A stretch of DNA of 64,000 nucleotides from Deltaproteobacteria bacterium (GCA_033763315.1 JANRKS010000040.1:235631-299630), one strand, 5' to 3'. Counted from the first letter of the stretch, positions 1-64,000 are shown. Numbers and translations: made by a program. Notes: a model not told the origin generated them from the letters alone.

Positions 1-369
1 AGCCATGGCTTTCGCTACATCAACACACGCATCGCCCGACGGTCCCTGAAGGCGACGGGCTGCGAGGACAACGGCGCCACCATCGCCGCTCAGCATGAGG
101 CGGACGTGTTGTTTGTCAAAGACATCATGAACATGGAGCACCCAGACACAGCGTCGTTCCTCAAGACGCTGCGCCGCCTTTTAACCCTTCTGTGCGCGTA
201 CTACATGCATGGCGATGCGAAGGAGACGTTGCAGGTCGCAGCGTCGTTCCTGCCCGCCGCACGCCCCACCCTGGCGGCTTTCGAGAGTTGGATCAACCAA
301 GTGGCGGACGTGCAAGCCGCTCACCTCAAGGCTGGTGGCCAATCTTTGTGGCACCGCGATCACACCTAA
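1..369 (+). CDS. 3' part of a probable FkbM-family methyltransferase (truncated by window edge)
   Basis: Frame 1 is open from base 1 (SHGFRYINTR...HEADVLFVKD). The HGF...ADxLFVKD pattern resembles FkbM C-termini. The stop lies 6 nt before the next gene. Confidence 0.5.
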   Translation, partial: SHGFRYINTRIARRSLKATGCEDNGATIAAQHEADVLFVKDIMNMEHPDTASFLKTLRRLLTLLCAYYMHGDAKETLQVAASFLPAARPTLAAFESWINQVADVQAAHLKAGGQSLWHRDHT

Positions 370-375
370 GGAACC

Positions 376-2541
376 ATGAACCAGCCCACATCGCAACCCA
401 CATTGCCCCGCGTCTTCGAGTCGCAACCGCCCGCCACCCAAGCCGCCATCATGGTGGCTCAAGCGCGATCGCTATTGGCATTTGGTGAACCGGGAGCCGC
501 GGCTCGTCTGTTGTCAGGCTCGATGCATTTGGCGCCGCATTCTGTGGATTTGCTGCAAACGTTGGCCGATTGCTTTTTGGCGCAAAGCGATCTTGCTTCC
601 GTGAAAGACACCATGGAGTACGCGCGGCGCTTGCATCCCGACGATGTAGACATCGCCGCGCGCATCGCGCTGTCGGCTCTCGCAGGCTTGCCGGCGAATG
701 AGCCAGCGGTTCAAGCGCCGCCGATTCAGGCTCAAGCGCACAAACCCACCTGCGTTTTCATCAACACCTACTACCCCGCCTTTCTCGCGTCCTTCCGCGC
801 ACGTCAGCCAGGCTTGGCAAATGCGCCTTACGAAAAGCAGAAGGCAGACCTGCTTGGCACCTGCTTTGGTGACAGTGACTTCTATTCTTCGGGCCTGCGC
901 AAAGCGGGCTGGATCGCAGACGAATTGGTGGTGAACGATGTGGACTTGGCCCAAGCATGGAGCCAAGCTCATGGCTTCTCATTTACGCAACCGTTAGACG
1001 TCGCGGTGGAGCAGATCCGTCGCCTGCGTCCTGATGTTGTGTACCTGCAAGACCTGGGCATCGCCGACACGGCTTTTGTGAGCCGCATTCGTCCCTACAC
1101 GCAACTGATCGTGGGGCAGATTGCGTCGCCCATGCCACCGCAAACGGACTTGCGTGGCTTTGATCTAATCATCACGTCTTTCCCCCACTTTGCAGATCGC
1201 TTGCGGCAAGCGGGCGTCACCGCGTATTACCAGCCGCTGGCCTTCTCACGTAAGGTCCTCGATCGTGCAAAGCCAGGCGCGCGGACGCGGCCGTTGACCT
1301 TCGTGGGAGGACTGTCGCCACAGCATCCGGCAGGCACCGAGCTGCTTAACAGGTTGGCGCAATCCACCAACATTGAAATCTGGGGTTACGGCGCGGCGGC
1401 ACTGCCACCCGACTCGGCCATTCGCGCCCGCCACCGCGGCGAAGCGTGGGGGGAGGATATGTTCCGCCTGCTGGCCGAATCACAAATCACCGTGAACCGG
1501 CATATCGCGGTGGCTGAGAACCACGCCAATAACATGCGCTTGTTTGAAGCCACGGGCTGCGGGGCTCTGCTGATCACTGATTACAAGGACAACCTGCAGG
1601 ACCTGTTTGACATCGGAAAAGAAGTGGTGGCCTACCGCTCGCCACAAGAATGCGAGGCTTTGATTCAGTATTACCAAGCGCACCCCGCGGAGGCGGAACA
1701 GATCGCAAAAGCCGGCCAAGCGCGCACCTGGCGAGACCACAGCTACGACGCGCGTCTGCAGGACACAGCGGCGATTCTGGAGCGTCACCTTCGCCACAAG
1801 CGTGAGGTGGATGCGTTTGCGGCCGTGGATCTCGGTGCCGTATCCACCGCCTATAGGGCCATGGACGCGGCCCACGTGACGCCAGCACTGATAGACGCGT
1901 GGAAAAACGAACAATTGCCACAACGACAGCGAGCCCTGGTGCACCGCGAGCTTGGCGAAATGTATAAAGGGCGGGATGTTGTGCCCTTCAAGGTTCTGGC
2001 CGACGCCCTCAATCCCGAGCTCGGTCGCATGCCTGCCGGCACCAAATCCCTATTAGAGATTGGTTGCGCCAGTGGGTACTACTTTGAAGTGCTGCGCTTT
2101 TTGTGCAAACAACCCATCGCCTATACAGGCGTCGACTATTCGCCGGCGATGATAGCGATGGCGAAGGACTATTACCCGCAGGCGACGTTCAGTGTGGAAG
2201 ATGGCGCCAAGCTGCCGTTTGCAGACCGCAGTTTTGACGTGGTTGTGTCGTCCTGCGTTTTGCTCCACGTGCCAAACTATCGTGAGCACATCCAAGAGAC
2301 GGCGCGTGTGGCGCGCGACCTCGTGGTGGTGCACCGAACGCCGGTGTCGCGACGCCAACCGACCAAGCACCTGCACAAGCAGGGCTATGGGGTGGATATG
2401 GTGGAGCTGCAGTTCAACGAGACTGAGCTAAACCAACTGTGGAACGCCGCGGGATTTACGCTGGTTTCAGGCATTCAGTACCACGCCGATGAAGCGGCTG
2501 ACGAGTATGGCGTGACTTACGTCTACAAAAAGGTGGCGTGA
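376..2541 (+). CDS. TPR + CgeB/Glyco_trans_1_2-type glycosyltransferase + class I SAM methyltransferase fusion
   Basis: N-terminal TPR-like helices; NMRLFEATGCG GT motif; C-terminal LLEIGCASGY SAM motif I and FDVVVSSCVLLH. AAGGA precedes the ATG. Confidence 0.8.
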   Translation: MNQPTSQPTLPRVFESQPPATQAAIMVAQARSLLAFGEPGAAARLLSGSMHLAPHSVDLLQTLADCFLAQSDLASVKDTMEYARRLHPDDVDIAARIALSALAGLPANEPAVQAPPIQAQAHKPTCVFINTYYPAFLASFRARQPGLANAPYEKQKADLLGTCFGDSDFYSSGLRKAGWIADELVVNDVDLAQAWSQAHGFSFTQPLDVAVEQIRRLRPDVVYLQDLGIADTAFVSRIRPYTQLIVGQIASPMPPQTDLRGFDLIITSFPHFADRLRQAGVTAYYQPLAFSRKVLDRAKPGARTRPLTFVGGLSPQHPAGTELLNRLAQSTNIEIWGYGAAALPPDSAIRARHRGEAWGEDMFRLLAESQITVNRHIAVAENHANNMRLFEATGCGALLITDYKDNLQDLFDIGKEVVAYRSPQECEALIQYYQAHPAEAEQIAKAGQARTWRDHSYDARLQDTAAILERHLRHKREVDAFAAVDLGAVSTAYRAMDAAHVTPALIDAWKNEQLPQRQRALVHRELGEMYKGRDVVPFKVLADALNPELGRMPAGTKSLLEIGCASGYYFEVLRFLCKQPIAYTGVDYSPAMIAMAKDYYPQATFSVEDGAKLPFADRSFDVVVSSCVLLHVPNYREHIQETARVARDLVVVHRTPVSRRQPTKHLHKQGYGVDMVELQFNETELNQLWNAAGFTLVSGIQYHADEAADEYGVTYVYKKVA

Positions 2542-4292
2542 TGGAAACCCGGCGAAGCTATTGTACGCAGTCGGACAGCAATTACCTCACGCGGGGCATT
2601 GCGCTGTGCGAATCGATGCAGCGCCATGAGAAACACCCGTACGTTATCTATTACGTATGCCTCGACGAAATCACCCGCACAGTGCTTGAAGCGTTGCGGT
2701 TGCCCAATGTGATCCCCGTGCCTTTGCACGACGTGGAGCGTGGCAATGAGCCGCTGCGGGTGGCGCGCGGCAATCGCTCTCTGGTTGAATACTATTGGAC
2801 GCTGACGGCCACCATCTTGGATTGGGTGATGGAGCAGCACCCCCAGATCCACACCCTCACTTACCTCGACGCGGATCTATACTTCTATTCCTCTCCGGAT
2901 CCGGTTTTTGAGGAGCTCAAGCAGGGATCCGTCGCCATCCATGAGCACCGGTTCTCGCCCGAACTCGCACACTTGGCGGTTGAGAACGGGCGCTTCAACG
3001 TGGGCCTTATGAGTTTTCGGCGCGACAGCAACGGCATGGCGGCGTTGCGCTGGTGGCGCGATCGCTGCCTTGAGTGGTGCTATGCCAAGCCCGAAGATGG
3101 CAAGCTAGGCGATCAAAAGTATCTGGAACAATTCCAAACACGTTTTAGTGGCGTGGTGGTGCTGCAACACCTGGGCATCGCGTTGGCGCCCTGGAACCAA
3201 TCGCAGTTCACGATTCAAAGCTCCCCGGGCACCACGCCCACAATCAACGGCCAGCCGCTGGTGTTTTTTCACTTTCACGCCTTGGCCGTGCCAGATCCCG
3301 ATGTGGTGATCGCAGCCAAACACGCCTATGTGGTGGGTGAGTCAGTGGTGCGCGCGTGTTACGTCCCCTACTGTGAGGCGCTCGATCGGGCCGCCGCACG
3401 CATCAGGGGCGTTGCACCCAGCTCTTCTTTCGGCATGCACGAACCGGTGCCCGTCCGCGCTGAACACGCCCTGATCGTGAAGCAAGGCGCGCTCGGCGCC
3501 AAGCCGGGACTGGCGCCCATTGCCACGCAACGACGGCGGGTATCCATGGGTGCGTGGGACGCCTATTTCCCTGATCCCGCCGCACGACCGGTGCACACCG
3601 AACAGGCTCATGACACCCAAGGCAGCGGCGACGAGTTGCTGCTGTCTTTGCATGGCTTGCTGATCACGCGCAAGGTTGAGACATTGGTGTTCGCGGGGGC
3701 ACATCTGTTTCAAGAAGCCTCGTTGCTGTTCACGTTGCTGCCGAAGCTCAAACGGGTTTACCTGTTTGAGCCGCTGCCTCAGCTCTTCGCCAAGCTCAAG
3801 CAATGGGAAGTGCGCGATCCGCGCGTGCGGGTGTTTCCTTATGCGCTCAGCGACGGCGACGGGCAGGCCACCTTTCACGTCACCAACAACGACGCGCAAT
3901 CCAGCTCGCTGCTGCCGTTGGCGAAGCACACGGAGATCTTCCCCGAAGTGGTTGAAGTGGAGAAGATCACCGTGGAGCGAAAAACACTGGCCAGTGTGAT
4001 GGCTTTTCATGATCTTGCGCCGCCAGATATGCTGTTTATCGACACGCAGGGCGCCGAGTACCAAATCCTGTCGTCGTTGTCTCAAGATCTCTTGCGTGGG
4101 GTGTCCCTCATCTACACGGAGGTGAGCACGGAAGAGCTCTATGCCGGAGGCCGCACCTTGGATGACATCAAAGCCTTGCTGGCACCCGAATTCGTGTTCG
4201 TGGCGTTTGCGCCGTTGTTTCCTCACACCCCTACGCACGGAAACGCGCTGTTTGTGAATCAAAATGCGACGTGGCTGCTCAAGCAGGGCTAA
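2538..4292 (+). CDS. GT-A glycosyltransferase + FkbM-family methyltransferase fusion
   Basis: YLDADLYF DxD motif and FNVG...DQKYL in the N-half; FAGAH...FEP, SSSLL and IDTQGAEY FkbM motifs in the C-half. Start overlaps the upstream stop. Confidence 0.75.
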   Translation: MMETRRSYCTQSDSNYLTRGIALCESMQRHEKHPYVIYYVCLDEITRTVLEALRLPNVIPVPLHDVERGNEPLRVARGNRSLVEYYWTLTATILDWVMEQHPQIHTLTYLDADLYFYSSPDPVFEELKQGSVAIHEHRFSPELAHLAVENGRFNVGLMSFRRDSNGMAALRWWRDRCLEWCYAKPEDGKLGDQKYLEQFQTRFSGVVVLQHLGIALAPWNQSQFTIQSSPGTTPTINGQPLVFFHFHALAVPDPDVVIAAKHAYVVGESVVRACYVPYCEALDRAAARIRGVAPSSSFGMHEPVPVRAEHALIVKQGALGAKPGLAPIATQRRRVSMGAWDAYFPDPAARPVHTEQAHDTQGSGDELLLSLHGLLITRKVETLVFAGAHLFQEASLLFTLLPKLKRVYLFEPLPQLFAKLKQWEVRDPRVRVFPYALSDGDGQATFHVTNNDAQSSSLLPLAKHTEIFPEVVEVEKITVERKTLASVMAFHDLAPPDMLFIDTQGAEYQILSSLSQDLLRGVSLIYTEVSTEELYAGGRTLDDIKALLAPEFVFVAFAPLFPHTPTHGNALFVNQNATWLLKQG

Positions 4293-6049
4293 GGGCTGTT
4301 GGCAAACGCATAGAGGCGCACAAACAGCCCCGTCAAACTTGTGGGCACTCGCTCTCCGTGCCACGTTTGCAGGAGTCGACGCATATGCGTTTTGATGAGC
4401 GCCAGCTCCTCGGCTTCCGTGGTCAAACGAAACGCCTCAGGATCCAGCAAAGGCAGCAACGAATCTGCCCCCTGCTCCACCACATCACTCAACAGATCGG
4501 CCTGCCGCAGCCGATCGGCGCGCTGGTATACATCAAGCCGAGCCTCGGCCGCGTGAGCGATGCTGCTTAACTTGTGGCGACCGTAAACGCCAATCGGTGT
4601 GTGTTGCGGCAAGGGATAGCTTTGCCGCAAATCGAATAAGGACCGGTGATGGTCAAAGGCGTACCACCGAAACGCCTGCACGATCCGTTCGGCCCGCCAG
4701 CCGTCCGCCAGCGCGCTTTCAATCGCAGCAAAATAGTGTTCGCGGCTTTCGTCACCCACATAGTTGAGCTCCGGCGGATAGAACACCAGCTCCTTGGAAT
4801 AGATGACCGCAGGAATCCCGAGCAGCGCCATCTCCTTGCCCGCGCTTGACCAGGCATTAAGAAAGACGTCCGTGATCTCTGCCAGATCGAAGATCGAAAT
4901 CTCGTCTGTGGGCCAGTTAACCCGTACGTTGGCGGGAAGCGTGGCGAAGAGCTGTTTTAGCTTCGCAGCGTGCTGCGAAACGTTGCCGCGAAACTCACGC
5001 GGGTGCACCCGAATGATGAAGAACAAGTCGGGACGATCGGCGACGTATTCGATCACCGCTTGCACCCAATCAGCTTGACGGTCAAAGAGCAACCGGCCTG
5101 AATAATCAGGCAGGGCATGCACAGCCTCGGCCGCAAACCGTTCATCGTAGCTGCTCATCGTTGCAACCAACACGCTGGCGCCGCCCGGCACGCCGAAGCG
5201 TTCGCGCAGATCGCCCACATCTTTATTGCGCGCCGATGAATACGCCCAATGACCAATGCCTTGGATCAAGGTTAGGAAGTGATCCACCGTCTGCGAGATC
5301 TCATCGCCCCCCGCGGGAATGCCACTCCACCGGGGCCAGTCGGCAATCTGCTGGGCAAAAAAGTCAAACGTGTATCGGCGCGTGAGGAAGATGTATTGAA
5401 TTCGATGCGCAAGATTGGCGCCGGCGTGCAGCGAATAGCAAGGAATGCCTTGCGATTCCACGTAGTGAAGGAAGATCTGGTTTACGGGGTAAAGCGCGTT
5501 GTAAATGATTACGCGCTCGGGCTTTTCCTGTGCCACCAGCTTCTTGGCCGCCGCCAAACCAAGCAGCGTGTTGAACAGCTCGATGCGGTAGATCGCCATC
5601 TCTTCGGCACTGAAATGCAGATCAATACGCTTCGTATCAAGCAGCAGTACATAAAGCGCCGTGCGACCCACGGGCATGCCGTCAACGAAGTAATTCTCAA
5701 CGCCCTCTTTCGGGCACGCTTCGAGCATCTCGTTGGCCCAGGTGACGTCGGCCTCGGTGATGACATCCGAGAGCCGGCAGCCCGGCAACGCCATATTTGT
5801 GCGCAGCAGTTCGCCTTGAAAATGGCAAAGCGCGCACACCCGCGATCGCACCTCAAGCGAACTGCCGTGCGGCGCGCTGTTGGCGTCCATGGCCTCGCAG
5901 TGGTTTTTCAACACCTCGCCGCACGTGACGTAACAAACGTCATGCCCCGACTTCATCAGAGATTCAGCGAGCACAGCTTCGGGAAACGCATGCACCCAAA
6001 TCGCTGCGCGCGGGCTTAAAAACAGCACCTTTTTCTTACTTGTGCTCAC
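4289..6049 (-). CDS. Capsule-biosynthesis (KpsS-like, GT-B) protein; candidate nonulosonate transferase
   Basis: IRVHP motif and WSSAGKEMALLGIP segment. Last gene of the pse operon. GTG start chosen at 6049, just after the pseI stop. Confidence 0.55.
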   Translation of the reverse strand: MSTSKKKVLFLSPRAAIWVHAFPEAVLAESLMKSGHDVCYVTCGEVLKNHCEAMDANSAPHGSSLEVRSRVCALCHFQGELLRTNMALPGCRLSDVITEADVTWANEMLEACPKEGVENYFVDGMPVGRTALYVLLLDTKRIDLHFSAEEMAIYRIELFNTLLGLAAAKKLVAQEKPERVIIYNALYPVNQIFLHYVESQGIPCYSLHAGANLAHRIQYIFLTRRYTFDFFAQQIADWPRWSGIPAGGDEISQTVDHFLTLIQGIGHWAYSSARNKDVGDLRERFGVPGGASVLVATMSSYDERFAAEAVHALPDYSGRLLFDRQADWVQAVIEYVADRPDLFFIIRVHPREFRGNVSQHAAKLKQLFATLPANVRVNWPTDEISIFDLAEITDVFLNAWSSAGKEMALLGIPAVIYSKELVFYPPELNYVGDESREHYFAAIESALADGWRAERIVQAFRWYAFDHHRSLFDLRQSYPLPQHTPIGVYGRHKLSSIAHAAEARLDVYQRADRLRQADLLSDVVEQGADSLLPLLDPEAFRLTTEAEELALIKTHMRRLLQTWHGERVPTSLTGLFVRLYAFANSP

Positions 6050-6057
6050 GGCGGTTC

Positions 6058-7113
6058 CTATTCCAGCATATCCCAAGTCAATGCCGTGCCCCGCTTTAGC
6101 GCCCGCTTGAGCTTCCGCCCCAGCACCTGCTCGAAGTGTTTGGGGGCCATGGCGAACCCCGGACGAATGACACGCAAGTTCTGGCGCGTGAGCGGCTCAC
6201 CCGCGGCCACGTCAGCAACAACATAAAGCGACCGCCGAAACACGCGCGATCCCGCTTCGGCCTTCAATGTGCCGTACCTCACCTCACCCAACGCCTGCCA
6301 GGCACGTTCGGTTTCCACCACCAACGACGCCATTTCAGCAGGCTCAAGCGAAAACGTGGAATCCACCCCGCCATCGCGCCTCGCCAGCGTGAAGTGCTTC
6401 TCCACCACGGTGGCCCCCAGCGCCACCGCCGCCACCGCCGCGCCCACACCCATGGTGTGATCCGAAAGACCCACTTCCACATCGAACAACTGGCGCAAAT
6501 GAGGAATCGTTCGCAGGTGCGAGTTCAGCGGTGTTGCTGGATAGGTGCTCGTGCATTTGAGCAAAATAAGGTCCCGGCAACCGCCCGCGCGAGCCGTGGT
6601 CACCATCTCTTCAAGTTCGGCCAAACTGGCCATGCCGGTGGAGATGATCATCGGCTTGCCCGTGCCAGCCACCTTGCGGATCAAAGGCAGATCGGTGTTC
6701 TCGAACGAGGCAATCTTGTAGCAAGGCACCGCAAGCGATTCCAAGAAATCAACCGCCGTTTCGTCGAACGGGGTGGAGAAACACAGCATGTTGCGTTCAG
6801 CGGCCCGCGCAAAAAGTGCCGCGTGCCAATCCCATGGCGTGTGTGCTTCTTGGTAAAGCTCGTACAGGGAGCGCCCCGCCCACAGACTCTTCGGATCGTT
6901 GATGCGAAAATCGCCCTCATCAAGATCTATGGTCATCGTATCGGCGGTGTACGTTTGCAGCTTGATCGCATGGGCACCCGCGTCGGCCGCGGCGTCTACG
7001 ATGGCCAACGCCCGCTCAAGCGATTGGTTGTGGTTGCCCGACATTTCAGCGATCACAAACGGCGCGTGAGCGAGGCCCACGGCGCGCGACCCGATGTGCA
7101 AGGTTTTGCTCAT
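6058..7113 (-). CDS. pseI: Pseudaminic acid synthase (NeuB family)
   Basis: IAEMSGNHNQS, KLQTYTADT, KIASFE, GLSDHT, EKHFTL and a C-terminal SAF domain. ATG 7113 overlaps the upstream TGA. Confidence 0.92.
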   Translation of the reverse strand: MSKTLHIGSRAVGLAHAPFVIAEMSGNHNQSLERALAIVDAAADAGAHAIKLQTYTADTMTIDLDEGDFRINDPKSLWAGRSLYELYQEAHTPWDWHAALFARAAERNMLCFSTPFDETAVDFLESLAVPCYKIASFENTDLPLIRKVAGTGKPMIISTGMASLAELEEMVTTARAGGCRDLILLKCTSTYPATPLNSHLRTIPHLRQLFDVEVGLSDHTMGVGAAVAAVALGATVVEKHFTLARRDGGVDSTFSLEPAEMASLVVETERAWQALGEVRYGTLKAEAGSRVFRRSLYVVADVAAGEPLTRQNLRVIRPGFAMAPKHFEQVLGRKLKRALKRGTALTWDMLE

Positions 7114-7856
7114 GCTTTCCCCGTGTTCTCCAAATGGCGCCCCACCATGAATGCTTCGGCCGCCTCCATGCCCACAGAAGCGCCCCGCCATAGGGCAAGA
7201 TGGGTCACGGCTTCAATCGATCGCGCGTGTGGCCAGGCACGCATCTCGCTGCTGTAGCACCGTAAGGCCTCTTGCTTGCGTGGCAAGGTGGCGCCAACGT
7301 CCACAAACCACGTGGGCACAAATGGTGCGCTCGCAGGATTCCATTCGGTGCTCGACGGCACTTCAAAGAACAGCAAGGTTTGCACAAAGAAGCCCGGCTG
7401 CGGGCGGCAAGCCGTCACCACTGCGTTGTGCACGCACGCGTGATCCACATTGAGATCCGATCGATTGTGCGTGTAAACCACCGCGGGCCGGTGCGTGGCT
7501 AAAAATGCTTCCACCACTTTAACAACGTCGAGAAGCGCCACAGTGTCCATGCGGTTGTCGGGAAAGTCGTGCAACACCAACGATGACGTTCCCAACACAG
7601 CATGCGCGGCTTCGGCCGCCTGCCGCAGTTGAGAAAGGCCGCTTTTGTGCGCCCCCACGTCGCGCGTGGGATCTCGGCTCGTCAGCCCTTCCGCCAAAAT
7701 GAGCACCGCCACGGTATCGCCCTCGGCAACGTGGCGAGCGATCACGCCGCCGCACCCCAACACTTCGTCATCGGGGTGTGCCGCGATCACAGCCACGCGG
7801 CGAGGGCCTTTGTTGTTGACGATGGAGCTCATGAAAATCTGTGCCTTTGCCTTCAA
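7110..7856 (-). CDS. PIG-L/LmbE family de-N-acetylase
   Basis: AAHPDDEVLGCGG, DLNVDH, EVPSSTEW and AEAF motifs. Confidence 0.9.
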   Translation of the reverse strand: MKAKAQIFMSSIVNNKGPRRVAVIAAHPDDEVLGCGGVIARHVAEGDTVAVLILAEGLTSRDPTRDVGAHKSGLSQLRQAAEAAHAVLGTSSLVLHDFPDNRMDTVALLDVVKVVEAFLATHRPAVVYTHNRSDLNVDHACVHNAVVTACRPQPGFFVQTLLFFEVPSSTEWNPASAPFVPTWFVDVGATLPRKQEALRCYSSEMRAWPHARSIEAVTHLALWRGASVGMEAAEAFMVGRHLENTGKA

Positions 7857-8542
7857 GAGCCTTTGGGTTTGGGCACCACGCGCACCTGTGCCGTCAGCGA
7901 TTCGCCCTGCAGGCTGGCATGGCTGAACTCGAACCTCAAGAATTCCGTTTCGATGAACGCCGCTGGATACCCCGGGGCGTCCAACATGCGTATGAAGTCG
8001 TACGCGGCGTCAATCGATGTGACTTGCGCCATTTCACTTTCGTGCGGCCTGCGCCGGGCGAACGCCACGGCCTCTCCGGTTTGCGGCATCGGTGTTGGCC
8101 TCGTCGCCACAATTTCCGCAATCATGTCCTCGATGAGATGGGTGCCGCGGATGTAGATCTCTTCCGCGCGCCCCGCAAGCGAAAGCGGCCGCTTGAGGTA
8201 GACAGGCCCTGTATCGAGCCCCGCCTCACAGCGCAGCGCCGTCATCTGAGTGTCCTGCACGCCACGCACCAACAGGTTCTGCAGGGGGCTGCCGCCGCGG
8301 CCAAACGGCACGTCGGTCATGTGGAAGATCACGCACGTAAACGTGTCAAACACGCTGGCGGGGATCCGATGAGACCAGTGCGGAAAGAACACCCAGTCGG
8401 GCGCGAACGCCTTCAGCGCCTCCGCGGTGAGCTGTTCGGGAGCGGTGATGTGCCTTGTGACGGCGCCGCACCTGGCAGCCACGCGCTCGGCAAGGCCGGG
8501 CACCCAATCCCTCGAAGTGGCGATGACGATCCGTGGCTTCAT
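7853..8542 (-). CDS. Stand-alone N-formyltransferase (Fmt-like)
   Basis: FHMTDVPFGRGGSPLQNL, LDTGPVY and IRMLDAPGYP. Translationally coupled on both sides. Confidence 0.85.
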   Translation of the reverse strand: MKPRIVIATSRDWVPGLAERVAARCGAVTRHITAPEQLTAEALKAFAPDWVFFPHWSHRIPASVFDTFTCVIFHMTDVPFGRGGSPLQNLLVRGVQDTQMTALRCEAGLDTGPVYLKRPLSLAGRAEEIYIRGTHLIEDMIAEIVATRPTPMPQTGEAVAFARRRPHESEMAQVTSIDAAYDFIRMLDAPGYPAAFIETEFLRFEFSHASLQGESLTAQVRVVPKPKGS

Positions 8543-10272
8543 GACGACCGCCGGTCCTTCTCAATACGCAACACGTACCGCACACCGTGGTGATCGAAGA
8601 ACGCAGGATAGGCGTCGTTGTCCACCACCCGCAGCAAGTTGAATTGTTCAGCCAACGTGAGCGCAGGATCGAGGCGGCTGTCTTCGGCGCGCCTTCGGGG
8701 ATAGGTGCTTGGGGTGCCCCTTTGCTCGCACGCCGTTTGTACAGCCTCGGGGTAATTCTGCACCCACCACTGGCACAGGCGCAACGTAGCCTCGGCTTGC
8801 AAGGCGCGCAACTCATCGACCAGCTCATGACCTTGCAGCTGCATTTGGGTCTGCGCATAGATCGGCCCGCTGTCCACGCTGAGCTGTGCCTCGAACAAAG
8901 TTACGGGTATGCAAGCCTTGCCCTCAAGAACTTGCCACGTCATCGGTGACCAGCCACGGCCGCGTGGCAGATCACTTTCATGCACCACCACATTGTGCAC
9001 GTTTCGCGCAAGAATCGCCGCGCCAGCCAGCTGGCCGCAACTCAAGAACAGCGCACAATCGCCCATCCCCAGCGCGTTGACTTGATGCACCCACGTCACC
9101 TCGTGGCCAGCCGCCTTCCACCCATCAAGCAAAGGTGGCAGAAAGCGGTTAAGCCAGCTGTGCTCATCGGAAACAACGTTTAAGCGGAGGCGACGATCAA
9201 GCGCCGCCGCCGCGCGCGCGGCGCCCTGCCCGTCGACCAGACGCTGGCCTCGTTGCGACAGGCGCGCAAGCAACGAGGGCCGCGCCAGCATTCGCGCGAT
9301 GGCCGAGGCCACAGCGTCAATGGTCAGAGCCTCCGCGTTCCCCAAAAACCACGCAAACCGTTCGGCACCCGCGCCCTTGCCAATCTCTATCTGGTTGTGG
9401 GCGATCGCAATCAGGATCGCAGGCAGCCCCAAACAGCACCGTTCCCACGTGGAGATGCCTGGGGCGCCAATCATAAGATCCGCTGCCTGCATCAACGCCG
9501 CCATCTGGTCCGTCTGCACGTGAAGTTGCGCACGGGGCAAAGCCGCGCACAAGCGCGCCACCTCTTCCGCCTGCGGGTGGCTCTTGCCGATCACCACATC
9601 GATGTGAAGGTTCTCGCTCGCCACACGCTGCAGGGCCTGCAGCACCAAGCCAGTGACGTTGTGTGGATCGCCCCCGCCCAGGCTCACCAGCAAGCGACGC
9701 GCACTTACGGCTGGGTGTGGCCACAGGCGCGGCTTTTGGCGCCGCAGCTCGAGAAACGCGGGCCGCAACAGTGCAAAACGTGGCCCCAGCAACAGCCGAC
9801 AATTCGTGGGCACAAGGCCCTCGTAACGGCGGGGTTGCAACTGCAAATTGGCGTCCAGCAGAACATCGGCGTCGTGAGGGCGATCGGCCAAATCGTCGAT
9901 CACAGCCACTTGCTGCGCAAAGGCACGCAGGTTCCGCTCAGCACGCGCGTCGAGCGCGTAGTGATCCACCACCGCCCAATCCCAGCTTGACAAGGACCCA
10001 AGCGCAGCGTTGACCTGTTGCACTTCTTCGTCGAGGCTCGCGCCTAACCAGCGTGCGTGTCGTGGCCCCGCCGCCGTCGGATTGCCCAAAGGCAAAGCAA
10101 TCACTTCAAACCCTTGCGCCTTCACATGCTCGGAAAAGTGCCCAGGATGCAGCCGCGACAGAAACACAACTTGGGCACCGCGTGCCCGCAAAGCGGCTGC
10201 CAGCGCCAAGCAGCGCATGACGTGGCCAGAGCCAATCTCGGTCGAGGCGTCAGCCCTGACCAAAACCCTCAT
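8539..10272 (-). CDS. pseG: PseG UDP-sugar hydrolase fused to a C-terminal formyltransferase domain
   Basis: RADASTEIGSGHVMRCLALA, VVDHY, IDDLADR and TWERCCLGLP (PseG), then VHESDLPRGRGWSP and VDSGPIY (formyltransferase). ATG 10272 overlaps the pseC stop. Confidence 0.88.
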   Translation of the reverse strand: MRVLVRADASTEIGSGHVMRCLALAAALRARGAQVVFLSRLHPGHFSEHVKAQGFEVIALPLGNPTAAGPRHARWLGASLDEEVQQVNAALGSLSSWDWAVVDHYALDARAERNLRAFAQQVAVIDDLADRPHDADVLLDANLQLQPRRYEGLVPTNCRLLLGPRFALLRPAFLELRRQKPRLWPHPAVSARRLLVSLGGGDPHNVTGLVLQALQRVASENLHIDVVIGKSHPQAEEVARLCAALPRAQLHVQTDQMAALMQAADLMIGAPGISTWERCCLGLPAILIAIAHNQIEIGKGAGAERFAWFLGNAEALTIDAVASAIARMLARPSLLARLSQRGQRLVDGQGAARAAAALDRRLRLNVVSDEHSWLNRFLPPLLDGWKAAGHEVTWVHQVNALGMGDCALFLSCGQLAGAAILARNVHNVVVHESDLPRGRGWSPMTWQVLEGKACIPVTLFEAQLSVDSGPIYAQTQMQLQGHELVDELRALQAEATLRLCQWWVQNYPEAVQTACEQRGTPSTYPRRRAEDSRLDPALTLAEQFNLLRVVDNDAYPAFFDHHGVRYVLRIEKDRRSS

Positions 10273-11429
10273 GCGCCGCTTTCCTTGATCGCCTCTTTTA
10301 AGGCTGCGATGCACACGTCTTGCTCGGCAAAAGACAACGACGCATAAAGCGGCATAGATATCGCCTCGGCATAGTAGCGTTCCGCTTCAGGAAACATGCC
10401 GTCACGGAAGCCCAACGCCATAAAGTCAGGCTGCGTATGCACGGGGATGTAGTGCACATTCACGCCGATGTCAGCCGCGCGCAATGACTCGAAGATCTCT
10501 CGCCGCTGTGCCGCCGGCACGCGCACCACGAACAGATGCCACGAAGGGTCGGCATCGGAATGAACACCCTGCACGTGCACAAGGGTGTGTGCCAGGGCGG
10601 CGCGATAGCGTTCCACCAACACGCGGCGGCGGGTCACGAATGTTTGCAGCCGGTGCATTTGGCTTGCGCCCAACGCCGCCTGGATGTCGGTCATGCGGTA
10701 GTTGAAGCCAAGCTCAACCTGCTGGTAATACCAAGGGCCATGCGACTCCCCCTGCATCAGCGCACGCTCGCGCGTGATGCCATGGGTTCGCAGCCGCAAT
10801 AGGCGTTCGAACAACGCTTGGCTCTTCGTGACCACCACGCCGCCTTCGCCCGTGGTCACGATCTTGACCGGATGAAAGCTGAAGATGGTGGCATCGGAGT
10901 GATTGCAGTTGCCTACGGGTGCGCCCTTGTAACTCGCGCCAATGGCATGCGAAGCGTCTTCCAGCAAGCGAAAGCCGTAACGGTCTGCCAATGCGGCAAA
11001 CTCGGCCATCGGGCAGGACTGCCCCGCGAAGTGCACGGGGATCACAAGCTTTGGCATCAGCCCGCCGCTGCGCTGCGTGCGTTCGAGCTTGTCCGCCAAG
11101 GCGGCCACGCTCATATTCAAGGTTGCTGGATCAATATCCACGAAGTCCACACGTGCGCCGCAGTAGCGCGCGCAGTTGGCGCTCGCCACAAACGTATTGG
11201 GCGACGTCCACACCATATCCCCTGGCCCCACGTCCATCGCCAAACAAGCCAAATGCAAGGCCGCGGTGGCAGAGCTCACGGCCACGGCGAAAGGCACCGC
11301 GGCGGCCTGCGCCACAGCCGTCTCAAAACGCGCGATCGCTGGACCCTGCGTAAGCCAATCCGAACGCAACACCGCCTCCACGGCTTCAATGTCGTCGTCA
11401 TCAATGGACTGGCGTCCGTACGGGATCAT
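10269..11429 (-). CDS. pseC: UDP-4-amino-4,6-dideoxy-N-acetyl-beta-L-altrosamine transaminase
   Basis: MIPYGRQSID, LTQGP, EDASHAIG, FSFHPVKIVTTGEGG (PLP Lys) and GFNYRMTD. Confidence 0.93.
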   Translation of the reverse strand: MIPYGRQSIDDDDIEAVEAVLRSDWLTQGPAIARFETAVAQAAAVPFAVAVSSATAALHLACLAMDVGPGDMVWTSPNTFVASANCARYCGARVDFVDIDPATLNMSVAALADKLERTQRSGGLMPKLVIPVHFAGQSCPMAEFAALADRYGFRLLEDASHAIGASYKGAPVGNCNHSDATIFSFHPVKIVTTGEGGVVVTKSQALFERLLRLRTHGITRERALMQGESHGPWYYQQVELGFNYRMTDIQAALGASQMHRLQTFVTRRRVLVERYRAALAHTLVHVQGVHSDADPSWHLFVVRVPAAQRREIFESLRAADIGVNVHYIPVHTQPDFMALGFRDGMFPEAERYYAEAISMPLYASLSFAEQDVCIAALKEAIKESGA

Positions 11430-12424
11430 AGGGCGGATCCGTTAAACTCTTTCAGCTCAGCGGTGGTCAAGAAGTGCGGGTTCGTATCGGAGGCATATTT
11501 GAAGCCTTCGTCCACGGGCTTGCCACTTTCACCTAGGGCATTGGTGGAAAACTCCGTGACGTTTGCCAGCTGCAGCGTGGGAGCGATGACGAAGTGATCT
11601 GCAAACTCATACGTGTGTGTGCTGTCGTCGCGGGAGATCATCGTCTCATGCAGCTTTTCACCGGGACGAATGCCGATCACACGGTGAGGCATCCCAGGAG
11701 CGATTGCCTCCACCAAATCCAAGATGCGCACGGAAGGAATTTTCGGCACGAAGATCTCGCCGCGCCGCATGCGTTGAAAATTCTTTAGAACGAAATCTAC
11801 GCCGACCTGCAGCTTCAGCCAAAAGCGGGTCATGCGTGGATCAGTCACCGGCAGGACTGTGGCGCCTTCGGCAACCAAGCGCTTGAAGAACGGCACCACC
11901 GACCCGCGCGAGCCCACGACGTTGCCATACCGAACCACGGCAAAACGCGTGCGGTGCGTGCCAACGATGTTGTTGGCCGCCACAAACAACTTATCGGAAA
12001 GCAGCTTGGTGGCCCCGTAAAGGTTGATAGGGCTTGAGGCTTTGTCGGTGGATAGGGCGATCACCTTCTCAACACCGTTTTCGATGGCCGCGGCGATCAC
12101 GTTTTCAGCACCCGAAACGTTGGTACGAATAAACTCGGTGGGATTGTATTCAGCCGCCGGCACTTGTTTGAGCGCGGCCGCGTGAACCACAAAATCGACG
12201 TCGCGCATGGCTTGGCGCAAGCGGGCGGCGTCGCGAACGTCACCCAAGAAGTAACGCATACAAGGTGCATTGAACTCCTGCGACATATCGAACTGTTTCA
12301 GCTCGTCGCGCGAGAACACCACCACGCGCCGGGGCTTGTAGCGTTGCAAAATGGTGCGAATGAATTTTTGACCAAAGGATCCCGTGCCACCCGTGATCAA
12401 GATCGACTTCTCGTTAAGCATCAC
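11426..12424 (-). CDS. pseB: UDP-GlcNAc 4,6-dehydratase (inverting)
   Basis: ITGGTGSFG, FSRDELKQ, HAAALKQVPAAEYNP, LSTDKA, YGATK and RYGNVVGSRGSV. Confidence 0.95.
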   Translation of the reverse strand: MMLNEKSILITGGTGSFGQKFIRTILQRYKPRRVVVFSRDELKQFDMSQEFNAPCMRYFLGDVRDAARLRQAMRDVDFVVHAAALKQVPAAEYNPTEFIRTNVSGAENVIAAAIENGVEKVIALSTDKASSPINLYGATKLLSDKLFVAANNIVGTHRTRFAVVRYGNVVGSRGSVVPFFKRLVAEGATVLPVTDPRMTRFWLKLQVGVDFVLKNFQRMRRGEIFVPKIPSVRILDLVEAIAPGMPHRVIGIRPGEKLHETMISRDDSTHTYEFADHFVIAPTLQLANVTEFSTNALGESGKPVDEGFKYASDTNPHFLTTAELKEFNGSAL

Positions 12425-12465
12425 ATCCCTACCTGTTGGTCAGTCTCGGCAACCCCGCCGCCCGT

Positions 12466-13593
12466 TCAAACCTGGAAATCGCCTTCCAAATAGAAAACTG
12501 AATTAAACGTCTTCGCAAACAGCCGGTACCCCTGCGCTCGCATGAAGCCGTGCACGGTTGAACCCAACACGGCTGCGACATCCGACTGCAAACACTCCAC
12601 CACCACACACTGCGGGCGAAAGCGTTCCCAATCGTTTGATTCAAGTACCTTCAGGTCCAAGCCTTCCACGTCCACCGACATGAAGTGGATGGGCGCCCCA
12701 GGTACCAAGCACTGATCCAGGAGATCGGCCAGCGGCACCACATCCAGCTCGCGTGTTTGCACAACGTGGTACGCCCCACTCTCGCGGCTACGGGTCAGCT
12801 CTTCATCGAACGAATTCAATGCGGGATCATTGAACATGTAATACGTGAGCTTGCCGTAGACGTTCGAAACACCGCAGGCAACGTTCACGTCCCCGGGCCG
12901 CACGGCAGCGAACGCCGCCATAAGTTCGGGGTTTGGCTCAATGTTTACGCCCCGCCAGCCTTGCAGATAGAACCGGTGCGTGTTCGAGAAGCGCAAGGGG
13001 TGATGCGCGCCCACGTCCACGTAAAGCCCCAACTTCTGCCGGTCGAATAGGCGCGCCAGAACAAGGTCCTCGCCCTCCTGGCTGTAAGACACGTTCATAA
13101 ACTCTGTGTGGGGATGGCTCGTCACCGCGTGAGTTGGAACAGCTAAACGGGGACCACTGTAGATCAGAGGCTTATCGAGTAGGCCCAGACGTGACACGGC
13201 TTGCTCCGGTTGAGCCGCCAAAGCCGCCATCAGGCCCACCACCTGCACATCGAACGGATGACGACGCAAGAACGTTTGCACCACGTCTGACGCCCGTTCG
13301 GGTGCCCCCGCGTTCATGAAACACAACGCCAACAACGCCACGCTTACAGCGTTGTCAGGCTCCAGCTCTAGGGCCCGCGCCAGCGCAGCGGCCGCGGTAT
13401 CAAAGTCAGGCGACCGAAGGATGGGTAGTTTACCGCCGGCCGCACGACACAACGACCACGCCAGACCGTGGTAGGCATGCACGTCGCGCTCGTTTTCTTT
13501 GCACGCCTGCAAGAACCGTTCGGCGGCTTTGGCATAGTCGTGCCGGGCCAGTAAGGCGCGCGCCTCAACCAGCGTGGGGGTTCGTGCAAGCAT
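12466..13593 (-). CDS. TPR + FkbM-family methyltransferase
   Basis: N-terminal TPR-like helices; YSQEGED, YVDVGAHHP...SNT, GWRGVNIEP and SVDVEGLDL. Confidence 0.85.
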   Translation of the reverse strand: MLARTPTLVEARALLARHDYAKAAERFLQACKENERDVHAYHGLAWSLCRAAGGKLPILRSPDFDTAAAALARALELEPDNAVSVALLALCFMNAGAPERASDVVQTFLRRHPFDVQVVGLMAALAAQPEQAVSRLGLLDKPLIYSGPRLAVPTHAVTSHPHTEFMNVSYSQEGEDLVLARLFDRQKLGLYVDVGAHHPLRFSNTHRFYLQGWRGVNIEPNPELMAAFAAVRPGDVNVACGVSNVYGKLTYYMFNDPALNSFDEELTRSRESGAYHVVQTRELDVVPLADLLDQCLVPGAPIHFMSVDVEGLDLKVLESNDWERFRPQCVVVECLQSDVAAVLGSTVHGFMRAQGYRLFAKTFNSVFYLEGDFQV

Positions 13594-13710
13594 GTCGCCT
13601 GTTTACAGTGCGGGATCGGCCGTTACGCTGTCAAAAAATACGCCATGGCACCGCAAGCCACATCACGCAATCCACGCCCAAAAGCGTCCATGGTATGACT
13701 TTGCCCCACC

Positions 13711-14625
13711 GTGAAGTCGAAACCAAAGACCATCACCGCCCCGGGCGCCGACTATTCCATTCGTGTTCTGGGCGCGCACAACTCCGCACTCCGCGATTTT
13801 TACCATGCCTTGCTGTTGTGGCGTTGGCCCACAACTGTGGTGGCGATCGCCGCCATGTTCATGCTGGCAAACACGGTGTTCGCGTTTGCTTACATGCTGA
13901 CCGACGGCGTGGCCAACGTTCACCCCGGTTCCTTTTTGGACTGCTTCTTCTTCAGCGTGCAGACGATGGGCACGATTGGTTACGGCTATATGTATCCGGC
14001 CACAACGACCGCCGAAGTGGTGGTGGTGGCGGAAACCATCACCAGCGTGACGCTCACAGCCTTGGCCACGGGCCTCGTGTTCGCAAAGTTCTCGCGCGCC
14101 AGCGCTCGTGTGTTGTTCAGCGATACGGTCACCATCAGCCCGATGAATGGCGTGCCCACGCTGCGTTTGCGCCTGGGCAACCAGCGTAACAACCAGATCA
14201 TTGACGCCCGGGTGAAGGTGCAGCTGCTGCGCACGGAGAAGCTTAAGGAAGGTGGAGTGTTCTACCGCATGGTGGACGTGAACCTCGTCCGTGAAAACAT
14301 CCTCTCGCTGTCACGATCGTGGACCGCTTTGCACGTGATCGATGAATCAAGCCCGTTGTGGCAGGCTACCCCAGAGTCATTGGCCTCCGATGAAGCCGAG
14401 CTGCACGTGTTGTTGATGGGACTCGACGACACAACGTTGCAGCCCGTCCACGCTCTGCATCGGTATTTTTCGCAGCAGATCTTGTGGGGTCGGCAACACG
14501 TGGACATCCTCACGGAACGCGACAGCGGCGTGCTGGAGCTCGATCTGCGCCGCTTCCACGAACACGCGCCCACCGAGCCCACGCCCTCGTTTCCTTATCC
14601 AAAAACCGTATCAACAAAGCCTTAA
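13711..14625 (+). CDS. Inward-rectifier potassium channel (KirBac)
   Basis: FFFSVQTMGTIGYG selectivity filter, GLVFAKFSR and a cytoplasmic Kir domain. Confidence 0.92.
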   Translation: MKSKPKTITAPGADYSIRVLGAHNSALRDFYHALLLWRWPTTVVAIAAMFMLANTVFAFAYMLTDGVANVHPGSFLDCFFFSVQTMGTIGYGYMYPATTTAEVVVVAETITSVTLTALATGLVFAKFSRASARVLFSDTVTISPMNGVPTLRLRLGNQRNNQIIDARVKVQLLRTEKLKEGGVFYRMVDVNLVRENILSLSRSWTALHVIDESSPLWQATPESLASDEAELHVLLMGLDDTTLQPVHALHRYFSQQILWGRQHVDILTERDSGVLELDLRRFHEHAPTEPTPSFPYPKTVSTKP

Positions 14626-14755
14626 CGTTTGTCCGCGTGGCCACGTTCCCTCGGCCACCCAAGTGTGTATTTTCACGACCTGTGCGCTTTGTAACTGTGA
14701 AACCGCCATTGGCTGCGCTAGCTTGGACACTCTTATAAAAAAGGAAGAGTGACGT

Positions 14756-17700
14756 ATGCGTGGCTTTCGGTGTGTGGTGGTTTTTGCGGTGTTGGTGGGG
14801 ACGGCCGCATGTACGGTCAAGGCAACGCCCACGGGCACACCAGGTCCTGTGGACGGTGGCCAGGTCGTAGAGGCCGGTGTTCCTGGTCGACCCGATCCGG
14901 TCGCGTGCGATCCGTCCGCCGTCCTCAAGGACGTGGCCGAATCATGCACGTGCAACGCAGAGTGCGGCACCGGCCGTTGTGTGGATGGCGTGTGCTGCGC
15001 CAGCGCTTGCGACGGCCTGTGTGAGGCCTGCAATGTGCCCGGAAAAGTGGGGGCCTGCGCTCCCATCCCCGCCGGCCTGCCGCCCGTGGTGGCCGGTCAA
15101 TGCAAAGTCGACGACGTCAGCACGTGCGGCTTTGATGGCACCTGCAATGGGAACCGCGGTTGCAGAAAATATCCCGAAGGCACCGCCTGTAAAAAAGGGA
15201 TATGTGATGGAGCCACTGTAAAAGGCGAAAAGGTGTGCCGGCTTGGCCAATGCACTGTGGGCCCCGACACCGTGTGCAGCCCCTTCGGTTGTGATCCTGC
15301 AAAATCGGCCTGCTTTGAGACGTGCACCGACGATGGGCAGTGCTCGGCTTCGCAAAAGTGTGCAAGCGGCAGTTGTGGCCTACGAAACATCGGCGCCAAG
15401 TGCGGTGGCAACACGGAGTGCGAATCAGGATTTTGCGCCGATGGCGTTTGCTGCAACACCGCGTGTGATGACGCGTGCGTTACCTGCAACCAATTGTTGA
15501 CCAAGGGCGAGTGCCGGCCGGTGATGGCCGAGCAACCCGATCCGCACAATGTCTGCAAAGACGAAGGCGCTGCCACATGCGGACAAAGCGGAAGCTGCGA
15601 TGGTCAGGGTGGTTGCGCCAAATATAGCGCCTCCACACCTTGCCGCGCGGCACGCTGCGAAGGTGCAAACGCGATTCCCGCCAGCACCTGTGATGGCAAA
15701 GGTTCCTGCCTGGCCGCCAGCCAAGTGGCTTGCGCCCCTTTCGCGTGTTCGGGCAACGCTTGCAAAACCACGTGCAACGACGACACCGACTGTTCGGGCG
15801 CCGTCTGCATCAACAACAGCTGCGGGCTGCGTGGCAAGGGACAGAACTGCACGGCCGCTTCCCAGTGCGCTTCAGGTTTTTGTTCCGACGGCGTTTGCTG
15901 TGACAGTGCATGCACAGGGCAATGCAAGTATTGCGCTTCAGCGCAAGCGCGCGGCAGCTGCGTCAACGTGGCAGCCGACACCGCTGATCCGCGCGCCGCT
16001 GGCGCCAACCCATCAGCCGAGGCCTGCGTGGCTTCCGACCCGCGCACCTGTGGTCGAAATGGCATGTGCAACGGCAATGGCGCCTGCCAGTTGTGGAACA
16101 AGAACACGATGTGCGAAGACCAGAGCTGCTCGGCCGCACAAAACACCTATTACGCGGCCAAAATGTGTGACGGCGCAGGGTCGTGCAAACCTCAAGACAA
16201 CGGCTCGCGCACCTGTTTTCCGAATAAGTGCAACGGCTCAGCGTGTGGCATTGCGTGTGGTTCATCAAACGATTGCGTGGCGCCTAACGAATGCGTCAAT
16301 GGGCGGTGTGGCCCCAAAGCGATCGGCGCCGTGTGTAGCGCCGACAACCAATGTGACAGCGGCTTTTGCCGCCAAGGCGTTTGCTGCCAAACCGACTGCA
16401 AAAGCAGTTGCTATTCATGTGCGCTGGCCAGCACCCGCGGCGTATGTTCGGCCGTACCCGCGGGCGAGCAGGATCCTGCGAAGGTGTGCACGGCCGATGG
16501 CGTGGCCAGCTGTGATCGCGATGGCATGTGCAACGGCTCGGGAGGGTGTCGCCTCTACGCCGCAGGGCAAGTGTGCGCGGGGGCCACGTGCGTGAACGGC
16601 ACCGCGACCGGCGTTTCTAAGTGCGACGGCAAAGGCGAATGCCAAAAAGGCGCCGTGCGTGCGTGCGATGCCTATAAGTGCAATTCCGATGGCACCGCTT
16701 GCTTTGAATCCTGCACAGACAACAGCCAATGCGTCAGCCCGCGGGTGTGCGTGGGCACTTCGTGTGGCGCCAAACCAAACGGCGCCGAATGTCCGAATGG
16801 CGCGTCTGAATGCCAATCCGGGATATGCGTGCAGGGGGTGTGTTGCAACGAAGCTTGTGATGGTGTCTGCAAAACCTGCAAAGGCACAAAAGCGGGCACT
16901 TGCAGCAACGTGGCTCAAGGCGCAGCCGATCCCGCAGGCAGGTGTGCCCCTGCGGCGGGCGCGGCCGTGTGTGGCAACGATGGCACATGCAACGGCAACG
17001 GAGCCTGTGCGAAGGCGCCCAACACAGTTGTGTGCCGCAACCAAACCTGCCCCGCCGATTCAAACACCTTCACCCGATCGGCCAGATGTGACGGCGCCGG
17101 GAATTGCCCTGCACCCGCCACCGTGGATTGCGGCTCGATCAAATGCGACGCCACATCAAACGCATGCCTCACGGGCTGCCAAAACGACGGCCAATGCGTC
17201 TCTGGAAACATCTGTGACGCGGCCACGATGTCGTGCGGAGGGCTCAAACCCAACGGCGCGGATTGCACGGCAAACCGCCAATGCGCGTCTGCGAAATGTG
17301 TAGAGGGCGTGTGTTGCGGCGGCTTGGCCGCGGACCAAAACGCTTGCCCCGCCTGTCAAAGTTGCAAGATCGAAGGGCAAAAAGGCACCTGCCGAAGCGC
17401 GCCTGCGGGCGCGGCAAACGCGGGCGCGTGCCCCGCAGGCACGGGATTTTGTGGCGCGCAAACGTGCAACGGGGCGGGCGCCTGCGTGCAGGCTAACCCG
17501 GCCGGCACGAGCTGCGGCGCACAAACGTGCGTTGACGGCAACAAGGTACAAAGCCAAACGTGTAACGCCAGCGGCATGTGCGTGAACGGTCAGCTCACCA
17601 CGTGCGAACAGGGCTACCGCTGCGCCGACGGCAAGTGCAAGACCTCTTGCACCGTTGCCACTGCCAGCACCGATTGCACCGCGGGCAACATCTGTATCGC

Positions 17701-18253
17701 CAACCGCTGCGCACCACCCGTGGTCGACGGAGGTCGCTGCGCAGTCAACACCGATTGTGTAAACGGCGCCTGCATCAACCAGATTTGTTGCAACCGCGCT
17801 TGCAATGGTCGTTGCGAAAGCTGCAGCGCCGCGGGCCAATGCACGGTGGATGCTGCCTGTCTTGCCAAGTGCACCTCCAACGCCGACTGCGCCAGCAACC
17901 AGATGTGCGATCCCAGCACGATGATGTGCGTCGCAAAAGTGACCAAGTTTCCACGCGGAGCCGATTGTCAGAACGCTGGGCAATGCGAAACCGGCTTCTG
18001 TTCACAAGGCGTGTGTTGCGACTCAAATTGTACCGGTATGTGCAAAACATGTGCGGCCGTCGGCGTCGATCGGGGGATCTGTAAGAACGTGCCGAAGACG
18101 CCAGAGCTCCGCTGTGGCACCGAATGCTCCGCGAATAAAAAGACCGTGATACCGCTGCTTTGCGACGGCAACGGCGGATGCACGGCCAAAGGCAAGGGCA
18201 CGGATTGTGACAAGAACGACCGATGCGATGGCACAATGTGCGTTCCTAAGTAG
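14756..18253 (+). CDS. Large Cys-rich repeat lipoprotein (1165 aa)
   Basis: Lipobox VGTAAC; eight C-x-(D/Q/E/N)-(G/Q)-(V/I)-CC modules, six of them spaced ~150-160 aa apart. Confidence 0.85.
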   Translation: MRGFRCVVVFAVLVGTAACTVKATPTGTPGPVDGGQVVEAGVPGRPDPVACDPSAVLKDVAESCTCNAECGTGRCVDGVCCASACDGLCEACNVPGKVGACAPIPAGLPPVVAGQCKVDDVSTCGFDGTCNGNRGCRKYPEGTACKKGICDGATVKGEKVCRLGQCTVGPDTVCSPFGCDPAKSACFETCTDDGQCSASQKCASGSCGLRNIGAKCGGNTECESGFCADGVCCNTACDDACVTCNQLLTKGECRPVMAEQPDPHNVCKDEGAATCGQSGSCDGQGGCAKYSASTPCRAARCEGANAIPASTCDGKGSCLAASQVACAPFACSGNACKTTCNDDTDCSGAVCINNSCGLRGKGQNCTAASQCASGFCSDGVCCDSACTGQCKYCASAQARGSCVNVAADTADPRAAGANPSAEACVASDPRTCGRNGMCNGNGACQLWNKNTMCEDQSCSAAQNTYYAAKMCDGAGSCKPQDNGSRTCFPNKCNGSACGIACGSSNDCVAPNECVNGRCGPKAIGAVCSADNQCDSGFCRQGVCCQTDCKSSCYSCALASTRGVCSAVPAGEQDPAKVCTADGVASCDRDGMCNGSGGCRLYAAGQVCAGATCVNGTATGVSKCDGKGECQKGAVRACDAYKCNSDGTACFESCTDNSQCVSPRVCVGTSCGAKPNGAECPNGASECQSGICVQGVCCNEACDGVCKTCKGTKAGTCSNVAQGAADPAGRCAPAAGAAVCGNDGTCNGNGACAKAPNTVVCRNQTCPADSNTFTRSARCDGAGNCPAPATVDCGSIKCDATSNACLTGCQNDGQCVSGNICDAATMSCGGLKPNGADCTANRQCASAKCVEGVCCGGLAADQNACPACQSCKIEGQKGTCRSAPAGAANAGACPAGTGFCGAQTCNGAGACVQANPAGTSCGAQTCVDGNKVQSQTCNASGMCVNGQLTTCEQGYRCADGKCKTSCTVATASTDCTAGNICIANRCAPPVVDGGRCAVNTDCVNGACINQICCNRACNGRCESCSAAGQCTVDAACLAKCTSNADCASNQMCDPSTMMCVAKVTKFPRGADCQNAGQCETGFCSQGVCCDSNCTGMCKTCAAVGVDRGICKNVPKTPELRCGTECSANKKTVIPLLCDGNGGCTAKGKGTDCDKNDRCDGTMCVPK

Positions 18254-18325
18254 CCCCGCCGTGTGGTGACAGTTCGATCCCCGCGCTGGCGAGTGCGGCG
18301 ACTAAATGACGGGCAGGAGCAAAAG

Positions 18326-18365
18326 CGAAAAAGGCCTCGACGGCAAACACCGCGAGGCCCTTTCG
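18326..18365. terminator. Intrinsic terminator between the convergent Cys-rich gene and eno
   Basis: Hairpin GGCCTCG...CGAGGCC flanked by A- and T-tracts. On the minus strand it is followed by TTTTTCGCTTTT. Confidence 0.7.
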
Positions 18366-18380
18366 TTTCGTAAACGATCG

Positions 18381-19751
<1,371 letters not shown>

Positions 19752-19795
19752 TTACACGCTGACGAGGTGTCGAAGGCGTGGGATAATTGGACTTA

Positions 19796-20869
19796 ATGCG
19801 CGTTGCACCTCGAGATCTTGAGTCGATCCCCACGCCGCGTCAGATCTTTGAGTACCTAGACCGGTACGTGGTTGGCCAAGATAAGGCCAAAAGAACGGTG
19901 GCCATCGCCGCCTACAACCACTTGAAGCGGTGCCGGCAAAAGCACGCGGGCCCCGGTAAGCGGCTGCTGAAGAAATCAAACATCTTGCTCGTGGGCCCCA
20001 CGGGCTCTGGCAAAACACACATCGCGCGCACCCTGGCCGAAATGTTGAATGTGCCTTTGAGCATTGCCGACGCCACCGAATTCACTGAAGCGGGTTATTA
20101 CGGCAAAGACGTTGAGGTGATGGTGGGTGAACTGCTGGCCAAGGCAAACCACGATGTGGAGCGCGCCCAACGTGGCATCGTGTTCATTGACGAGATCGAC
20201 AAGATCGCTCGGCGCAGCCCTGGGGCACGCACGGGCGCTGGCTCGCGCGACATCGGCGGTGAAGGCGTGCAGCAGTCGCTGTTAAAGCTGTTGGAGGGCC
20301 GCGAGATCTATGTTCCGGGCAACGTCACACAACACTGGAACAAACACGATTTTGTGTTGATGGACACGCAAGACATTTTGTTTATCGCCGCCGGCACGTT
20401 TGCGGATCTCAAGCCATACAACGAAACGTCACACCCGTTAGGCTTCGGCCACCACGGTGCCACGCCCGATATGCAGGCCAGCGATCGCGTGACCGAAAGA
20501 GACTTGCTGGATTACGGATTGATTGGTGAACTTCTCGGCCGCTTGCCGGTGCGCGTGCGGCTGCATCCTTTGAATGAACAACAGATGCTGGGCGTGCTCA
20601 CAGGCCCGCCTGATTGCGTGGTGAAAGAGTTTTCGCACCTGATGGCACTCGATGGCGTGGATCTCACATTCACGGATGAAGCACTGATGGCCGTGGTTCG
20701 CCACGCGATGGCCCGCCATACGGGCGCACGCAGCTTGCGCACCCTCGTGGAAGAGATCTGCCACGATCTCATGTTCGAGGCTCCCGAGCGCCACGGCGAG
20801 CAGATCGTCATCGACAAAGCTTACGCCAGCGCGCGCCTTGATCGGTTGGGCGACGATCTATCGAGCTAA
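19796..20869 (+). CDS. ClpX-like AAA+ ATPase lacking the N-terminal zinc-binding domain
   Basis: [34 protein letters not shown] loop and TGARSLR. Confidence 0.85.
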
Positions 20870-20933
20870 GCCACCCATCCGTGCGCGTTGGCGCGGCTGG
20901 ACAATAGAGCGCAACCCCGGTAAACGGAACGCC

Positions 20934-22847
20934 GTGAAAATCGCCGCGCCTTCGCCCCAGCCCGATCCCGCTCACGGCCACAGCACGCCGGCGTTGACTC
21001 TAGCAGCGTTGGGCGTCGTGTTCGGCGACATCGGTACGAGCCCGCTTTACACCTTGAGCGAGTGCTTCCATGCCAAGCATGGCGCTGCCACGACGCCACT
21101 TATCGTGCTGGGTGTTTTGTCATTAATCTTCTGGTCGCTGGTTGTGGTGATCGCTTTTAAGTACCTCGCGATGATTCTGCGTGCGGACAACGGAGGCGAA
21201 GGCGGCATCTTTGCGCTGTTGGCGTTGATGCCCGAACGGTTGCTGCCAAACGCGCAGGGCCGTCTGCGTTGGACCACATTGCTTGCGTTGATCGGCGCCG
21301 CTTTGCTTTTTGGCGACGGCATCATCACGCCCGCGATTTCCGTCCTGAGTGCCATGGAGGGCCTCGAGGTGGTGGCCCCCGCGTATCATTGGGCAGTCCT
21401 TCCGGCCACGTGTGCGGTGCTGCTGGGCTTATTTGCAATGCAAAGCCGCGGCACCGGCGCGATAGGCGTTGTGTTTGGCCCCATCATGGTTGTTTGGTTC
21501 GTCACCTTGGCGGCGCTGGGCATCAACCAGATCAGCCAAAACCCGAGCGTCCTTTGGGCGTTGAACCCCATCTACGCCATTCGGTTCTTCGCGTCCGAGG
21601 GGCCCACGGGGTTTCTCATTCTGGGCGCGGTGGTCCTGGCCATCACCGGTGGCGAAGCGCTTTACGCTGATTTGGGCCACTTCGGTCGCAGGCCGATTCG
21701 GATCGCCTGGTTTGCGGTGGCGATGCCCGCACTCGTTCTAAATTATTTTGGCCAAGGTGCCCTTGTCCTTGCGCACCCAGGCTCAAGTGGCTCGCCGTTT
21801 TACTCACTTGTGCCCGCGGGGCCGTGGACGTACGCACTCATCGCTTTGGCCACGGCGGCAACGGTCATCGCATCGCAGGCCCTGATCTCGGGCGCGTTTT
21901 CGCTCACCCACCAAGCGGTTCGCCTTGGGTTCTTCCCGACGGTTCGTGTGACCCACACGTCGAGACACTCCGAAGGCCAGATCTACATCCCTGCCGTGAA
22001 CTGGATGTTGGCCGCCGCTTGCACCGCATTGGTCCTGATGTTCAAACGATCGAGCAACTTGGCCGCGGCGTACGGCCTGGCCGTCACCGGCACAATGGCG
22101 ATAACAACCATCATCTACTTCGAGGTCGTACGCACGCGATGGCAATGGCCGCTATGGAAAGCGCTGCCCCCGGTGCTTCTGTTTTTGATCTTCGATGTTG
22201 CCTATTTCATTGCGGCGTCGTTCAAGTTCGTCGATGGCGGATACATTCCCGTCATCATCGCGGTCGGCTTTTTCATCGTAATGTGGACCTGGAAGCGCGG
22301 TTGGGACATCTACCGGGAGCACGTCAAAGAAACCGTTCCCAAGCTTGATCGCCTGTTCACCGAAGGCGCCGGTAAGGGCGTGGCACGAACGCCTGGCACA
22401 GGTGTGTTCCCCACGGGCGTGCAAGGCGGCGTGCCACCGGTCTTATCGAATTTGATCACGCGCATCGGTGTGCTGCCCGCCGAGGTGGTGTTGCTGCACA
22501 TGACAACGGCGCGCGAGCCGTACGTCAGCCTTCGAGAGCAAAAACCCCAGCTTGAGGCGTTGGGCGATGGGCTCTACCGGCTGTCGGTGTGCATTGGCTT
22601 TATGGATCGCCCCAGCGTGCCCGTCGTGTTGGCAGAAGCCGTCGCGGCCAGCGGCCATTCGATCGACGTTGAGAACGTCACGTACTATGTGGGCCGTTAT
22701 ACTTTCGTGGCCTCCGCCGCTGGCAAGATGGGTCGCCGCGCGGAGTGGCTGTTCGCATTGCTTACGCGCAACGCCCAGCCGCTGCCTGACCACCTGGACA
22801 TTCCTTGGCGCCAAGTGGTTGAAATCGGCGCGCAGATCGATCTATGA
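20934..22847 (+). CDS. kup: KUP/HAK/KT potassium transporter
   Basis: LGVVFGDIGTSPLY, DNGGEGG, GDGIITPAISVLSA, GGEALYADLGHFG and GQIYIP. GTG start inferred. Confidence 0.93.
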   Translation: MKIAAPSPQPDPAHGHSTPALTLAALGVVFGDIGTSPLYTLSECFHAKHGAATTPLIVLGVLSLIFWSLVVVIAFKYLAMILRADNGGEGGIFALLALMPERLLPNAQGRLRWTTLLALIGAALLFGDGIITPAISVLSAMEGLEVVAPAYHWAVLPATCAVLLGLFAMQSRGTGAIGVVFGPIMVVWFVTLAALGINQISQNPSVLWALNPIYAIRFFASEGPTGFLILGAVVLAITGGEALYADLGHFGRRPIRIAWFAVAMPALVLNYFGQGALVLAHPGSSGSPFYSLVPAGPWTYALIALATAATVIASQALISGAFSLTHQAVRLGFFPTVRVTHTSRHSEGQIYIPAVNWMLAAACTALVLMFKRSSNLAAAYGLAVTGTMAITTIIYFEVVRTRWQWPLWKALPPVLLFLIFDVAYFIAASFKFVDGGYIPVIIAVGFFIVMWTWKRGWDIYREHVKETVPKLDRLFTEGAGKGVARTPGTGVFPTGVQGGVPPVLSNLITRIGVLPAEVVLLHMTTAREPYVSLREQKPQLEALGDGLYRLSVCIGFMDRPSVPVVLAEAVAASGHSIDVENVTYYVGRYTFVASAAGKMGRRAEWLFALLTRNAQPLPDHLDIPWRQVVEIGAQIDL

Positions 22848-22875
22848 GGCATGCGGCGCCTCCAGACGCCGACGC

Positions 22876-23343
22876 TCATTTGCCCTTCGTCTTCGCTTTT
22901 CGCGGCACGGACCTCGCCTTCGTGGGCGTCTTGCTTGCTTTGGCCGCTTTGGCCTTCACAGCGGCGTCGATCTTGCTTTTCACGTATGCGATCGATTCGT
23001 CCCACAGCGGCGAATCCGAGCCGAGGTCGGTCAATTGTTCGGGACTGATCAACGCCCACCCCGACATGGCGCGGTTCCCGCCTGCGATGAAAGGCCGATA
23101 GCCTAAAGTGTCAATCAACGTTTGCACCCGTGCCTGCGGCAAGGTGATGCACACGTCTTCGCCGAACAAAACAGCAACGGCTTTTGTGCCAAGAAAAAAT
23201 CCAGGGCAGCCGAACATCTTTCCCGGGCGCAGCAAAGGTCGATCAGCGAGCGCTTCCGAAAGCAGCGCATGCGTGGCTTTGTCTGCGGGAGGTATAACCA
23301 TCTTTGTGCGCGCGGCCGCAGGCGTCTTCGGTTGTTTTTGCAT
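22876..23343 (-). CDS. TfoX-N/YjbR-like small protein with a basic C-terminal tail
   Basis: GKMFGCPGF...RPF...RAMSGW pattern and a Lys/Ala-rich tail. Start uncertain. Confidence 0.55.
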   Translation of the reverse strand: MQKQPKTPAAARTKMVIPPADKATHALLSEALADRPLLRPGKMFGCPGFFLGTKAVAVLFGEDVCITLPQARVQTLIDTLGYRPFIAGGNRAMSGWALISPEQLTDLGSDSPLWDESIAYVKSKIDAAVKAKAAKASKTPTKARSVPRKAKTKGK

Positions 23344-23353
23344 CACGTGAGAC

Positions 23354-24553
23354 TTAAATCGAAGGGATGCGCTCTTTGGTAAAGAGTGTGAAGGTAAGCC
23401 CGGTTGCCTCTTGCCGTTGCTCAATCCACGCCACGCGCGTGGGCCCCACGGCGATTTCTACGCTGTCCAACGTTGGAACGGATCGAAACAAGCGGTTTTT
23501 GACCACGCCGCGTCCACACGCCACCGGCACCAAAGCGTTCGGCGAAGCTAGCTCCATCTTGTAAAGCGCTCCGTCGTTGAGCTGTGCCTTCGACGGCAGT
23601 TGCTGCATGTAGAACGTGTCGCCCGCGCTGGCCAACACGTTGAAGAACGGACCTGAGTTTGCACGTTCGATCAAGGGCCGCGGGTTCATGCCATCGAGAT
23701 CCAGCGCCACCACACGGCTGCCTCCACTTCCCGTTGTGCAAACCACAGCGGTGCTGCCAAACACCACGGGCTGTAGCTGCACAAGGCACGTGCCCGACTT
23801 CACAACCCCGAACGGCGTGGGCAGCGCCGCAGCCGCAGAAACATCAAGCACGTTGTACCCGAACGCACCCGTCATCATCGGAAGGGTTTGCGTGAAGTAC
23901 AGTTTGGCGCCAACGAGTTGCGTGCCCAACATGGTTGAACCATCCACGTCGGCGATGGTTGCGGCCCCGCCGCCACCAAGGGCGATGCGGGCCACGCGCT
24001 GTTTGCCTGCGGCCTTGCTCACCACATAGACGCTTGCGGCATCGATGCCCACCACGCGCGCCTCAGCGAGATCGATGCCCACCTGCGTGGGCGTCCCGCC
24101 GGCAATGGGCATCTTCATCACGCGTGACTTGGTGGGCGCCGCCGTGTAGTCGTCGTCGACGAAAACGATGTCCGTTGCGTTCACCATAAAACCCGCGATG
24201 ACGTGCTGGGCTGCCGCAGTAAAGAGCGTTGTCACTATGCCGCCCGCGCTGGCCACCCGCCGGATCGAACCGGGTGCGCTGCCAACGCCCGCCTCTTGGT
24301 AAAGAAAATCTTCCATCACAGGCAAAAGGTTTGAGCCCGCGATGTTGGCCACCAAAACCAGCGGCGGCGGGGCGTTGCAGGTTGTTGCGATAGCCCCACC
24401 GGCCCCTGTGTCTGTACCTCCACCATCCATCAAACCGGCGTCTGTCGCGCCAGTCTCTTCTGATTCATCATCGCTGCACGCGAGCAGTGGCACGCAGGCC
24501 ATGAAAGCGACAAAAAACCGCCACCCGGATCTTGCGAATGCTTTCTGCGTCAT
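23354..24553 (-). CDS. Lipoprotein, probable beta-propeller
   Basis: Lipobox PLLAC, D/G-rich linker and repeated beta-strand blades (IRRVASAGG, VMKMPIAGG, VARIALGGG). Confidence 0.65.
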   Translation of the reverse strand: MTQKAFARSGWRFFVAFMACVPLLACSDDESEETGATDAGLMDGGGTDTGAGGAIATTCNAPPPLVLVANIAGSNLLPVMEDFLYQEAGVGSAPGSIRRVASAGGIVTTLFTAAAQHVIAGFMVNATDIVFVDDDYTAAPTKSRVMKMPIAGGTPTQVGIDLAEARVVGIDAASVYVVSKAAGKQRVARIALGGGGAATIADVDGSTMLGTQLVGAKLYFTQTLPMMTGAFGYNVLDVSAAAALPTPFGVVKSGTCLVQLQPVVFGSTAVVCTTGSGGSRVVALDLDGMNPRPLIERANSGPFFNVLASAGDTFYMQQLPSKAQLNDGALYKMELASPNALVPVACGRGVVKNRLFRSVPTLDSVEIAVGPTRVAWIEQRQEATGLTFTLFTKERIPSI

Positions 24554-24670
24554 GGCGGGATATTAACGCAAATCGCCCCGCATGTCGGCGGCGTTCTAGA
24601 ACAGGCTTTCGATACGTTCCTCCCCAAACACGTCCTTACGGCAGCCTCGACAGCGTGCATTTAGCGATGT

Positions 24671-26074
24671 TTAGGCCTTGATGTCCGCTAGTTCGCCGCG
24701 ACACGCGGCTGGATGGCCAAACTTTGTGGTGGGCACACCCATGCCGTTGGCGATCGTTGTGAAAAGATCGCCGTTGGAGGGAACGTTTGGCGAATCACTC
24801 GGGCCCCAACGGACGTTGTCGTTGTCGTAACTAAGGAACTGCCCTGGCTTGAGATAACCGCCCAGGTTACCTGCCAAAAGCCATTTGTTGTTGTGGTACG
24901 AGTGGCCGGGTTGGGCAATCTCACCGCACCACAAAACAGCCGTGTGGTAGAGCATTGGTTTGCCATCGGCCTCTTTGAGCTCGGTGAGCAGGTTCAATAC
25001 CTTCGCAAAGAGATCTGAATGCAGACGGTAGTAGCGTTTGGCGATGTCCAGCCGCGCCTTGTCTTGATCTTCCTTTTTGTTGACGTCGAGCTTGTGCACG
25101 AGATCGTGTAGATCCGTGGTGCCTGCGGCGCCCGGTGTGTAGCCAAAGGCGCTGGGCGCGGGCTCTTCCACCTGGAAGCAAAACACGCGCGTCAGATCGC
25201 ACGCAAAGGCCGCTTGCATCAGTTTCGGCATCGCATCCGAGGTGTTGGCCCACCAGCCCGCGTTGCCTGCATTGGCCTTGATGCCTGTGGGCGCAGAACA
25301 TGAAGCGCCTCCGCCTCCTGTGGCGTCGATGCGAAGCTTTAGTTCATTCACCAAGGTTGCGTGTTGAACCAAACGCTCGCGTTCGGCTTTGCCCATCTTG
25401 TTGCCAACGATGTTGAACTCGTCCTTTATGAAGTCGAGCGCACTTTTGCGTTGATCGAACGCGGACGTGTCCATCATTCGATCGGGCGCTTTGCCCGTGG
25501 GAAACAAGCGCGAGAAGATCACCTGCGGGTTGTATTCGGGCGACACCACCTTGCCCGGACCTTGGTGGTACGGGGTGCCCCACAAGCTGAGGTTGGGCGA
25601 TTTGTCCAAGATTCCAGCGTGCACCAAAGGCAAGGCCGTGGGGGATTTGCCACCGTTTTGCGCCGCCAAGCCCGTGGCAACGTGCGCATCAATGGAAATG
25701 CCGTTGCCCAACTTGCCTTTGATTTGCGTTTGAGCCGTGAGCGACCCCGCCTGCCCGCGTGCGTGCCCGCAGTTCGCATCATTGGGGCCTTGATCAATGC
25801 CCTTGCTATCCACGCCGCCAAGCAAGATGAGATCCTTCTTGAAGGCAGCCAAAGGCTCGTGCAGGTAACCCAATTCAAAGTTGTCGCGCGTGCCCTTCGG
25901 CGTCCACAGCCACGGCAAGGTGCCGTGTTGCGTGTAGAAGATCACAAAACGCGTGGGGATCTTCGTGGCCGCAGAGGCGCGCCTCAAAGTGGGCAAGAAA
26001 GTGGCCGCGCCTCCCAAACCCAACGATTGCAAAACCTGGCGTCGATTGATGGAGTTAATCATCGTGTTCCTCAC
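24671..26074 (-). CDS. DUF1552 (HXXSHH) family Tat-exported protein, copy 1
   Basis: INRRQVLQSLG Tat motif, SIDAHVA, AFACDLTRV, LHDLVH and GEIAQPGH. Confidence 0.85.
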   Translation of the reverse strand: MRNTMINSINRRQVLQSLGLGGAATFLPTLRRASAATKIPTRFVIFYTQHGTLPWLWTPKGTRDNFELGYLHEPLAAFKKDLILLGGVDSKGIDQGPNDANCGHARGQAGSLTAQTQIKGKLGNGISIDAHVATGLAAQNGGKSPTALPLVHAGILDKSPNLSLWGTPYHQGPGKVVSPEYNPQVIFSRLFPTGKAPDRMMDTSAFDQRKSALDFIKDEFNIVGNKMGKAERERLVQHATLVNELKLRIDATGGGGASCSAPTGIKANAGNAGWWANTSDAMPKLMQAAFACDLTRVFCFQVEEPAPSAFGYTPGAAGTTDLHDLVHKLDVNKKEDQDKARLDIAKRYYRLHSDLFAKVLNLLTELKEADGKPMLYHTAVLWCGEIAQPGHSYHNNKWLLAGNLGGYLKPGQFLSYDNDNVRWGPSDSPNVPSNGDLFTTIANGMGVPTTKFGHPAACRGELADIKA

Positions 26075-27825
26075 TGCGAAAAAGCGCTGCGGTAACGGAA
26101 AGCGTTGGTGCGCACCAGGGCCTTCAGCAAGCCGCGGAAATCGCCCTCGTTGTCCACCATTTGATCGGTCAGCGACGCCACACTACAGCCGTCCACCTCT
26201 TGAGTGCTTCGCGCCATCGCGTAGCGGTAGAACTGTTCAACGAAGCACTGGTAGGTTTGTTCGCTGCGCGAAAGCTTTTCCGTCATCTCGATCGCGTTTG
26301 CAAAATCGCCGTCGGCGTCAAAGGAATCCTTGATGTACGCCGATGAATCGATCGGCAGGCCTTCTTCCTCGGTTTGCCATTTACCAATGGCATCGTAGTT
26401 CTCGAAGGCGAAGCCAACGCCATCAATGATTTCGTGGCAGCTCTTGCAGGAGCCGCCCTGCGCTTCGTGCTCAAGCACCAGCCGTTGACGCGTGGTTCGC
26501 TTTACCGAGGTATCAACAGGCGGAATCGAGGGCACCATGTTGTTGGGCGGAGGCGGAGGCGGTTGGCACAATAGAAGATCAAGCACGAATTGCCCTCGCA
26601 GCACCGCCGCTTGGTTTGCGTCGTGTGCCAGACCCGCCAACAAACCGGCCTGCGTCGTCAGTCCGCGGCGCTTGCTGGCGTCAAGTTCCACCGGTGCCAG
26701 CGTGGCACCTTGGGGGGCCGAGACCTCATAGATGAACGCCGTCTTGTCGTTGACCCACGCCTTGTTGCTGGTGAGAAGCTTCTTGATACCGCCCCCCTCC
26801 CCTAACAAGCTGTCAGCCAGAAACTCGTGGAGGCCTTCTGATAAGGCTTGCGCCGTGTCTTGCGTGTATTTGGGAAACAGCGTCTTGTTCTTGCGCTCTG
26901 CCGACGCGTTTCCGGAAACCCGCCCCAGGTGGAGCCACTGGCCCGCAAACTCATTGAGCGCCTGGCGGGCGCGTGGATCGTCGATCATGCGATCAAGTTG
27001 CTCGCCCAAGCCCTCGCTTGTCTCCAGCTTTCCCTCGCGTGCGGCTGTGAACAAAGCCTCGTCCGGCATGGAATCCCACAGCAGGTAAGACAAGCGTGAG
27101 GCCATTTCATAGCCGGTTAGTTTCACAGCGCCTTTTGTGGCATCGCCCTCGCCGAATTCCAGTTTGTAAAGAAACTGTGGCGATGACAGTAAGACCGTCG
27201 TGGTCAGCTCAAGCGCCTTGTTGAACCCAAACGCAGCTTTGCTCTTTGTGAAGAACGCAAGGAACCGCTGCTTCTCGTCTTCCTGCAAAGGGCGTCGAAA
27301 CGCACGCATGCCAAACGAATCTAAAAACGCAGCCGCACAAGACGCTTCCGCCGCTTCACCTGAGCCCCCACACCCCTGCAGCTTCAATGACGCTAGATTT
27401 TGCACAACCGCGGCAGCGGCTGATTGAGCGCCGAGCTCAAACTGTTCGATGAGTGGGTCGGAAGGGTTCTGTCCTTCCCAGTTGTTTGAGAAGCCGTTCG
27501 TAACAACTTCCATGGGCAGCTGGGGTTTTTGCGGCACCTTGATGGGCGCCAACAGCGCGGCCAACGTGTTTTCATATTCGGTGTTGGTTAAGCGGGAAAG
27601 CGGCGTATTGCCCGTATTGAGGCCCTTGGGCTCTTCGCAAACCAAGGTGTAATTTGGGTTGCGCGTCAGCGAACCCGCTTTCGGTGGAGGCGGGTTGCCG
27701 CCGCCTTGACCGCCTTCGTTATCGCCCCCGCCATCACCGTCCGTCGTGGACGCCGTGCATGCGGCAAAACTCGCTGCACAAGTGATACTTAAGGCCGTTA
27801 ACAGGCACGTTCGCAACTGCATCAT
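26071..27825 (-). CDS. DUF1592/DUF1588-family lipoprotein with one heme c motif, copy 1
   Basis: Lipobox FAAC, RLTNTEYEN, AFRRPL, SPQFLY, ASRLSYLLW, CKSCH and FENYDAIG. Confidence 0.88.
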   Translation of the reverse strand: MMQLRTCLLTALSITCAASFAACTASTTDGDGGGDNEGGQGGGNPPPPKAGSLTRNPNYTLVCEEPKGLNTGNTPLSRLTNTEYENTLAALLAPIKVPQKPQLPMEVVTNGFSNNWEGQNPSDPLIEQFELGAQSAAAAVVQNLASLKLQGCGGSGEAAEASCAAAFLDSFGMRAFRRPLQEDEKQRFLAFFTKSKAAFGFNKALELTTTVLLSSPQFLYKLEFGEGDATKGAVKLTGYEMASRLSYLLWDSMPDEALFTAAREGKLETSEGLGEQLDRMIDDPRARQALNEFAGQWLHLGRVSGNASAERKNKTLFPKYTQDTAQALSEGLHEFLADSLLGEGGGIKKLLTSNKAWVNDKTAFIYEVSAPQGATLAPVELDASKRRGLTTQAGLLAGLAHDANQAAVLRGQFVLDLLLCQPPPPPPNNMVPSIPPVDTSVKRTTRQRLVLEHEAQGGSCKSCHEIIDGVGFAFENYDAIGKWQTEEEGLPIDSSAYIKDSFDADGDFANAIEMTEKLSRSEQTYQCFVEQFYRYAMARSTQEVDGCSVASLTDQMVDNEGDFRGLLKALVRTNAFRYRSAFSQ

Positions 27826-27970
27826 GGAACCCCCAAAAAGCGAAGTGTTTCTTGATGATACTTCACAAATCGCCGAAAGCGCAGCCGCAGCCTCAAGGCA
27901 TATCTAGTCGCCTAGGTAAAAGTTAGTAGTCAGGCGTCGCTCGTGCTTACCGGACGGACGCTTGAGCGAG

Positions 27971-28597
27971 CTACTCCAGGTGAACCAAGCCACGATGCAA
28001 AGCCACCGTCACCGCCGCCGTGCGGTCATCGACACCTAGTTTGGCGAGAACCGCTGCAACGTAATTGTTGATTGTGTTCACGCTTAGACCGAGGGCGTTC
28101 GCGACTTCTTTGTTCGTCTTGCCCCTGGCGATCAAGGTCAGCACCGCGCGTTCACGTTCCGTCAAGTGGGCGCGCCCGTCACGCACTTGCAACCTTGCCG
28201 AGACGTCGGCCGGCAAAGCTGCCTCGCCGCGAAATACCGCGCGCACGACCTCCGGCAGCTCTGCATCGACGACGCGCTTAAACACATAAGTGGCAGCGCC
28301 CGCCTTTAGCGCCAAAGCGATGTGCTCATCCCCTTCATAGTGGCTAAGCGCAATGAGGCGCGCGTTTGGAAACTCACTCCGGATGGCCGCCATCGCTTGC
28401 GGTCCATCCATCACCGGCATGCGACAGTCAAGGATTGCAATGTCTGGTTGCACCTCGCGGTAAAGTTTGATGGCTTGAACGCCGTCATCCGCCTCGGCCA
28501 CCACTTCCATGTCGTGCGAGCCTTCGATGATGGCGCGCAACCCGCAGCGCACAAGGTAGTGATCGTCAGCCAAGAGGATGCGAATGCTGTGGCTCAT
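27971..28597 (-). CDS. NarL/FixJ-family response regulator
   Basis: LADDH, ILDCRMP and the LuxR-type HTH LTERERAVL...GKTNKEVA. Confidence 0.93.
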   Translation of the reverse strand: MSHSIRILLADDHYLVRCGLRAIIEGSHDMEVVAEADDGVQAIKLYREVQPDIAILDCRMPVMDGPQAMAAIRSEFPNARLIALSHYEGDEHIALALKAGAATYVFKRVVDAELPEVVRAVFRGEAALPADVSARLQVRDGRAHLTERERAVLTLIARGKTNKEVANALGLSVNTINNYVAAVLAKLGVDDRTAAVTVALHRGLVHLE

Positions 28598-31530
28598 GTT
28601 TTTGCACCTTGGGTGGACGGGATGCGCAGGATAACTTCAGTGCCCTGGCCAGGGGCCGTGTGAAATTCAAGCTGCCCTCCCACCCGTGTGGCCCGCTCGC
28701 GCATGCCTTGCAGGCCAAGACGTCCGTGCCCGTGTTGATCGAGTTCAAAGCCTTGGCCGTTGTCAGCGATACGCACAACGAAGCCTCCCGCTGGATTGGC
28801 ATCCAAGTCGATCGTCACGTGCGGGGCAGCCGCGTGTTTTGCAGCGTTGGTGAGGCTTTCTTGAACGATACGTAGCACGGCGGTCAGTGTTTCCGCTGAC
28901 GCTTGGGGCTCCGGCCCCCGGATGGATACCGTGCAAGTCCCCACTTCCAAGGCTCGATAGTACGCTGCCGCCGCTTGCAGGGCCCCCACCAAGCCTTGCG
29001 CTGGTTGCCGCCGCAGATCCCAAATGAAGTGGCGGGTGTCAGATCGGATATGGCTCACGATGGCGCGCGCGGCGTCCACGTGGGGGCGCCCCGGATCGGC
29101 AGGCTGTGTCCGCTGCTCGATCGCCTTGAGGTGCAGCGCGATGCCTGTGAGACCCTGTTCAAGGGCATCGTGCAAGTCGCGCGAGATGCGCTGCCGCTCG
29201 TCCGCCAGCGTTTCAAACCGACGCTTTACATGGCGCACGCGCAACACCGAAACCAAAGTCGTGAGGCCAGCCAGAACAACCACCAACGCCAACAGACGCA
29301 CTGTGGTGCGTTGGTACCATAAAGGTGGCAACAGAATTTGCATGCGCGTGATCGGCCCCCACACGCCATCTGGACCCGCGGCTTGTACGGCCAGATGATA
29401 GAGCCGCGGCGCGAGGTTGGTGAAGCTTGCGCCGCGCTCGCGCGCCAAGACCACCCAGCCCTCGTCGATGCCCTGCAACTGAAACCGAAACTGGCACAGC
29501 CGCGGCTCAAGGGTTCGCAAGGCCGTGAACTCAACATCAAGCCTGCCGGTCCCGGGTGGCAAAGTTACCTGCGAAGCCGGCGCAATCACGTGCCCCTCAG
29601 CGGTCAGTTTTTCAATGACCGTCGAGGGGGGAGCCAGCGGGGGCGTCACGCGCTTTGGATCCACCACCACCACACCCGCGTTTGTGGAGAACCACAACTC
29701 GCCGCTTTGCATGCGGAACGCCGAAGGGCTTGCAGGAAAGCTAAATTCTGTGCTTTGCAGGCCCCAAGCCGCGTGCCACCGGCGCACTTGCCAACGCCCG
29801 TTCTCAAACCGCACGCGAAACAATCCGGCGCGTGAAGCCGCCCAAACGTCGCCTTGGGCGTCCTCCACAAGCGCCGTGACCGAACCCAGCAACCCGGCCG
29901 ACACCCCGATTTTTTCAGCATGCGTGCCACGAACATGCACCAACCCTTCACGCGTCCCCGCCCATAAACCAAGCGGCGTTTCCACGAGTCCGTACACCAA
30001 CGCGTCTTCCGAAACCGGTAGCCGAAGCTCTTGCACCAAACTGTCCCCTTGCACGCGATAGATGCAACCGTTTGCCCCCACTCGAAGTTGGCCGTCCTTT
30101 GTTTGCAGGGGTGTGGTGGCGATGAGGCCCGACGCATGTTTGGAATCAACCAAGTGCAGTTCACCTTCACTTAAGCGCCCTAACCTTCCGCCCAGGTTCA
30201 ACCAAAGCCCGTCCGACGTCGTGGCTGTCATCCCCCACACCGGCGTGACCCCGGTGGCCCCGCCGCTGAGTCCGGGCACGGGGACATGAGGGGACTCGGG
30301 CAAAGAACGCCTCCACAACTGATCGCCCGTGCCTATCAACAACCGCCCTGCGCTGTCTTGGTTCAAAGCGAGCACCGGGCTGTGGCTGCCTGGCTCGTTT
30401 GCCGCGTCAACGCGTTCGGTACGAGCGGCTCCAGATGGCGAAACGCGCATCAGCAATCCATCCTCGCCCCCTAACCAAACATCACCGTCAGCGCCTTGAA
30501 ACAGCGCCGTCGTGAATGCGGACGGCAAGCCATGTCGCTGGTCCACGATGCGAAACGGCCGGGGGCTAAGCCGGGACAAGCCCGACGTGGTGCCGACCCA
30601 CATCGTTCCCAAGTCATCGGCGGCCAACGCTGTCACGGTGTTGCCGGCGAGCCCCGCTGTGACGTCAAGCATGGCAACCTTTTGCGGGCTTTGCAGCACG
30701 CCCACCCCGCCCCCCCACGTGCCAAACCAAAGTTGCGCTTGCATGTCCTCGGCCAGCGCCGTGATGCGCACGGCAGGGACGCCTTCGGGCACACCGATGC
30801 GCTCAAGCTTGTCTCCGACAATGTGTATCAAGGCGCCGGCGTTCGTGCCGACCCACACACCATGATTTGCCGTCGACAACACACTATAGGCCCCGTCCTT
30901 CGTCATCGCCGTTTCGGCAGCGAAGCCGGTGCGCTGGCCATCGCGCCACCTCCAAAGCGCACGTTCACCTGGCGCGACCCACACGGAACCGTCCGCTGCG
31001 CAAGCCAAGCGTGACACCGCCCCCGCATCCACCTTACGAAGCCGTGCCCCATCGGCTTCCCACAACCCTTGTGTGGTGCCGATCCAAACATGATTGTCCG
31101 GACTTTGGCAGACACTAGCGATGTTGAGCGGGAACAGACCTTGCGCCACACCGAAGCGCGCAAACTGATCTGTGGCGCGATAAAACAACCCGCGGTTCAA
31201 TGTGGACGCCCACAGCCCCCCCGCGTGATCGATCATGAGGGCACGCACTTGCGTTCGCTCGGCGAGGGAGGGCCCAAGACCCAGGGACCTAAACCTGACC
31301 CCATCAAAGCGCATGACGTCGCCGTGCAACCCCAGCACCAGATGACCCGCGCGGTCCCACGCCAGGGATTGCACAGCGGTTGAAGGCAGATCGTCCTGCA
31401 CGCCCCAGCGTTCGACCCGGTAAAAATCAAGCGGCGACGCCGAGAGCACAGCCGCCGCGCACACGGGCTGCACCACCAACAACGGCCATAGCAAGGCCGC
31501 CACGCGCTGGATCCAGCCAAGGCCATTCAT
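28594..31530 (-). CDS. Sensor histidine kinase (Reg_prop beta-propellers, Y_Y_Y, HisKA_3, HATPase)
   Basis: Signal peptide, many LW(V/I/F)GT blades, FTNLAP Y_Y_Y region, a TM helix, ERQRISRDLHD, QESLTNAAKHA, DNGQGF and GLQGMRER. Confidence 0.9.
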   Translation of the reverse strand: MNGLGWIQRVAALLWPLLVVQPVCAAAVLSASPLDFYRVERWGVQDDLPSTAVQSLAWDRAGHLVLGLHGDVMRFDGVRFRSLGLGPSLAERTQVRALMIDHAGGLWASTLNRGLFYRATDQFARFGVAQGLFPLNIASVCQSPDNHVWIGTTQGLWEADGARLRKVDAGAVSRLACAADGSVWVAPGERALWRWRDGQRTGFAAETAMTKDGAYSVLSTANHGVWVGTNAGALIHIVGDKLERIGVPEGVPAVRITALAEDMQAQLWFGTWGGGVGVLQSPQKVAMLDVTAGLAGNTVTALAADDLGTMWVGTTSGLSRLSPRPFRIVDQRHGLPSAFTTALFQGADGDVWLGGEDGLLMRVSPSGAARTERVDAANEPGSHSPVLALNQDSAGRLLIGTGDQLWRRSLPESPHVPVPGLSGGATGVTPVWGMTATTSDGLWLNLGGRLGRLSEGELHLVDSKHASGLIATTPLQTKDGQLRVGANGCIYRVQGDSLVQELRLPVSEDALVYGLVETPLGLWAGTREGLVHVRGTHAEKIGVSAGLLGSVTALVEDAQGDVWAASRAGLFRVRFENGRWQVRRWHAAWGLQSTEFSFPASPSAFRMQSGELWFSTNAGVVVVDPKRVTPPLAPPSTVIEKLTAEGHVIAPASQVTLPPGTGRLDVEFTALRTLEPRLCQFRFQLQGIDEGWVVLARERGASFTNLAPRLYHLAVQAAGPDGVWGPITRMQILLPPLWYQRTTVRLLALVVVLAGLTTLVSVLRVRHVKRRFETLADERQRISRDLHDALEQGLTGIALHLKAIEQRTQPADPGRPHVDAARAIVSHIRSDTRHFIWDLRRQPAQGLVGALQAAAAYYRALEVGTCTVSIRGPEPQASAETLTAVLRIVQESLTNAAKHAAAPHVTIDLDANPAGGFVVRIADNGQGFELDQHGHGRLGLQGMRERATRVGGQLEFHTAPGQGTEVILRIPSTQGAKT

Positions 31531-31570
31531 GCGTAACCTTCAATTATGTGGCTCCTTAACTGAATCGTCT

Positions 31571-31608
31571 ACCGGTTAGAATTAACCGGTCACTCTGTAC
31601 GTAGTGAC
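31571..31608. promoter_or_regulatory. Two adjacent inverted repeats in the divergent kinase/DUF1592 intergenic region
   Basis: ACCGGTTA-gaat-TAACCGGT (31571-31590) and GTCACT-N8-AGTGAC (31589-31608). Confidence 0.45.
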
Positions 31609-31638
31609 TTCGTCTGAAGCGGGTGGTCTTTTAGGGGA

Positions 31639-33327
31639 ATGCTGCGAATCAGACCAAGTTGTGTGGTCGTATGTGTATTGGCGGCCGGGTGTACCGGTGG
31701 AAATGCGGCCACCGATGACGCCAAGGCAGGTCCGGGCGGCCCCGACGATTCGCCCGGTGCCAGCTGCGAGGTGCAAAGGTCCTCTTTGCCGCGCGCGCGT
31801 TTGTGGCGCCTCACGGTGCCTCAGTACATCAACAGCCTGGAGTCTGTGTTCGGCAAGGGCATCACCAACAAAAAGCTGCCCATCGATCCCAGCACCCCCG
31901 GCAGCTTCGCCACGTTCGATAACGTCGCCAGCGCCGCGAGCGTTGATGATCAATTGTTAACCGCATACCGAGAGGTTGCGGGCGATGTGGCCATCAACGC
32001 GAAGAGCCGCCTGACTTCTGATTGGCCATGTTTAGTAAGCCAACCCGCTTCGCAGACCTGTGCAGAGAGCTTTGTCAAAGGCCTGGGACAGAAGTTGTTT
32101 CGACGCGCTTTGGACAGCGAAGAGCTGCAGCGCCACCTGGCGTTTTTTAAAAACAGTGAAAGCCGCTGGAACACTGACGAAGCGGTCGCGCTGACATTGG
32201 AGGCGATGCTGCTGTCACCTCGCTTTCTCTATCGCAGTGAGTTGGGGCAGGCCGAAGATGGCTTGCAAGTGCTGACGCAGGACGAGTTGGCCAGCGAACT
32301 GTCTTACTTGATCGCCGACATGCCGCCCGACAACGAGCTTGTTGAGCTTGCGGTCGAGGGCAAGCTCAAAGACGTCGACGTTCGGCTCCAGCAGGCCCGG
32401 CGCCTTGCCGAGTTGCCCCAAGCGCACGACAAGCTTGAACGCTTCTTCTTCCAAGCGCTTCATTTACAGCCGCTTTCGCAAGGTGGGCTGGCGAAAGACA
32501 CAGACCGCTTTCCGCAGTGGAGCGCCAGTCTGCAAGCGTCCATGGTGCAGGAAACCGAAACGTTCTTAGACTCGATGGTTTGGAACGAGCAAGCCACGCT
32601 GCACGAGCTTTTTTCGGCCGAGCACAGCTACATAGACCAAAACCTAGCGTCCTTGTACGGCATCGCCCTCCCAGAGAATTTCGCGCCATTTTCCCGAATC
32701 AAGCTGCCCCCGCACCGCAAAGGTTTGGTGGGCCACGGTGGGCTTCTGGCCACGCTGTCACATGCGGAAGACACTTCGGTGGCACACCGGGGGCTGTTGT
32801 TTAGCCAGGCTCTTTTGTGTCAACCGATCGCCTCGCCCCCGGCGGGCGCTGCGGACCAGGCAAGCCTCAAACTGTTCAATCCAAACGACAAGGAGGCCAC
32901 CGCACGCCAGCACTTCGAGTTTGCTCAAACCAACGCGCGAGAGTGCACGAGCTGCCATCAACAGTTCGCTTGGTTCGGCTTGGGATTAGAAAACTTCGAT
33001 GCGATCGGCGCCCACCGCACAGAAACACAATTTAAGCGCGCCATCGATACAAAAATCACGCTCACGGACCAGGGCGACCTTGATGGCACCTATGACAGCA
33101 GCATCGAGTTGGCGGGCGCGATAGCCGCAAGCCCACGCGGGCAAGTTTGTTTTGCCGCACAAATGGCCTCGTTCGGGTTTGGCAAAGAGTTTGAGCCCGA
33201 AGCGCAATCGTGTGAGTTGGAGCGGCTCGTGGCGCCCGACAAAGAGCAACCACAGCGCGTGGCCGACATGCTGATAAACCTGGCGGCGCTACCGAGCTTT
33301 TCTTTGCGACAAGGAGGCGAACAATGA
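31639..33327 (+). CDS. DUF1592/DUF1588-family heme c lipoprotein, copy 2
   Basis: Lipobox LAAGC, RLTVPQYIN, LFRRAL, SPRFLYR, ASELSYL, CTSCH and LENFDAIG. Confidence 0.88.
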   Translation: MLRIRPSCVVVCVLAAGCTGGNAATDDAKAGPGGPDDSPGASCEVQRSSLPRARLWRLTVPQYINSLESVFGKGITNKKLPIDPSTPGSFATFDNVASAASVDDQLLTAYREVAGDVAINAKSRLTSDWPCLVSQPASQTCAESFVKGLGQKLFRRALDSEELQRHLAFFKNSESRWNTDEAVALTLEAMLLSPRFLYRSELGQAEDGLQVLTQDELASELSYLIADMPPDNELVELAVEGKLKDVDVRLQQARRLAELPQAHDKLERFFFQALHLQPLSQGGLAKDTDRFPQWSASLQASMVQETETFLDSMVWNEQATLHELFSAEHSYIDQNLASLYGIALPENFAPFSRIKLPPHRKGLVGHGGLLATLSHAEDTSVAHRGLLFSQALLCQPIASPPAGAADQASLKLFNPNDKEATARQHFEFAQTNARECTSCHQQFAWFGLGLENFDAIGAHRTETQFKRAIDTKITLTDQGDLDGTYDSSIELAGAIAASPRGQVCFAAQMASFGFGKEFEPEAQSCELERLVAPDKEQPQRVADMLINLAALPSFSLRQGGEQ

Positions 33328-34694
33328 CCACGGTCAAGGGCAAACGCTTGGTGAGGCGTCGCGATTTGTTGGCAGGCCTGGGTTCTGCCACGTTGATCCT
33401 GTCGCCGTTTGTTCGCAAGATGCGCGCGCAGGCGGCGGGCGTGCAATCGCCGGGAAACTTCTTCTTCTTTTTCACGAGCAACGGTTTCGTTCGTTCAGAC
33501 TTTGGTTCGCGCGGGCAAGGGGACGCCTTCACGCTCTTGCCATCGTTGTCACCGCTTGAGCCGATCAAAGATCAGATCACGGTGCTGCGCGGCCTATCAA
33601 ACAAGTCCGCGCACGAGCGGGGGCAATTTCACTTCAACATTTCCCGGCTGCTCACGTGCGTGAGCGGAGACTCGCCCTTCATTGGGTACGGCCCTTCCCT
33701 GGATTATGTGATCGCAGGCCTCACGCCCAACCCACCGTTGAACTTGATCACGTATTGGCCACGTGTTCCAAACATGTTCACGGTTCTGACTTGGCGAGGC
33801 AAAGGTCTTCGGCTGCCCCACATCAATGATTCTCGCGAGGCTTATAAGTTGGTGTTCGGCGGGTTGGCGCCAAGCGGATCGAACGCCGAAGTTGAAGACG
33901 CCCTCGCGAGGGAAAAGAGCCTGTTGGACTTTGTAAAGGCGGACATCACGGCGTTCAAGAGCCGCCTGCCCGCCAGCGCAAAGGCTGACGCCGACAATAT
34001 GTTCGAAACGATTCGCAACCTTGAGACAAAGCTGACCAAGCCAATGATGAACGCAGCTGCCTGCAATGCACAGGTTCTAGGCAAGGCGCGCACAACCGTG
34101 CCACCGCCTGACGCCTCCGCCGGAACCTACGACAAGGCTGCGTTCGAGCAGCACAACACGCTGCAAATGGACTTCGCCGTGGCCACGATGGCATGCGGCA
34201 TGCGCAATGCCGTCACATTCATGAATCAAGGTGGCGGCGGCGGTCTGAATCCCTTAAAGGGTGTTGGCAAAGCCGATGATCACCACGAGGTGAGCCACGG
34301 CGAAACGAGCCCCGGCGTCGCGCCGCTGGTCGAATGGAAGGCGATCGACAAGTACTATGCAGAGCGTTTCCGTTTATTGCTTGAAAAGCTCAAAACCGCA
34401 GGGATTCTGGACGACACCGTTGTGGTGTGGGGCAGCGAGATCGCCGAGGCCCACAGCCAGAACAACCAAACCTTCGTTGTGGCGGGAGGCGCCAAACGCG
34501 GCATCGCCCACCGCAGAACGTTTGAATTTCCCTTTGCAGGCAACGAAATGGGGGGGCCAGCGGCGGGCCGCGACGCGCGCAACGCAAGCCTCGCAGACCT
34601 ATGGGTAAGCGTTCAGAAAGCCTGTGGCGTGAACAGCGATGTTTTTGGGCAAGACTCCCAAGGTGGAATCTCGGGCCTGTGGAAGCCGGTTTGA
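33324..34694 (+). CDS. DUF1552 family Tat-exported protein, copy 2
   Basis: VRRRDLLAGLG, PSLDYVIA, DHHEVSH and GSEIAEAH. ATGA overlap with the partner gene. Confidence 0.85.
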   Translation: MTTVKGKRLVRRRDLLAGLGSATLILSPFVRKMRAQAAGVQSPGNFFFFFTSNGFVRSDFGSRGQGDAFTLLPSLSPLEPIKDQITVLRGLSNKSAHERGQFHFNISRLLTCVSGDSPFIGYGPSLDYVIAGLTPNPPLNLITYWPRVPNMFTVLTWRGKGLRLPHINDSREAYKLVFGGLAPSGSNAEVEDALAREKSLLDFVKADITAFKSRLPASAKADADNMFETIRNLETKLTKPMMNAAACNAQVLGKARTTVPPPDASAGTYDKAAFEQHNTLQMDFAVATMACGMRNAVTFMNQGGGGGLNPLKGVGKADDHHEVSHGETSPGVAPLVEWKAIDKYYAERFRLLLEKLKTAGILDDTVVVWGSEIAEAHSQNNQTFVVAGGAKRGIAHRRTFEFPFAGNEMGGPAAGRDARNASLADLWVSVQKACGVNSDVFGQDSQGGISGLWKPV

Positions 34695-34696
34695 CC

Positions 34697-36265
34697 ATGC
34701 ACAGGCTCCCGCGTCCAGCTTTCGTAAAGCGCGTTCTTCGACATCTGGTTATGGCGGGCTTGTGCCTGCGGGCGCCCCTTGCCGACGCGGCGGTGGTGGA
34801 GGTTCAAAGTGGGGGCGCCGACTTTCGGATCTACATTCCGCAAGGCAAACCTGTGCTCAGAGGCGTGATCACATCGTTTAATGGCTCGGGCGCGGATTTT
34901 CGCGCGCAAAGTGATGATGCCACCATGCAAGCGGTCGCTTCATCATGGCGGTTTGCGTTCGTGGCCACCCGCGGTTTCGGTGGATCGGGAGCGGGGTTGG
35001 CAAACCAACTCAACGATGCGCTTGCCCAAGCGGGCGCACAGACCAATCATCCTGAATTGAAGAATGCCCCGCTGTTGCTTACGGGCTACTCGCTTGGCGG
35101 CGGTGCGGTGTGCGCCATCACCGAGGCGATTCCGCAGCGGGTGCTGGGCTTCGTGGCGATGCGAGGCGGTGGCAACCCGGGCGCGCTTTCAGCGCAGGCA
35201 CAGCAGGTGCCCGGCTTGTTCGTGGTTGGCAGCGGTGACAGTGGGTCCAACCCTCGCGTTTGGGACATCTTTCGCCAATGGCGTTTCGAACGCAAAGCGG
35301 CGGTGGCCTTCGCGGTGGAATGGGTGGCGCGTCACGTACCGGTTCCGGCCGAAGACGGCATGGCCTGGCCTTTGACCTGGGCGTTTGCGCACGAGGTGAT
35401 CAGGTTGCGGTACCCATCCGATCGCGCACCCACCGCAGACGCAGCCCCTCAACTGGAGCCGATCCCAGCCGCGAGCGTCTGGCATTCAGTGCCACCGCCT
35501 TGGGACCGCAGCACTGACGATCTCAGGTTTCCCACGATTGCACCCGCCGCGAGCTTTTCGGCGGTGCCCACCGCAGAAGCCAATTGGCATCCCAGCGAAG
35601 CAGCTGCGCTTTACCATCGCGCATTTAACGCACGCGAGAAGCTTTCCCTCAACGTGCCTCGCAACGTGAGTCTGCGCTTCTCCTCGCCCGCCACCCGCGC
35701 CGGTTCACAAATCACGAGTGTGGATGGTTCGCAAATCGAAGTGGTTTTGGAGCCCCGCATGCTTGATGGCTTGTCACAAGTGCAAGTGTTCTTGGGTGCC
35801 AAAGCGCTGTTCGAACTTAAGGCGCCACCATGGAAGTTCTTCCTCAAAAATCTTCCGCCCGGCATTCACGCGCTGACCGCCATCGGTCGCATGGGCAGCG
35901 CCAGCTTCCCAACCTACGAAACCTTTTTGGTGCAAGGCGAAGCCACGTTTGGTGAGCCTGGCGTTGAGTTTGTTGATCCGCAGGGCGCAGAGTCGATGGG
36001 CGGTATGGGTGGTTCACCCGACACGGGCGCAGCTTCGGGCGGCAATGCGCAAGCTGCAGAGCCGCAACCGCAAGGGGGCGCAGGCGGTGCAGAGCCTACG
36101 CCCACTGATGATGAGGTTGAGCCTTCGCAGGATCGCCCACGAAATACAAACGGGTGCAGCTTTGGGAGCGGAAGCCGGGCCGCCGCAGGTGGGCCCACCC
36201 TGCTGCTATGGCTGGTTTGCCTTTATGTTGTCTTCACTCCGAGAACAATTCGGCGCCGCGGTTAA
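34697..36265 (+). CDS. Secreted alpha/beta hydrolase with Ig-like domain and MYXO-CTERM-like anchor
   Basis: Signal peptide ending ADA; GYSLGG nucleophile elbow; candidate Asp (GSGD) and His (ARH); G/acidic linker; GCSFG + TM helix + RRRG. Confidence 0.65.
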   Translation: MHRLPRPAFVKRVLRHLVMAGLCLRAPLADAAVVEVQSGGADFRIYIPQGKPVLRGVITSFNGSGADFRAQSDDATMQAVASSWRFAFVATRGFGGSGAGLANQLNDALAQAGAQTNHPELKNAPLLLTGYSLGGGAVCAITEAIPQRVLGFVAMRGGGNPGALSAQAQQVPGLFVVGSGDSGSNPRVWDIFRQWRFERKAAVAFAVEWVARHVPVPAEDGMAWPLTWAFAHEVIRLRYPSDRAPTADAAPQLEPIPAASVWHSVPPPWDRSTDDLRFPTIAPAASFSAVPTAEANWHPSEAAALYHRAFNAREKLSLNVPRNVSLRFSSPATRAGSQITSVDGSQIEVVLEPRMLDGLSQVQVFLGAKALFELKAPPWKFFLKNLPPGIHALTAIGRMGSASFPTYETFLVQGEATFGEPGVEFVDPQGAESMGGMGGSPDTGAASGGNAQAAEPQPQGGAGGAEPTPTDDEVEPSQDRPRNTNGCSFGSGSRAAAGGPTLLLWLVCLYVVFTPRTIRRRG

Positions 36266-37517
36266 CGAGTCCCGTCATCCCCTGACCACCCATCAAGAAA
36301 ACGCGTCCGTCAGATAGAGCCACGCTCTCGATCAATGACAGCGCTTGGCCAAGGTCGGACCCCGAAGTGAATGTGTTTGTGGCAGGGGCAAAGATCTCGG
36401 TGGTGCGCAACGTGGATGAGGGGCCATTGCCACCCGCGATCAGCACGCGACCGCTGCCCAACCGAGCTGCGGTGTGATTGCGCCTGGGGCTGCTCATGGG
36501 GGGGCCAGCGATGAAGCGAGCCATGGCCGGATCGTACAGCTCGGTTGTCGCAAGTTCGTCACCGGCGCCGCTAGAGCCGCTTTGTCCGCCGACCACAAGG
36601 ACACGGCCGTCACCAAGCGTCGTCGCGGTCGGGAAACGACGGCTCTGCAGCGCGTCTGCAACACGACGAAAGGTGGCCGTGGAAGGCACGTACACATAAG
36701 AATCGAGAACCGCTGCAGCGTTAGCCATCGTGCGCCCCCCGGTGATGAGCACGCTGTCGTCAGTGAGCTGCGCAAACGCCGCGCCTTGACGCTCCATCGG
36801 AGCATCGACAGTCGTCACCGGCGAAAACATTGACGTGGCCGGGTCGAAGACTTCCACCGTTAACGGCGTGCCGAGGGCGCCGCCACCCATGATCAGCACC
36901 TTCCCAGCCAACGCGCCCATCGAAAGCGTGAACGCGCCGTGCCCGAGCCGGGGGATCGACATTTCGTTCGCGACGCGCGTGAAGGCTTTCGTCGTTGGAT
37001 CATAGAGTTCGGCGGTGCGCCACGTAGCGGCGGGCATGCCTCCATATCCGCCCGCGACCAGCACGCGGCCGTTTGCCAACAACGTTGCGCTGTGGCTGTG
37101 CCGGCCGTCCTGCATGCGACCCACCACGCTAAACGATCCGGCTGTCACATCATACAAAGTGGTATCGGTAAGACCGGACAAAGGACTGGGAAACTTGATG
37201 CCTCCTATAACCAGAACCTGCCGGTCCGCAAGTTCCACCACGGCATGTGCTTGCCGACTTACGTCTCTTGCGCCCAACGACATGATCTTGCCCATGGCGG
37301 ATGGCCCCACCTCGCCCGCGAACGCTCCGTCTGCGAGCGCACTGTCGGCGACCGCTCCGTCGCTGCTGGGCGCATCTTGGCTTCCATCCGAGGATACGGC
37401 GGCATCGCCGCCGGGCCGCCTCGAGGATTCGTCCTCGCAGGCCGCCAACGCCAGAAGTGAAAGCGTAATCCATTTTGTTTCGCGGCCAAGCTTCTTCACG
37501 ACGGCAGTGTCACCCAC
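36234..37517 (-). CDS. Kelch-repeat lipoprotein
   Basis: Lipobox LALAAC and about seven R..H.A..L..G.VL(V/I).GG...E.YDP Kelch repeats. Confidence 0.88.
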   Translation of the reverse strand: MGDTAVVKKLGRETKWITLSLLALAACEDESSRRPGGDAAVSSDGSQDAPSSDGAVADSALADGAFAGEVGPSAMGKIMSLGARDVSRQAHAVVELADRQVLVIGGIKFPSPLSGLTDTTLYDVTAGSFSVVGRMQDGRHSHSATLLANGRVLVAGGYGGMPAATWRTAELYDPTTKAFTRVANEMSIPRLGHGAFTLSMGALAGKVLIMGGGALGTPLTVEVFDPATSMFSPVTTVDAPMERQGAAFAQLTDDSVLITGGRTMANAAAVLDSYVYVPSTATFRRVADALQSRRFPTATTLGDGRVLVVGGQSGSSGAGDELATTELYDPAMARFIAGPPMSSPRRNHTAARLGSGRVLIAGGNGPSSTLRTTEIFAPATNTFTSGSDLGQALSLIESVALSDGRVFLMGGQGMTGLVNRGAELFSE

Positions 37518-37856
37518 TCGGGTGCGCCGTGCAACCGGCGTATCGCCCTATCGCCCCTCCTTCGGGTTGGGTCAAGCGGGTCGCACGCGAGTGGACGAAA
37601 CCGGCAAAAGCGATCATCCGTTCACACAAGCGAATGCTTGATCGGATTTCGCGAGCGAGCACTAGGTCGTCAACGCAGGTGTTGCCGTGTTGCTGCGAAT
37701 CTCGACCTTGATGAAGTTGTCCCAGTTCAAGCTTGCACGAGCGTGGCCTACGGGCCGGCGTAGGGACCGACCCCTTTGCAGGACACGGAGTTGAAGTTGC
37801 CAAAGTCTCAGGCTTTCCCGCCGTCACCACTCGTCCTTGACGCTGGAAGCCCGGCC

Positions 37857-39206
37857 TCAGCGAAGCAGGGCCGTGTAAGCCCCCGCGTTGCTGTCGGGGC
37901 GCCCCAGGGCATCCATCTGTATGCCCAATCCCTGCAAGACTGCCGTGATAACGTCGCACACCGAACGTCCCTTGAGGTCATGATCACTGCCCACAGCAAA
38001 CACGCTGCTGCCACCCGAAACCGAAACCGGTAGGTCATTGGTTGCGTGACCGTTGTTGTTCGACTCGCTCAGCCGCAACACCACGGTTTGATCGAGCAAG
38101 GTCTGCCCGCCCATGTCTATCTCGGCCAAACGATCCAACAAGAAGGCAAGCTGCTCTTCGTACCATTGATAAAGCATCTGGCGATCCGCAAAGGATACAT
38201 CCTTTGGATGCTCTTTGGGATGTGAAAGGCGATGATGATAAACACCTTTGAGTTTTCTGTTGGGCAACCAATCGGGCACAGTGGTGGGGCCGGTGGTGCC
38301 CCAGTGAAATGTGATCGCGCGCGTGGTCCCGGCAGCCAGCGCCGCCGCAGCAATGCGCATATTCGCCTCGCCGACCACGTTAAAGTTTTTGTCGTCCTGA
38401 TAGAAGGCTGCTTCACCCCAACGATTGTCGAGCTTCGGTAACGCAGACGGCGATGCCATACCCATGCCTTGTTCCAGCATCGCTTTCGTGCGCTTCTCCA
38501 CAGCGCGCACGCTTGTAAGGTAGGCGTCCAGGCTGTCGCGACCGCTGCTTCCCACGGCTTCGCATGTGCGCTTTAGTTCAGGCACCAGCGAATCAAGCAA
38601 GCTGCCCCGCATCAGCAAGGTGCGGCGCGTTCTCTCGCGCGCAGCCAGGGCGTCGGCGTCGTTGCCCGACGGCGCTAGGCCCGACAGCAGATCTGCGTAG
38701 CTCTTGACCGGGTTGTACGAAGGCACGCGCGGTTTGCCGCGTGACTCGAAACTGATGTAGCGGACGCCATCCTTCATGTTGGAGCCCCACGAGCCGAGCT
38801 CGTAGGTGGGGAAGATCGCGCTGCCACCCAAGACAGAGCCCACAATTTGATCGGCGGAACGCCCTGCAGGCACCTTCACGCCGTTGGCCACGCGGTCAGG
38901 TCCGTTCTGTCCGCCCGTCAGCAATGTCCGCGGACCGTTGGGATGCTCTTCGCTGCCATACTCCCGCTCGTACGCCGTGTGCTGGCTGTTCGTGATGACG
39001 GCAACGTTTTTGCGATGGCGTGCGAGCAGCGTCTTGCGTGAGCCCGCGGGATCCGTCGGAGAGCCGTCAGGCACCCAGAACACGATGAGGTTCTTGACGC
39101 CCGACGCGGGGGCCGCACGTGTGACCTGCGGCAACAAAGGCAGCGCCAGGGGCAAAGAACTGGCGCCAACGAGAAACTTGCGACGATTGATGTGTGTGAG
39201 GCTCAT
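37857..39206 (-). CDS. DUF1552 family Tat-exported protein, copy 3
   Basis: INRRKFLVGA, SADQIVG, YHHRLSH, TLLDQT and SESNNNGH. Confidence 0.85.
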   Translation of the reverse strand: MSLTHINRRKFLVGASSLPLALPLLPQVTRAAPASGVKNLIVFWVPDGSPTDPAGSRKTLLARHRKNVAVITNSQHTAYEREYGSEEHPNGPRTLLTGGQNGPDRVANGVKVPAGRSADQIVGSVLGGSAIFPTYELGSWGSNMKDGVRYISFESRGKPRVPSYNPVKSYADLLSGLAPSGNDADALAARERTRRTLLMRGSLLDSLVPELKRTCEAVGSSGRDSLDAYLTSVRAVEKRTKAMLEQGMGMASPSALPKLDNRWGEAAFYQDDKNFNVVGEANMRIAAAALAAGTTRAITFHWGTTGPTTVPDWLPNRKLKGVYHHRLSHPKEHPKDVSFADRQMLYQWYEEQLAFLLDRLAEIDMGGQTLLDQTVVLRLSESNNNGHATNDLPVSVSGGSSVFAVGSDHDLKGRSVCDVITAVLQGLGIQMDALGRPDSNAGAYTALLR

Positions 39207-39221
39207 GATGGTTCTCCTGCT

Positions 39222-40946
39222 TCAAATCGAAGTGGTGCACGTGCGCTGTTCATTGGCTGGGCGTTCACTTCGCGTGCGAAACGAGCGCGTCTGAACCACG
39301 GAGATTAGAAGTTCGCGAACGTCTAGCTTCGCGCTGCGGAACGCTTCTACAGCGTCGTTCATGCTGCTCACGTCAAGGGGGCCTTCAACGCGGCCCACGG
39401 CAAAGCGGAACCACTGCCGCGCATAGCAATAGGGGCCATCCACGCCCGAAAGCAGGCGTCGCCCAAGTTCCTCGGATCCCGTGAAGACGCCGTCAATTTC
39501 GACGGAGTCGGCGATGTTTCCATCTACTTTACGCCCGGTCGTGCTTCGCTCTTCCCCGAGTGATCCGTAAAGTTCAAGACCAAGACCCAGCGGCTCGAAC
39601 GAACGGTGGCAGCCACCACATACAGGATGCGAAAGGCGATCCTCCACCTCCATCTCGGCCACGTTGGGCGGCACCTTCGGTAGCTCACGGCACAAGACAC
39701 GTTCGAACAACGTCACGGCCCGTGTGATCGGATTCGAATCCCTCTCGGTGGCATGACCCGCTAAGAAGCTGGCGTGACCAAACATGCCGGCGCGCTTGAC
39801 GCTGGCGTCGAAGGGTGTTGGTTGATCCACGCCGCGCGGGCTTGGCACGCCGTAAAGTTTTGCAAGCTCGGGCGTAAGAAACGAATACCGCGCCGTGAGA
39901 AGATCGGTGAGACCGCCGTTGCCGTCGAAAACCACGTGCTTCACGAACTTGTCCGACTCTGTGGCCATGGCAGTCTTCAATGCTTCGGTAAAGCGGGGAT
40001 CCTCTCTTTGCGCCTCATCCAGATGGCCGCGTTCCAGCCACTGTGCATGAAAGGCCTGGATGACCACGGCTGCGCGCGGATCGGCAAGCAGACGACGCGC
40101 CTGTGACGCCATTACTTCGGGCTTCAGTATCTCACCAGATTGGGCGGCGGCGAGGAGTTCGCTGTCGGGGCCACTTCGCCACAGGAAGAACGCCAAACGG
40201 GACGCCAACGCAAAGGCGTCCAGGTGCACGAGGCGTGGCTCATTTGACGATGCGCCAGCCTCAGGCTCAATCTTGTGGAGGAATTGCGGCGACAGTAACA
40301 ACCGAGCGATCACCAAAGCGGCTGCCTCGCGTGCCGTCGCCGTGAACTCTGTGCGCGCGCGATCATAGAGTCCAAGCATCTGCGACTTGCCGTCCGCATC
40401 AAGTGGCCTGCGCAACAAGCGAGCCGCGAAGGTATCGAGGAATTTCTCGACGCACGCACGGTCGCCCTTCGCAAGGTCGCAGTTCAGCTTGTCGCTAAGC
40501 GGCCTGTCGAGCAGCGCCGCAGCCACCGTCTCGGCGGCCGTCTGATAAGCAGCGAAAGCGGTGTCTGTCATCGCGAAGGACTGGCCAACGAAACCCGTGC
40601 CCGCGGCGTCGCCTTCGTCGTCTGGCAACGATAGCTGTGCGGGAATCGCTCCGAACACGTCGGTAAGAATGTTGCGATATTCCATGGATGAAATGCGCGC
40701 TAACCCGTCGAAGCCTTCGCCGTGAAAGTCAAACACTCCTTTTTCCGCGTTGGGATCCACAACAACGGGCCCTTCGGGCCGAGGGCCGGGCGGCTGCGGT
40801 GAATTGGGCGATTTGGGGGCCCTGGGATCGTCGCCGCCTCCAGGGCCGTCGGGCCGTTGGACGGTACCTGTGCAAGCACAAAAGTAGGCGATCCCAAACG
40901 TGAAACTGAGTGAGAGGCCGCGTGCGCGAAACGAACTTAAGTTCAT
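39222..40946 (-). CDS. DUF1592/DUF1588-family heme c lipoprotein, copy 3
   Basis: Lipobox YFCAC, RISSMEYRN, LLRRPL, SPQFL, ASRLAFFLW and CGGCH. ATG 40946 with upstream GGAGA. Confidence 0.87.
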   Translation of the reverse strand: MNLSSFRARGLSLSFTFGIAYFCACTGTVQRPDGPGGGDDPRAPKSPNSPQPPGPRPEGPVVVDPNAEKGVFDFHGEGFDGLARISSMEYRNILTDVFGAIPAQLSLPDDEGDAAGTGFVGQSFAMTDTAFAAYQTAAETVAAALLDRPLSDKLNCDLAKGDRACVEKFLDTFAARLLRRPLDADGKSQMLGLYDRARTEFTATAREAAALVIARLLLSPQFLHKIEPEAGASSNEPRLVHLDAFALASRLAFFLWRSGPDSELLAAAQSGEILKPEVMASQARRLLADPRAAVVIQAFHAQWLERGHLDEAQREDPRFTEALKTAMATESDKFVKHVVFDGNGGLTDLLTARYSFLTPELAKLYGVPSPRGVDQPTPFDASVKRAGMFGHASFLAGHATERDSNPITRAVTLFERVLCRELPKVPPNVAEMEVEDRLSHPVCGGCHRSFEPLGLGLELYGSLGEERSTTGRKVDGNIADSVEIDGVFTGSEELGRRLLSGVDGPYCYARQWFRFAVGRVEGPLDVSSMNDAVEAFRSAKLDVRELLISVVQTRSFRTRSERPANEQRTCTTSI

Positions 40947-41008
40947 TGATGATTCTCCGCTGTTGGAGGCTGCAGATTGAGGGCACACCAAGTGGGCCCC
41001 TGATGGTT

Positions 41009-41036
41009 ATGCCCGCCTCATCGGTTTCGGATCACG
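41009..41036 (-). promoter_or_regulatory. Putative ECF-sigma promoter upstream of DUF1592 copy 3
   Basis: CGTGATCCG-aaac-CGAT-gaggc-GGGCAT; 21/28 identical to the element upstream of the ECF gene. Confidence 0.65.
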
Positions 41037-41044
41037 AGTCGCGA

Positions 41045-41068
41045 AGAAAAACACGCGATCGATCGCGT
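41045..41068 (-). terminator. Probable terminator of the ECF operon
   Basis: 16-bp palindrome ACGCGATCGATCGCGT directly after the stop codon, followed by GTTTTTTC on the minus strand. Confidence 0.45.
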
Positions 41069-41755
41069 TTACGGAATTGTTGTGATGCGAACGTCGTCAA
41101 CGATCCAACCGCGCGCGTCCCGATTCCCTGAGGAGCCAAACACGAAGCGAACCCAGAAGGGCTTCGTGGCGAACAGTGCCGGCAAAGTGAACTGTGGGTT
41201 CAGCCACCCGCGGTTGCGGCTGCCCCAGGCTGCGTGCCCAATGTATGAACCAACGATCTCAGGCGCGCTGCACTTCTTTGGATCAGCGGCAAGTTGTCCG
41301 TTGTAGGGATCTCGGCTGGGGGACGCCAAATCCGTCCACGATAAGCCTGCGTCGAATGAGATCTGCAAGAACCCACCGTCGGGCGGTGAGGTGGCGTCGC
41401 CCGGGTTGTTAAAATCGCGCCAATGCCAGAACGACAGCGTCGCGGCGCCGCTGCATCCAACAAGATCAACTTCCGGAGACACCAAGACCGCCGCAGAACA
41501 TCCGGGGTAGCCTTCCGCCAATGAAGCGCCAAAACATTGCGTGCCGTCGTGGCAAGCGGGATCCAAAGAGGCGCCGTGTTGCCAAGGGTTCAATGCGCCT
41601 TCTACCAGCGGGGCCGCCACCCAACTTTGTGCACCACCCTCAAAGGTGAAGGCCCACGTGCAAAGCGGCGGGGCGGTGGCGCCTACGCCCAACACTGTGG
41701 GTGAGGCTTCACAACCTAGAAGGCAGCTGGCGGCGGCGATGGCAAGAAGGCGCAC
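41069..41755 (-). CDS. Lipoprotein with a MAM/immune-inhibitor-A-like jelly-roll domain
   Basis: Lipobox CLLGC; LVSPEVDL, LSFWHW, DGGFLQIS.D.G.SW and VRFVFGS...GWIVDDVRI. Confidence 0.65.
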   Translation of the reverse strand: MRLLAIAAASCLLGCEASPTVLGVGATAPPLCTWAFTFEGGAQSWVAAPLVEGALNPWQHGASLDPACHDGTQCFGASLAEGYPGCSAAVLVSPEVDLVGCSGAATLSFWHWRDFNNPGDATSPPDGGFLQISFDAGLSWTDLASPSRDPYNGQLAADPKKCSAPEIVGSYIGHAAWGSRNRGWLNPQFTLPALFATKPFWVRFVFGSSGNRDARGWIVDDVRITTIP

Positions 41756-41759
41756 GCCA

Positions 41760-42539
41760 TCACCTTGAACTTGCATCGCCTTGCTGCAACGACTTAAGCA
41801 ACGACTGCACCCTTTGTGTATACGGCGAGCCATCTTTGCGGCGCAAGAAAGTCGCGCCTGCTTGCAGAGCCGCCTCCCGTTGCCCCGCAAGAGCCAGCGC
41901 CTCGATCTGCAACACATCAACTTCAACTCCGAGCGCGTTTGGCCTGAAAGCACGCCGATGGTTCGCAAGGCGTCGCAGCGCGGCCGCACCGTCTTTCGCT
42001 TCCACGGCCGCGCGTATTTGTTCGACGCTTGCCAGCTCGGCGGCAAGTGGCGCTTGGGACCCGGCGTTGTTACGCGCAAGGGCGAGCTTAGCGTGGCGAC
42101 GGGGCCCAACCTGCGCGGGCAAGGCTTGTGACGTCACGGGGTGAACAGACAGGGGCGCAAGTGGCTGCGCTTGCATGGGCGCTGTTTCATTTACATAGGG
42201 AGCCACCTGCGCGGCCTTTGGCTTTGTTGTGGCGTTGGGGCCGAGCGAACGCACGACGCGCAAGCCTCCCACCGCCAGCGCTCCACCCGCGAGCAACACA
42301 GAAACCACCTTCGTGGCCACTACTATGCCCTGTGCGGCCTTGCCAGCCCCCGCCGCCGCGCCGGCAAGCTTCGCCACCGCCGGCCCCCCCAAACCCAGGC
42401 CTCCGGCCACACCAAGACCCGCCAAGATCCGGCCGCGTTGCTGTCGATTCAAGCCATCGCTTCGCGTGGAACGCAGCAGAGCCATCTGTAAGGGCGAGCC
42501 CTTTTTTCTGAGGCGTTCTGGATCGCGTTCGTCGGTCAT
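41760..42539 (-). CDS. Putative membrane anti-sigma factor with a C-terminal TPR-like domain
   Basis: ATGA-coupled to the ECF gene; Gly/Ala-rich TM region, Pro-rich linker and LAAEL...ALRRL...IEAL...G helical end. Confidence 0.6.
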   Translation of the reverse strand: MTDERDPERLRKKGSPLQMALLRSTRSDGLNRQQRGRILAGLGVAGGLGLGGPAVAKLAGAAAGAGKAAQGIVVATKVVSVLLAGGALAVGGLRVVRSLGPNATTKPKAAQVAPYVNETAPMQAQPLAPLSVHPVTSQALPAQVGPRRHAKLALARNNAGSQAPLAAELASVEQIRAAVEAKDGAAALRRLANHRRAFRPNALGVEVDVLQIEALALAGQREAALQAGATFLRRKDGSPYTQRVQSLLKSLQQGDASSR

Positions 42540-43168
42540 GCCGTGCCTCCTGAATCTCCCTCGGCCGTCGCATCTGCACATTGGTTCTGAAAGTCTTCGC
42601 GTGCCCGCCGCAGCCTTGAAGCGGCCGTGCCGCGCGGAATTTCCAACGCTGACGCGATCTCTGTAAGTGACAGCTCTTCGAGCTCAAACAATACAAACAC
42701 GGCGCGCAGGTCGGCATCCATGCGATCAAGAATCGTATCCAGCAGATCCCGCATTTGCGCTTGCTCTGCCGCTCGTTCAGGCGTTTGCACGCCGGGTGAA
42801 GGCAAGTGCCCCACCGCTTCGCGGGTGCGCTCCCGGCGGGCCTGCGCACGGCGCTCGTGCGAAGCCACCCGCGTCGCGACGGCTATCAAGAAGCCGCGTT
42901 CTTGTTCCGGGTGGATTGCGTTCAACTTGCCGTTCGCGGTGAGAAACACTTTCTGCACGGCATCCTCAATATCGGTGGGCGGAACGCCTAGCCTGCGAAC
43001 CGTCCGCGCCACTAGGTCTATGTGGCGGGCCACCAACTTGCGAAACCGACGCGAAGGACGCACAGGTTCCGTGGGGCGCTCCGGCAGGGGTGCCTCCTCG
43101 GGCGACGTTGGCAGTGTTACGACGCGGCTCACGATAATGCAGCTCGGCACCCAGACGGGTGCGTTCAC
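42536..43168 (-). CDS. ECF-family RNA polymerase sigma factor
   Basis: DIEDAVQKVF (region 2) and RAVFVLFELEELSLTEIASALEIPRGTAASRLRRAR (region 4). Start uncertain; GTG 43168 follows the putative promoter. Confidence 0.9.
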   Translation of the reverse strand: MNAPVWVPSCIIVSRVVTLPTSPEEAPLPERPTEPVRPSRRFRKLVARHIDLVARTVRRLGVPPTDIEDAVQKVFLTANGKLNAIHPEQERGFLIAVATRVASHERRAQARRERTREAVGHLPSPGVQTPERAAEQAQMRDLLDTILDRMDADLRAVFVLFELEELSLTEIASALEIPRGTAASRLRRAREDFQNQCADATAEGDSGGTA

Positions 43169-43175
43169 GAAGGAG

Positions 43176-43203
43176 ATGCCCAGCAAATCGATAACGGATC
43201 ACG
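43176..43203 (-). promoter_or_regulatory. Putative autoregulated ECF promoter
   Basis: CGTGATCCG-ttat-CGAT-ttgct-GGGCAT, preceded by a T-tract; matches 41009-41036. Confidence 0.65.
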
Positions 43204-43207
43204 GCGC

Positions 43208-44206
43208 CTAAAAAATTACGCCGACGTCCACCATCGCCACCGCCCCCAAACCGGGCGTTTGGTACAGGAGGACATCGGGAGATCGAAACACGAACTGATG
43301 ACGCAGCAGCGGCATCGCGGCGCCGCCCACCACGCGAATGAAAAACGGGCCGCCTGGATGCACTGACATTTGTACTGTTGCCTCAACTGAGAGCCACAGC
43401 CGCGTCGCGTCCCGAGGCTGCGCCAAGTCCAATCCCTGGCCACGGATGGCACCAACGTTTAGGCCCAGGCAAGGGCCCCGCAGCATGAAAGGCGGGCGGT
43501 TGAACGCAGCCGCGCACGCGGACAGGGCGCCAGCCGTCCAATCAAAGCGCGCGCGGCCCGCATCCGCTTGTAACGGCAGCTCGGTGCGTGGTGCGTGCGC
43601 CACCATCACGCCCACCGCCGGAGACCACTGCCACTTTTGCTCTGTATGCGAGCGCGCCCACCACAACGACAGCCCTGCGCCCATCGCCAAGCTGCGCCAC
43701 AGATCTGTGCGCCCCACGCCTGTCGCGCTTAGCCGCCATTGGGAGAGTGGGCGTTTAGGCACAGTCGGTGGCGAAGTCTGGGCCGGGGCAGTCACCCGTC
43801 GTTGTGAACCATCCTCCGCTGCCTTGTGGTTCACCCCTTCGCCTGTACGTGGGTCCACCGCCAACACCACCATTAGGGCCAGGGCCGACACCACCGCCTC
43901 GCAGGCACCGTCGCGCACATGCCGAACCGAGTCCTCAGCTGGCCCGGCCCGCAGGTTCCCCATGTAGCCATCATCTAAGTGTTTCACTGTCACGAAAAAC
44001 ACGTTCTCCGTCTGTGATGCCTCCGTGATCACGATCCGAGGTGAACGGCGCAAGACCTCTTGCGCCACGACTGCGTTCGGCGGGCATTCCGGCGGCGCTT
44101 GATAGTCGATAGCTATCGCAATCGGTGTCTGGCCCGTCGCCCGCGCGACGTTGTTGGCGAGCAGGACCCCGAGAAGGGGCAGCCAAACACGTGCCGCAAA
44201 AGTCAT
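43208..44206 (-). CDS. Secreted protein with a probable C-terminal outer-membrane beta-barrel
   Basis: Signal peptide ending ARA, N-domain with a Cys pair (ECP...ACE), Pro linker, amphipathic strands and terminal Phe (GVIF). Confidence 0.55.
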   Translation of the reverse strand: MTFAARVWLPLLGVLLANNVARATGQTPIAIAIDYQAPPECPPNAVVAQEVLRRSPRIVITEASQTENVFFVTVKHLDDGYMGNLRAGPAEDSVRHVRDGACEAVVSALALMVVLAVDPRTGEGVNHKAAEDGSQRRVTAPAQTSPPTVPKRPLSQWRLSATGVGRTDLWRSLAMGAGLSLWWARSHTEQKWQWSPAVGVMVAHAPRTELPLQADAGRARFDWTAGALSACAAAFNRPPFMLRGPCLGLNVGAIRGQGLDLAQPRDATRLWLSVEATVQMSVHPGGPFFIRVVGGAAMPLLRHQFVFRSPDVLLYQTPGLGAVAMVDVGVIF

Positions 44207-44385
44207 CGATGATGCCGCAAGATGCGCTTTCAAAACACATGGCCCCCCTCCACCGTGTAGGGGTTGGGACGGTCCACCAAACACCTGACGGGCACGGCGA
44301 AGGGTCAAGTTTGCATTTTATCCCAAATACGGCTGAGTTTCGTGGGAAGTCGAGACGCCACCTCCGTTCGTGGCTACCTTCAGGG

Positions 44386-46044
44386 ATGGATCCACATTCC
44401 TTGCGTCTTCTACGGGTGTTTTGTGCTTTTGGAACTTTGGCGGCCTTTTGCGTTGAGGCGGCCGCATGGGCCGGCGATCCACCTGCGCTTTATCCGTACC
44501 TGATCGAGGCCAACCGGGCGCAGGTCGTGATGCTCGCAGAGCGCGAGTTGTTGCCACACGACCAACTTCGCCGCATCGCGGGTGCGCTGAAGACAGCGGC
44601 TACCGAGCCCGCTGCACCAGGCGTACAGAGATCACCCAATTACCTTGCATTGGAGGCGCGTCTGGTCGAGCTCATCGGACCCGAAGCGTCCAACATTCAC
44701 GTTGGCCGCAGCCGAAACGATCTTGGGGAGACGATGAACCGCATGTGGTTGCGTGACCAAGTGTTGCGAATCGCTGAGGCGCTTTTCAGCGTTCGCTCCA
44801 CGCTGCAGAAAGTGGCAGGCGCTCATTTGGAAACCGTCATGCCTGGCTTCACTCAAGCGGTGCAGGCGCAGCCAACGACCGTCGCACATTTTCTGCTCGC
44901 CCTTGACAGCTCGCTCGAACGAGACGGTCAACGTCTGCGAGAGCTTTACAAACGTATCAATCGCAGCCCGTTGGGCAGTGGCGCCTTCACGACCTCGGGG
45001 TTCCCCCTTGATCGCGTTCGATTGGCAGACCTTTTGGCGTTCGACGGTCTCATAGAGAACTCCTACGACGCGATCATGGTCTCTGCGGCAGACAGCAAGG
45101 TGGAATTCTCCATGGTGATTGGCCTTTCGGCGATAAACATCGGGCGCTTTGCCCAGTCGCTCGTCTTCCAGTACGACGACCCCTCTGCCGGAATGGTGCT
45201 TGACGGTCCTATCACGACCCACAGCAGCGCGATGCCGCAAAAGCGTAACCCGAGTGCACTCGAGCGGCTTCGCCTCGGCGCAAGCGAGGTTCTGGCGAAC
45301 GCACACGCCTCGGCCATGTTTTCCCACAACACGCCCATGTACGAGGTGAAGGACGTACGCGAGGACCACCTCATCCGGCTCATCCGCTTCGCAGATGAGG
45401 CCGTCGCGATGTTCGAGAGTCTCAAGGCGGTACTTGAATCCTTAACGATTCGCCGTGACGTCCTACGCAACCTAGTGGACGGCGACTACTCCACCATGTC
45501 AGAGCTGGCCGATACCCTCTTGCGGCAGGCGAATGTGCCCTTTCGCACGGGATACAAGGTGGCCTCCGAGCTGACGACCTACGGAAAAGCCAAAGGCAAA
45601 AAAACCGCGGAGCTAACACTGCAAGAGGTGTCGGAGATCTTCCATCGTTTGACAGGCGCTGCGTTTCCCCTCTCGGAAGCACAACTTCGGCAGGCCTTTG
45701 ATCCCGCAGCACTCATCGCCAATCGCAAAGGCCGCGGCGGGCCGCAACCCGCTGAGACCGCACGCATGTTGCGCGTGCAACAGCAAGACGTGGCGCAGGC
45801 GCGCCTGTGGGTTCAAGGATGCCGTAAGGCGTCCCAGAATGCCTCCTGGCGGCTACAGCGAAGCTTCGACGCGTTGGTGCGTTGGTGCGTTGAGGCTTTG
45901 CTCGGCCAGGGCCTTGGTGGCGTTGCCGGCGACGATTTGCCGGATTGCATGTCGCAGCAACCCGCCGTCAGGGCAAAGGCCACGAAACCAGCTCGAGCCT
46001 CCGGCCTTGACATACGTATGCGGATACGTATTCTTGAGGCATGA
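44386..46044 (+). CDS. Argininosuccinate-lyase-like (fumarase/aspartase superfamily) protein with signal peptide
   Basis: HVGRSRND, SPLGSGA and the SSAMPQKRNP signature; N-terminal signal peptide ending AWA; 53-aa read-through tail. Confidence 0.8.
   Translation: MDPHSLRLLRVFCAFGTLAAFCVEAAAWAGDPPALYPYLIEANRAQVVMLAERELLPHDQLRRIAGALKTAATEPAAPGVQRSPNYLALEARLVELIGPEASNIHVGRSRNDLGETMNRMWLRDQVLRIAEALFSVRSTLQKVAGAHLETVMPGFTQAVQAQPTTVAHFLLALDSSLERDGQRLRELYKRINRSPLGSGAFTTSGFPLDRVRLADLLAFDGLIENSYDAIMVSAADSKVEFSMVIGLSAINIGRFAQSLVFQYDDPSAGMVLDGPITTHSSAMPQKRNPSALERLRLGASEVLANAHASAMFSHNTPMYEVKDVREDHLIRLIRFADEAVAMFESLKAVLESLTIRRDVLRNLVDGDYSTMSELADTLLRQANVPFRTGYKVASELTTYGKAKGKKTAELTLQEVSEIFHRLTGAAFPLSEAQLRQAFDPAALIANRKGRGGPQPAETARMLRVQQQDVAQARLWVQGCRKASQNASWRLQRSFDALVRWCVEALLGQGLGGVAGDDLPDCMSQQPAVRAKATKPARASGLDIRMRIRILEA
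46007..46034 (+). promoter_or_regulatory. Sigma70 promoter/operator of vapBC
   Basis: TTGACA-16 nt-TATTCT. Palindrome CATACGTATG (46011-46020) and a second ATACGTAT (46024-46031) overlap the promoter. Confidence 0.7.
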
Positions 46045-46283
46045 GAACCACCCTCGTCCTCGACGACAACTTGTTCAAGAAGGCGCGGGAACGAGCGACC
46101 GCGTCAAACAGCACCATCAGCGACGTCGTAAACGAAGCCTTGCGTGAAGCGTTGGCCAAACCTCCTCTAACGGCAACACCATTCGAAATGCTGACATTTG
46201 CCGGAGGCGACAAGAAAATGCATGAGCCAAGCGATTTCGCGGAACTGCTATCCTTGGATGACTCCGCATCGCTGGGACGCTGA
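46041..46283 (+). CDS. vapB: VapB-type ribbon-helix-helix antitoxin
   Basis: MRTTLVLDDNLF...ISDVVNEALR; directly upstream of a PIN toxin. Confidence 0.85.
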   Translation: MRTTLVLDDNLFKKARERATASNSTISDVVNEALREALAKPPLTATPFEMLTFAGGDKKMHEPSDFAELLSLDDSASLGR

Positions 46284-46286
46284 ATC

Positions 46287-46721
46287 GTGTTGATGCCCGA
46301 CGTGAATGTGTTGGTTTATGCCCACCGACAAGACGAGGTTGTTCACGAGGCTTACAAGCATTGGTTGGATGCGATGGTACAAGGACCACAGCCTTTCGCA
46401 TTAAGCGTGTTGGTTGCGGTGGCATTCGTTCGCATCTGTACGAATCCACGCATCTATAAAGTGCCAACACCACTTCCAATCGCGCTGGCTTCGGTCGATC
46501 AGATTGCCAACCATCCTAACTGCCGGATCATGTCACCCGACACCAACCATTGGCAGCTCGTCTCACAGTTGTGTCGGACAACCAATGCGACAGGAAAGCT
46601 CGTAGCAGATGCCCAGCATGCAGCCCTCGCAATTGCGGAAGGCTGCACTTTTGTAACGCGCGACTCTGACTTCGCGAAGTTCGCTAACCACGGTTTAACG
46701 TGGAAGCATTTGGTGTTCTAG
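46287..46721 (+). CDS. vapC: VapC PIN-domain ribonuclease toxin
   Basis: PDVNVLVYA, DAQHAALA and TRDSDF. Confidence 0.9.
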   Translation: MLMPDVNVLVYAHRQDEVVHEAYKHWLDAMVQGPQPFALSVLVAVAFVRICTNPRIYKVPTPLPIALASVDQIANHPNCRIMSPDTNHWQLVSQLCRTTNATGKLVADAQHAALAIAEGCTFVTRDSDFAKFANHGLTWKHLVF

Positions 46722-46789
46722 CCGCAAGAGCCGCACATTACACATGCGCGTACGCTTCGGCGGTTCGGTGATCAAGGTGTGTCACACAG

Positions 46790-47086
46790 TTGGCTGGCAC
46801 GCAAAGGCTGCTGTGGGATAGCGGCAAACAACAAAGCGCGGTGAACGCGCACGTGCTCTACCAGGGCACGCCCCTCGTGTCCCGGCAACGCTACCAGGTG
46901 CAAGTGGACGTGTGGGATCAAGACGACAAGCTAGCGAGCGCCCACGAGCCCGCGTTCTTTGAGACGGCGTTCCTGCAACCGCACGAGTGGCAAGCGCGGT
47001 GGATCGGCAAAGACAAGCCCCCCAAAGACGTGCCCGTACTTCTTCGGAAAGCGTTCCGAATCGACAAACGTGTGCGCAACGCGCGG
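46790..47086 (+). pseudogene. N-terminal fragment of a GH78 alpha-L-rhamnosidase
   Basis: LWDSGK...YQG.PL.SRQRY.V.V.VWD...FET...W.ARWI...LLRKAF. Resemblance stops after ~100 aa and there is no catalytic domain. Confidence 0.7.
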
Positions 47087-47118
47087 AAGCCCGTGACGGG
47101 TTCGATTATGATGAAGAC

Positions 47119-47631
47119 ATGCGCCTCGGTCGCCAGGCGGTTGCTGTTGTGTTCCTTATCGTTGCCTCTTGCTCGGATGACAGGGACGCGTTGCCCACCG
47201 AGGGTGGGGCAATCGACGCACCGGTGGGCATGGATGGGAGCAGGGACGTCGTTCTGGGAGTCGATGCGAACAATGACGTGCGTGTCTGCGAGACGCCCAA
47301 TCCAGCCGAAATGTGTCCGACGACCGCTTCGGCGTGTGTGCCATCAAGTTGCCATTGCTTTAATGGCTTGTGGGCCTGCACGGGAGATTGTGGTGGCGGG
47401 CGCGGCTGCGGCGACGGGGGCCTTGTGGACGCGCCAGGGCCAGACGCTGTGTGCACGACCACCGGCGGCGCACAGCAAGGCTGCACCGCAATCGCGTGCA
47501 CGCCTGGAATGGATCAGACGTGCAACGACAACCCTGTGCTCTCGTCGCTGCATGGACGTTGCAATGCGGATCGCACGTGCACGTGCACGCCGCCCTTCCC
47601 CCTGAATCCAGTCACCGGACGATGTCTGTGA
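47119..47631 (+). CDS. Small Cys-rich lipoprotein
   Basis: MRLGR...IVASC lipobox, D-rich linkers and two Cys clusters. Confidence 0.65.
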   Translation: MRLGRQAVAVVFLIVASCSDDRDALPTEGGAIDAPVGMDGSRDVVLGVDANNDVRVCETPNPAEMCPTTASACVPSSCHCFNGLWACTGDCGGGRGCGDGGLVDAPGPDAVCTTTGGAQQGCTAIACTPGMDQTCNDNPVLSSLHGRCNADRTCTCTPPFPLNPVTGRCL

Positions 47632-47718
47632 GGCTGCCCCCGTTCCCACACGGCTAAAGCAGCCTTCGCTCAGAAAACATGTGCGGCCCCAAGGCGGCCT
47701 CTTTTTCCTGGCCGCCTA

Positions 47719-48252
47719 TCAGCTGCCGGCGGCCTTAGCATCGCTTTTGGGCAGGAGGCTTTTCGGGCGGACGATCACCAAAATGCCCATACTTAGAAAC
47801 ATCAACGGCACGACGACCCCTGCCGACAGATGCCATGAAACGCCACGATGGATCACCGATTCGTGAGGCTGTTGCGGGTTGACGAAGCAAGTTACCTGGG
47901 ATCCTGAAGGCGCGGCCGCCCGCTGCTGGCACGGCTTTGCGCCGTTTGTGAACACTTCGAAGAAGTCCGTCCGCTCGCCTATCCACTGCCTCCCTCGAAA
48001 CTCGTACTGGTACCTTGCCCGCCACCTGTAGGTTCGCCCTTTCCCACCGCGCCCCTCCAAGGATGAACTGAGAATCGTACACGTGGTGCGGTACCAGCTG
48101 CGCGCTCTTGCAACCTCCATCATTGGCTTGATGGCGCCTATCCAAATGCCAAGCACACCCGGTGCCACAAAAAGCGAACCAACCGCCAGCCTTCGTAGCC
48201 AGGACACCTTGGGCGCGTCTCTTTGCGTATTCGGTGTTTGCACTTCGCGCAT
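47719..48252 (-). CDS. DUF3592-like two-TM membrane protein
   Basis: TM helix, ARSW..T.CTI..S, Y.Y...G, VTCFVNPQQP.ESV and a second TM helix. Confidence 0.7.
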   Translation of the reverse strand: MREVQTPNTQRDAPKVSWLRRLAVGSLFVAPGVLGIWIGAIKPMMEVARARSWYRTTCTILSSSLEGRGGKGRTYRWRARYQYEFRGRQWIGERTDFFEVFTNGAKPCQQRAAAPSGSQVTCFVNPQQPHESVIHRGVSWHLSAGVVVPLMFLSMGILVIVRPKSLLPKSDAKAAGS

Positions 48253-48507
48253 CCGCCGCGCGACAAGTTAGCATTGATTAAGCGCGGGTGTGATCCCTTC
48301 GCTCGGCTGCGGCCGTGCTTTCACCTTGAGTGATGTCGGAAGCTCATTGCCAAGACGATGAGGATCTCCCACGCGCAGCTTCCGGCTGCACATTTGCGAG
48401 CAGCGACCGCATTGACAGCGGGGCACCCCTCTTGCTGATGGGCGGCGCCGTTGCAACGGCTCTTCTTGCGCGGCGCAGGTCCCGCCGCCCCGGCAAATGA
48501 CCTTCCA

Positions 48508-49833
48508 CTACAGGTCAGGCAAATGCCCGGTGCCGTTTGTGCCGAAGCGGGGCGTTGGCACACCACTGAGATCGAGGACGCTCGCAAGTGCGTTGGCGTA
48601 TTGAACTTCGTGGTAGTTGTATTTGATGTCGCGGCCGGTTTTAAGCCGCCCGCCAGCCTGTCCGGCCAACACAACGGGCACCTCATGTGTTTGGTGCGCC
48701 CCGTTTTGATGCTCGCTCGCGCAGATCGCGATGACATTCGAAAGCAGCGTTCCGCCGATCTCTGGCGCCGCTCGCATCTGACCGACGAGGTAGGCAAACT
48801 GCGCCACCTGATCGGCTACAACCTTTTGCGTCTTCATCGCGCCCGCAGGCGTACCGTCGTGGGATAGACCGTGGTGACCAGGTTCAATGGTGTTGTTGTT
48901 TGGACCGCTAAGTTCACCTATGCCAAGCCATGGAAATTGACGATTGTCCCACCGGTTGCTCAGACCAAAGCTTGCAAAACGCGTGAGGTCGCAACGGAAC
49001 GCAAGAACGAGGAGCCGCATAAGCGCTTGAGCCCGTTCGTTTGACAGGTCCACACTTTGTTCGGGTGGGGTGCCCGCACTACAAGCAGCGGCGGGTTTTG
49101 CTTCAAGTTCAATCGAACGTTGCACTTCGTCGAGCAGCGCCAGATGGTCATCCACCGTGCGGCGGTCAGCGGCGCCAACGCGCATCTTGAGGCGATTGGC
49201 TTCGGCCATCACGTGACTGACAACATCTTTGCGGTAGTCTCGACCTTCTGTGGGCTTTGTCTTGAACAACTTGTCCCACAGCGCTTTGGGGTCGCTATCA
49301 GGTGGAACAGGCTTCTGGGCCCCCTTCCAGGACAAATACGCCGTCCACGGGTTTTTGTTGCGCCCCATGGCGACGGTCAAAGATTGGAAACGCGTTCCGG
49401 TGCCGAGCTTTTCCGCTGCGACTTGATCGATTGAAGGGCCCCCGGCCCCGGTCGAGTTCACCCCCACGCCCGTGAACGCGGATCCATGACCCGCGTCATG
49501 ATCGCAACTCTTCACGCGCTTTCCGTCGGCGTGCTCGGTCTTCCACAGGTTTCGAACAACGACGATGTCACCCTTCACATCGGCCAAGGCCCCACCTGGC
49601 CCGAGCATGTTGTCGATGTTTTGCTGCTCGTCACCGCGGGCCCCAGACATATAGGCACCCCATCCGTTGGGGAAGAAGTACGTAACCATACGCACTGGCG
49701 GCGCCGCGAACGCGTCCCGCGAGAACCAGCGGCCACGGCCGTCAACCATTGCCTCAAGCGTTGGCAGAGCCACGGCAATGCCCGCCCCGCGCAAAAGTGT
49801 ACGTCGATCAATCGGCTTTGTGAGGGTGCTCAT
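48508..49833 (-). CDS. DUF1552 family Tat-exported protein, copy 4
   Basis: IDRRTLLRGAG..VALP.LEAM, FFPNG, SIDQVAA, AFRCDLTR, GHHGLSH and SEHQNGAH. Confidence 0.9.
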   Translation of the reverse strand: MSTLTKPIDRRTLLRGAGIAVALPTLEAMVDGRGRWFSRDAFAAPPVRMVTYFFPNGWGAYMSGARGDEQQNIDNMLGPGGALADVKGDIVVVRNLWKTEHADGKRVKSCDHDAGHGSAFTGVGVNSTGAGGPSIDQVAAEKLGTGTRFQSLTVAMGRNKNPWTAYLSWKGAQKPVPPDSDPKALWDKLFKTKPTEGRDYRKDVVSHVMAEANRLKMRVGAADRRTVDDHLALLDEVQRSIELEAKPAAACSAGTPPEQSVDLSNERAQALMRLLVLAFRCDLTRFASFGLSNRWDNRQFPWLGIGELSGPNNNTIEPGHHGLSHDGTPAGAMKTQKVVADQVAQFAYLVGQMRAAPEIGGTLLSNVIAICASEHQNGAHQTHEVPVVLAGQAGGRLKTGRDIKYNYHEVQYANALASVLDLSGVPTPRFGTNGTGHLPDL

Positions 49834-51512
49834 GGTGACTCTCCGATCTCACGCAGTGTTGTGCTGCCAGCGAACTCAACCAACGTCGCTGCCAAGTCGC
49901 CCCGGTGTGCATCAAGAGACTTCTGCAAAGCCTCAAGCGCGCAAGCGTCCGCTTCAACTTCGTGCCTTCCAAACCCATACCGGAACACGTGCTTGATCAA
50001 ACAGGCCCGCGCCTCGGGCATGGTTGCAAGCTTACGACCCAACTCGACGCCGCCCGTAAACTCGGGAGATGAGGCGCCTTCAAGATGCCCCTTTGCACTC
50101 AAAGGCGTACCGAGTTCGTCCTTCTCTCTGTACCCCCCTACGAGGTCGTAGCGTTCAAGCCCAAAACCTGTGGCATCAAGCCGTCGATGGCACTCCACAC
50201 ATCCGGCTTTGCCGTGCTCTTCCAAGATCTGACGCACGGTTTTCCCTGCTCGATCCTCGGGTGCGGGAGGAACACCCACGGGAGGGGGCGGCAGTGGGTC
50301 GCAAAGAAGCACGTCACGAACAAACGCACCACGCGCGATCGGCGCCGTGATTTCTGTGTGTCCCGTCATGGTGAGCACACTGCCATGGGTCAAGATTCCG
50401 CCGCGGTTGTCGCGATCTTGCAAGTCAACGCGCTCCCAACCAGCGCGGGGCGCGGGCAGCCCATAGTGCTTCGCAAGCACCGCATTGACGAACGTGAAAG
50501 GCGCATCGAAAAGGCGCGTAAAGGCGGGGCTGTTTCCAAATATGAGTTCCTCAAGCACGCGACGAGTCTCCTCGGCCATGGCCTCGCGCAAGCCTTGGCC
50601 CCATAGCGGGTACGTCGTTGCATCACGCGTTTCGGTCTCAAGGTCCGCCAGGCGCATCATCTGCCCCGTGAACCGCGCCATGCCCTCGCGCGCCCGCGGA
50701 TCAGCCAACATTGCGCGGGCGACGGTCTTGGCCCCTTCTGCATCTTCGAGCCGTCCCCGCTCCGCCTCGGCCAGCAGGTCGACCGATGGGGTCGTTCCCC
50801 AAAGCAGATACGACAATCTGGTGGCAAGCTCATATCCAGTTAGCTGACGCTTGCCGTCCTTCGTTGCCGTTCCAATTTCAACGCGATAGAGAAACCAGGG
50901 CGACTGAAGGAAGGTTGAGATTACGAGACGGAAGGCGGCCAGCGGGTCCGGATCGTTCTCTGCCAAACCTGCAAGGGTGCTGTAGGCCGCTTTTTCAGCG
51001 TCATCAAGCGGCCTGCGAAACGCTCGTCGACCAAAGCCGGCGATGGTGGCTTCAAGGCAGCCCCGTCGCGCAGCGCCGGTGACTTCGCAGCCGAGTAGAG
51101 CTGGCTTGGTGGCTCCCGCTGGCAGGGCACGTTCAGCAATCTCCGAGCTCACCTTGGCATAGAAAGAAAGGTGAGAGGTGGACAGGGCCAAGGTGGCCCG
51201 GTTGTTGTCGAAGCCATCAAGACGGCTGTCGCGAGGCGCGTCTGCCGTTAACGCGGGCTCGATCCCCGTTAAGTCGCGGACGGTCCGCACGTACTCCACT
51301 TGCGATAGCCGCCGCAGATACGCCGGCCCCGGCGCAATCGTGCACTGGCTGGGATCGGGCTGCGACGGCGATCCATCTGCGCCCCCTCGGCCACCGCTCG
51401 ACGCCCCCCCTGCACCGCCGTCGCCGCCTGCGCTTACCCCGCCGGAGACGCTCCCGGTGCAGGCCGCGACGGCCACCAGCAACCCAACATGAAATTTTCC
51501 TGGTGTGAGCAT
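49830..51512 (-). CDS. DUF1592/DUF1588-family heme c lipoprotein, copy 4
   Basis: Lipobox VAAC, RRLSQVEYVRTVRDL, AFRRPL, SPWFLYR, ATRLSYLLW and CVECH; AGGAGG RBS. Confidence 0.9.
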   Translation of the reverse strand: MLTPGKFHVGLLVAVAACTGSVSGGVSAGGDGGAGGASSGGRGGADGSPSQPDPSQCTIAPGPAYLRRLSQVEYVRTVRDLTGIEPALTADAPRDSRLDGFDNNRATLALSTSHLSFYAKVSSEIAERALPAGATKPALLGCEVTGAARRGCLEATIAGFGRRAFRRPLDDAEKAAYSTLAGLAENDPDPLAAFRLVISTFLQSPWFLYRVEIGTATKDGKRQLTGYELATRLSYLLWGTTPSVDLLAEAERGRLEDAEGAKTVARAMLADPRAREGMARFTGQMMRLADLETETRDATTYPLWGQGLREAMAEETRRVLEELIFGNSPAFTRLFDAPFTFVNAVLAKHYGLPAPRAGWERVDLQDRDNRGGILTHGSVLTMTGHTEITAPIARGAFVRDVLLCDPLPPPPVGVPPAPEDRAGKTVRQILEEHGKAGCVECHRRLDATGFGLERYDLVGGYREKDELGTPLSAKGHLEGASSPEFTGGVELGRKLATMPEARACLIKHVFRYGFGRHEVEADACALEALQKSLDAHRGDLAATLVEFAGSTTLREIGESP

Positions 51513-51718
51513 CGTATCCTCCTGGCACCGGGCGCAATGCCGGACTCATGAGGAAGTTAGGTGGAGGCAACCGGGTCTTCGGTTGAAAAAATCGACGTGG
51601 CAAGGCCTGCCACGGCCTGTCGCTGCGGCACGCGGGGTTGAAACCTGCCAGTTCCAGTACCACTTTGGCGTCAATCACGGGGCGAATTCGCCGGGCGCCA
51701 GGTGGCCTTTGCAGATCG

Positions 51719-52606
51719 CTAAAGCGCCCGCAGCGAAATCGCCGTGTGATAGCGGTGTGACTGCCCAGCGGCGAGGGTGAGCGTCCCCGAACGGTTGAGG
51801 GCGTTTGGCAGGTCGGTCCAGGGTTCAAGACAGATGTAGGGCGCTGAAGCCGAAGCGTTCCACGCCACCCAAACGGGGAAGGGTTGCAAGCTGCCCTCTA
51901 CCGACACACGCGTCGCCGTTTGAGCGGCCTCGTCGCGCACCTCCAGAGACACAGCTCCCGTATCTTTGAGGACGATGGACGAAGGCAAGTCTGCATCGCT
52001 CGCGCTGATCGTACGGGCGGCAAAGGGTTCGCTTTCGAACGTGCGCCACCCATCTGCTGAACGCACGCGTGTGCCGGCGGGCAGATCGATCAAACAAGCG
52101 GCAGAAACGGCTGGGATCCTCAAGTAGGGGTGAAAGCCAAATGCGTAAGGAAACGGCTTGTCCCCCGAATTTCGCACCACGCTTTCGATGTGCAACGTGG
52201 TGCCTTCCACGCGGTACGTGAGGCGCACTTCGAAGTCAAAAGGGAAGCCCAGCTTGAAACCGGGGTGCGGCACCACCGATGCCGTCAACGAAGATTCGGT
52301 TTGCTCCTGAATTTGCCAGTACACATTGCGTGCCCAACCGTGCGGCGGCATCGGCAACGGACGCCCCTCGTAGTCCCATGCATCAGCGGCGCTGCCATTG
52401 CTCACGCCAACGGCGGGGAACAACACGGGGTTGCCGTAACGGCGATCTGCAGGCTCAAACGGATCCATGACCGCGTGAATCGTTTCGATCCAAGCGTCGC
52501 CGTGCTTGACCTGGAAGCCAAACAGCTGAAACCCACGTTCGGGGTAGATCTGCGCCACAGCGCTGGGGGATGACAACGTGATGAGGCGCGACGCGAGAGG
52601 AAGCAT
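51719..52606 (-). CDS. Aldose 1-epimerase family protein
   Basis: GNPVLFP, HGWAR, GFHPY and CLEPW catalytic motifs. Confidence 0.85.
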   Translation of the reverse strand: MLPLASRLITLSSPSAVAQIYPERGFQLFGFQVKHGDAWIETIHAVMDPFEPADRRYGNPVLFPAVGVSNGSAADAWDYEGRPLPMPPHGWARNVYWQIQEQTESSLTASVVPHPGFKLGFPFDFEVRLTYRVEGTTLHIESVVRNSGDKPFPYAFGFHPYLRIPAVSAACLIDLPAGTRVRSADGWRTFESEPFAARTISASDADLPSSIVLKDTGAVSLEVRDEAAQTATRVSVEGSLQPFPVWVAWNASASAPYICLEPWTDLPNALNRSGTLTLAAGQSHRYHTAISLRAL

Positions 52607-52866
52607 GGCCGGTCGATCTAGGAACAATTGGGCCGGATGGCAAATCCCGTGAGGGAAAGCCCTGCAGATAGAAACCACGCTTCGCGGCGACCATCGTCAT
52701 GTTTCTGACGAGTAAATATGTAATTTAAACTTCACTACTTATTAGATGCTCGTGTCACCGCCGGCGTTAAATTGACGAATTCAGCTTCATGTGTGTGTCT
52801 TAACGCTCTTGTAGGTTGACCCGGCCCAGGGAGGGTGCCTAAAAGTGGGTTAAGGAGACTTCGGTA

Positions 52867-53388
52867 ATGACCGCACGCACAATACTAGCCTTGATATTTT
52901 GTTCCCTCACCTTCGCCGCCACGAGCTGTGGATCCGCGGATGACGAAACGCCCTCAGGTGGCGATCCACAACTAAGCGTCGTCGAACAGGCGGTGCAATC
53001 GGTGGCAGCCAAGACCGTTAAGGTGCCGAAGCCACCCAAGGTGAAGTGCGAGCCTGGGGCGAAGCCTAAGCCCCCGCTGAAGGCAGGCGCCCCCTGCGGC
53101 GTCTGCGGGCAGACGATTCAGTGCGACGGCAGCTGCGGCGGCGTCGGCGTGCCAGCCGAATATGGCCAAGAGTGCGGCTGCGGCAACACGTGGCAGTGCA
53201 ACGGCACTTGTGGGGGCGGTCCAGCCATTCCCGCGCAGTACGGCCAAGACTGTGGCTGCGGCAACACCGTGCAGTGCGGCGGCCAATGCTCTGGTGGTCA
53301 AGCGATTCCCGCCGAATACGGCCAGCCATGCGGCTGCGGCGGCACCGTGCAGTGCAGCGGCACGTGCTCGATTCCTTGCCCTGTTTGA
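52867..53388 (+). CDS. Lipoprotein with tandem 26-aa Cys repeats
   Basis: AAGGAG RBS, lipobox AATSC and three PAxYGQxCGCGxTxQCxGxC repeats. Confidence 0.8.
   Translation: MTARTILALIFCSLTFAATSCGSADDETPSGGDPQLSVVEQAVQSVAAKTVKVPKPPKVKCEPGAKPKPPLKAGAPCGVCGQTIQCDGSCGGVGVPAEYGQECGCGNTWQCNGTCGGGPAIPAQYGQDCGCGNTVQCGGQCSGGQAIPAEYGQPCGCGGTVQCSGTCSIPCPV
53152..53370 (+). repeat. 78-bp coding tandem repeat x3
   Basis: Units start at 53152, 53230 and 53308. Confidence 0.85.
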
Positions 53389-53577
53389 TCCCAGACAACC
53401 CACCGGGCGCTGCGTTCACTCGCACGCGCCCGGTCGTTTGAGTTTGGGAATATCCGTGCCCACGTCCGTTCGCAACAGGTGGGCGAAAGACGCGCAGGCG
53501 TGGGGCAAAGCAAAGTGTATGCTGCGCCTCCGAAACGCGCCGGCAGTGGAGCCCGCGCAACAAACGGATTCCCGATT

Positions 53578-56500
53578 ATGCGAACTGCGGCGCTTCGAGC
53601 TTTAGGGTTAAGTTGCTTGTGCTTGGCCCTGTGGGCCTGTACCGACGACACATCAAAGCGCAAACTGGACGCAGGGGACAACGCCAGTGGTGGCGACAAT
53701 CCGGATGCTTTGCCAGTGCAATGCTCGAACAACGTGCCTTGCCCCCCGAGCGGCAACGCTTGTGTGGTGGCCACGTGCAACAACGGCGTGTGCCAGGACG
53801 TCCCTGCTGCCGAAGGCACCGCGTGCGACGATCAACTCGGCTGCACAGAGGCGGACGCGTGCCACGCAGGCAAATGCGAAGGCAAAGCCCGCGTGTGCGA
53901 CGATGGGCTCACCTGTTCCAAAGACAGCTGCGACGAGGCCATGGGCGGCTGCGTGGCCGACGTCACGACGTGTGCGTGCAACAAAGACGCCGACTGTGAC
54001 GACAAGAACGCGTGCACCGGTGTGGAAACGTGCGATCCCATTGCCCGCACGTGTTTAAACGGCACGAAGGTCAGCTGCGCGACACTGGACAACGCCTGCA
54101 ACGTGGGCATGTGCAACCCCACCAATGGCACGTGTACAGCCAAACCCAAGCCCTCAGGAACGGTGTGCAGCGACGGCAACGCATGCACGCAAAATGACAT
54201 CTGCACTGAAGGCACGTGTGGCGGGACGGCGATCACATGCGGCGCCATGGATCAATGCCACACCGCGGGCGTTTGCGATCCGTCAAGCGGCCAGTGTTCA
54301 AACCCAAGCAAACCCAATGGAACCACCTGTGAAGATGGCAATATGTGTACAAGGGGCGACGCATGCACAGAGGGCACATGCGCGGCGGGCACGCCCACAA
54401 CGTGTACCGCGTCGGGGGAATGTCGCACGGCCGGTATGTGTGATCCAGCCACAGGCGTGTGCTCGAACCCCTTGGCGGCGGACGGCACAACCTGCAACGA
54501 TGGCAGCGCTTGTACCAGCGCCGATACGTGCGCGGCCGGCGTTTGCAAAGGCGCCGCGATCACGTGCGACGATGGCGTGGCTTGCACGATCGATTCGTGT
54601 TCTGAAACGGCTGGCTGCACGAAGGATGTGCGGCTGTGTGGCTGCCAGAAGAACAGCGATTGCGATGACGGCAACGCATGCAACGGCGCCGAGACGTGCA
54701 ACGTCCAAACGTTGACGTGCGTTGCGGGCGCGGCAAAGGATTGCAGTGGATTGACCAATGCCTGCAACGTAGGCGTGTGCAATGCCACGAGCGGCGCTTG
54801 CGAGGCCAAGCCTCGTCAAAACGGAACGACTTGCAGCGATGGCACGGCGTGCACGCGCGTCGACACATGCGTGGATGGGCAGTGCAGGGGGCAAAACCCA
54901 GTGGTGTGCACGGCGAGCGACCAGTGCCACGTGGCGGGCAGCTGTGATCCACAGACGGGCGCCTGCTCCAACCCGCCGAAGCCCAATGGCGCCACCTGCA
55001 ACGATGGCAACGCCTGCACACAAACAGACGCCTGCCAAAACGGCAGTTGCACGGGCGGCAACCCGATCACCTGCACAGCAGCTTCACAGTGCCACAACGT
55101 GGGAACGTGCAACCCACAAACTGGAACATGCTCGACGCCCACCAAAGCAAACGGAACCACGTGCAACGATGGCAATACGTGCACGCAAACCGATTCGTGC
55201 CAAAGCGGCCTGTGTGGCGGCGGCAATCCCATCACGTGCGTGGCCCTAGATCAATGTCACGCCGCGGGTGTGTGTGATGGCAAATCCGGCACTTGCTCAA
55301 ACCCGGCCAAAGCCAACGGCACCACGTGCAACGACGGCAACGCTTGCACACAGGCCGACACGTGCCAAACGGGCGCTTGCCAAGGTGCCAACCCAGTTGT
55401 GTGTACCGCCCAGGATAGCTGCCACGACGTGGGCGTGTGCGATCCGGCCAAGGGCACATGTTCAACCCCCGCCAAGGCGGACGGCACCACGTGCAACGAT
55501 GGCAACGCCTGCACGCGCGCCGACGTGTGCAGTGGCGGCAGTTGCAAGGGAGGCAACCCGGTGGTGTGCGTGGCCCAAGATCAATGCCACGTGGCGGGCG
55601 CATGCGATGCCACCACGGGGACGTGCAGCAACCCCGCGGCTGCCGATGGCACCACATGCAACGATGGCCTGGTTTGCACAAGCGCCGACAAGTGCAACCA
55701 AGGCACTTGCACGGGTGCCGCTGTTGTATGCAACGACGGCATTGCGTGCACCGCCGATGCGTGCGTGGAGGCACAAGGCGGCTGCACGGTTGATAAATCA
55801 ACGTGTGGTTGCACCAAAGACGCCGACTGCAACGACGGCAACGCGTGCAACGGCGTGGAGACATGCAACCAACAAACGCTTTCGTGCAACAAAGGCGTGG
55901 CTGTGAACTGCCAGCAGCTCGACAACGTGTGCAACGTTGGCACGTGCGTCCCCACCACCGGAGCGTGCGTGGCCACGCCGCGGGCCGACGGCACAACGTG
56001 CAACGACAACAACGCCTGCACACAAACGGATTCATGCCAAAAGGGCACATGCACAGGGAGCAACCCGATCACCTGCGCCACCCCTGATCAATGCCACACC
56101 GCGGGTACCTGCAACCCAAGCACCGGCGTCTGTTCAAACCCTGTGAAGCCCAATGGATCAACGTGCAACGATGGCAACGCCTGCACGCAAACAGACACCT
56201 GCCAAAGCGGCACCTGCACGGGTGCAAACCCGCTTGTGTGTAGAGCCATCGATCAGTGCCACCTGGCGGGCGTATGCGACACCAGCAAGGGCACATGCTC
56301 ACAGCCGCAAGCGCCCAACGGCACCAAATGCAACGACGGCAACGCCTGCACACAAACAGACACGTGCCAAGCGGGTGCGTGCGCGGGGGGCAACCCAATC
56401 AATTGCACCGCGCTGGATCAGTGCCACAGCGCGGGCACGTGTGATCCACAAACAGGATCGTGTTCCAACCCCGAGCTGCCGGCAGGCACCAAATGTGATG

Positions 56501-58320
56501 ACAAGAACGCGTGCACGGGCGGGGACGTTTGCCAGCGCGGCGTGTGCACGCCCGCCACCACGATGACCTGCACGCCGCTGCGCGAATGTTTTGATGCAGG
56601 CGTTTGTGATCCTGCCAAGGGCACATGCTCGAACCCGACCAAACCCGATGGCACCGCGTGCAACGACAGCAACGGCTGCACGCTGTCTGACAAATGCGCC
56701 GCCGGCACATGTGGTGGAACGGCTGTCAGTTGCACCTCACCGCCCGTTTGTCAGCAAGGCGGCATGTGTGTGGGCAACGGCGCGTGCGCGTACCAGAACG
56801 TGCCCGACCAAACCAATTGTGACGATGGCCAGGGCTGCACGCTTGCCGACGCCTGTGCGTCGGGCAAATGCACAGGCGTCCGTCGCAGCAACAAATCTGG
56901 CGATTGGAACACCACGCCTGTCACTGACAAGGGCATGGTGACGTCCGTCAACATCGACAACTTCAGCAAGGGCGCCTTGGTGGCGGGCAGCTTCCTGGGC
57001 AGCGTGAGCTTTGGTAATTTCACCGTCACCGCCGTTCGCAGCACAGGCGCATATGTGGCGTTCTACACCACCGACAAAACCGTCGTGACCGCGCAGATGG
57101 TGATGCAAGCCACGACTTCGTTGGTGGTCTCGGACATCACGGTCCACGCGGACGGCAGTTTCGTATTGGTGGGCGCGGTCGCGGGCGCGGTGGGATTCCC
57201 AAGCAACGCCAAACTGAACTTCACCGCAGAGGGCACCGAATGGTTTGTGGCCGGATTTAGCCGCGATTTTGCGGCTCGGTGGGTGAGGCGCGGTTTGCGC
57301 GGCAACGGCGTGGCGGTGGCGGCAGACGCGTACGCCAACCGCAGCGTGATGGTGGTGGGTACGTGCGATAAGCCGTTGGCATTCGACGGCGGCAGCGGCA
57401 AAACCGTCGCGCTCAACAACGCTGGCACCGTGGCGGCGCTTTACGATGACGACGGATTCTTGAAAGCGGCCTCCGTGGTCGCGACGCAGGGGCTTGCGGG
57501 GCTGAAGGTGGCCGTATCCGCGCAGACCGATCTCGCGGCCGTTCAAGGCACGGGGGCGGGAGAGCTTGTGATCGGAGGCGACGACGGGTTTGCCAGCCTC
57601 GGCGGCAAAGATGTCTTTGTGTTCGCCTTAACGCCCGATCTACGCACGCTGTGGGCGCGGCAAATGGCGACCTCGCTCGACGATGAAACGGGGGGGGTGG
57701 CCGCCTACCCAGGCAAAACAGGCGTTTTCGTGAGCTTCTTCAGTGCCGCAGGTCCCAAGGCCAGCATCCGTGGCCGCAACCTGGGCACCACAGCCTTGCA
57801 TGGTTTCGATGGCCGTAACCTGCAAGGGCACGTGGTGACGTTCAACAAAGAAGGCACACCCATCAATGCGGCCCTCATCGCCAACAAGAGTGGCTTGGCC
57901 GTGCGGGCATGGGACGTACGGGCGCAAGCGCAGGACGCTCGATTTACCGTCGTGGGAACATTCAACCTATCCGCGGATGTGTACGGGGTGGCGGGTTTTG
58001 GCGACGGCCCACCCACCAGCAACCCAGACCGCGCGATCAGCCACAACGCCGACGGCAACAGCCTGTTCGCGGCCCGCTTTGATAGCGACGCCGTCAAAAA
58101 CACTTGGGCGATCAACCTGCGGGGCACCAACGCAGGCGTGGGCGCCAATGGCAACGACGTGACTGTGACCGTGCACCCCGACCTATCGGCCACCGCGACG
58201 GGAATGTTCGTGAACAACGCGACCTTTGGCGATCAGGTGCAAGATGCCCTGCTGGCCGGGCAAGGCACGGCTTTCCTCTCCCATTTTAACGCCGCCGCGG
58301 AATACGACTACTGCCAGTGA
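53578..58320 (+). CDS. Giant Cys-repeat lipoprotein with a C-terminal beta-propeller-like domain
   Basis: Lipobox LWAC; 55-aa/8-Cys CxDGNACT..D.C repeats; Cys-poor ~480-aa C-terminus (AGSFLGSVSFG, GGKDVFV, GMFVNNATFG). Confidence 0.85.
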   Translation: MRTAALRALGLSCLCLALWACTDDTSKRKLDAGDNASGGDNPDALPVQCSNNVPCPPSGNACVVATCNNGVCQDVPAAEGTACDDQLGCTEADACHAGKCEGKARVCDDGLTCSKDSCDEAMGGCVADVTTCACNKDADCDDKNACTGVETCDPIARTCLNGTKVSCATLDNACNVGMCNPTNGTCTAKPKPSGTVCSDGNACTQNDICTEGTCGGTAITCGAMDQCHTAGVCDPSSGQCSNPSKPNGTTCEDGNMCTRGDACTEGTCAAGTPTTCTASGECRTAGMCDPATGVCSNPLAADGTTCNDGSACTSADTCAAGVCKGAAITCDDGVACTIDSCSETAGCTKDVRLCGCQKNSDCDDGNACNGAETCNVQTLTCVAGAAKDCSGLTNACNVGVCNATSGACEAKPRQNGTTCSDGTACTRVDTCVDGQCRGQNPVVCTASDQCHVAGSCDPQTGACSNPPKPNGATCNDGNACTQTDACQNGSCTGGNPITCTAASQCHNVGTCNPQTGTCSTPTKANGTTCNDGNTCTQTDSCQSGLCGGGNPITCVALDQCHAAGVCDGKSGTCSNPAKANGTTCNDGNACTQADTCQTGACQGANPVVCTAQDSCHDVGVCDPAKGTCSTPAKADGTTCNDGNACTRADVCSGGSCKGGNPVVCVAQDQCHVAGACDATTGTCSNPAAADGTTCNDGLVCTSADKCNQGTCTGAAVVCNDGIACTADACVEAQGGCTVDKSTCGCTKDADCNDGNACNGVETCNQQTLSCNKGVAVNCQQLDNVCNVGTCVPTTGACVATPRADGTTCNDNNACTQTDSCQKGTCTGSNPITCATPDQCHTAGTCNPSTGVCSNPVKPNGSTCNDGNACTQTDTCQSGTCTGANPLVCRAIDQCHLAGVCDTSKGTCSQPQAPNGTKCNDGNACTQTDTCQAGACAGGNPINCTALDQCHSAGTCDPQTGSCSNPELPAGTKCDDKNACTGGDVCQRGVCTPATTMTCTPLRECFDAGVCDPAKGTCSNPTKPDGTACNDSNGCTLSDKCAAGTCGGTAVSCTSPPVCQQGGMCVGNGACAYQNVPDQTNCDDGQGCTLADACASGKCTGVRRSNKSGDWNTTPVTDKGMVTSVNIDNFSKGALVAGSFLGSVSFGNFTVTAVRSTGAYVAFYTTDKTVVTAQMVMQATTSLVVSDITVHADGSFVLVGAVAGAVGFPSNAKLNFTAEGTEWFVAGFSRDFAARWVRRGLRGNGVAVAADAYANRSVMVVGTCDKPLAFDGGSGKTVALNNAGTVAALYDDDGFLKAASVVATQGLAGLKVAVSAQTDLAAVQGTGAGELVIGGDDGFASLGGKDVFVFALTPDLRTLWARQMATSLDDETGGVAAYPGKTGVFVSFFSAAGPKASIRGRNLGTTALHGFDGRNLQGHVVTFNKEGTPINAALIANKSGLAVRAWDVRAQAQDARFTVVGTFNLSADVYGVAGFGDGPPTSNPDRAISHNADGNSLFAARFDSDAVKNTWAINLRGTNAGVGANGNDVTVTVHPDLSATATGMFVNNATFGDQVQDALLAGQGTAFLSHFNAAAEYDYCQ

Positions 58321-58396
58321 ATGATGGCCTGGCCACCGGGGGCGAAAACAGCCCCCAAGCGGGCCCACATTCCGCTATCATGCCGCCCCCACCCTC

Positions 58397-59275
58397 ATGA
58401 AAATCTCGGAACTCTTTAGCTCTAACCGCCGGTTGTATTCGTTCGAATTCTTCCCTCCGAAAACCGATGCGGGGGAAGCCGCGCTGGAAAAGGCCATCAG
58501 CGAACTGGAGGATCTGCAGCCAGCGTACGTCTCGGTGACCTATGGCGCGGGCGGTTCGACCCGCGATCGCACCATCGATTTAGTTTCGCGCATCCAGGCA
58601 AAGGGCATCACGGCGATGGCGCACCTGACCTGCGTGGGCGCCAACAAAGCCGAGATCGGCGCGGTGGTTGAGCGACTGGCGGCGGCCGGTATCGATAACA
58701 TCATCGCGTTGCGCGGCGACCCTCCGGCGGGATCGGATCAATTTAAAGCCCACGAAGGCGGATTCGCCTACGCCTCAGAGTTGGCCGCGTACATTCGCCA
58801 GAACCACCCTGGCCGGTTCTGCGTCGCGGGAGCCGGCTATCCAGAAGGCCACGTTGAGTGCCGCGATCTGGATCTCGACATCATCAACCTGAAGAAAAAG
58901 GTAAATGCGGGCGCCGACTTCATCGTCAGCCAGATGTTCTTCGACAACCGGCACTATTACGAGTTTGTCGAGCGCGCCCGCAACGCAGGCATCAAGGTGC
59001 CCATCGTGCCCGGCATCATGCCGATCTTGAACGTGGGGCAGATCGAACGCTTCACCAAGATGTGTGGGGTCAACATTCCCGCAGGGCTGCACCGTGAACT
59101 TGACCGGCACCGCAACGACCCCGTGGCAGCACAACAACTGGGCACCGCGTATGCCACGGCTCAATGTGTGGATCTGCTGAAGCGCGGCGCCCCGGGCATC
59201 CACTTCTACACGCTTAACCAATCCACGGCGACGCGCATGATCCTCACGGCCCTGCGCGCCTGCGGCTTGGCCTAG
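58397..59275 (+). CDS. metF: Methylenetetrahydrofolate reductase
   Basis: SFEFFPPK, SVTYGAGGS, AHLTCV, ALRGDPP, AGYPEGH, PGIMPI and HFYTLN. Confidence 0.95.
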   Translation: MKISELFSSNRRLYSFEFFPPKTDAGEAALEKAISELEDLQPAYVSVTYGAGGSTRDRTIDLVSRIQAKGITAMAHLTCVGANKAEIGAVVERLAAAGIDNIIALRGDPPAGSDQFKAHEGGFAYASELAAYIRQNHPGRFCVAGAGYPEGHVECRDLDLDIINLKKKVNAGADFIVSQMFFDNRHYYEFVERARNAGIKVPIVPGIMPILNVGQIERFTKMCGVNIPAGLHRELDRHRNDPVAAQQLGTAYATAQCVDLLKRGAPGIHFYTLNQSTATRMILTALRACGLA

Positions 59276-59419
59276 CCCCGTCCGGCCCTCCCAGGACAAC
59301 AACTCATGCGGTGAGTCGATTGAGCCCTTGTGCCAGGACGGCCACATCCAGTGTGGTTGACACACAACTGTGACAAACCGAAGCGGTGGGGTTCAATTGG
59401 AAATCGTAGGCTGCGGTAG

Positions 59420-60991
59420 ATGGTACCCACCGCAGAGGCTTTAACTACGGGATCCCTGCTTTTCCTCGTCCTCGCCATCGTCTTGGCGCTGGGCTTCGAA
59501 TTCGTCAACGGCTTTCACGACACGGCCAACGCTGTCGCCACGGTGATCTACACCAACACCTTGCGGCCGTGGGTCGCCGTGATCTGGTCGGGAGCTTGGA
59601 ATCTGCTGGGCGTGCTTGCCTCAAGCGGCGGCATTGCGTTCGCCATCTTGGCGCTGTTGCCCGTTGAACTCATTGTGAATATCGGAACGGGTCCAGGGTT
59701 CGCCATGGTGTTTTCACTACTGACGGCCGCGATTTTGTGGAACCTTGGCACGTGGTACTTCGGCCTTCCGGCTTCAAGCTCACACACACTGATCGGTTCA
59801 ATCATGGGCGTGGGTCTAGCCAACGCTTTGTTGTCGCCAGGCAGTGATATCGCCAGCGGCGTAAACTGGAGCGAAGTGGCGAAGGTCTTCCGCGCTCTGC
59901 TCTTCTCGCCCCTCATCGGATTTTTTGTTGCCGCGGCTTTGCTTCTGTTAGCGAAGGCTTTGCTGCGAAAGCGGCCCGAACTGTTTGCAGAGCCGCCCAA
60001 AGACACACCGCCGCCCCGCTGGGTCCGCGGCCTGCTGATTCTCACCTGCACCGGGGTTAGCTTCGCGCACGGATCCAACGACGGCCAAAAGGGTATGGGT
60101 CTGCTGCTACTCATCCTCATCGGCATTCTTCCAGGCACCTACGCCCTCAACCCACATCTTGAGGCAGGCGCTCTGGCGACGCTTCAGACACAAGCGGCAC
60201 GCATGGAACCCACTTTGTTGGCCCAGGCGCGTTCAACAAAGATCGAACCTGGAAGCGAGACCGCGTTGCTCTCGTCCTATCTCGAACACGGGCATGCGGA
60301 CGAACGAACGTTCGCAGCCGCGGCAACAATCGACCGCCGGTTGGCAGAGGTCCTTCGCGGCAAGAACGACTTTACTTCGTTCAACGTTGATGAGCGTAAG
60401 ACGATTCGGACAGACATCTACTTGCTCAGTTCGACCCTCACAAAGTTGGCGAAGACGAAAGCATTCAACGATCCTTCCGTGGCCGGCTTTACAAGGCAGA
60501 TGAACGCCGCCACTCAGTTTATTCCGGCCTGGGTCAAGTTCGCGGTGGCACTGGCCCTGGGGCTGGGAACCATGATCGGTTGGAAGCGCATCGTTGTGAC
60601 CGTAGGTGAAAAGATCGGCAAAACGCACCTCACCTACGCGCAAGGCGCCTCGGCGGAGCTTGTTGCCATGGCCACGATCATCGCTGCCGACCAGTATCAC
60701 TTGCCGGTATCCACCACCCACGTTTTGTCTTCCGGCATCGCCGGAACGATGGCCGCCAATCGATCGGGACTGCAGATTCAGACGCTTCGAAATTTGGCAA
60801 CCGCTTGGGTGCTCACGTTGCCAGTGTCTGTGTTGCTTGGCGCCATCACTTTCGCCGGGGGCCTTTACATCGTGGTTCACAGCCTGATCGTGCAAGCTGT
60901 CGCGGTCGTGGGTCTTGCGTTGCTCGCGCTCGGGGCCGTGCTGTTCCGCCGCGTGGTTCTCGCACGCACACGCACCCCGGCAGCGTCGTGA
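59420..60991 (+). CDS. pitA: PiT-family inorganic phosphate transporter
   Basis: NGFHDTANAVAT, PASSSH, HGSNDGQKGMG and PVSTTH. Confidence 0.9.
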   Translation: MVPTAEALTTGSLLFLVLAIVLALGFEFVNGFHDTANAVATVIYTNTLRPWVAVIWSGAWNLLGVLASSGGIAFAILALLPVELIVNIGTGPGFAMVFSLLTAAILWNLGTWYFGLPASSSHTLIGSIMGVGLANALLSPGSDIASGVNWSEVAKVFRALLFSPLIGFFVAAALLLLAKALLRKRPELFAEPPKDTPPPRWVRGLLILTCTGVSFAHGSNDGQKGMGLLLLILIGILPGTYALNPHLEAGALATLQTQAARMEPTLLAQARSTKIEPGSETALLSSYLEHGHADERTFAAAATIDRRLAEVLRGKNDFTSFNVDERKTIRTDIYLLSSTLTKLAKTKAFNDPSVAGFTRQMNAATQFIPAWVKFAVALALGLGTMIGWKRIVVTVGEKIGKTHLTYAQGASAELVAMATIIAADQYHLPVSTTHVLSSGIAGTMAANRSGLQIQTLRNLATAWVLTLPVSVLLGAITFAGGLYIVVHSLIVQAVAVVGLALLALGAVLFRRVVLARTRTPAAS

Positions 60992-61069
60992 ATCAACGCA
61001 ACGATTGCGACCACCGGGCAAAAACGCCCGCCGTACACCGACGCAGCGCATTCGTTGTATACTTCGTTT

Positions 61070-61924
61070 ATGCCTGTCGAGAAGACAGCGTCACCTTTGC
61101 CCGAACGCGAACTCATCGTCGCCCTGTTTCACGGCGTGGTGCGGGCCATTCGCCCCCACGTTGATTCTTGGGACGATCTGAAAATGATGCTGATGAATGG
61201 CGCCGCGCTCGCCGTTCAGGAATTCGCGACAAAGCAAGGCAGTTCGCTTGCCGACACAGCCGCAGATCTCAAGGTGGATGTCACAACCTTGCGGCGCAAC
61301 TTGCCGCCCCCACCCGGCCGCGAATCGCTGCACGACCAGATCGTGCGCGAAGTTCACAGGCTCTTGGATCGTGAAGGCCGCGCCACCTTGGGCGAGCTTG
61401 AGGCCTTGTTGGCCACGTCGCCGCCGGTGATCGCCGCCCGTCGCGTGCAACCACGGTTGGCGGTCGACGATGTTGTGCTTGAGATGCTGGCGCAGGGCCA
61501 GTTGGTGCGTGTGGAACGAGAGCAATTGCCCACGCAGTTCTCCCTGCCGCCAGGCGCGCCCGTTCTTCAGCAGATGGGCCGTTCACGCGAAGACTGGCTA
61601 CGCGGCCTCGGTTACGCGATGAGCATCGCCTTCGACGCGGCCGTGCGACAGGCCAATGAAATCAATTCGGATTCGTTCAACGCCAAAGTGCGGCGCGCCC
61701 TGCAGGCGGGTGAAACACCCCCGCCGCCACAGGCGGAACGCGTTCCGTGGTTCTTTTTGCAGCGGCCAACTACTTTGCCCACCCACGAAGTCAACGAACG
61801 TTTTGCCGCCGCCATCCGGCAGGTGATAGAAGAAATCGAAGCGGAACGAGCGGCTGACGACGAGGGCGAGCTTTGTCAGCTAACACTTGCGATGAACCAC
61901 AGTCTCAAAGAGGTTGGACCATGA
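61070..61924 (+). CDS. Uncharacterised protein with HTH and winged-helix-like segments
   Basis: SLADTAADLKVDVTTLRR (HTH-like) and LLDREGRATLGEL...MLAQGQLVRV (wHTH-like). TATACT lies 6 nt before the ATG. Confidence 0.55.
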   Translation: MPVEKTASPLPERELIVALFHGVVRAIRPHVDSWDDLKMMLMNGAALAVQEFATKQGSSLADTAADLKVDVTTLRRNLPPPPGRESLHDQIVREVHRLLDREGRATLGELEALLATSPPVIAARRVQPRLAVDDVVLEMLAQGQLVRVEREQLPTQFSLPPGAPVLQQMGRSREDWLRGLGYAMSIAFDAAVRQANEINSDSFNAKVRRALQAGETPPPPQAERVPWFFLQRPTTLPTHEVNERFAAAIRQVIEEIEAERAADDEGELCQLTLAMNHSLKEVGP

Positions 61925-62073
61925 AAGCGATCGTGATCAAGTTGGCAGCGTTAACCCTTTTGAGCGTGGCGGTTCTCGGCGCGGCTTGCACGACCACCGG
62001 CGCCCGCAGCACAGCGTCCCAAGTTGCCGACGGTGGCCAGTGGGGCCAAAAAGGCGGCAAAGGCCTGTGCTAG
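61921..62073 (+). CDS. 50-aa lipoprotein/peptide precursor
   Basis: GAGGT RBS, ATGA overlap with the upstream stop and signal peptide MKAIVIK...VLGAAC. Confidence 0.7.
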   Translation: MKAIVIKLAALTLLSVAVLGAACTTTGARSTASQVADGGQWGQKGGKGLC

Positions 62074-62160
62074 GCGGCCGCAGGCCGCGGCTCGTGTGAT
62101 TTGTTCGTGGCCACGGCGCCACCCATTGCGCGCTTCGGGGCGAGACGTCAGGCTTTTGTC

Positions 62161-63663
62161 ATGCCGAAACCTGCGCCCTTGGCGGCCGAGGCTGACTGGA
62201 AGCGACGCGCGGTGCTCACCGACGATGGTTATTACGCGCTCGCAACGGAAGACACAGGCGACGCGTGCGTGCGTTTGTTTTTAACACCAACGCTGCTGCA
62301 AGAGACCGAAGCAACGCTTTACCGCCAGATCGTGAACGCCACGCGCTTCCCGGGCGCGCGCATGGTGGCCATCACGCCCGACACACATTATGGCTACGGC
62401 GTGCCCGTGGGATGTGTGATCCTCACCGACCGCGAGAACGGCGCCGTGGCGATGGGGCCGGTGGGTTTCGACATTGGCTGCGGCATGATGTCTGCGCGTT
62501 CTGACGTGCCCGCGGACAGAGCAACCCCCGACCGCAAGCTGGCGTTCAACCGCGAGGTGATGCAGCGGGTGTCGATGGGCGCCGGCGGCACAAGCGTTCG
62601 CTTGGGCAAAGTCTCTGAAGGCGAATTTCAAGACCTAGTTCGCGGCGGCGCTGAATACTACGTTGATAAATACGGAGCTGCCTTTGATCGCAGCCGCGCC
62701 GAACGCCACCGCATCCCGGTGGATGATGGATGGCAAATCCCGTGGGGCGCCGAGGGTCGACCCGAGCGCGGGCGCGAACAGCTTGGCTCGTTAGGCGGCG
62801 GCAACCACTTCATCGAGTTACAACGTGCGGAAGAAACCGGCACACTCTTCGTGCAAGTGCACACGGGCAGCCGCGGCTTCGGCCACGGGTTGGCCACGAA
62901 TTATTTCGCGATGGCGAAAGCTGAAAACCCCGAACACATCGACGACATTGACCTTGGCTACTTTACGCCCGCGTCTCGCCACCACAGCGATTATTTGAAC
63001 GCCGTGGCCGCGGGTGGCAACTACGCCATCTTGAACCGCTTGATCATCTTCGAGCAGATCGCCGAAGCGTTCCGCAAAGTGTTTCGCGCCGAACTCGAGC
63101 TTGTTTACGAGATCTCGCACAACCTTGTGCAGGCGGAAACGCATCCCGAATTCGGTGAAGTGTGGGTGCATCGCAAGGGGGCCACGCGCGCGTTTCCCGG
63201 GGGTCACCCTGCGCTTGCGGGCACGATTTGGGAGGCCAGCGGTCATCCGGTTCTCATCCCCGGCAGCAACCGGGATTACAGCTACATCCTGCGTCCGCTT
63301 CCGGGCGCTGTGCGCAGCGGTTACTCCGTCAACCACGGAGCGGGCCGTCGGATGTCACGAGGCGAAGCGATGCGGCAGCTCGATCAACACAAAGTAAACG
63401 AGCAATACCGCCGCGACGGCATCTTGGTGAACCTCGACGGCAAGGTGCCGCTGGATGAATCAAGCGCGTGCTACAAACGCGCCGAAGAAGTGGTCCGCGC
63501 CGTTGTGGACGCAGGTCTCGCGACGATCGAACACACGCTGTGGCCGTTGGCCTCGCTCAAGGGCACCGACGAGGGCCGCGGCGCAAAGCGCGCCCGACGC
63601 AAAGAAGATCGGCAGCGCGACAAGACGCGGGACGCCGCAAGGAAAACGAAGGCGCATTACTGA
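62161..63663 (+). CDS. rtcB: RtcB-family RNA ligase
   Basis: PDTHYGYGVPVG, GFDIGCG, GSLGGGNHF, HTGSRG, SHN, HRKGAT, IPGS and HGAGR. Confidence 0.9.
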   Translation: MPKPAPLAAEADWKRRAVLTDDGYYALATEDTGDACVRLFLTPTLLQETEATLYRQIVNATRFPGARMVAITPDTHYGYGVPVGCVILTDRENGAVAMGPVGFDIGCGMMSARSDVPADRATPDRKLAFNREVMQRVSMGAGGTSVRLGKVSEGEFQDLVRGGAEYYVDKYGAAFDRSRAERHRIPVDDGWQIPWGAEGRPERGREQLGSLGGGNHFIELQRAEETGTLFVQVHTGSRGFGHGLATNYFAMAKAENPEHIDDIDLGYFTPASRHHSDYLNAVAAGGNYAILNRLIIFEQIAEAFRKVFRAELELVYEISHNLVQAETHPEFGEVWVHRKGATRAFPGGHPALAGTIWEASGHPVLIPGSNRDYSYILRPLPGAVRSGYSVNHGAGRRMSRGEAMRQLDQHKVNEQYRRDGILVNLDGKVPLDESSACYKRAEEVVRAVVDAGLATIEHTLWPLASLKGTDEGRGAKRARRKEDRQRDKTRDAARKTKAHY

Positions 63664-64000
63664 ATGCACAAGTGAGGGTACCCCTATTGCGTGAATCCAC
63701 TGGATTGGTCCTCGGGAACCAACCCTTGGCAAAGGGTGGGTCATTGCAGGAAGACCTCTGTCTTAAGCCACAACAGTGGCTGGCAAACTCAGAATTTAGC
63801 GAGGTTGATGTTGACGTCGCGGGGTTGGCCATCGGCGGCTGGGTGCCATAGCGCCATGGAGCCTGCAAGTGGACTCATTTGTGGCGCAGGCTACCGAGGT
63901 GCGCGCGTCAGGAGGCACCTTGCTGTCAAAGTCTCGGGAAAGCCCGTGTTTGAAATCATCCTCTTGGCCGGTCTGTAGGTGATCGTTGAGGGTTGAACTC

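Follow-up and report, generated by a model that had tools for sequence, protein, structure and literature searches.

The canonical pathway to CMP-Pse5Ac7Ac, described for Campylobacter jejuni and Helicobacter pylori, comprises the enzymes PseB, PseC, PseH, PseG, PseI and PseF (PMC5109656, PMC11040635). Pseudaminic acid (Pse) carrying a formyl group on N7 is also known, as the preliminary description of the locus studied here had stated: PMC11040635 credits PseJ of Anoxybacillus kamchatkensis (PDB entries 6CI2 and 6CI4), an assayed formyltransferase, with Pse5Ac7Fo, citing Reimer et al. (2018). A deacetylase and a formyltransferase occur together in a Leg-type cluster of Ca. Kuenenia stuttgartiensis presented in the SugarBase preprint (10.64898/2026.04.20.719630). 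A di-N-formylated Pse, the product suggested in the preliminary description, did not appear in the literature searched.

The locus lies in a stretch of 64,000 nucleotides from a Deltaproteobacteria bacterium (GCA_033763315.1 JANRKS010000040.1:235631-299630), referred to here as the window. Six consecutive genes on the minus strand, namely pseB, pseC, pseG fused to a formyltransferase-like domain (FTfus), a gene for a 229-residue formyltransferase-like protein (FT229), a gene for a PIG-L deacetylase and pseI, are joined by 4-nt overlaps that on inspection of the sequence all read ATGA, except for one TTGA; the coupled operon described earlier is indeed in place. Positions 7110 and 10272 are exact gene limits. 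The features are as follows.

4289..6076, minus strand: gene for a 595-residue protein, sharing 19 nt with the end of pseI; the BFO_1060 glycosyltransferase domain is matched weakly, at 28.6 bits (cut-off 200)
6058..7113, minus strand: pseI, pseudaminic acid synthase, start ATG at 7113; TIGR03586, 496 bits (cut-off 340)
7110..7856, minus strand: PIG-L/LmbE-family de-N-acetylase; PF02585, 88 bits (cut-off 28.2)
7853..8542, minus strand: FT229, formyltransferase-like protein of the 1ZGH family; matches to PDB entry 1ZGH and PF21553
8539..10272, minus strand: gene for the PseG–formyltransferase-like fusion; matches to TIGR03590 and formyltransferase models
8542..9189, minus strand: FTfus, formyltransferase-like domain of the 1ZGH family, C-terminal to PseG; matches to the fmt, ArnA and PRK06988 models and to 1ZGH
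9379..10272, minus strand: PseG (UDP-sugar hydrolase) domain of the fusion; TIGR03590, 302 bits (cut-off 154), residues 15–312 of the ORF
10269..11429, minus strand: pseC, aminotransferase; TIGR03588, 519 bits (cut-off 424), full length
11426..12424, minus strand: pseB, UDP-GlcNAc 4,6-dehydratase (inverting); TIGR03589, 544 bits (cut-off 408), full length
12466..13593, minus strand: gene for a TPR and FkbM-type methyltransferase protein; PF05050, 70 bits, and TPR families

PseB, PseC, PseG and PseI are all clustered and all score above the curated equivalog cut-offs, and their roles are those given by family assignment. The PseG domain, in which the GxGH motif is invariant in the homologue alignment, also matches the PseG structure 3HBM (E 3e-12). 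The real start of the fusion is the ATG at 10272, the methionine of MRV... being the start in homologues. Upstream, 41 nt separate the end of the FkbM-type methyltransferase gene (12466..13593) from pseB, and this gene is probably the first of the transcription unit. Beyond pseI, the 595-residue protein is a candidate glycosyltransferase for the finished sugar; a similar protein is also encoded 3' of pseI in another Pse locus (L060).

PseC creates the 4-amino group that is the future N7. By family assignment, PseB and PseC convert UDP-GlcNAc to UDP-4-amino-4,6-dideoxy-L-AltNAc, the PseG domain removes UDP and PseI condenses the hexose with phosphoenolpyruvate. In the pathway proposed here, FTfus, in the place of PseH, would formylate the 4-amino group from 10-formyl-tetrahydrofolate, this nitrogen becoming N7. 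The PIG-L enzyme would hydrolyse the 2-acetamido group derived from GlcNAc, whose nitrogen becomes N5, and FT229, its constant neighbour, would formylate the freed amine; this exchange may take place on the UDP-sugar, the free hexose, Pse or CMP-Pse. The predicted product is a Pse with formyl in place of acetyl on both nitrogens, Pse5Fo7Fo, to which the gene content leads us to give about an even chance. If this is correct, the usual acetyltransferase has been replaced and the acetyl groups of the sugar have been exchanged for formyl groups.

The operon contains no GNAT pseH, as had been noticed before, and the genome search that had been called for, covering a 7.63 Mb assembly that is 90.85% complete, did not reveal one either. 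The best TIGR03585 match in the assembly, at 36 bits, stays below the cut-off of 93, and nothing in the assembly exceeds 23 bits with an HMM trained on 31 GNATs that are fused to PseG; the GNATs of other Pse loci score 45–224 bits. Since the TIGR03585 cut-off misses PseG-fused GNATs (that of locus L079 reaches only 44 bits), the absence of PseH rests mainly on the custom HMM and a 91%-complete genome. Desulforamulus aquiferis has the same architecture as the window, yet a PseH of 116 bits is encoded elsewhere in its genome. A canonical PseF was likewise not found in the assembly (best TIGR03584 match of 30 bits, cut-off 206), nor is there a CMP-activation gene within the operon. The cytidylyltransferases found in this genome are only SpsF/KdsB-like, on contigs C7 and C21, and the one on C7, an SpsF-like enzyme fused to a class III aminotransferase, is the only candidate found for CMP activation.

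The proposal that FTfus takes the PseH-equivalent step was examined in a sample of 88 Pse loci, 22 with and 66 without PIG-L. Eleven of the 88 have FTfus as their only N-acyltransferase, with neither a GNAT nor a deacetylase; in all five FTfus-only genomes that were searched whole, no PseH at the cut-off and no PIG-L of the window's subfamily was detected. In these loci FTfus would therefore act on N7, the one amine that is free, which agrees with the earlier claim that it replaces PseH. That claim does not extend to the whole family, however. PseG–PseH fusions are common, as had been stated. Of the best 120 relatives of the window's fusion, 40 are PseG–GNAT–formyltransferase triple fusions, and Methanospirillum stamsii combines a PseG–GNAT with FTfus and has no PIG-L, so that FTfus is not always a substitute for the GNAT.

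The assayed PIG-L/LmbE enzymes MshB and BshB de-N-acetylate 2-acetamido sugars; for these two and for PIG-L the position attacked is the 2-acetamido group of GlcNAc-derived substrates. The window enzyme belongs to the same Pfam family and has the same AHPDD and xDH metal-binding motifs, its AHPDDE and NxDH motifs (A17–E23, D130–H131) being invariant or nearly so among 38 homologues. It falls far below the BshB1, MshB and Mca equivalog cut-offs of 182, 224 and 277 bits, with scores of 54, 20 and 20. Among 8000 scored, 7528 relatives have E ≤ 1e-20, and the 120 listed are mostly 57–68% identical. The enzyme is a member of a separate, highly conserved subfamily living in Pse loci, and is proposed to strip the 2-N-acetyl group.

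The use of the freed amine is suggested by gene association. Of the 22 loci with PIG-L, 14 encode a second N-acyltransferase, compared with three of the 66 without. FT229 and PIG-L occur together in 14 of the 16 FT229 loci (one of the 14 through a weaker, 99-bit match), and the two FT229 loci without PIG-L are both on truncated contigs. Natural fusions occur among the best 150 representatives of FT229: 31 carry a PseH-like GNAT (three of these also PseG), two form single polypeptides with FTfus (P0250 and P0277), one has a PseJ-like partner domain (match to 6CI2, E 2e-56) and one is joined to PIG-L. Such a pattern is to be expected if the enzyme acts alongside an N7 acyltransferase and does not replace it. 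The earlier idea that PIG-L and FT229 together exchange the N5 substituent is favoured by this pairing and by the fusions to N7 acyltransferases; less in keeping with it are loci L018 and L049, in which FT229 and PIG-L are present with no GNAT and no FTfus. No PseH at the cut-off was found in a whole-genome search of the L018 genome (G404), and in these two loci FT229 itself may act at N7, or one amine may be left free.

It might also be supposed that the substrate of PIG-L and FT229 is not pseudaminic acid but another sugar of the glycan, such as an amino-deoxyhexose whose genes lie about 15–20 kb upstream; indeed, an NDP-hexose 2,3-dehydratase, a GFO-type reductase, a DegT aminotransferase and glycosyltransferases are encoded just upstream of the window (locus L008). 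This is highly improbable, as FT229 adjoins PseG or PseI in all 16 loci examined, every one of them a Pse locus, across distant taxa without the upstream genes, and is also found fused to PseG–GNAT and to PseI.

The main rival to Pse5Fo7Fo is a Pse whose N5 amine is free, of the kind reported for Kuenenia: a single formyltransferase would act at N7, PIG-L would strip the N5 acetyl group and the amine would stay free or be methylated later. The second formyltransferase-like protein would then be redundant, act on the same nitrogen at another stage of the pathway or underlie glycoform variation. Such a product has a parallel in the CMP-nonulosonic acids given for Kuenenia in the SugarBase preprint (10.64898/2026.04.20.719630), which carry one N-formyl group and have one amine free, although the cluster presented there is of Leg type. 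Moreover, seven of the 22 PIG-L loci have a single N-acyltransferase (FTfus in four, FT229 in two and a GNAT in one), and a methyltransferase adjoins PIG-L in L018, L035 and L049. On the other hand, the window holds two formyltransferase paralogues of distinct clades, which co-occur in six loci and are joined in one polypeptide in P0250 and P0277; this argues against redundancy, and the N7 acyltransferases to which FT229 is fused are of three unrelated kinds. We consider the free-amine product unlikely.

The catalytic residues of GART, Fmt and ArnA are an Asn-His-Asp triad, with the Asn two residues before the His. FTfus matches the fmt, ArnA and PRK06988 models (E 1e-11 to 1e-13) and, over residues 437–581, 1ZGH (E 7e-8); FT229 matches 1ZGH over residues 4–223 (E 2e-63) and PF21553, the C-terminal domain of 1ZGH, with 72.5 bits (cut-off 27). 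FTfus has no PF21553 match at E ≤ 0.01 in a Pfam search and forms its own clade (support 0.96), the two types being separate paralogue clades in the tree, and is thus viewed as a sister clade of the FT229 type. Although 1ZGH was deposited by structural genomics as a 'methionyl-tRNA formyltransferase', this name is a deposit label and a poor fit, because the family sits in Pse loci.

An alternative, which we regard as improbable to much the same degree as the free amine, is that one or other of the 1ZGH-type units lacks 10-formyl-tetrahydrofolate formyltransferase activity and instead transfers another group or is a hydrolase or scaffold, giving Pse7Fo with a different N5 substituent, or vice versa. 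With 24.8 bits for FTfus and 23.7 for FT229, the units stay just short of the Pfam gathering score of 26.1 bits for Formyl_trans_N (PF00551), and neither has the canonical Asn of Fmt, GART and ArnA: FTfus has Val two residues before the catalytic His and FT229 has Ile, aligned to the Asn of 'INSH' in Fmt of P. aeruginosa (5UAI). For the 1ZGH family the literature search found a solved structure and no assay or function, and in other loci the position of FT229 beside PIG-L is taken by ATP-grasp, WbqC, GNAT or hexapeptide transferases, which points to a variable N5 chemistry. Against this, 10-formyl-tetrahydrofolate dehydrogenase, which does transfer formyl, also has Ile at the triad Asn position in the alignment, and the significant matches of both units are all formyl-transferring enzymes. 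The catalytic His and Asp and the (S/T)xLPxGRG folate loop are likewise invariant or nearly so across both families. In FTfus, H445, D481 and the SxLPxGxGWSP motif, as well as S447, L449, P450, G452 and G454, are invariant in 18 fusions; in FT229, H74, P79, R82, G83 and G84 are invariant, D110 is present in at least 90% of 40 homologues and the GRGGSPLQN motif is conserved. The His of the units aligns with that of Fmt and of 10-formyl-tetrahydrofolate dehydrogenase. The view of both units as formyltransferase-like rests on the match to the 1ZGH structure and on the conserved His/Asp motifs. Membership of the PseJ family was rejected, since 6CI2 is absent from the matches of both units at E ≤ 1, while the PseJ-like gene of L067, used as a positive control, matched it with E 5e-60; by sequence, both units belong to the 1ZGH family.

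Overall, the interpretation in the preliminary description is partly supported. Its modular logic fits every comparative test run; loci L018 and L049, the GNAT-bearing fusion relatives and the mono-formyl, free-amine product reported for Kuenenia cut against a clean assignment. The set of FTfus, FT229 and PIG-L next to PseG and PseI recurs in five other genomes (L012, L084, L095, L104 and L105), and is widespread in bacteria, a common variant rather than a one-off.

In comparison with the canonical pathway, as set out in PMC5109656 and PMC11040635, the window has PseB, PseC, PseG and PseI in common, with the same order of chemistry. PseH and PseF were not found in its genome, its PseG bears a formyltransferase-like domain, and a second formyltransferase-like gene and PIG-L are inserted between pseG and pseI. 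PseJ has the job that is proposed for FTfus, in which the PseC product receives an N-formyl group and PseH is dispensed with, and shares its superfamily fold, but belongs to a different family and has the canonical NxH motif that is absent from both window units; to 1ZGH, FT229 aligns over its full length and FTfus in part. The Kuenenia cluster, as presented in the preprint, resembles the window in combining a deacetylase and a formyltransferase within a nonulosonic acid cluster without an N-acetyltransferase, the modification being seen on the CMP-sugar. It belongs to the legionaminic branch, however, and the window to the pseudaminic branch; it has one formyltransferase where the window has two formyltransferase-like units; and its reported product bears one formyl group and one free amine, not two formyl groups.

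Pseudaminic acid (Pse) decorates flagella, pili, capsules and S-layers, and the substituents on its nitrogens determine charge, antigenicity and recognition by phages. All of the long family-supported open reading frames (ORFs) within positions 4289-13593 of the window are carried by the minus strand, and NCBIfam and Pfam models give the following gene names.

12466-13593, minus strand: TPR and FkbM methyltransferase gene (PF05050 and TPR families)
11426-12424, minus strand: PseB (544 bits, cut-off 408)
10269-11429, minus strand: PseC (519 bits, cut-off 424)
8539-10314, minus strand: ORF of 591 residues, PseG (residues 15-312, 302 bits against a cut-off of 154) fused to a formyltransferase-like domain (FTfus)
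7853-8542, minus strand: stand-alone formyltransferase-like protein of 229 residues (FT229; PF21553, 72.5 bits against 27)
7110-7856, minus strand: PIG-L deacetylase (PF02585, 88 bits against 28)
6058-7191, minus strand: PseI ORF (496 bits, cut-off 340)
4289-6076, minus strand: unnamed 595-residue protein, with only a weak BFO_1060 glycosyltransferase match

Residues ~400-590 of the fusion match fmt, ArnA and PRK06988 with E values of 1e-11 to 1e-13. Homologues begin at codon 15 of the fusion ORF, which puts its true start at the ATG at 10272, exactly the right-hand limit assigned in the preliminary description. The pseB/pseC, pseC/pseG, fusion/FT229 and deacetylase/pseI junctions are ATGA overlaps, and that between the FT229 and deacetylase genes is TTGA. 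Together, the family calls and these junctions bear out the operon as first described, with its PseG fusion, second formyltransferase-like gene, PIG-L gene and pseI. The operon is real, is a variant of the known Pse pathway and is one ordinary example of a widespread module. A scan of 3800-14200 returned no promoter-like sites, and terminator-like sites there were at chance level.

The operon is flanked by a divergent gene for a bacterial inward-rectifier-type potassium channel (13711-14625; an IRK_C match of 86 bits and an ion channel domain) and, convergent with its end, by two large plus-strand proteins with glycosyltransferase-like and methyltransferase domains (376-4292), the first combining TPR, Glyco_trans_1_2 and class I methyltransferase domains and the second an unnamed N-terminal half and FkbM. 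An amino-trideoxyhexose pathway, probably serving the same surface glycan as the Pse operon, is encoded 15-20 kb upstream of the window (L008:13063-17937) by genes for GT2 glycosyltransferases, a DegT aminotransferase, an NDP-hexose 2,3-dehydratase and a GFO-type oxidoreductase. Five pairs of DUF1592/DUF1588/DUF1595 (PSD/PSCyt) and DUF1552 (HXXSHH) genes lie within ~85 kb (window 24671-27825, 31639-34694, 37857-40991 and 48508-51512; L008:7015-10097), two of them adjoining paralogous pairs of a Reg_prop histidine kinase and a LuxR regulator (window 27971-31530; L008:2287-5902). No Pfam family matches the two very long ORFs at 14756-18253 and 53479-58320 (1165 and 1613 residues) at E<=1e-6.

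Over its whole length FT229 aligns with PDB entry 1ZGH (E 2e-63), which is also the best formyltransferase match of FTfus (E 7e-8). This structural-genomics entry was deposited with the label methionyl-tRNA formyltransferase, and no functional study of it was found in the accessible literature. To our knowledge, PseJ is the only Pse formyltransferase to have been assayed; neither FTfus nor FT229 matches its structures (6CI2/6CI4) at E<=1, while a PseJ-like gene in another compared locus, L067, does so at 5e-60. Both units score just below the Pfam gathering threshold for Formyl_trans_N (24.8 for FTfus and 23.7 for FT229, against 26.1), and in both Val or Ile replaces the Asn of the Fmt NxH motif in the alignment with 5UAI. 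Since 10-formyl-THF dehydrogenase also has Ile at this place (4QPD alignment), the absent Asn does not disqualify them. Across 18 fusions and 40 FT229 homologues, the His, the Asp and the (S/T)xLPxGRG loop show little or no variation, and the possibility that the two units are degenerate relics was rejected on the invariance of their motifs in hundreds of sequences. FT229 was likewise rejected as a housekeeping Fmt, its family being located in Pse loci and its sole other relative in the genome (contig C27) reaching only 32 bits. A tree of 302 domains, with three PseJ-like sequences as its root, places the 144 FTfus domains in a single clade (support 0.96) separate from the 158 FT229 domains; the two are paralogous families.

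A genome search for pseH, proposed in the preliminary description, found none in the assembly of the window organism (7.63 Mb, 40 contigs, 90.85% complete), where TIGR03585, whose cut-off is 93 bits, gave 36 bits at best. The cut-off of this model misses PseG-fused GNATs, that of L079 scoring only 44 bits, and for this reason we trained an HMM on 31 domains of this kind. It gave 45-224 bits for the GNATs of Pse loci in other genomes, and at best 22.9 and 22.4 bits over the six-frame ORFs of the window genome. The same assembly contains no further copy of FTfus, FT229 or the deacetylase, and no PseF (TIGR03584; best match 30 bits against a cut-off of 206). Its contig C7 (L009:5225-8919) encodes a non-PseH-like GNAT, a 693-residue cytidylyltransferase–class III aminotransferase fusion and an aldo-keto reductase. 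This GNAT was rejected as a PseH acting in trans, since the PseG-linked HMM gives it 22-23 bits and TIGR03585 gives it 32. The cytidylyltransferase–aminotransferase fusion, to which TIGR03584 gives no PseF assignment, shares 44% full-length identity with the Moorena gene directly upstream of pseG, and the C7 module as a whole recurs between pseC and pseG in eight other loci (L011, L016, L018, L035, L049, L080, L084 and L089). It is possible that the C7 module is a stand-in for the absent PseF or an extra tailoring set; a study of Aeromonas flagellin glycosylation islands lists the same reductase, aminotransferase and deacetylase as putative accessories (PMC7874193). A second, ulosonic-acid-type cluster on contig C21 (L010:6529-13592) comprises a NeuB-like synthase (246 bits to NeuB_NnaB, under the cut-off of 400), a KdsB-like cytidylyltransferase, a split transketolase, a class III aminotransferase, an SDR, a HAD hydrolase and a fatty-acid-hydroxylase-family protein.

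The distribution of these genes was surveyed in 88 Pse loci annotated with phmmer, the GNAT HMM and Pfam: 80 from a one-genome-per-species scan with PseG/FTfus motif anchors, seven reached through FT229, and the window.

Acyltransferase and PIG-L genes in 88 Pse loci. We set the thresholds ourselves; related genomes do not count as independent, and the FT229 rows are biased by the seven loci reached through FT229.
PseH-like GNAT only: 42
FTfus only: 11
No acyltransferase or PIG-L: 7, mostly short contigs
FTfus, FT229 and PIG-L: 6 (window; L012, Desulforamulus aquiferis; L084, Moorena bouillonii; L095; L104; L105)
GNAT, FT229 and PIG-L: 5
FTfus and PIG-L: 4
FT229 and PIG-L: 2
GNAT, PseJ-like and PIG-L: 2
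PseJ-like only: 2
PIG-L only: 1
GNAT and PIG-L: 1
GNAT, FTfus and PIG-L: 1
GNAT and FTfus: 1 (L090)
FTfus and FT229: 1 (L036, 4-kb contig)
GNAT and FT229: 1 (L078, contig end inside pseI)
FT229 only: 1 (L097; followed by a PIG-L-like ORF of 99 bits, below our cut)

Loci without the deacetylase carry one N-acyltransferase, with two in 3 of 66, against two in 14 of the 22 loci with it. Whole-genome searches of five FTfus-only genomes returned no PseH above the cut-off and no PIG-L of the window's subfamily, so that FTfus must there acylate the sole free amine, that of the PseC product; its fusion to PseG parallels the common PseG-PseH fusion. FT229 stands beside the deacetylase in 14 of 16 loci (one a 99-bit match), the two exceptions being on truncated contigs. 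With L097 left aside, as its upstream side is cut off, 13 of 15 FT229 loci also have FTfus or a GNAT.

All three families are widespread. With 8000 sequences scored for each, 6065 relatives of the fusion fall at E<=1e-10 and 7528 of the deacetylase at E<=1e-20, and the deacetylase relatives among the 120 matches listed are mostly 57-68% identical; the PIG-L subfamily has thousands of members with ~60% identity across phyla. At E<=0.001 FT229 has 2525 representative clusters, of which 275 remain at E<=1e-30, and it is sparse in genome samples (present in 3 genomes among 400 others from the window's phylum and in 4 among 400 others from that of a second genome, G401). The best 150 FT229 representatives include 28 fusions to a PseH-like GNAT, three more to PseG and GNAT, two to an FTfus-type domain (P0250 and P0277), one to PIG-L (P0266) and one to PseI, as well as P0284, which combines a PseJ-like N-terminal half (6CI2, E 2e-56) with a 1ZGH-like C-terminal half (E 8e-59). 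Since FT229 is repeatedly fused to N7 acyltransferases of three unrelated kinds, the simplest reading is that it carries out a second acylation, one which those do not perform. The PIG-L family is known for de-N-acetylation of 2-acetamido sugars; as the constant partner of FT229 belongs to it, the amine freed by PIG-L would be the natural FT229 target.

We tentatively propose, with doubt slightly outweighing confidence, that PIG-L and its 1ZGH-type neighbour form a portable cassette swapping the N5 acetyl of Pse for formyl and that, with the PseG-fused N7-formylating paralogue, it leads to CMP-Pse5Fo7Fo. PseB and PseC would produce a 4-amino UDP-sugar, FTfus would formylate its amine (the future N7) and PseG would take off UDP; PIG-L would strip the GlcNAc-derived acetyl at N5, FT229 would formylate the resulting amine and PseI would form the nine-carbon acid. 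Profile matches establish the family assignments of PseB, PseC, PseG, PseI and PIG-L, whereas formyl transfer and its regiochemistry, the point at which N5 is swapped and Pse5Fo7Fo as the final product are our inference. The di-formyl mechanism originally put forward, with FTfus in place of PseH, stands as the best available reading, fitting the FTfus-only loci and the FT229/PIG-L pairing, and as an unproven one.

Several loci sit less easily with it. L018 and L049 have FT229, PIG-L and a methyltransferase without GNAT or FTfus, and a search of the whole L018 genome (G404) gave no PseH above the cut-off; in these loci FT229 itself may serve N7, or one amine may stay free. D. aquiferis shares the architecture of the window and carries a 116-bit PseH at another place in its genome, while the Moorena genome has no such PseH. 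The best 120 relatives of the fusion divide into 80 PseG-FTfus and 40 PseG-GNAT-FTfus proteins, and Methanospirillum stamsii combines PseG-GNAT with FTfus and no PIG-L; with GNAT kept in one third of these relatives and in M. stamsii, FTfus and GNAT can evidently coexist. A check for decay of the GNAT in the triple fusions showed a somewhat lower conservation of its acetyl-CoA loop (50-80% against at least 80%), too slight a difference to call it inactive. The strongest rival is that the deacetylase leaves one formyl group and one free amine, as in the CMP-nonulosonic acids of Ca. Kuenenia stuttgartiensis, which a 2026 preprint ties to a Leg-type (legionaminic acid) cluster with one deacetylase and one formyltransferase (10.64898/2026.04.20.719630); the window, however, has two formyltransferase-like units.

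Other partners of PIG-L were also observed. A class I methyltransferase of 262-264 residues adjoins it in L035, which has a GNAT and no FT229, and is separated from it by FT229 in L018 and L049, which have no GNAT; this proximity hints at N- or O-methylated variants. ATP-grasp ligase genes accompany PIG-L and FTfus in L017, L020 and L089, and in P0098 (1015 residues) such a ligase is fused behind PseG-FTfus, which suggests that an amino-acyl group can go on the freed amine.

The locus and its relatives offer a concrete assignment for three widespread families, namely the PseG-fused formyltransferase-like domain, the 1ZGH-type stand-alone protein and the PIG-L subfamily. If correct, it would explain how bacteria edit N5, which arrives pre-acetylated from GlcNAc, would predict Pse5Fo7Ac and Pse5Fo7Fo as natural sugars, and would provide enzymes for the chemoenzymatic synthesis of N-modified Pse. 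A literature search, with most subscription journals outside its reach, found no report of di-N-formyl Pse or Leg and no assay of a PIG-L enzyme or 1ZGH-type protein in a nonulosonic pathway. N7-formyl Pse (Pse5Ac7Fo), correctly presumed known at the outset, and the PseH-replacing formyltransferase PseJ are described in PMC11040635, which calls the enzymes adding non-acetyl Pse substituents 'largely unknown' and mentions none of them besides PseJ and PseA; in Halorubrum, 5-N-formyl legionaminic acid is known (PMC6137143). PseJ, which neither unit of the window matches at E<=1, replaces PseH by the kind of formylation that is proposed for FTfus; the cluster of Kuenenia is of the Leg type, whereas the window operon belongs to the Pse pathway.
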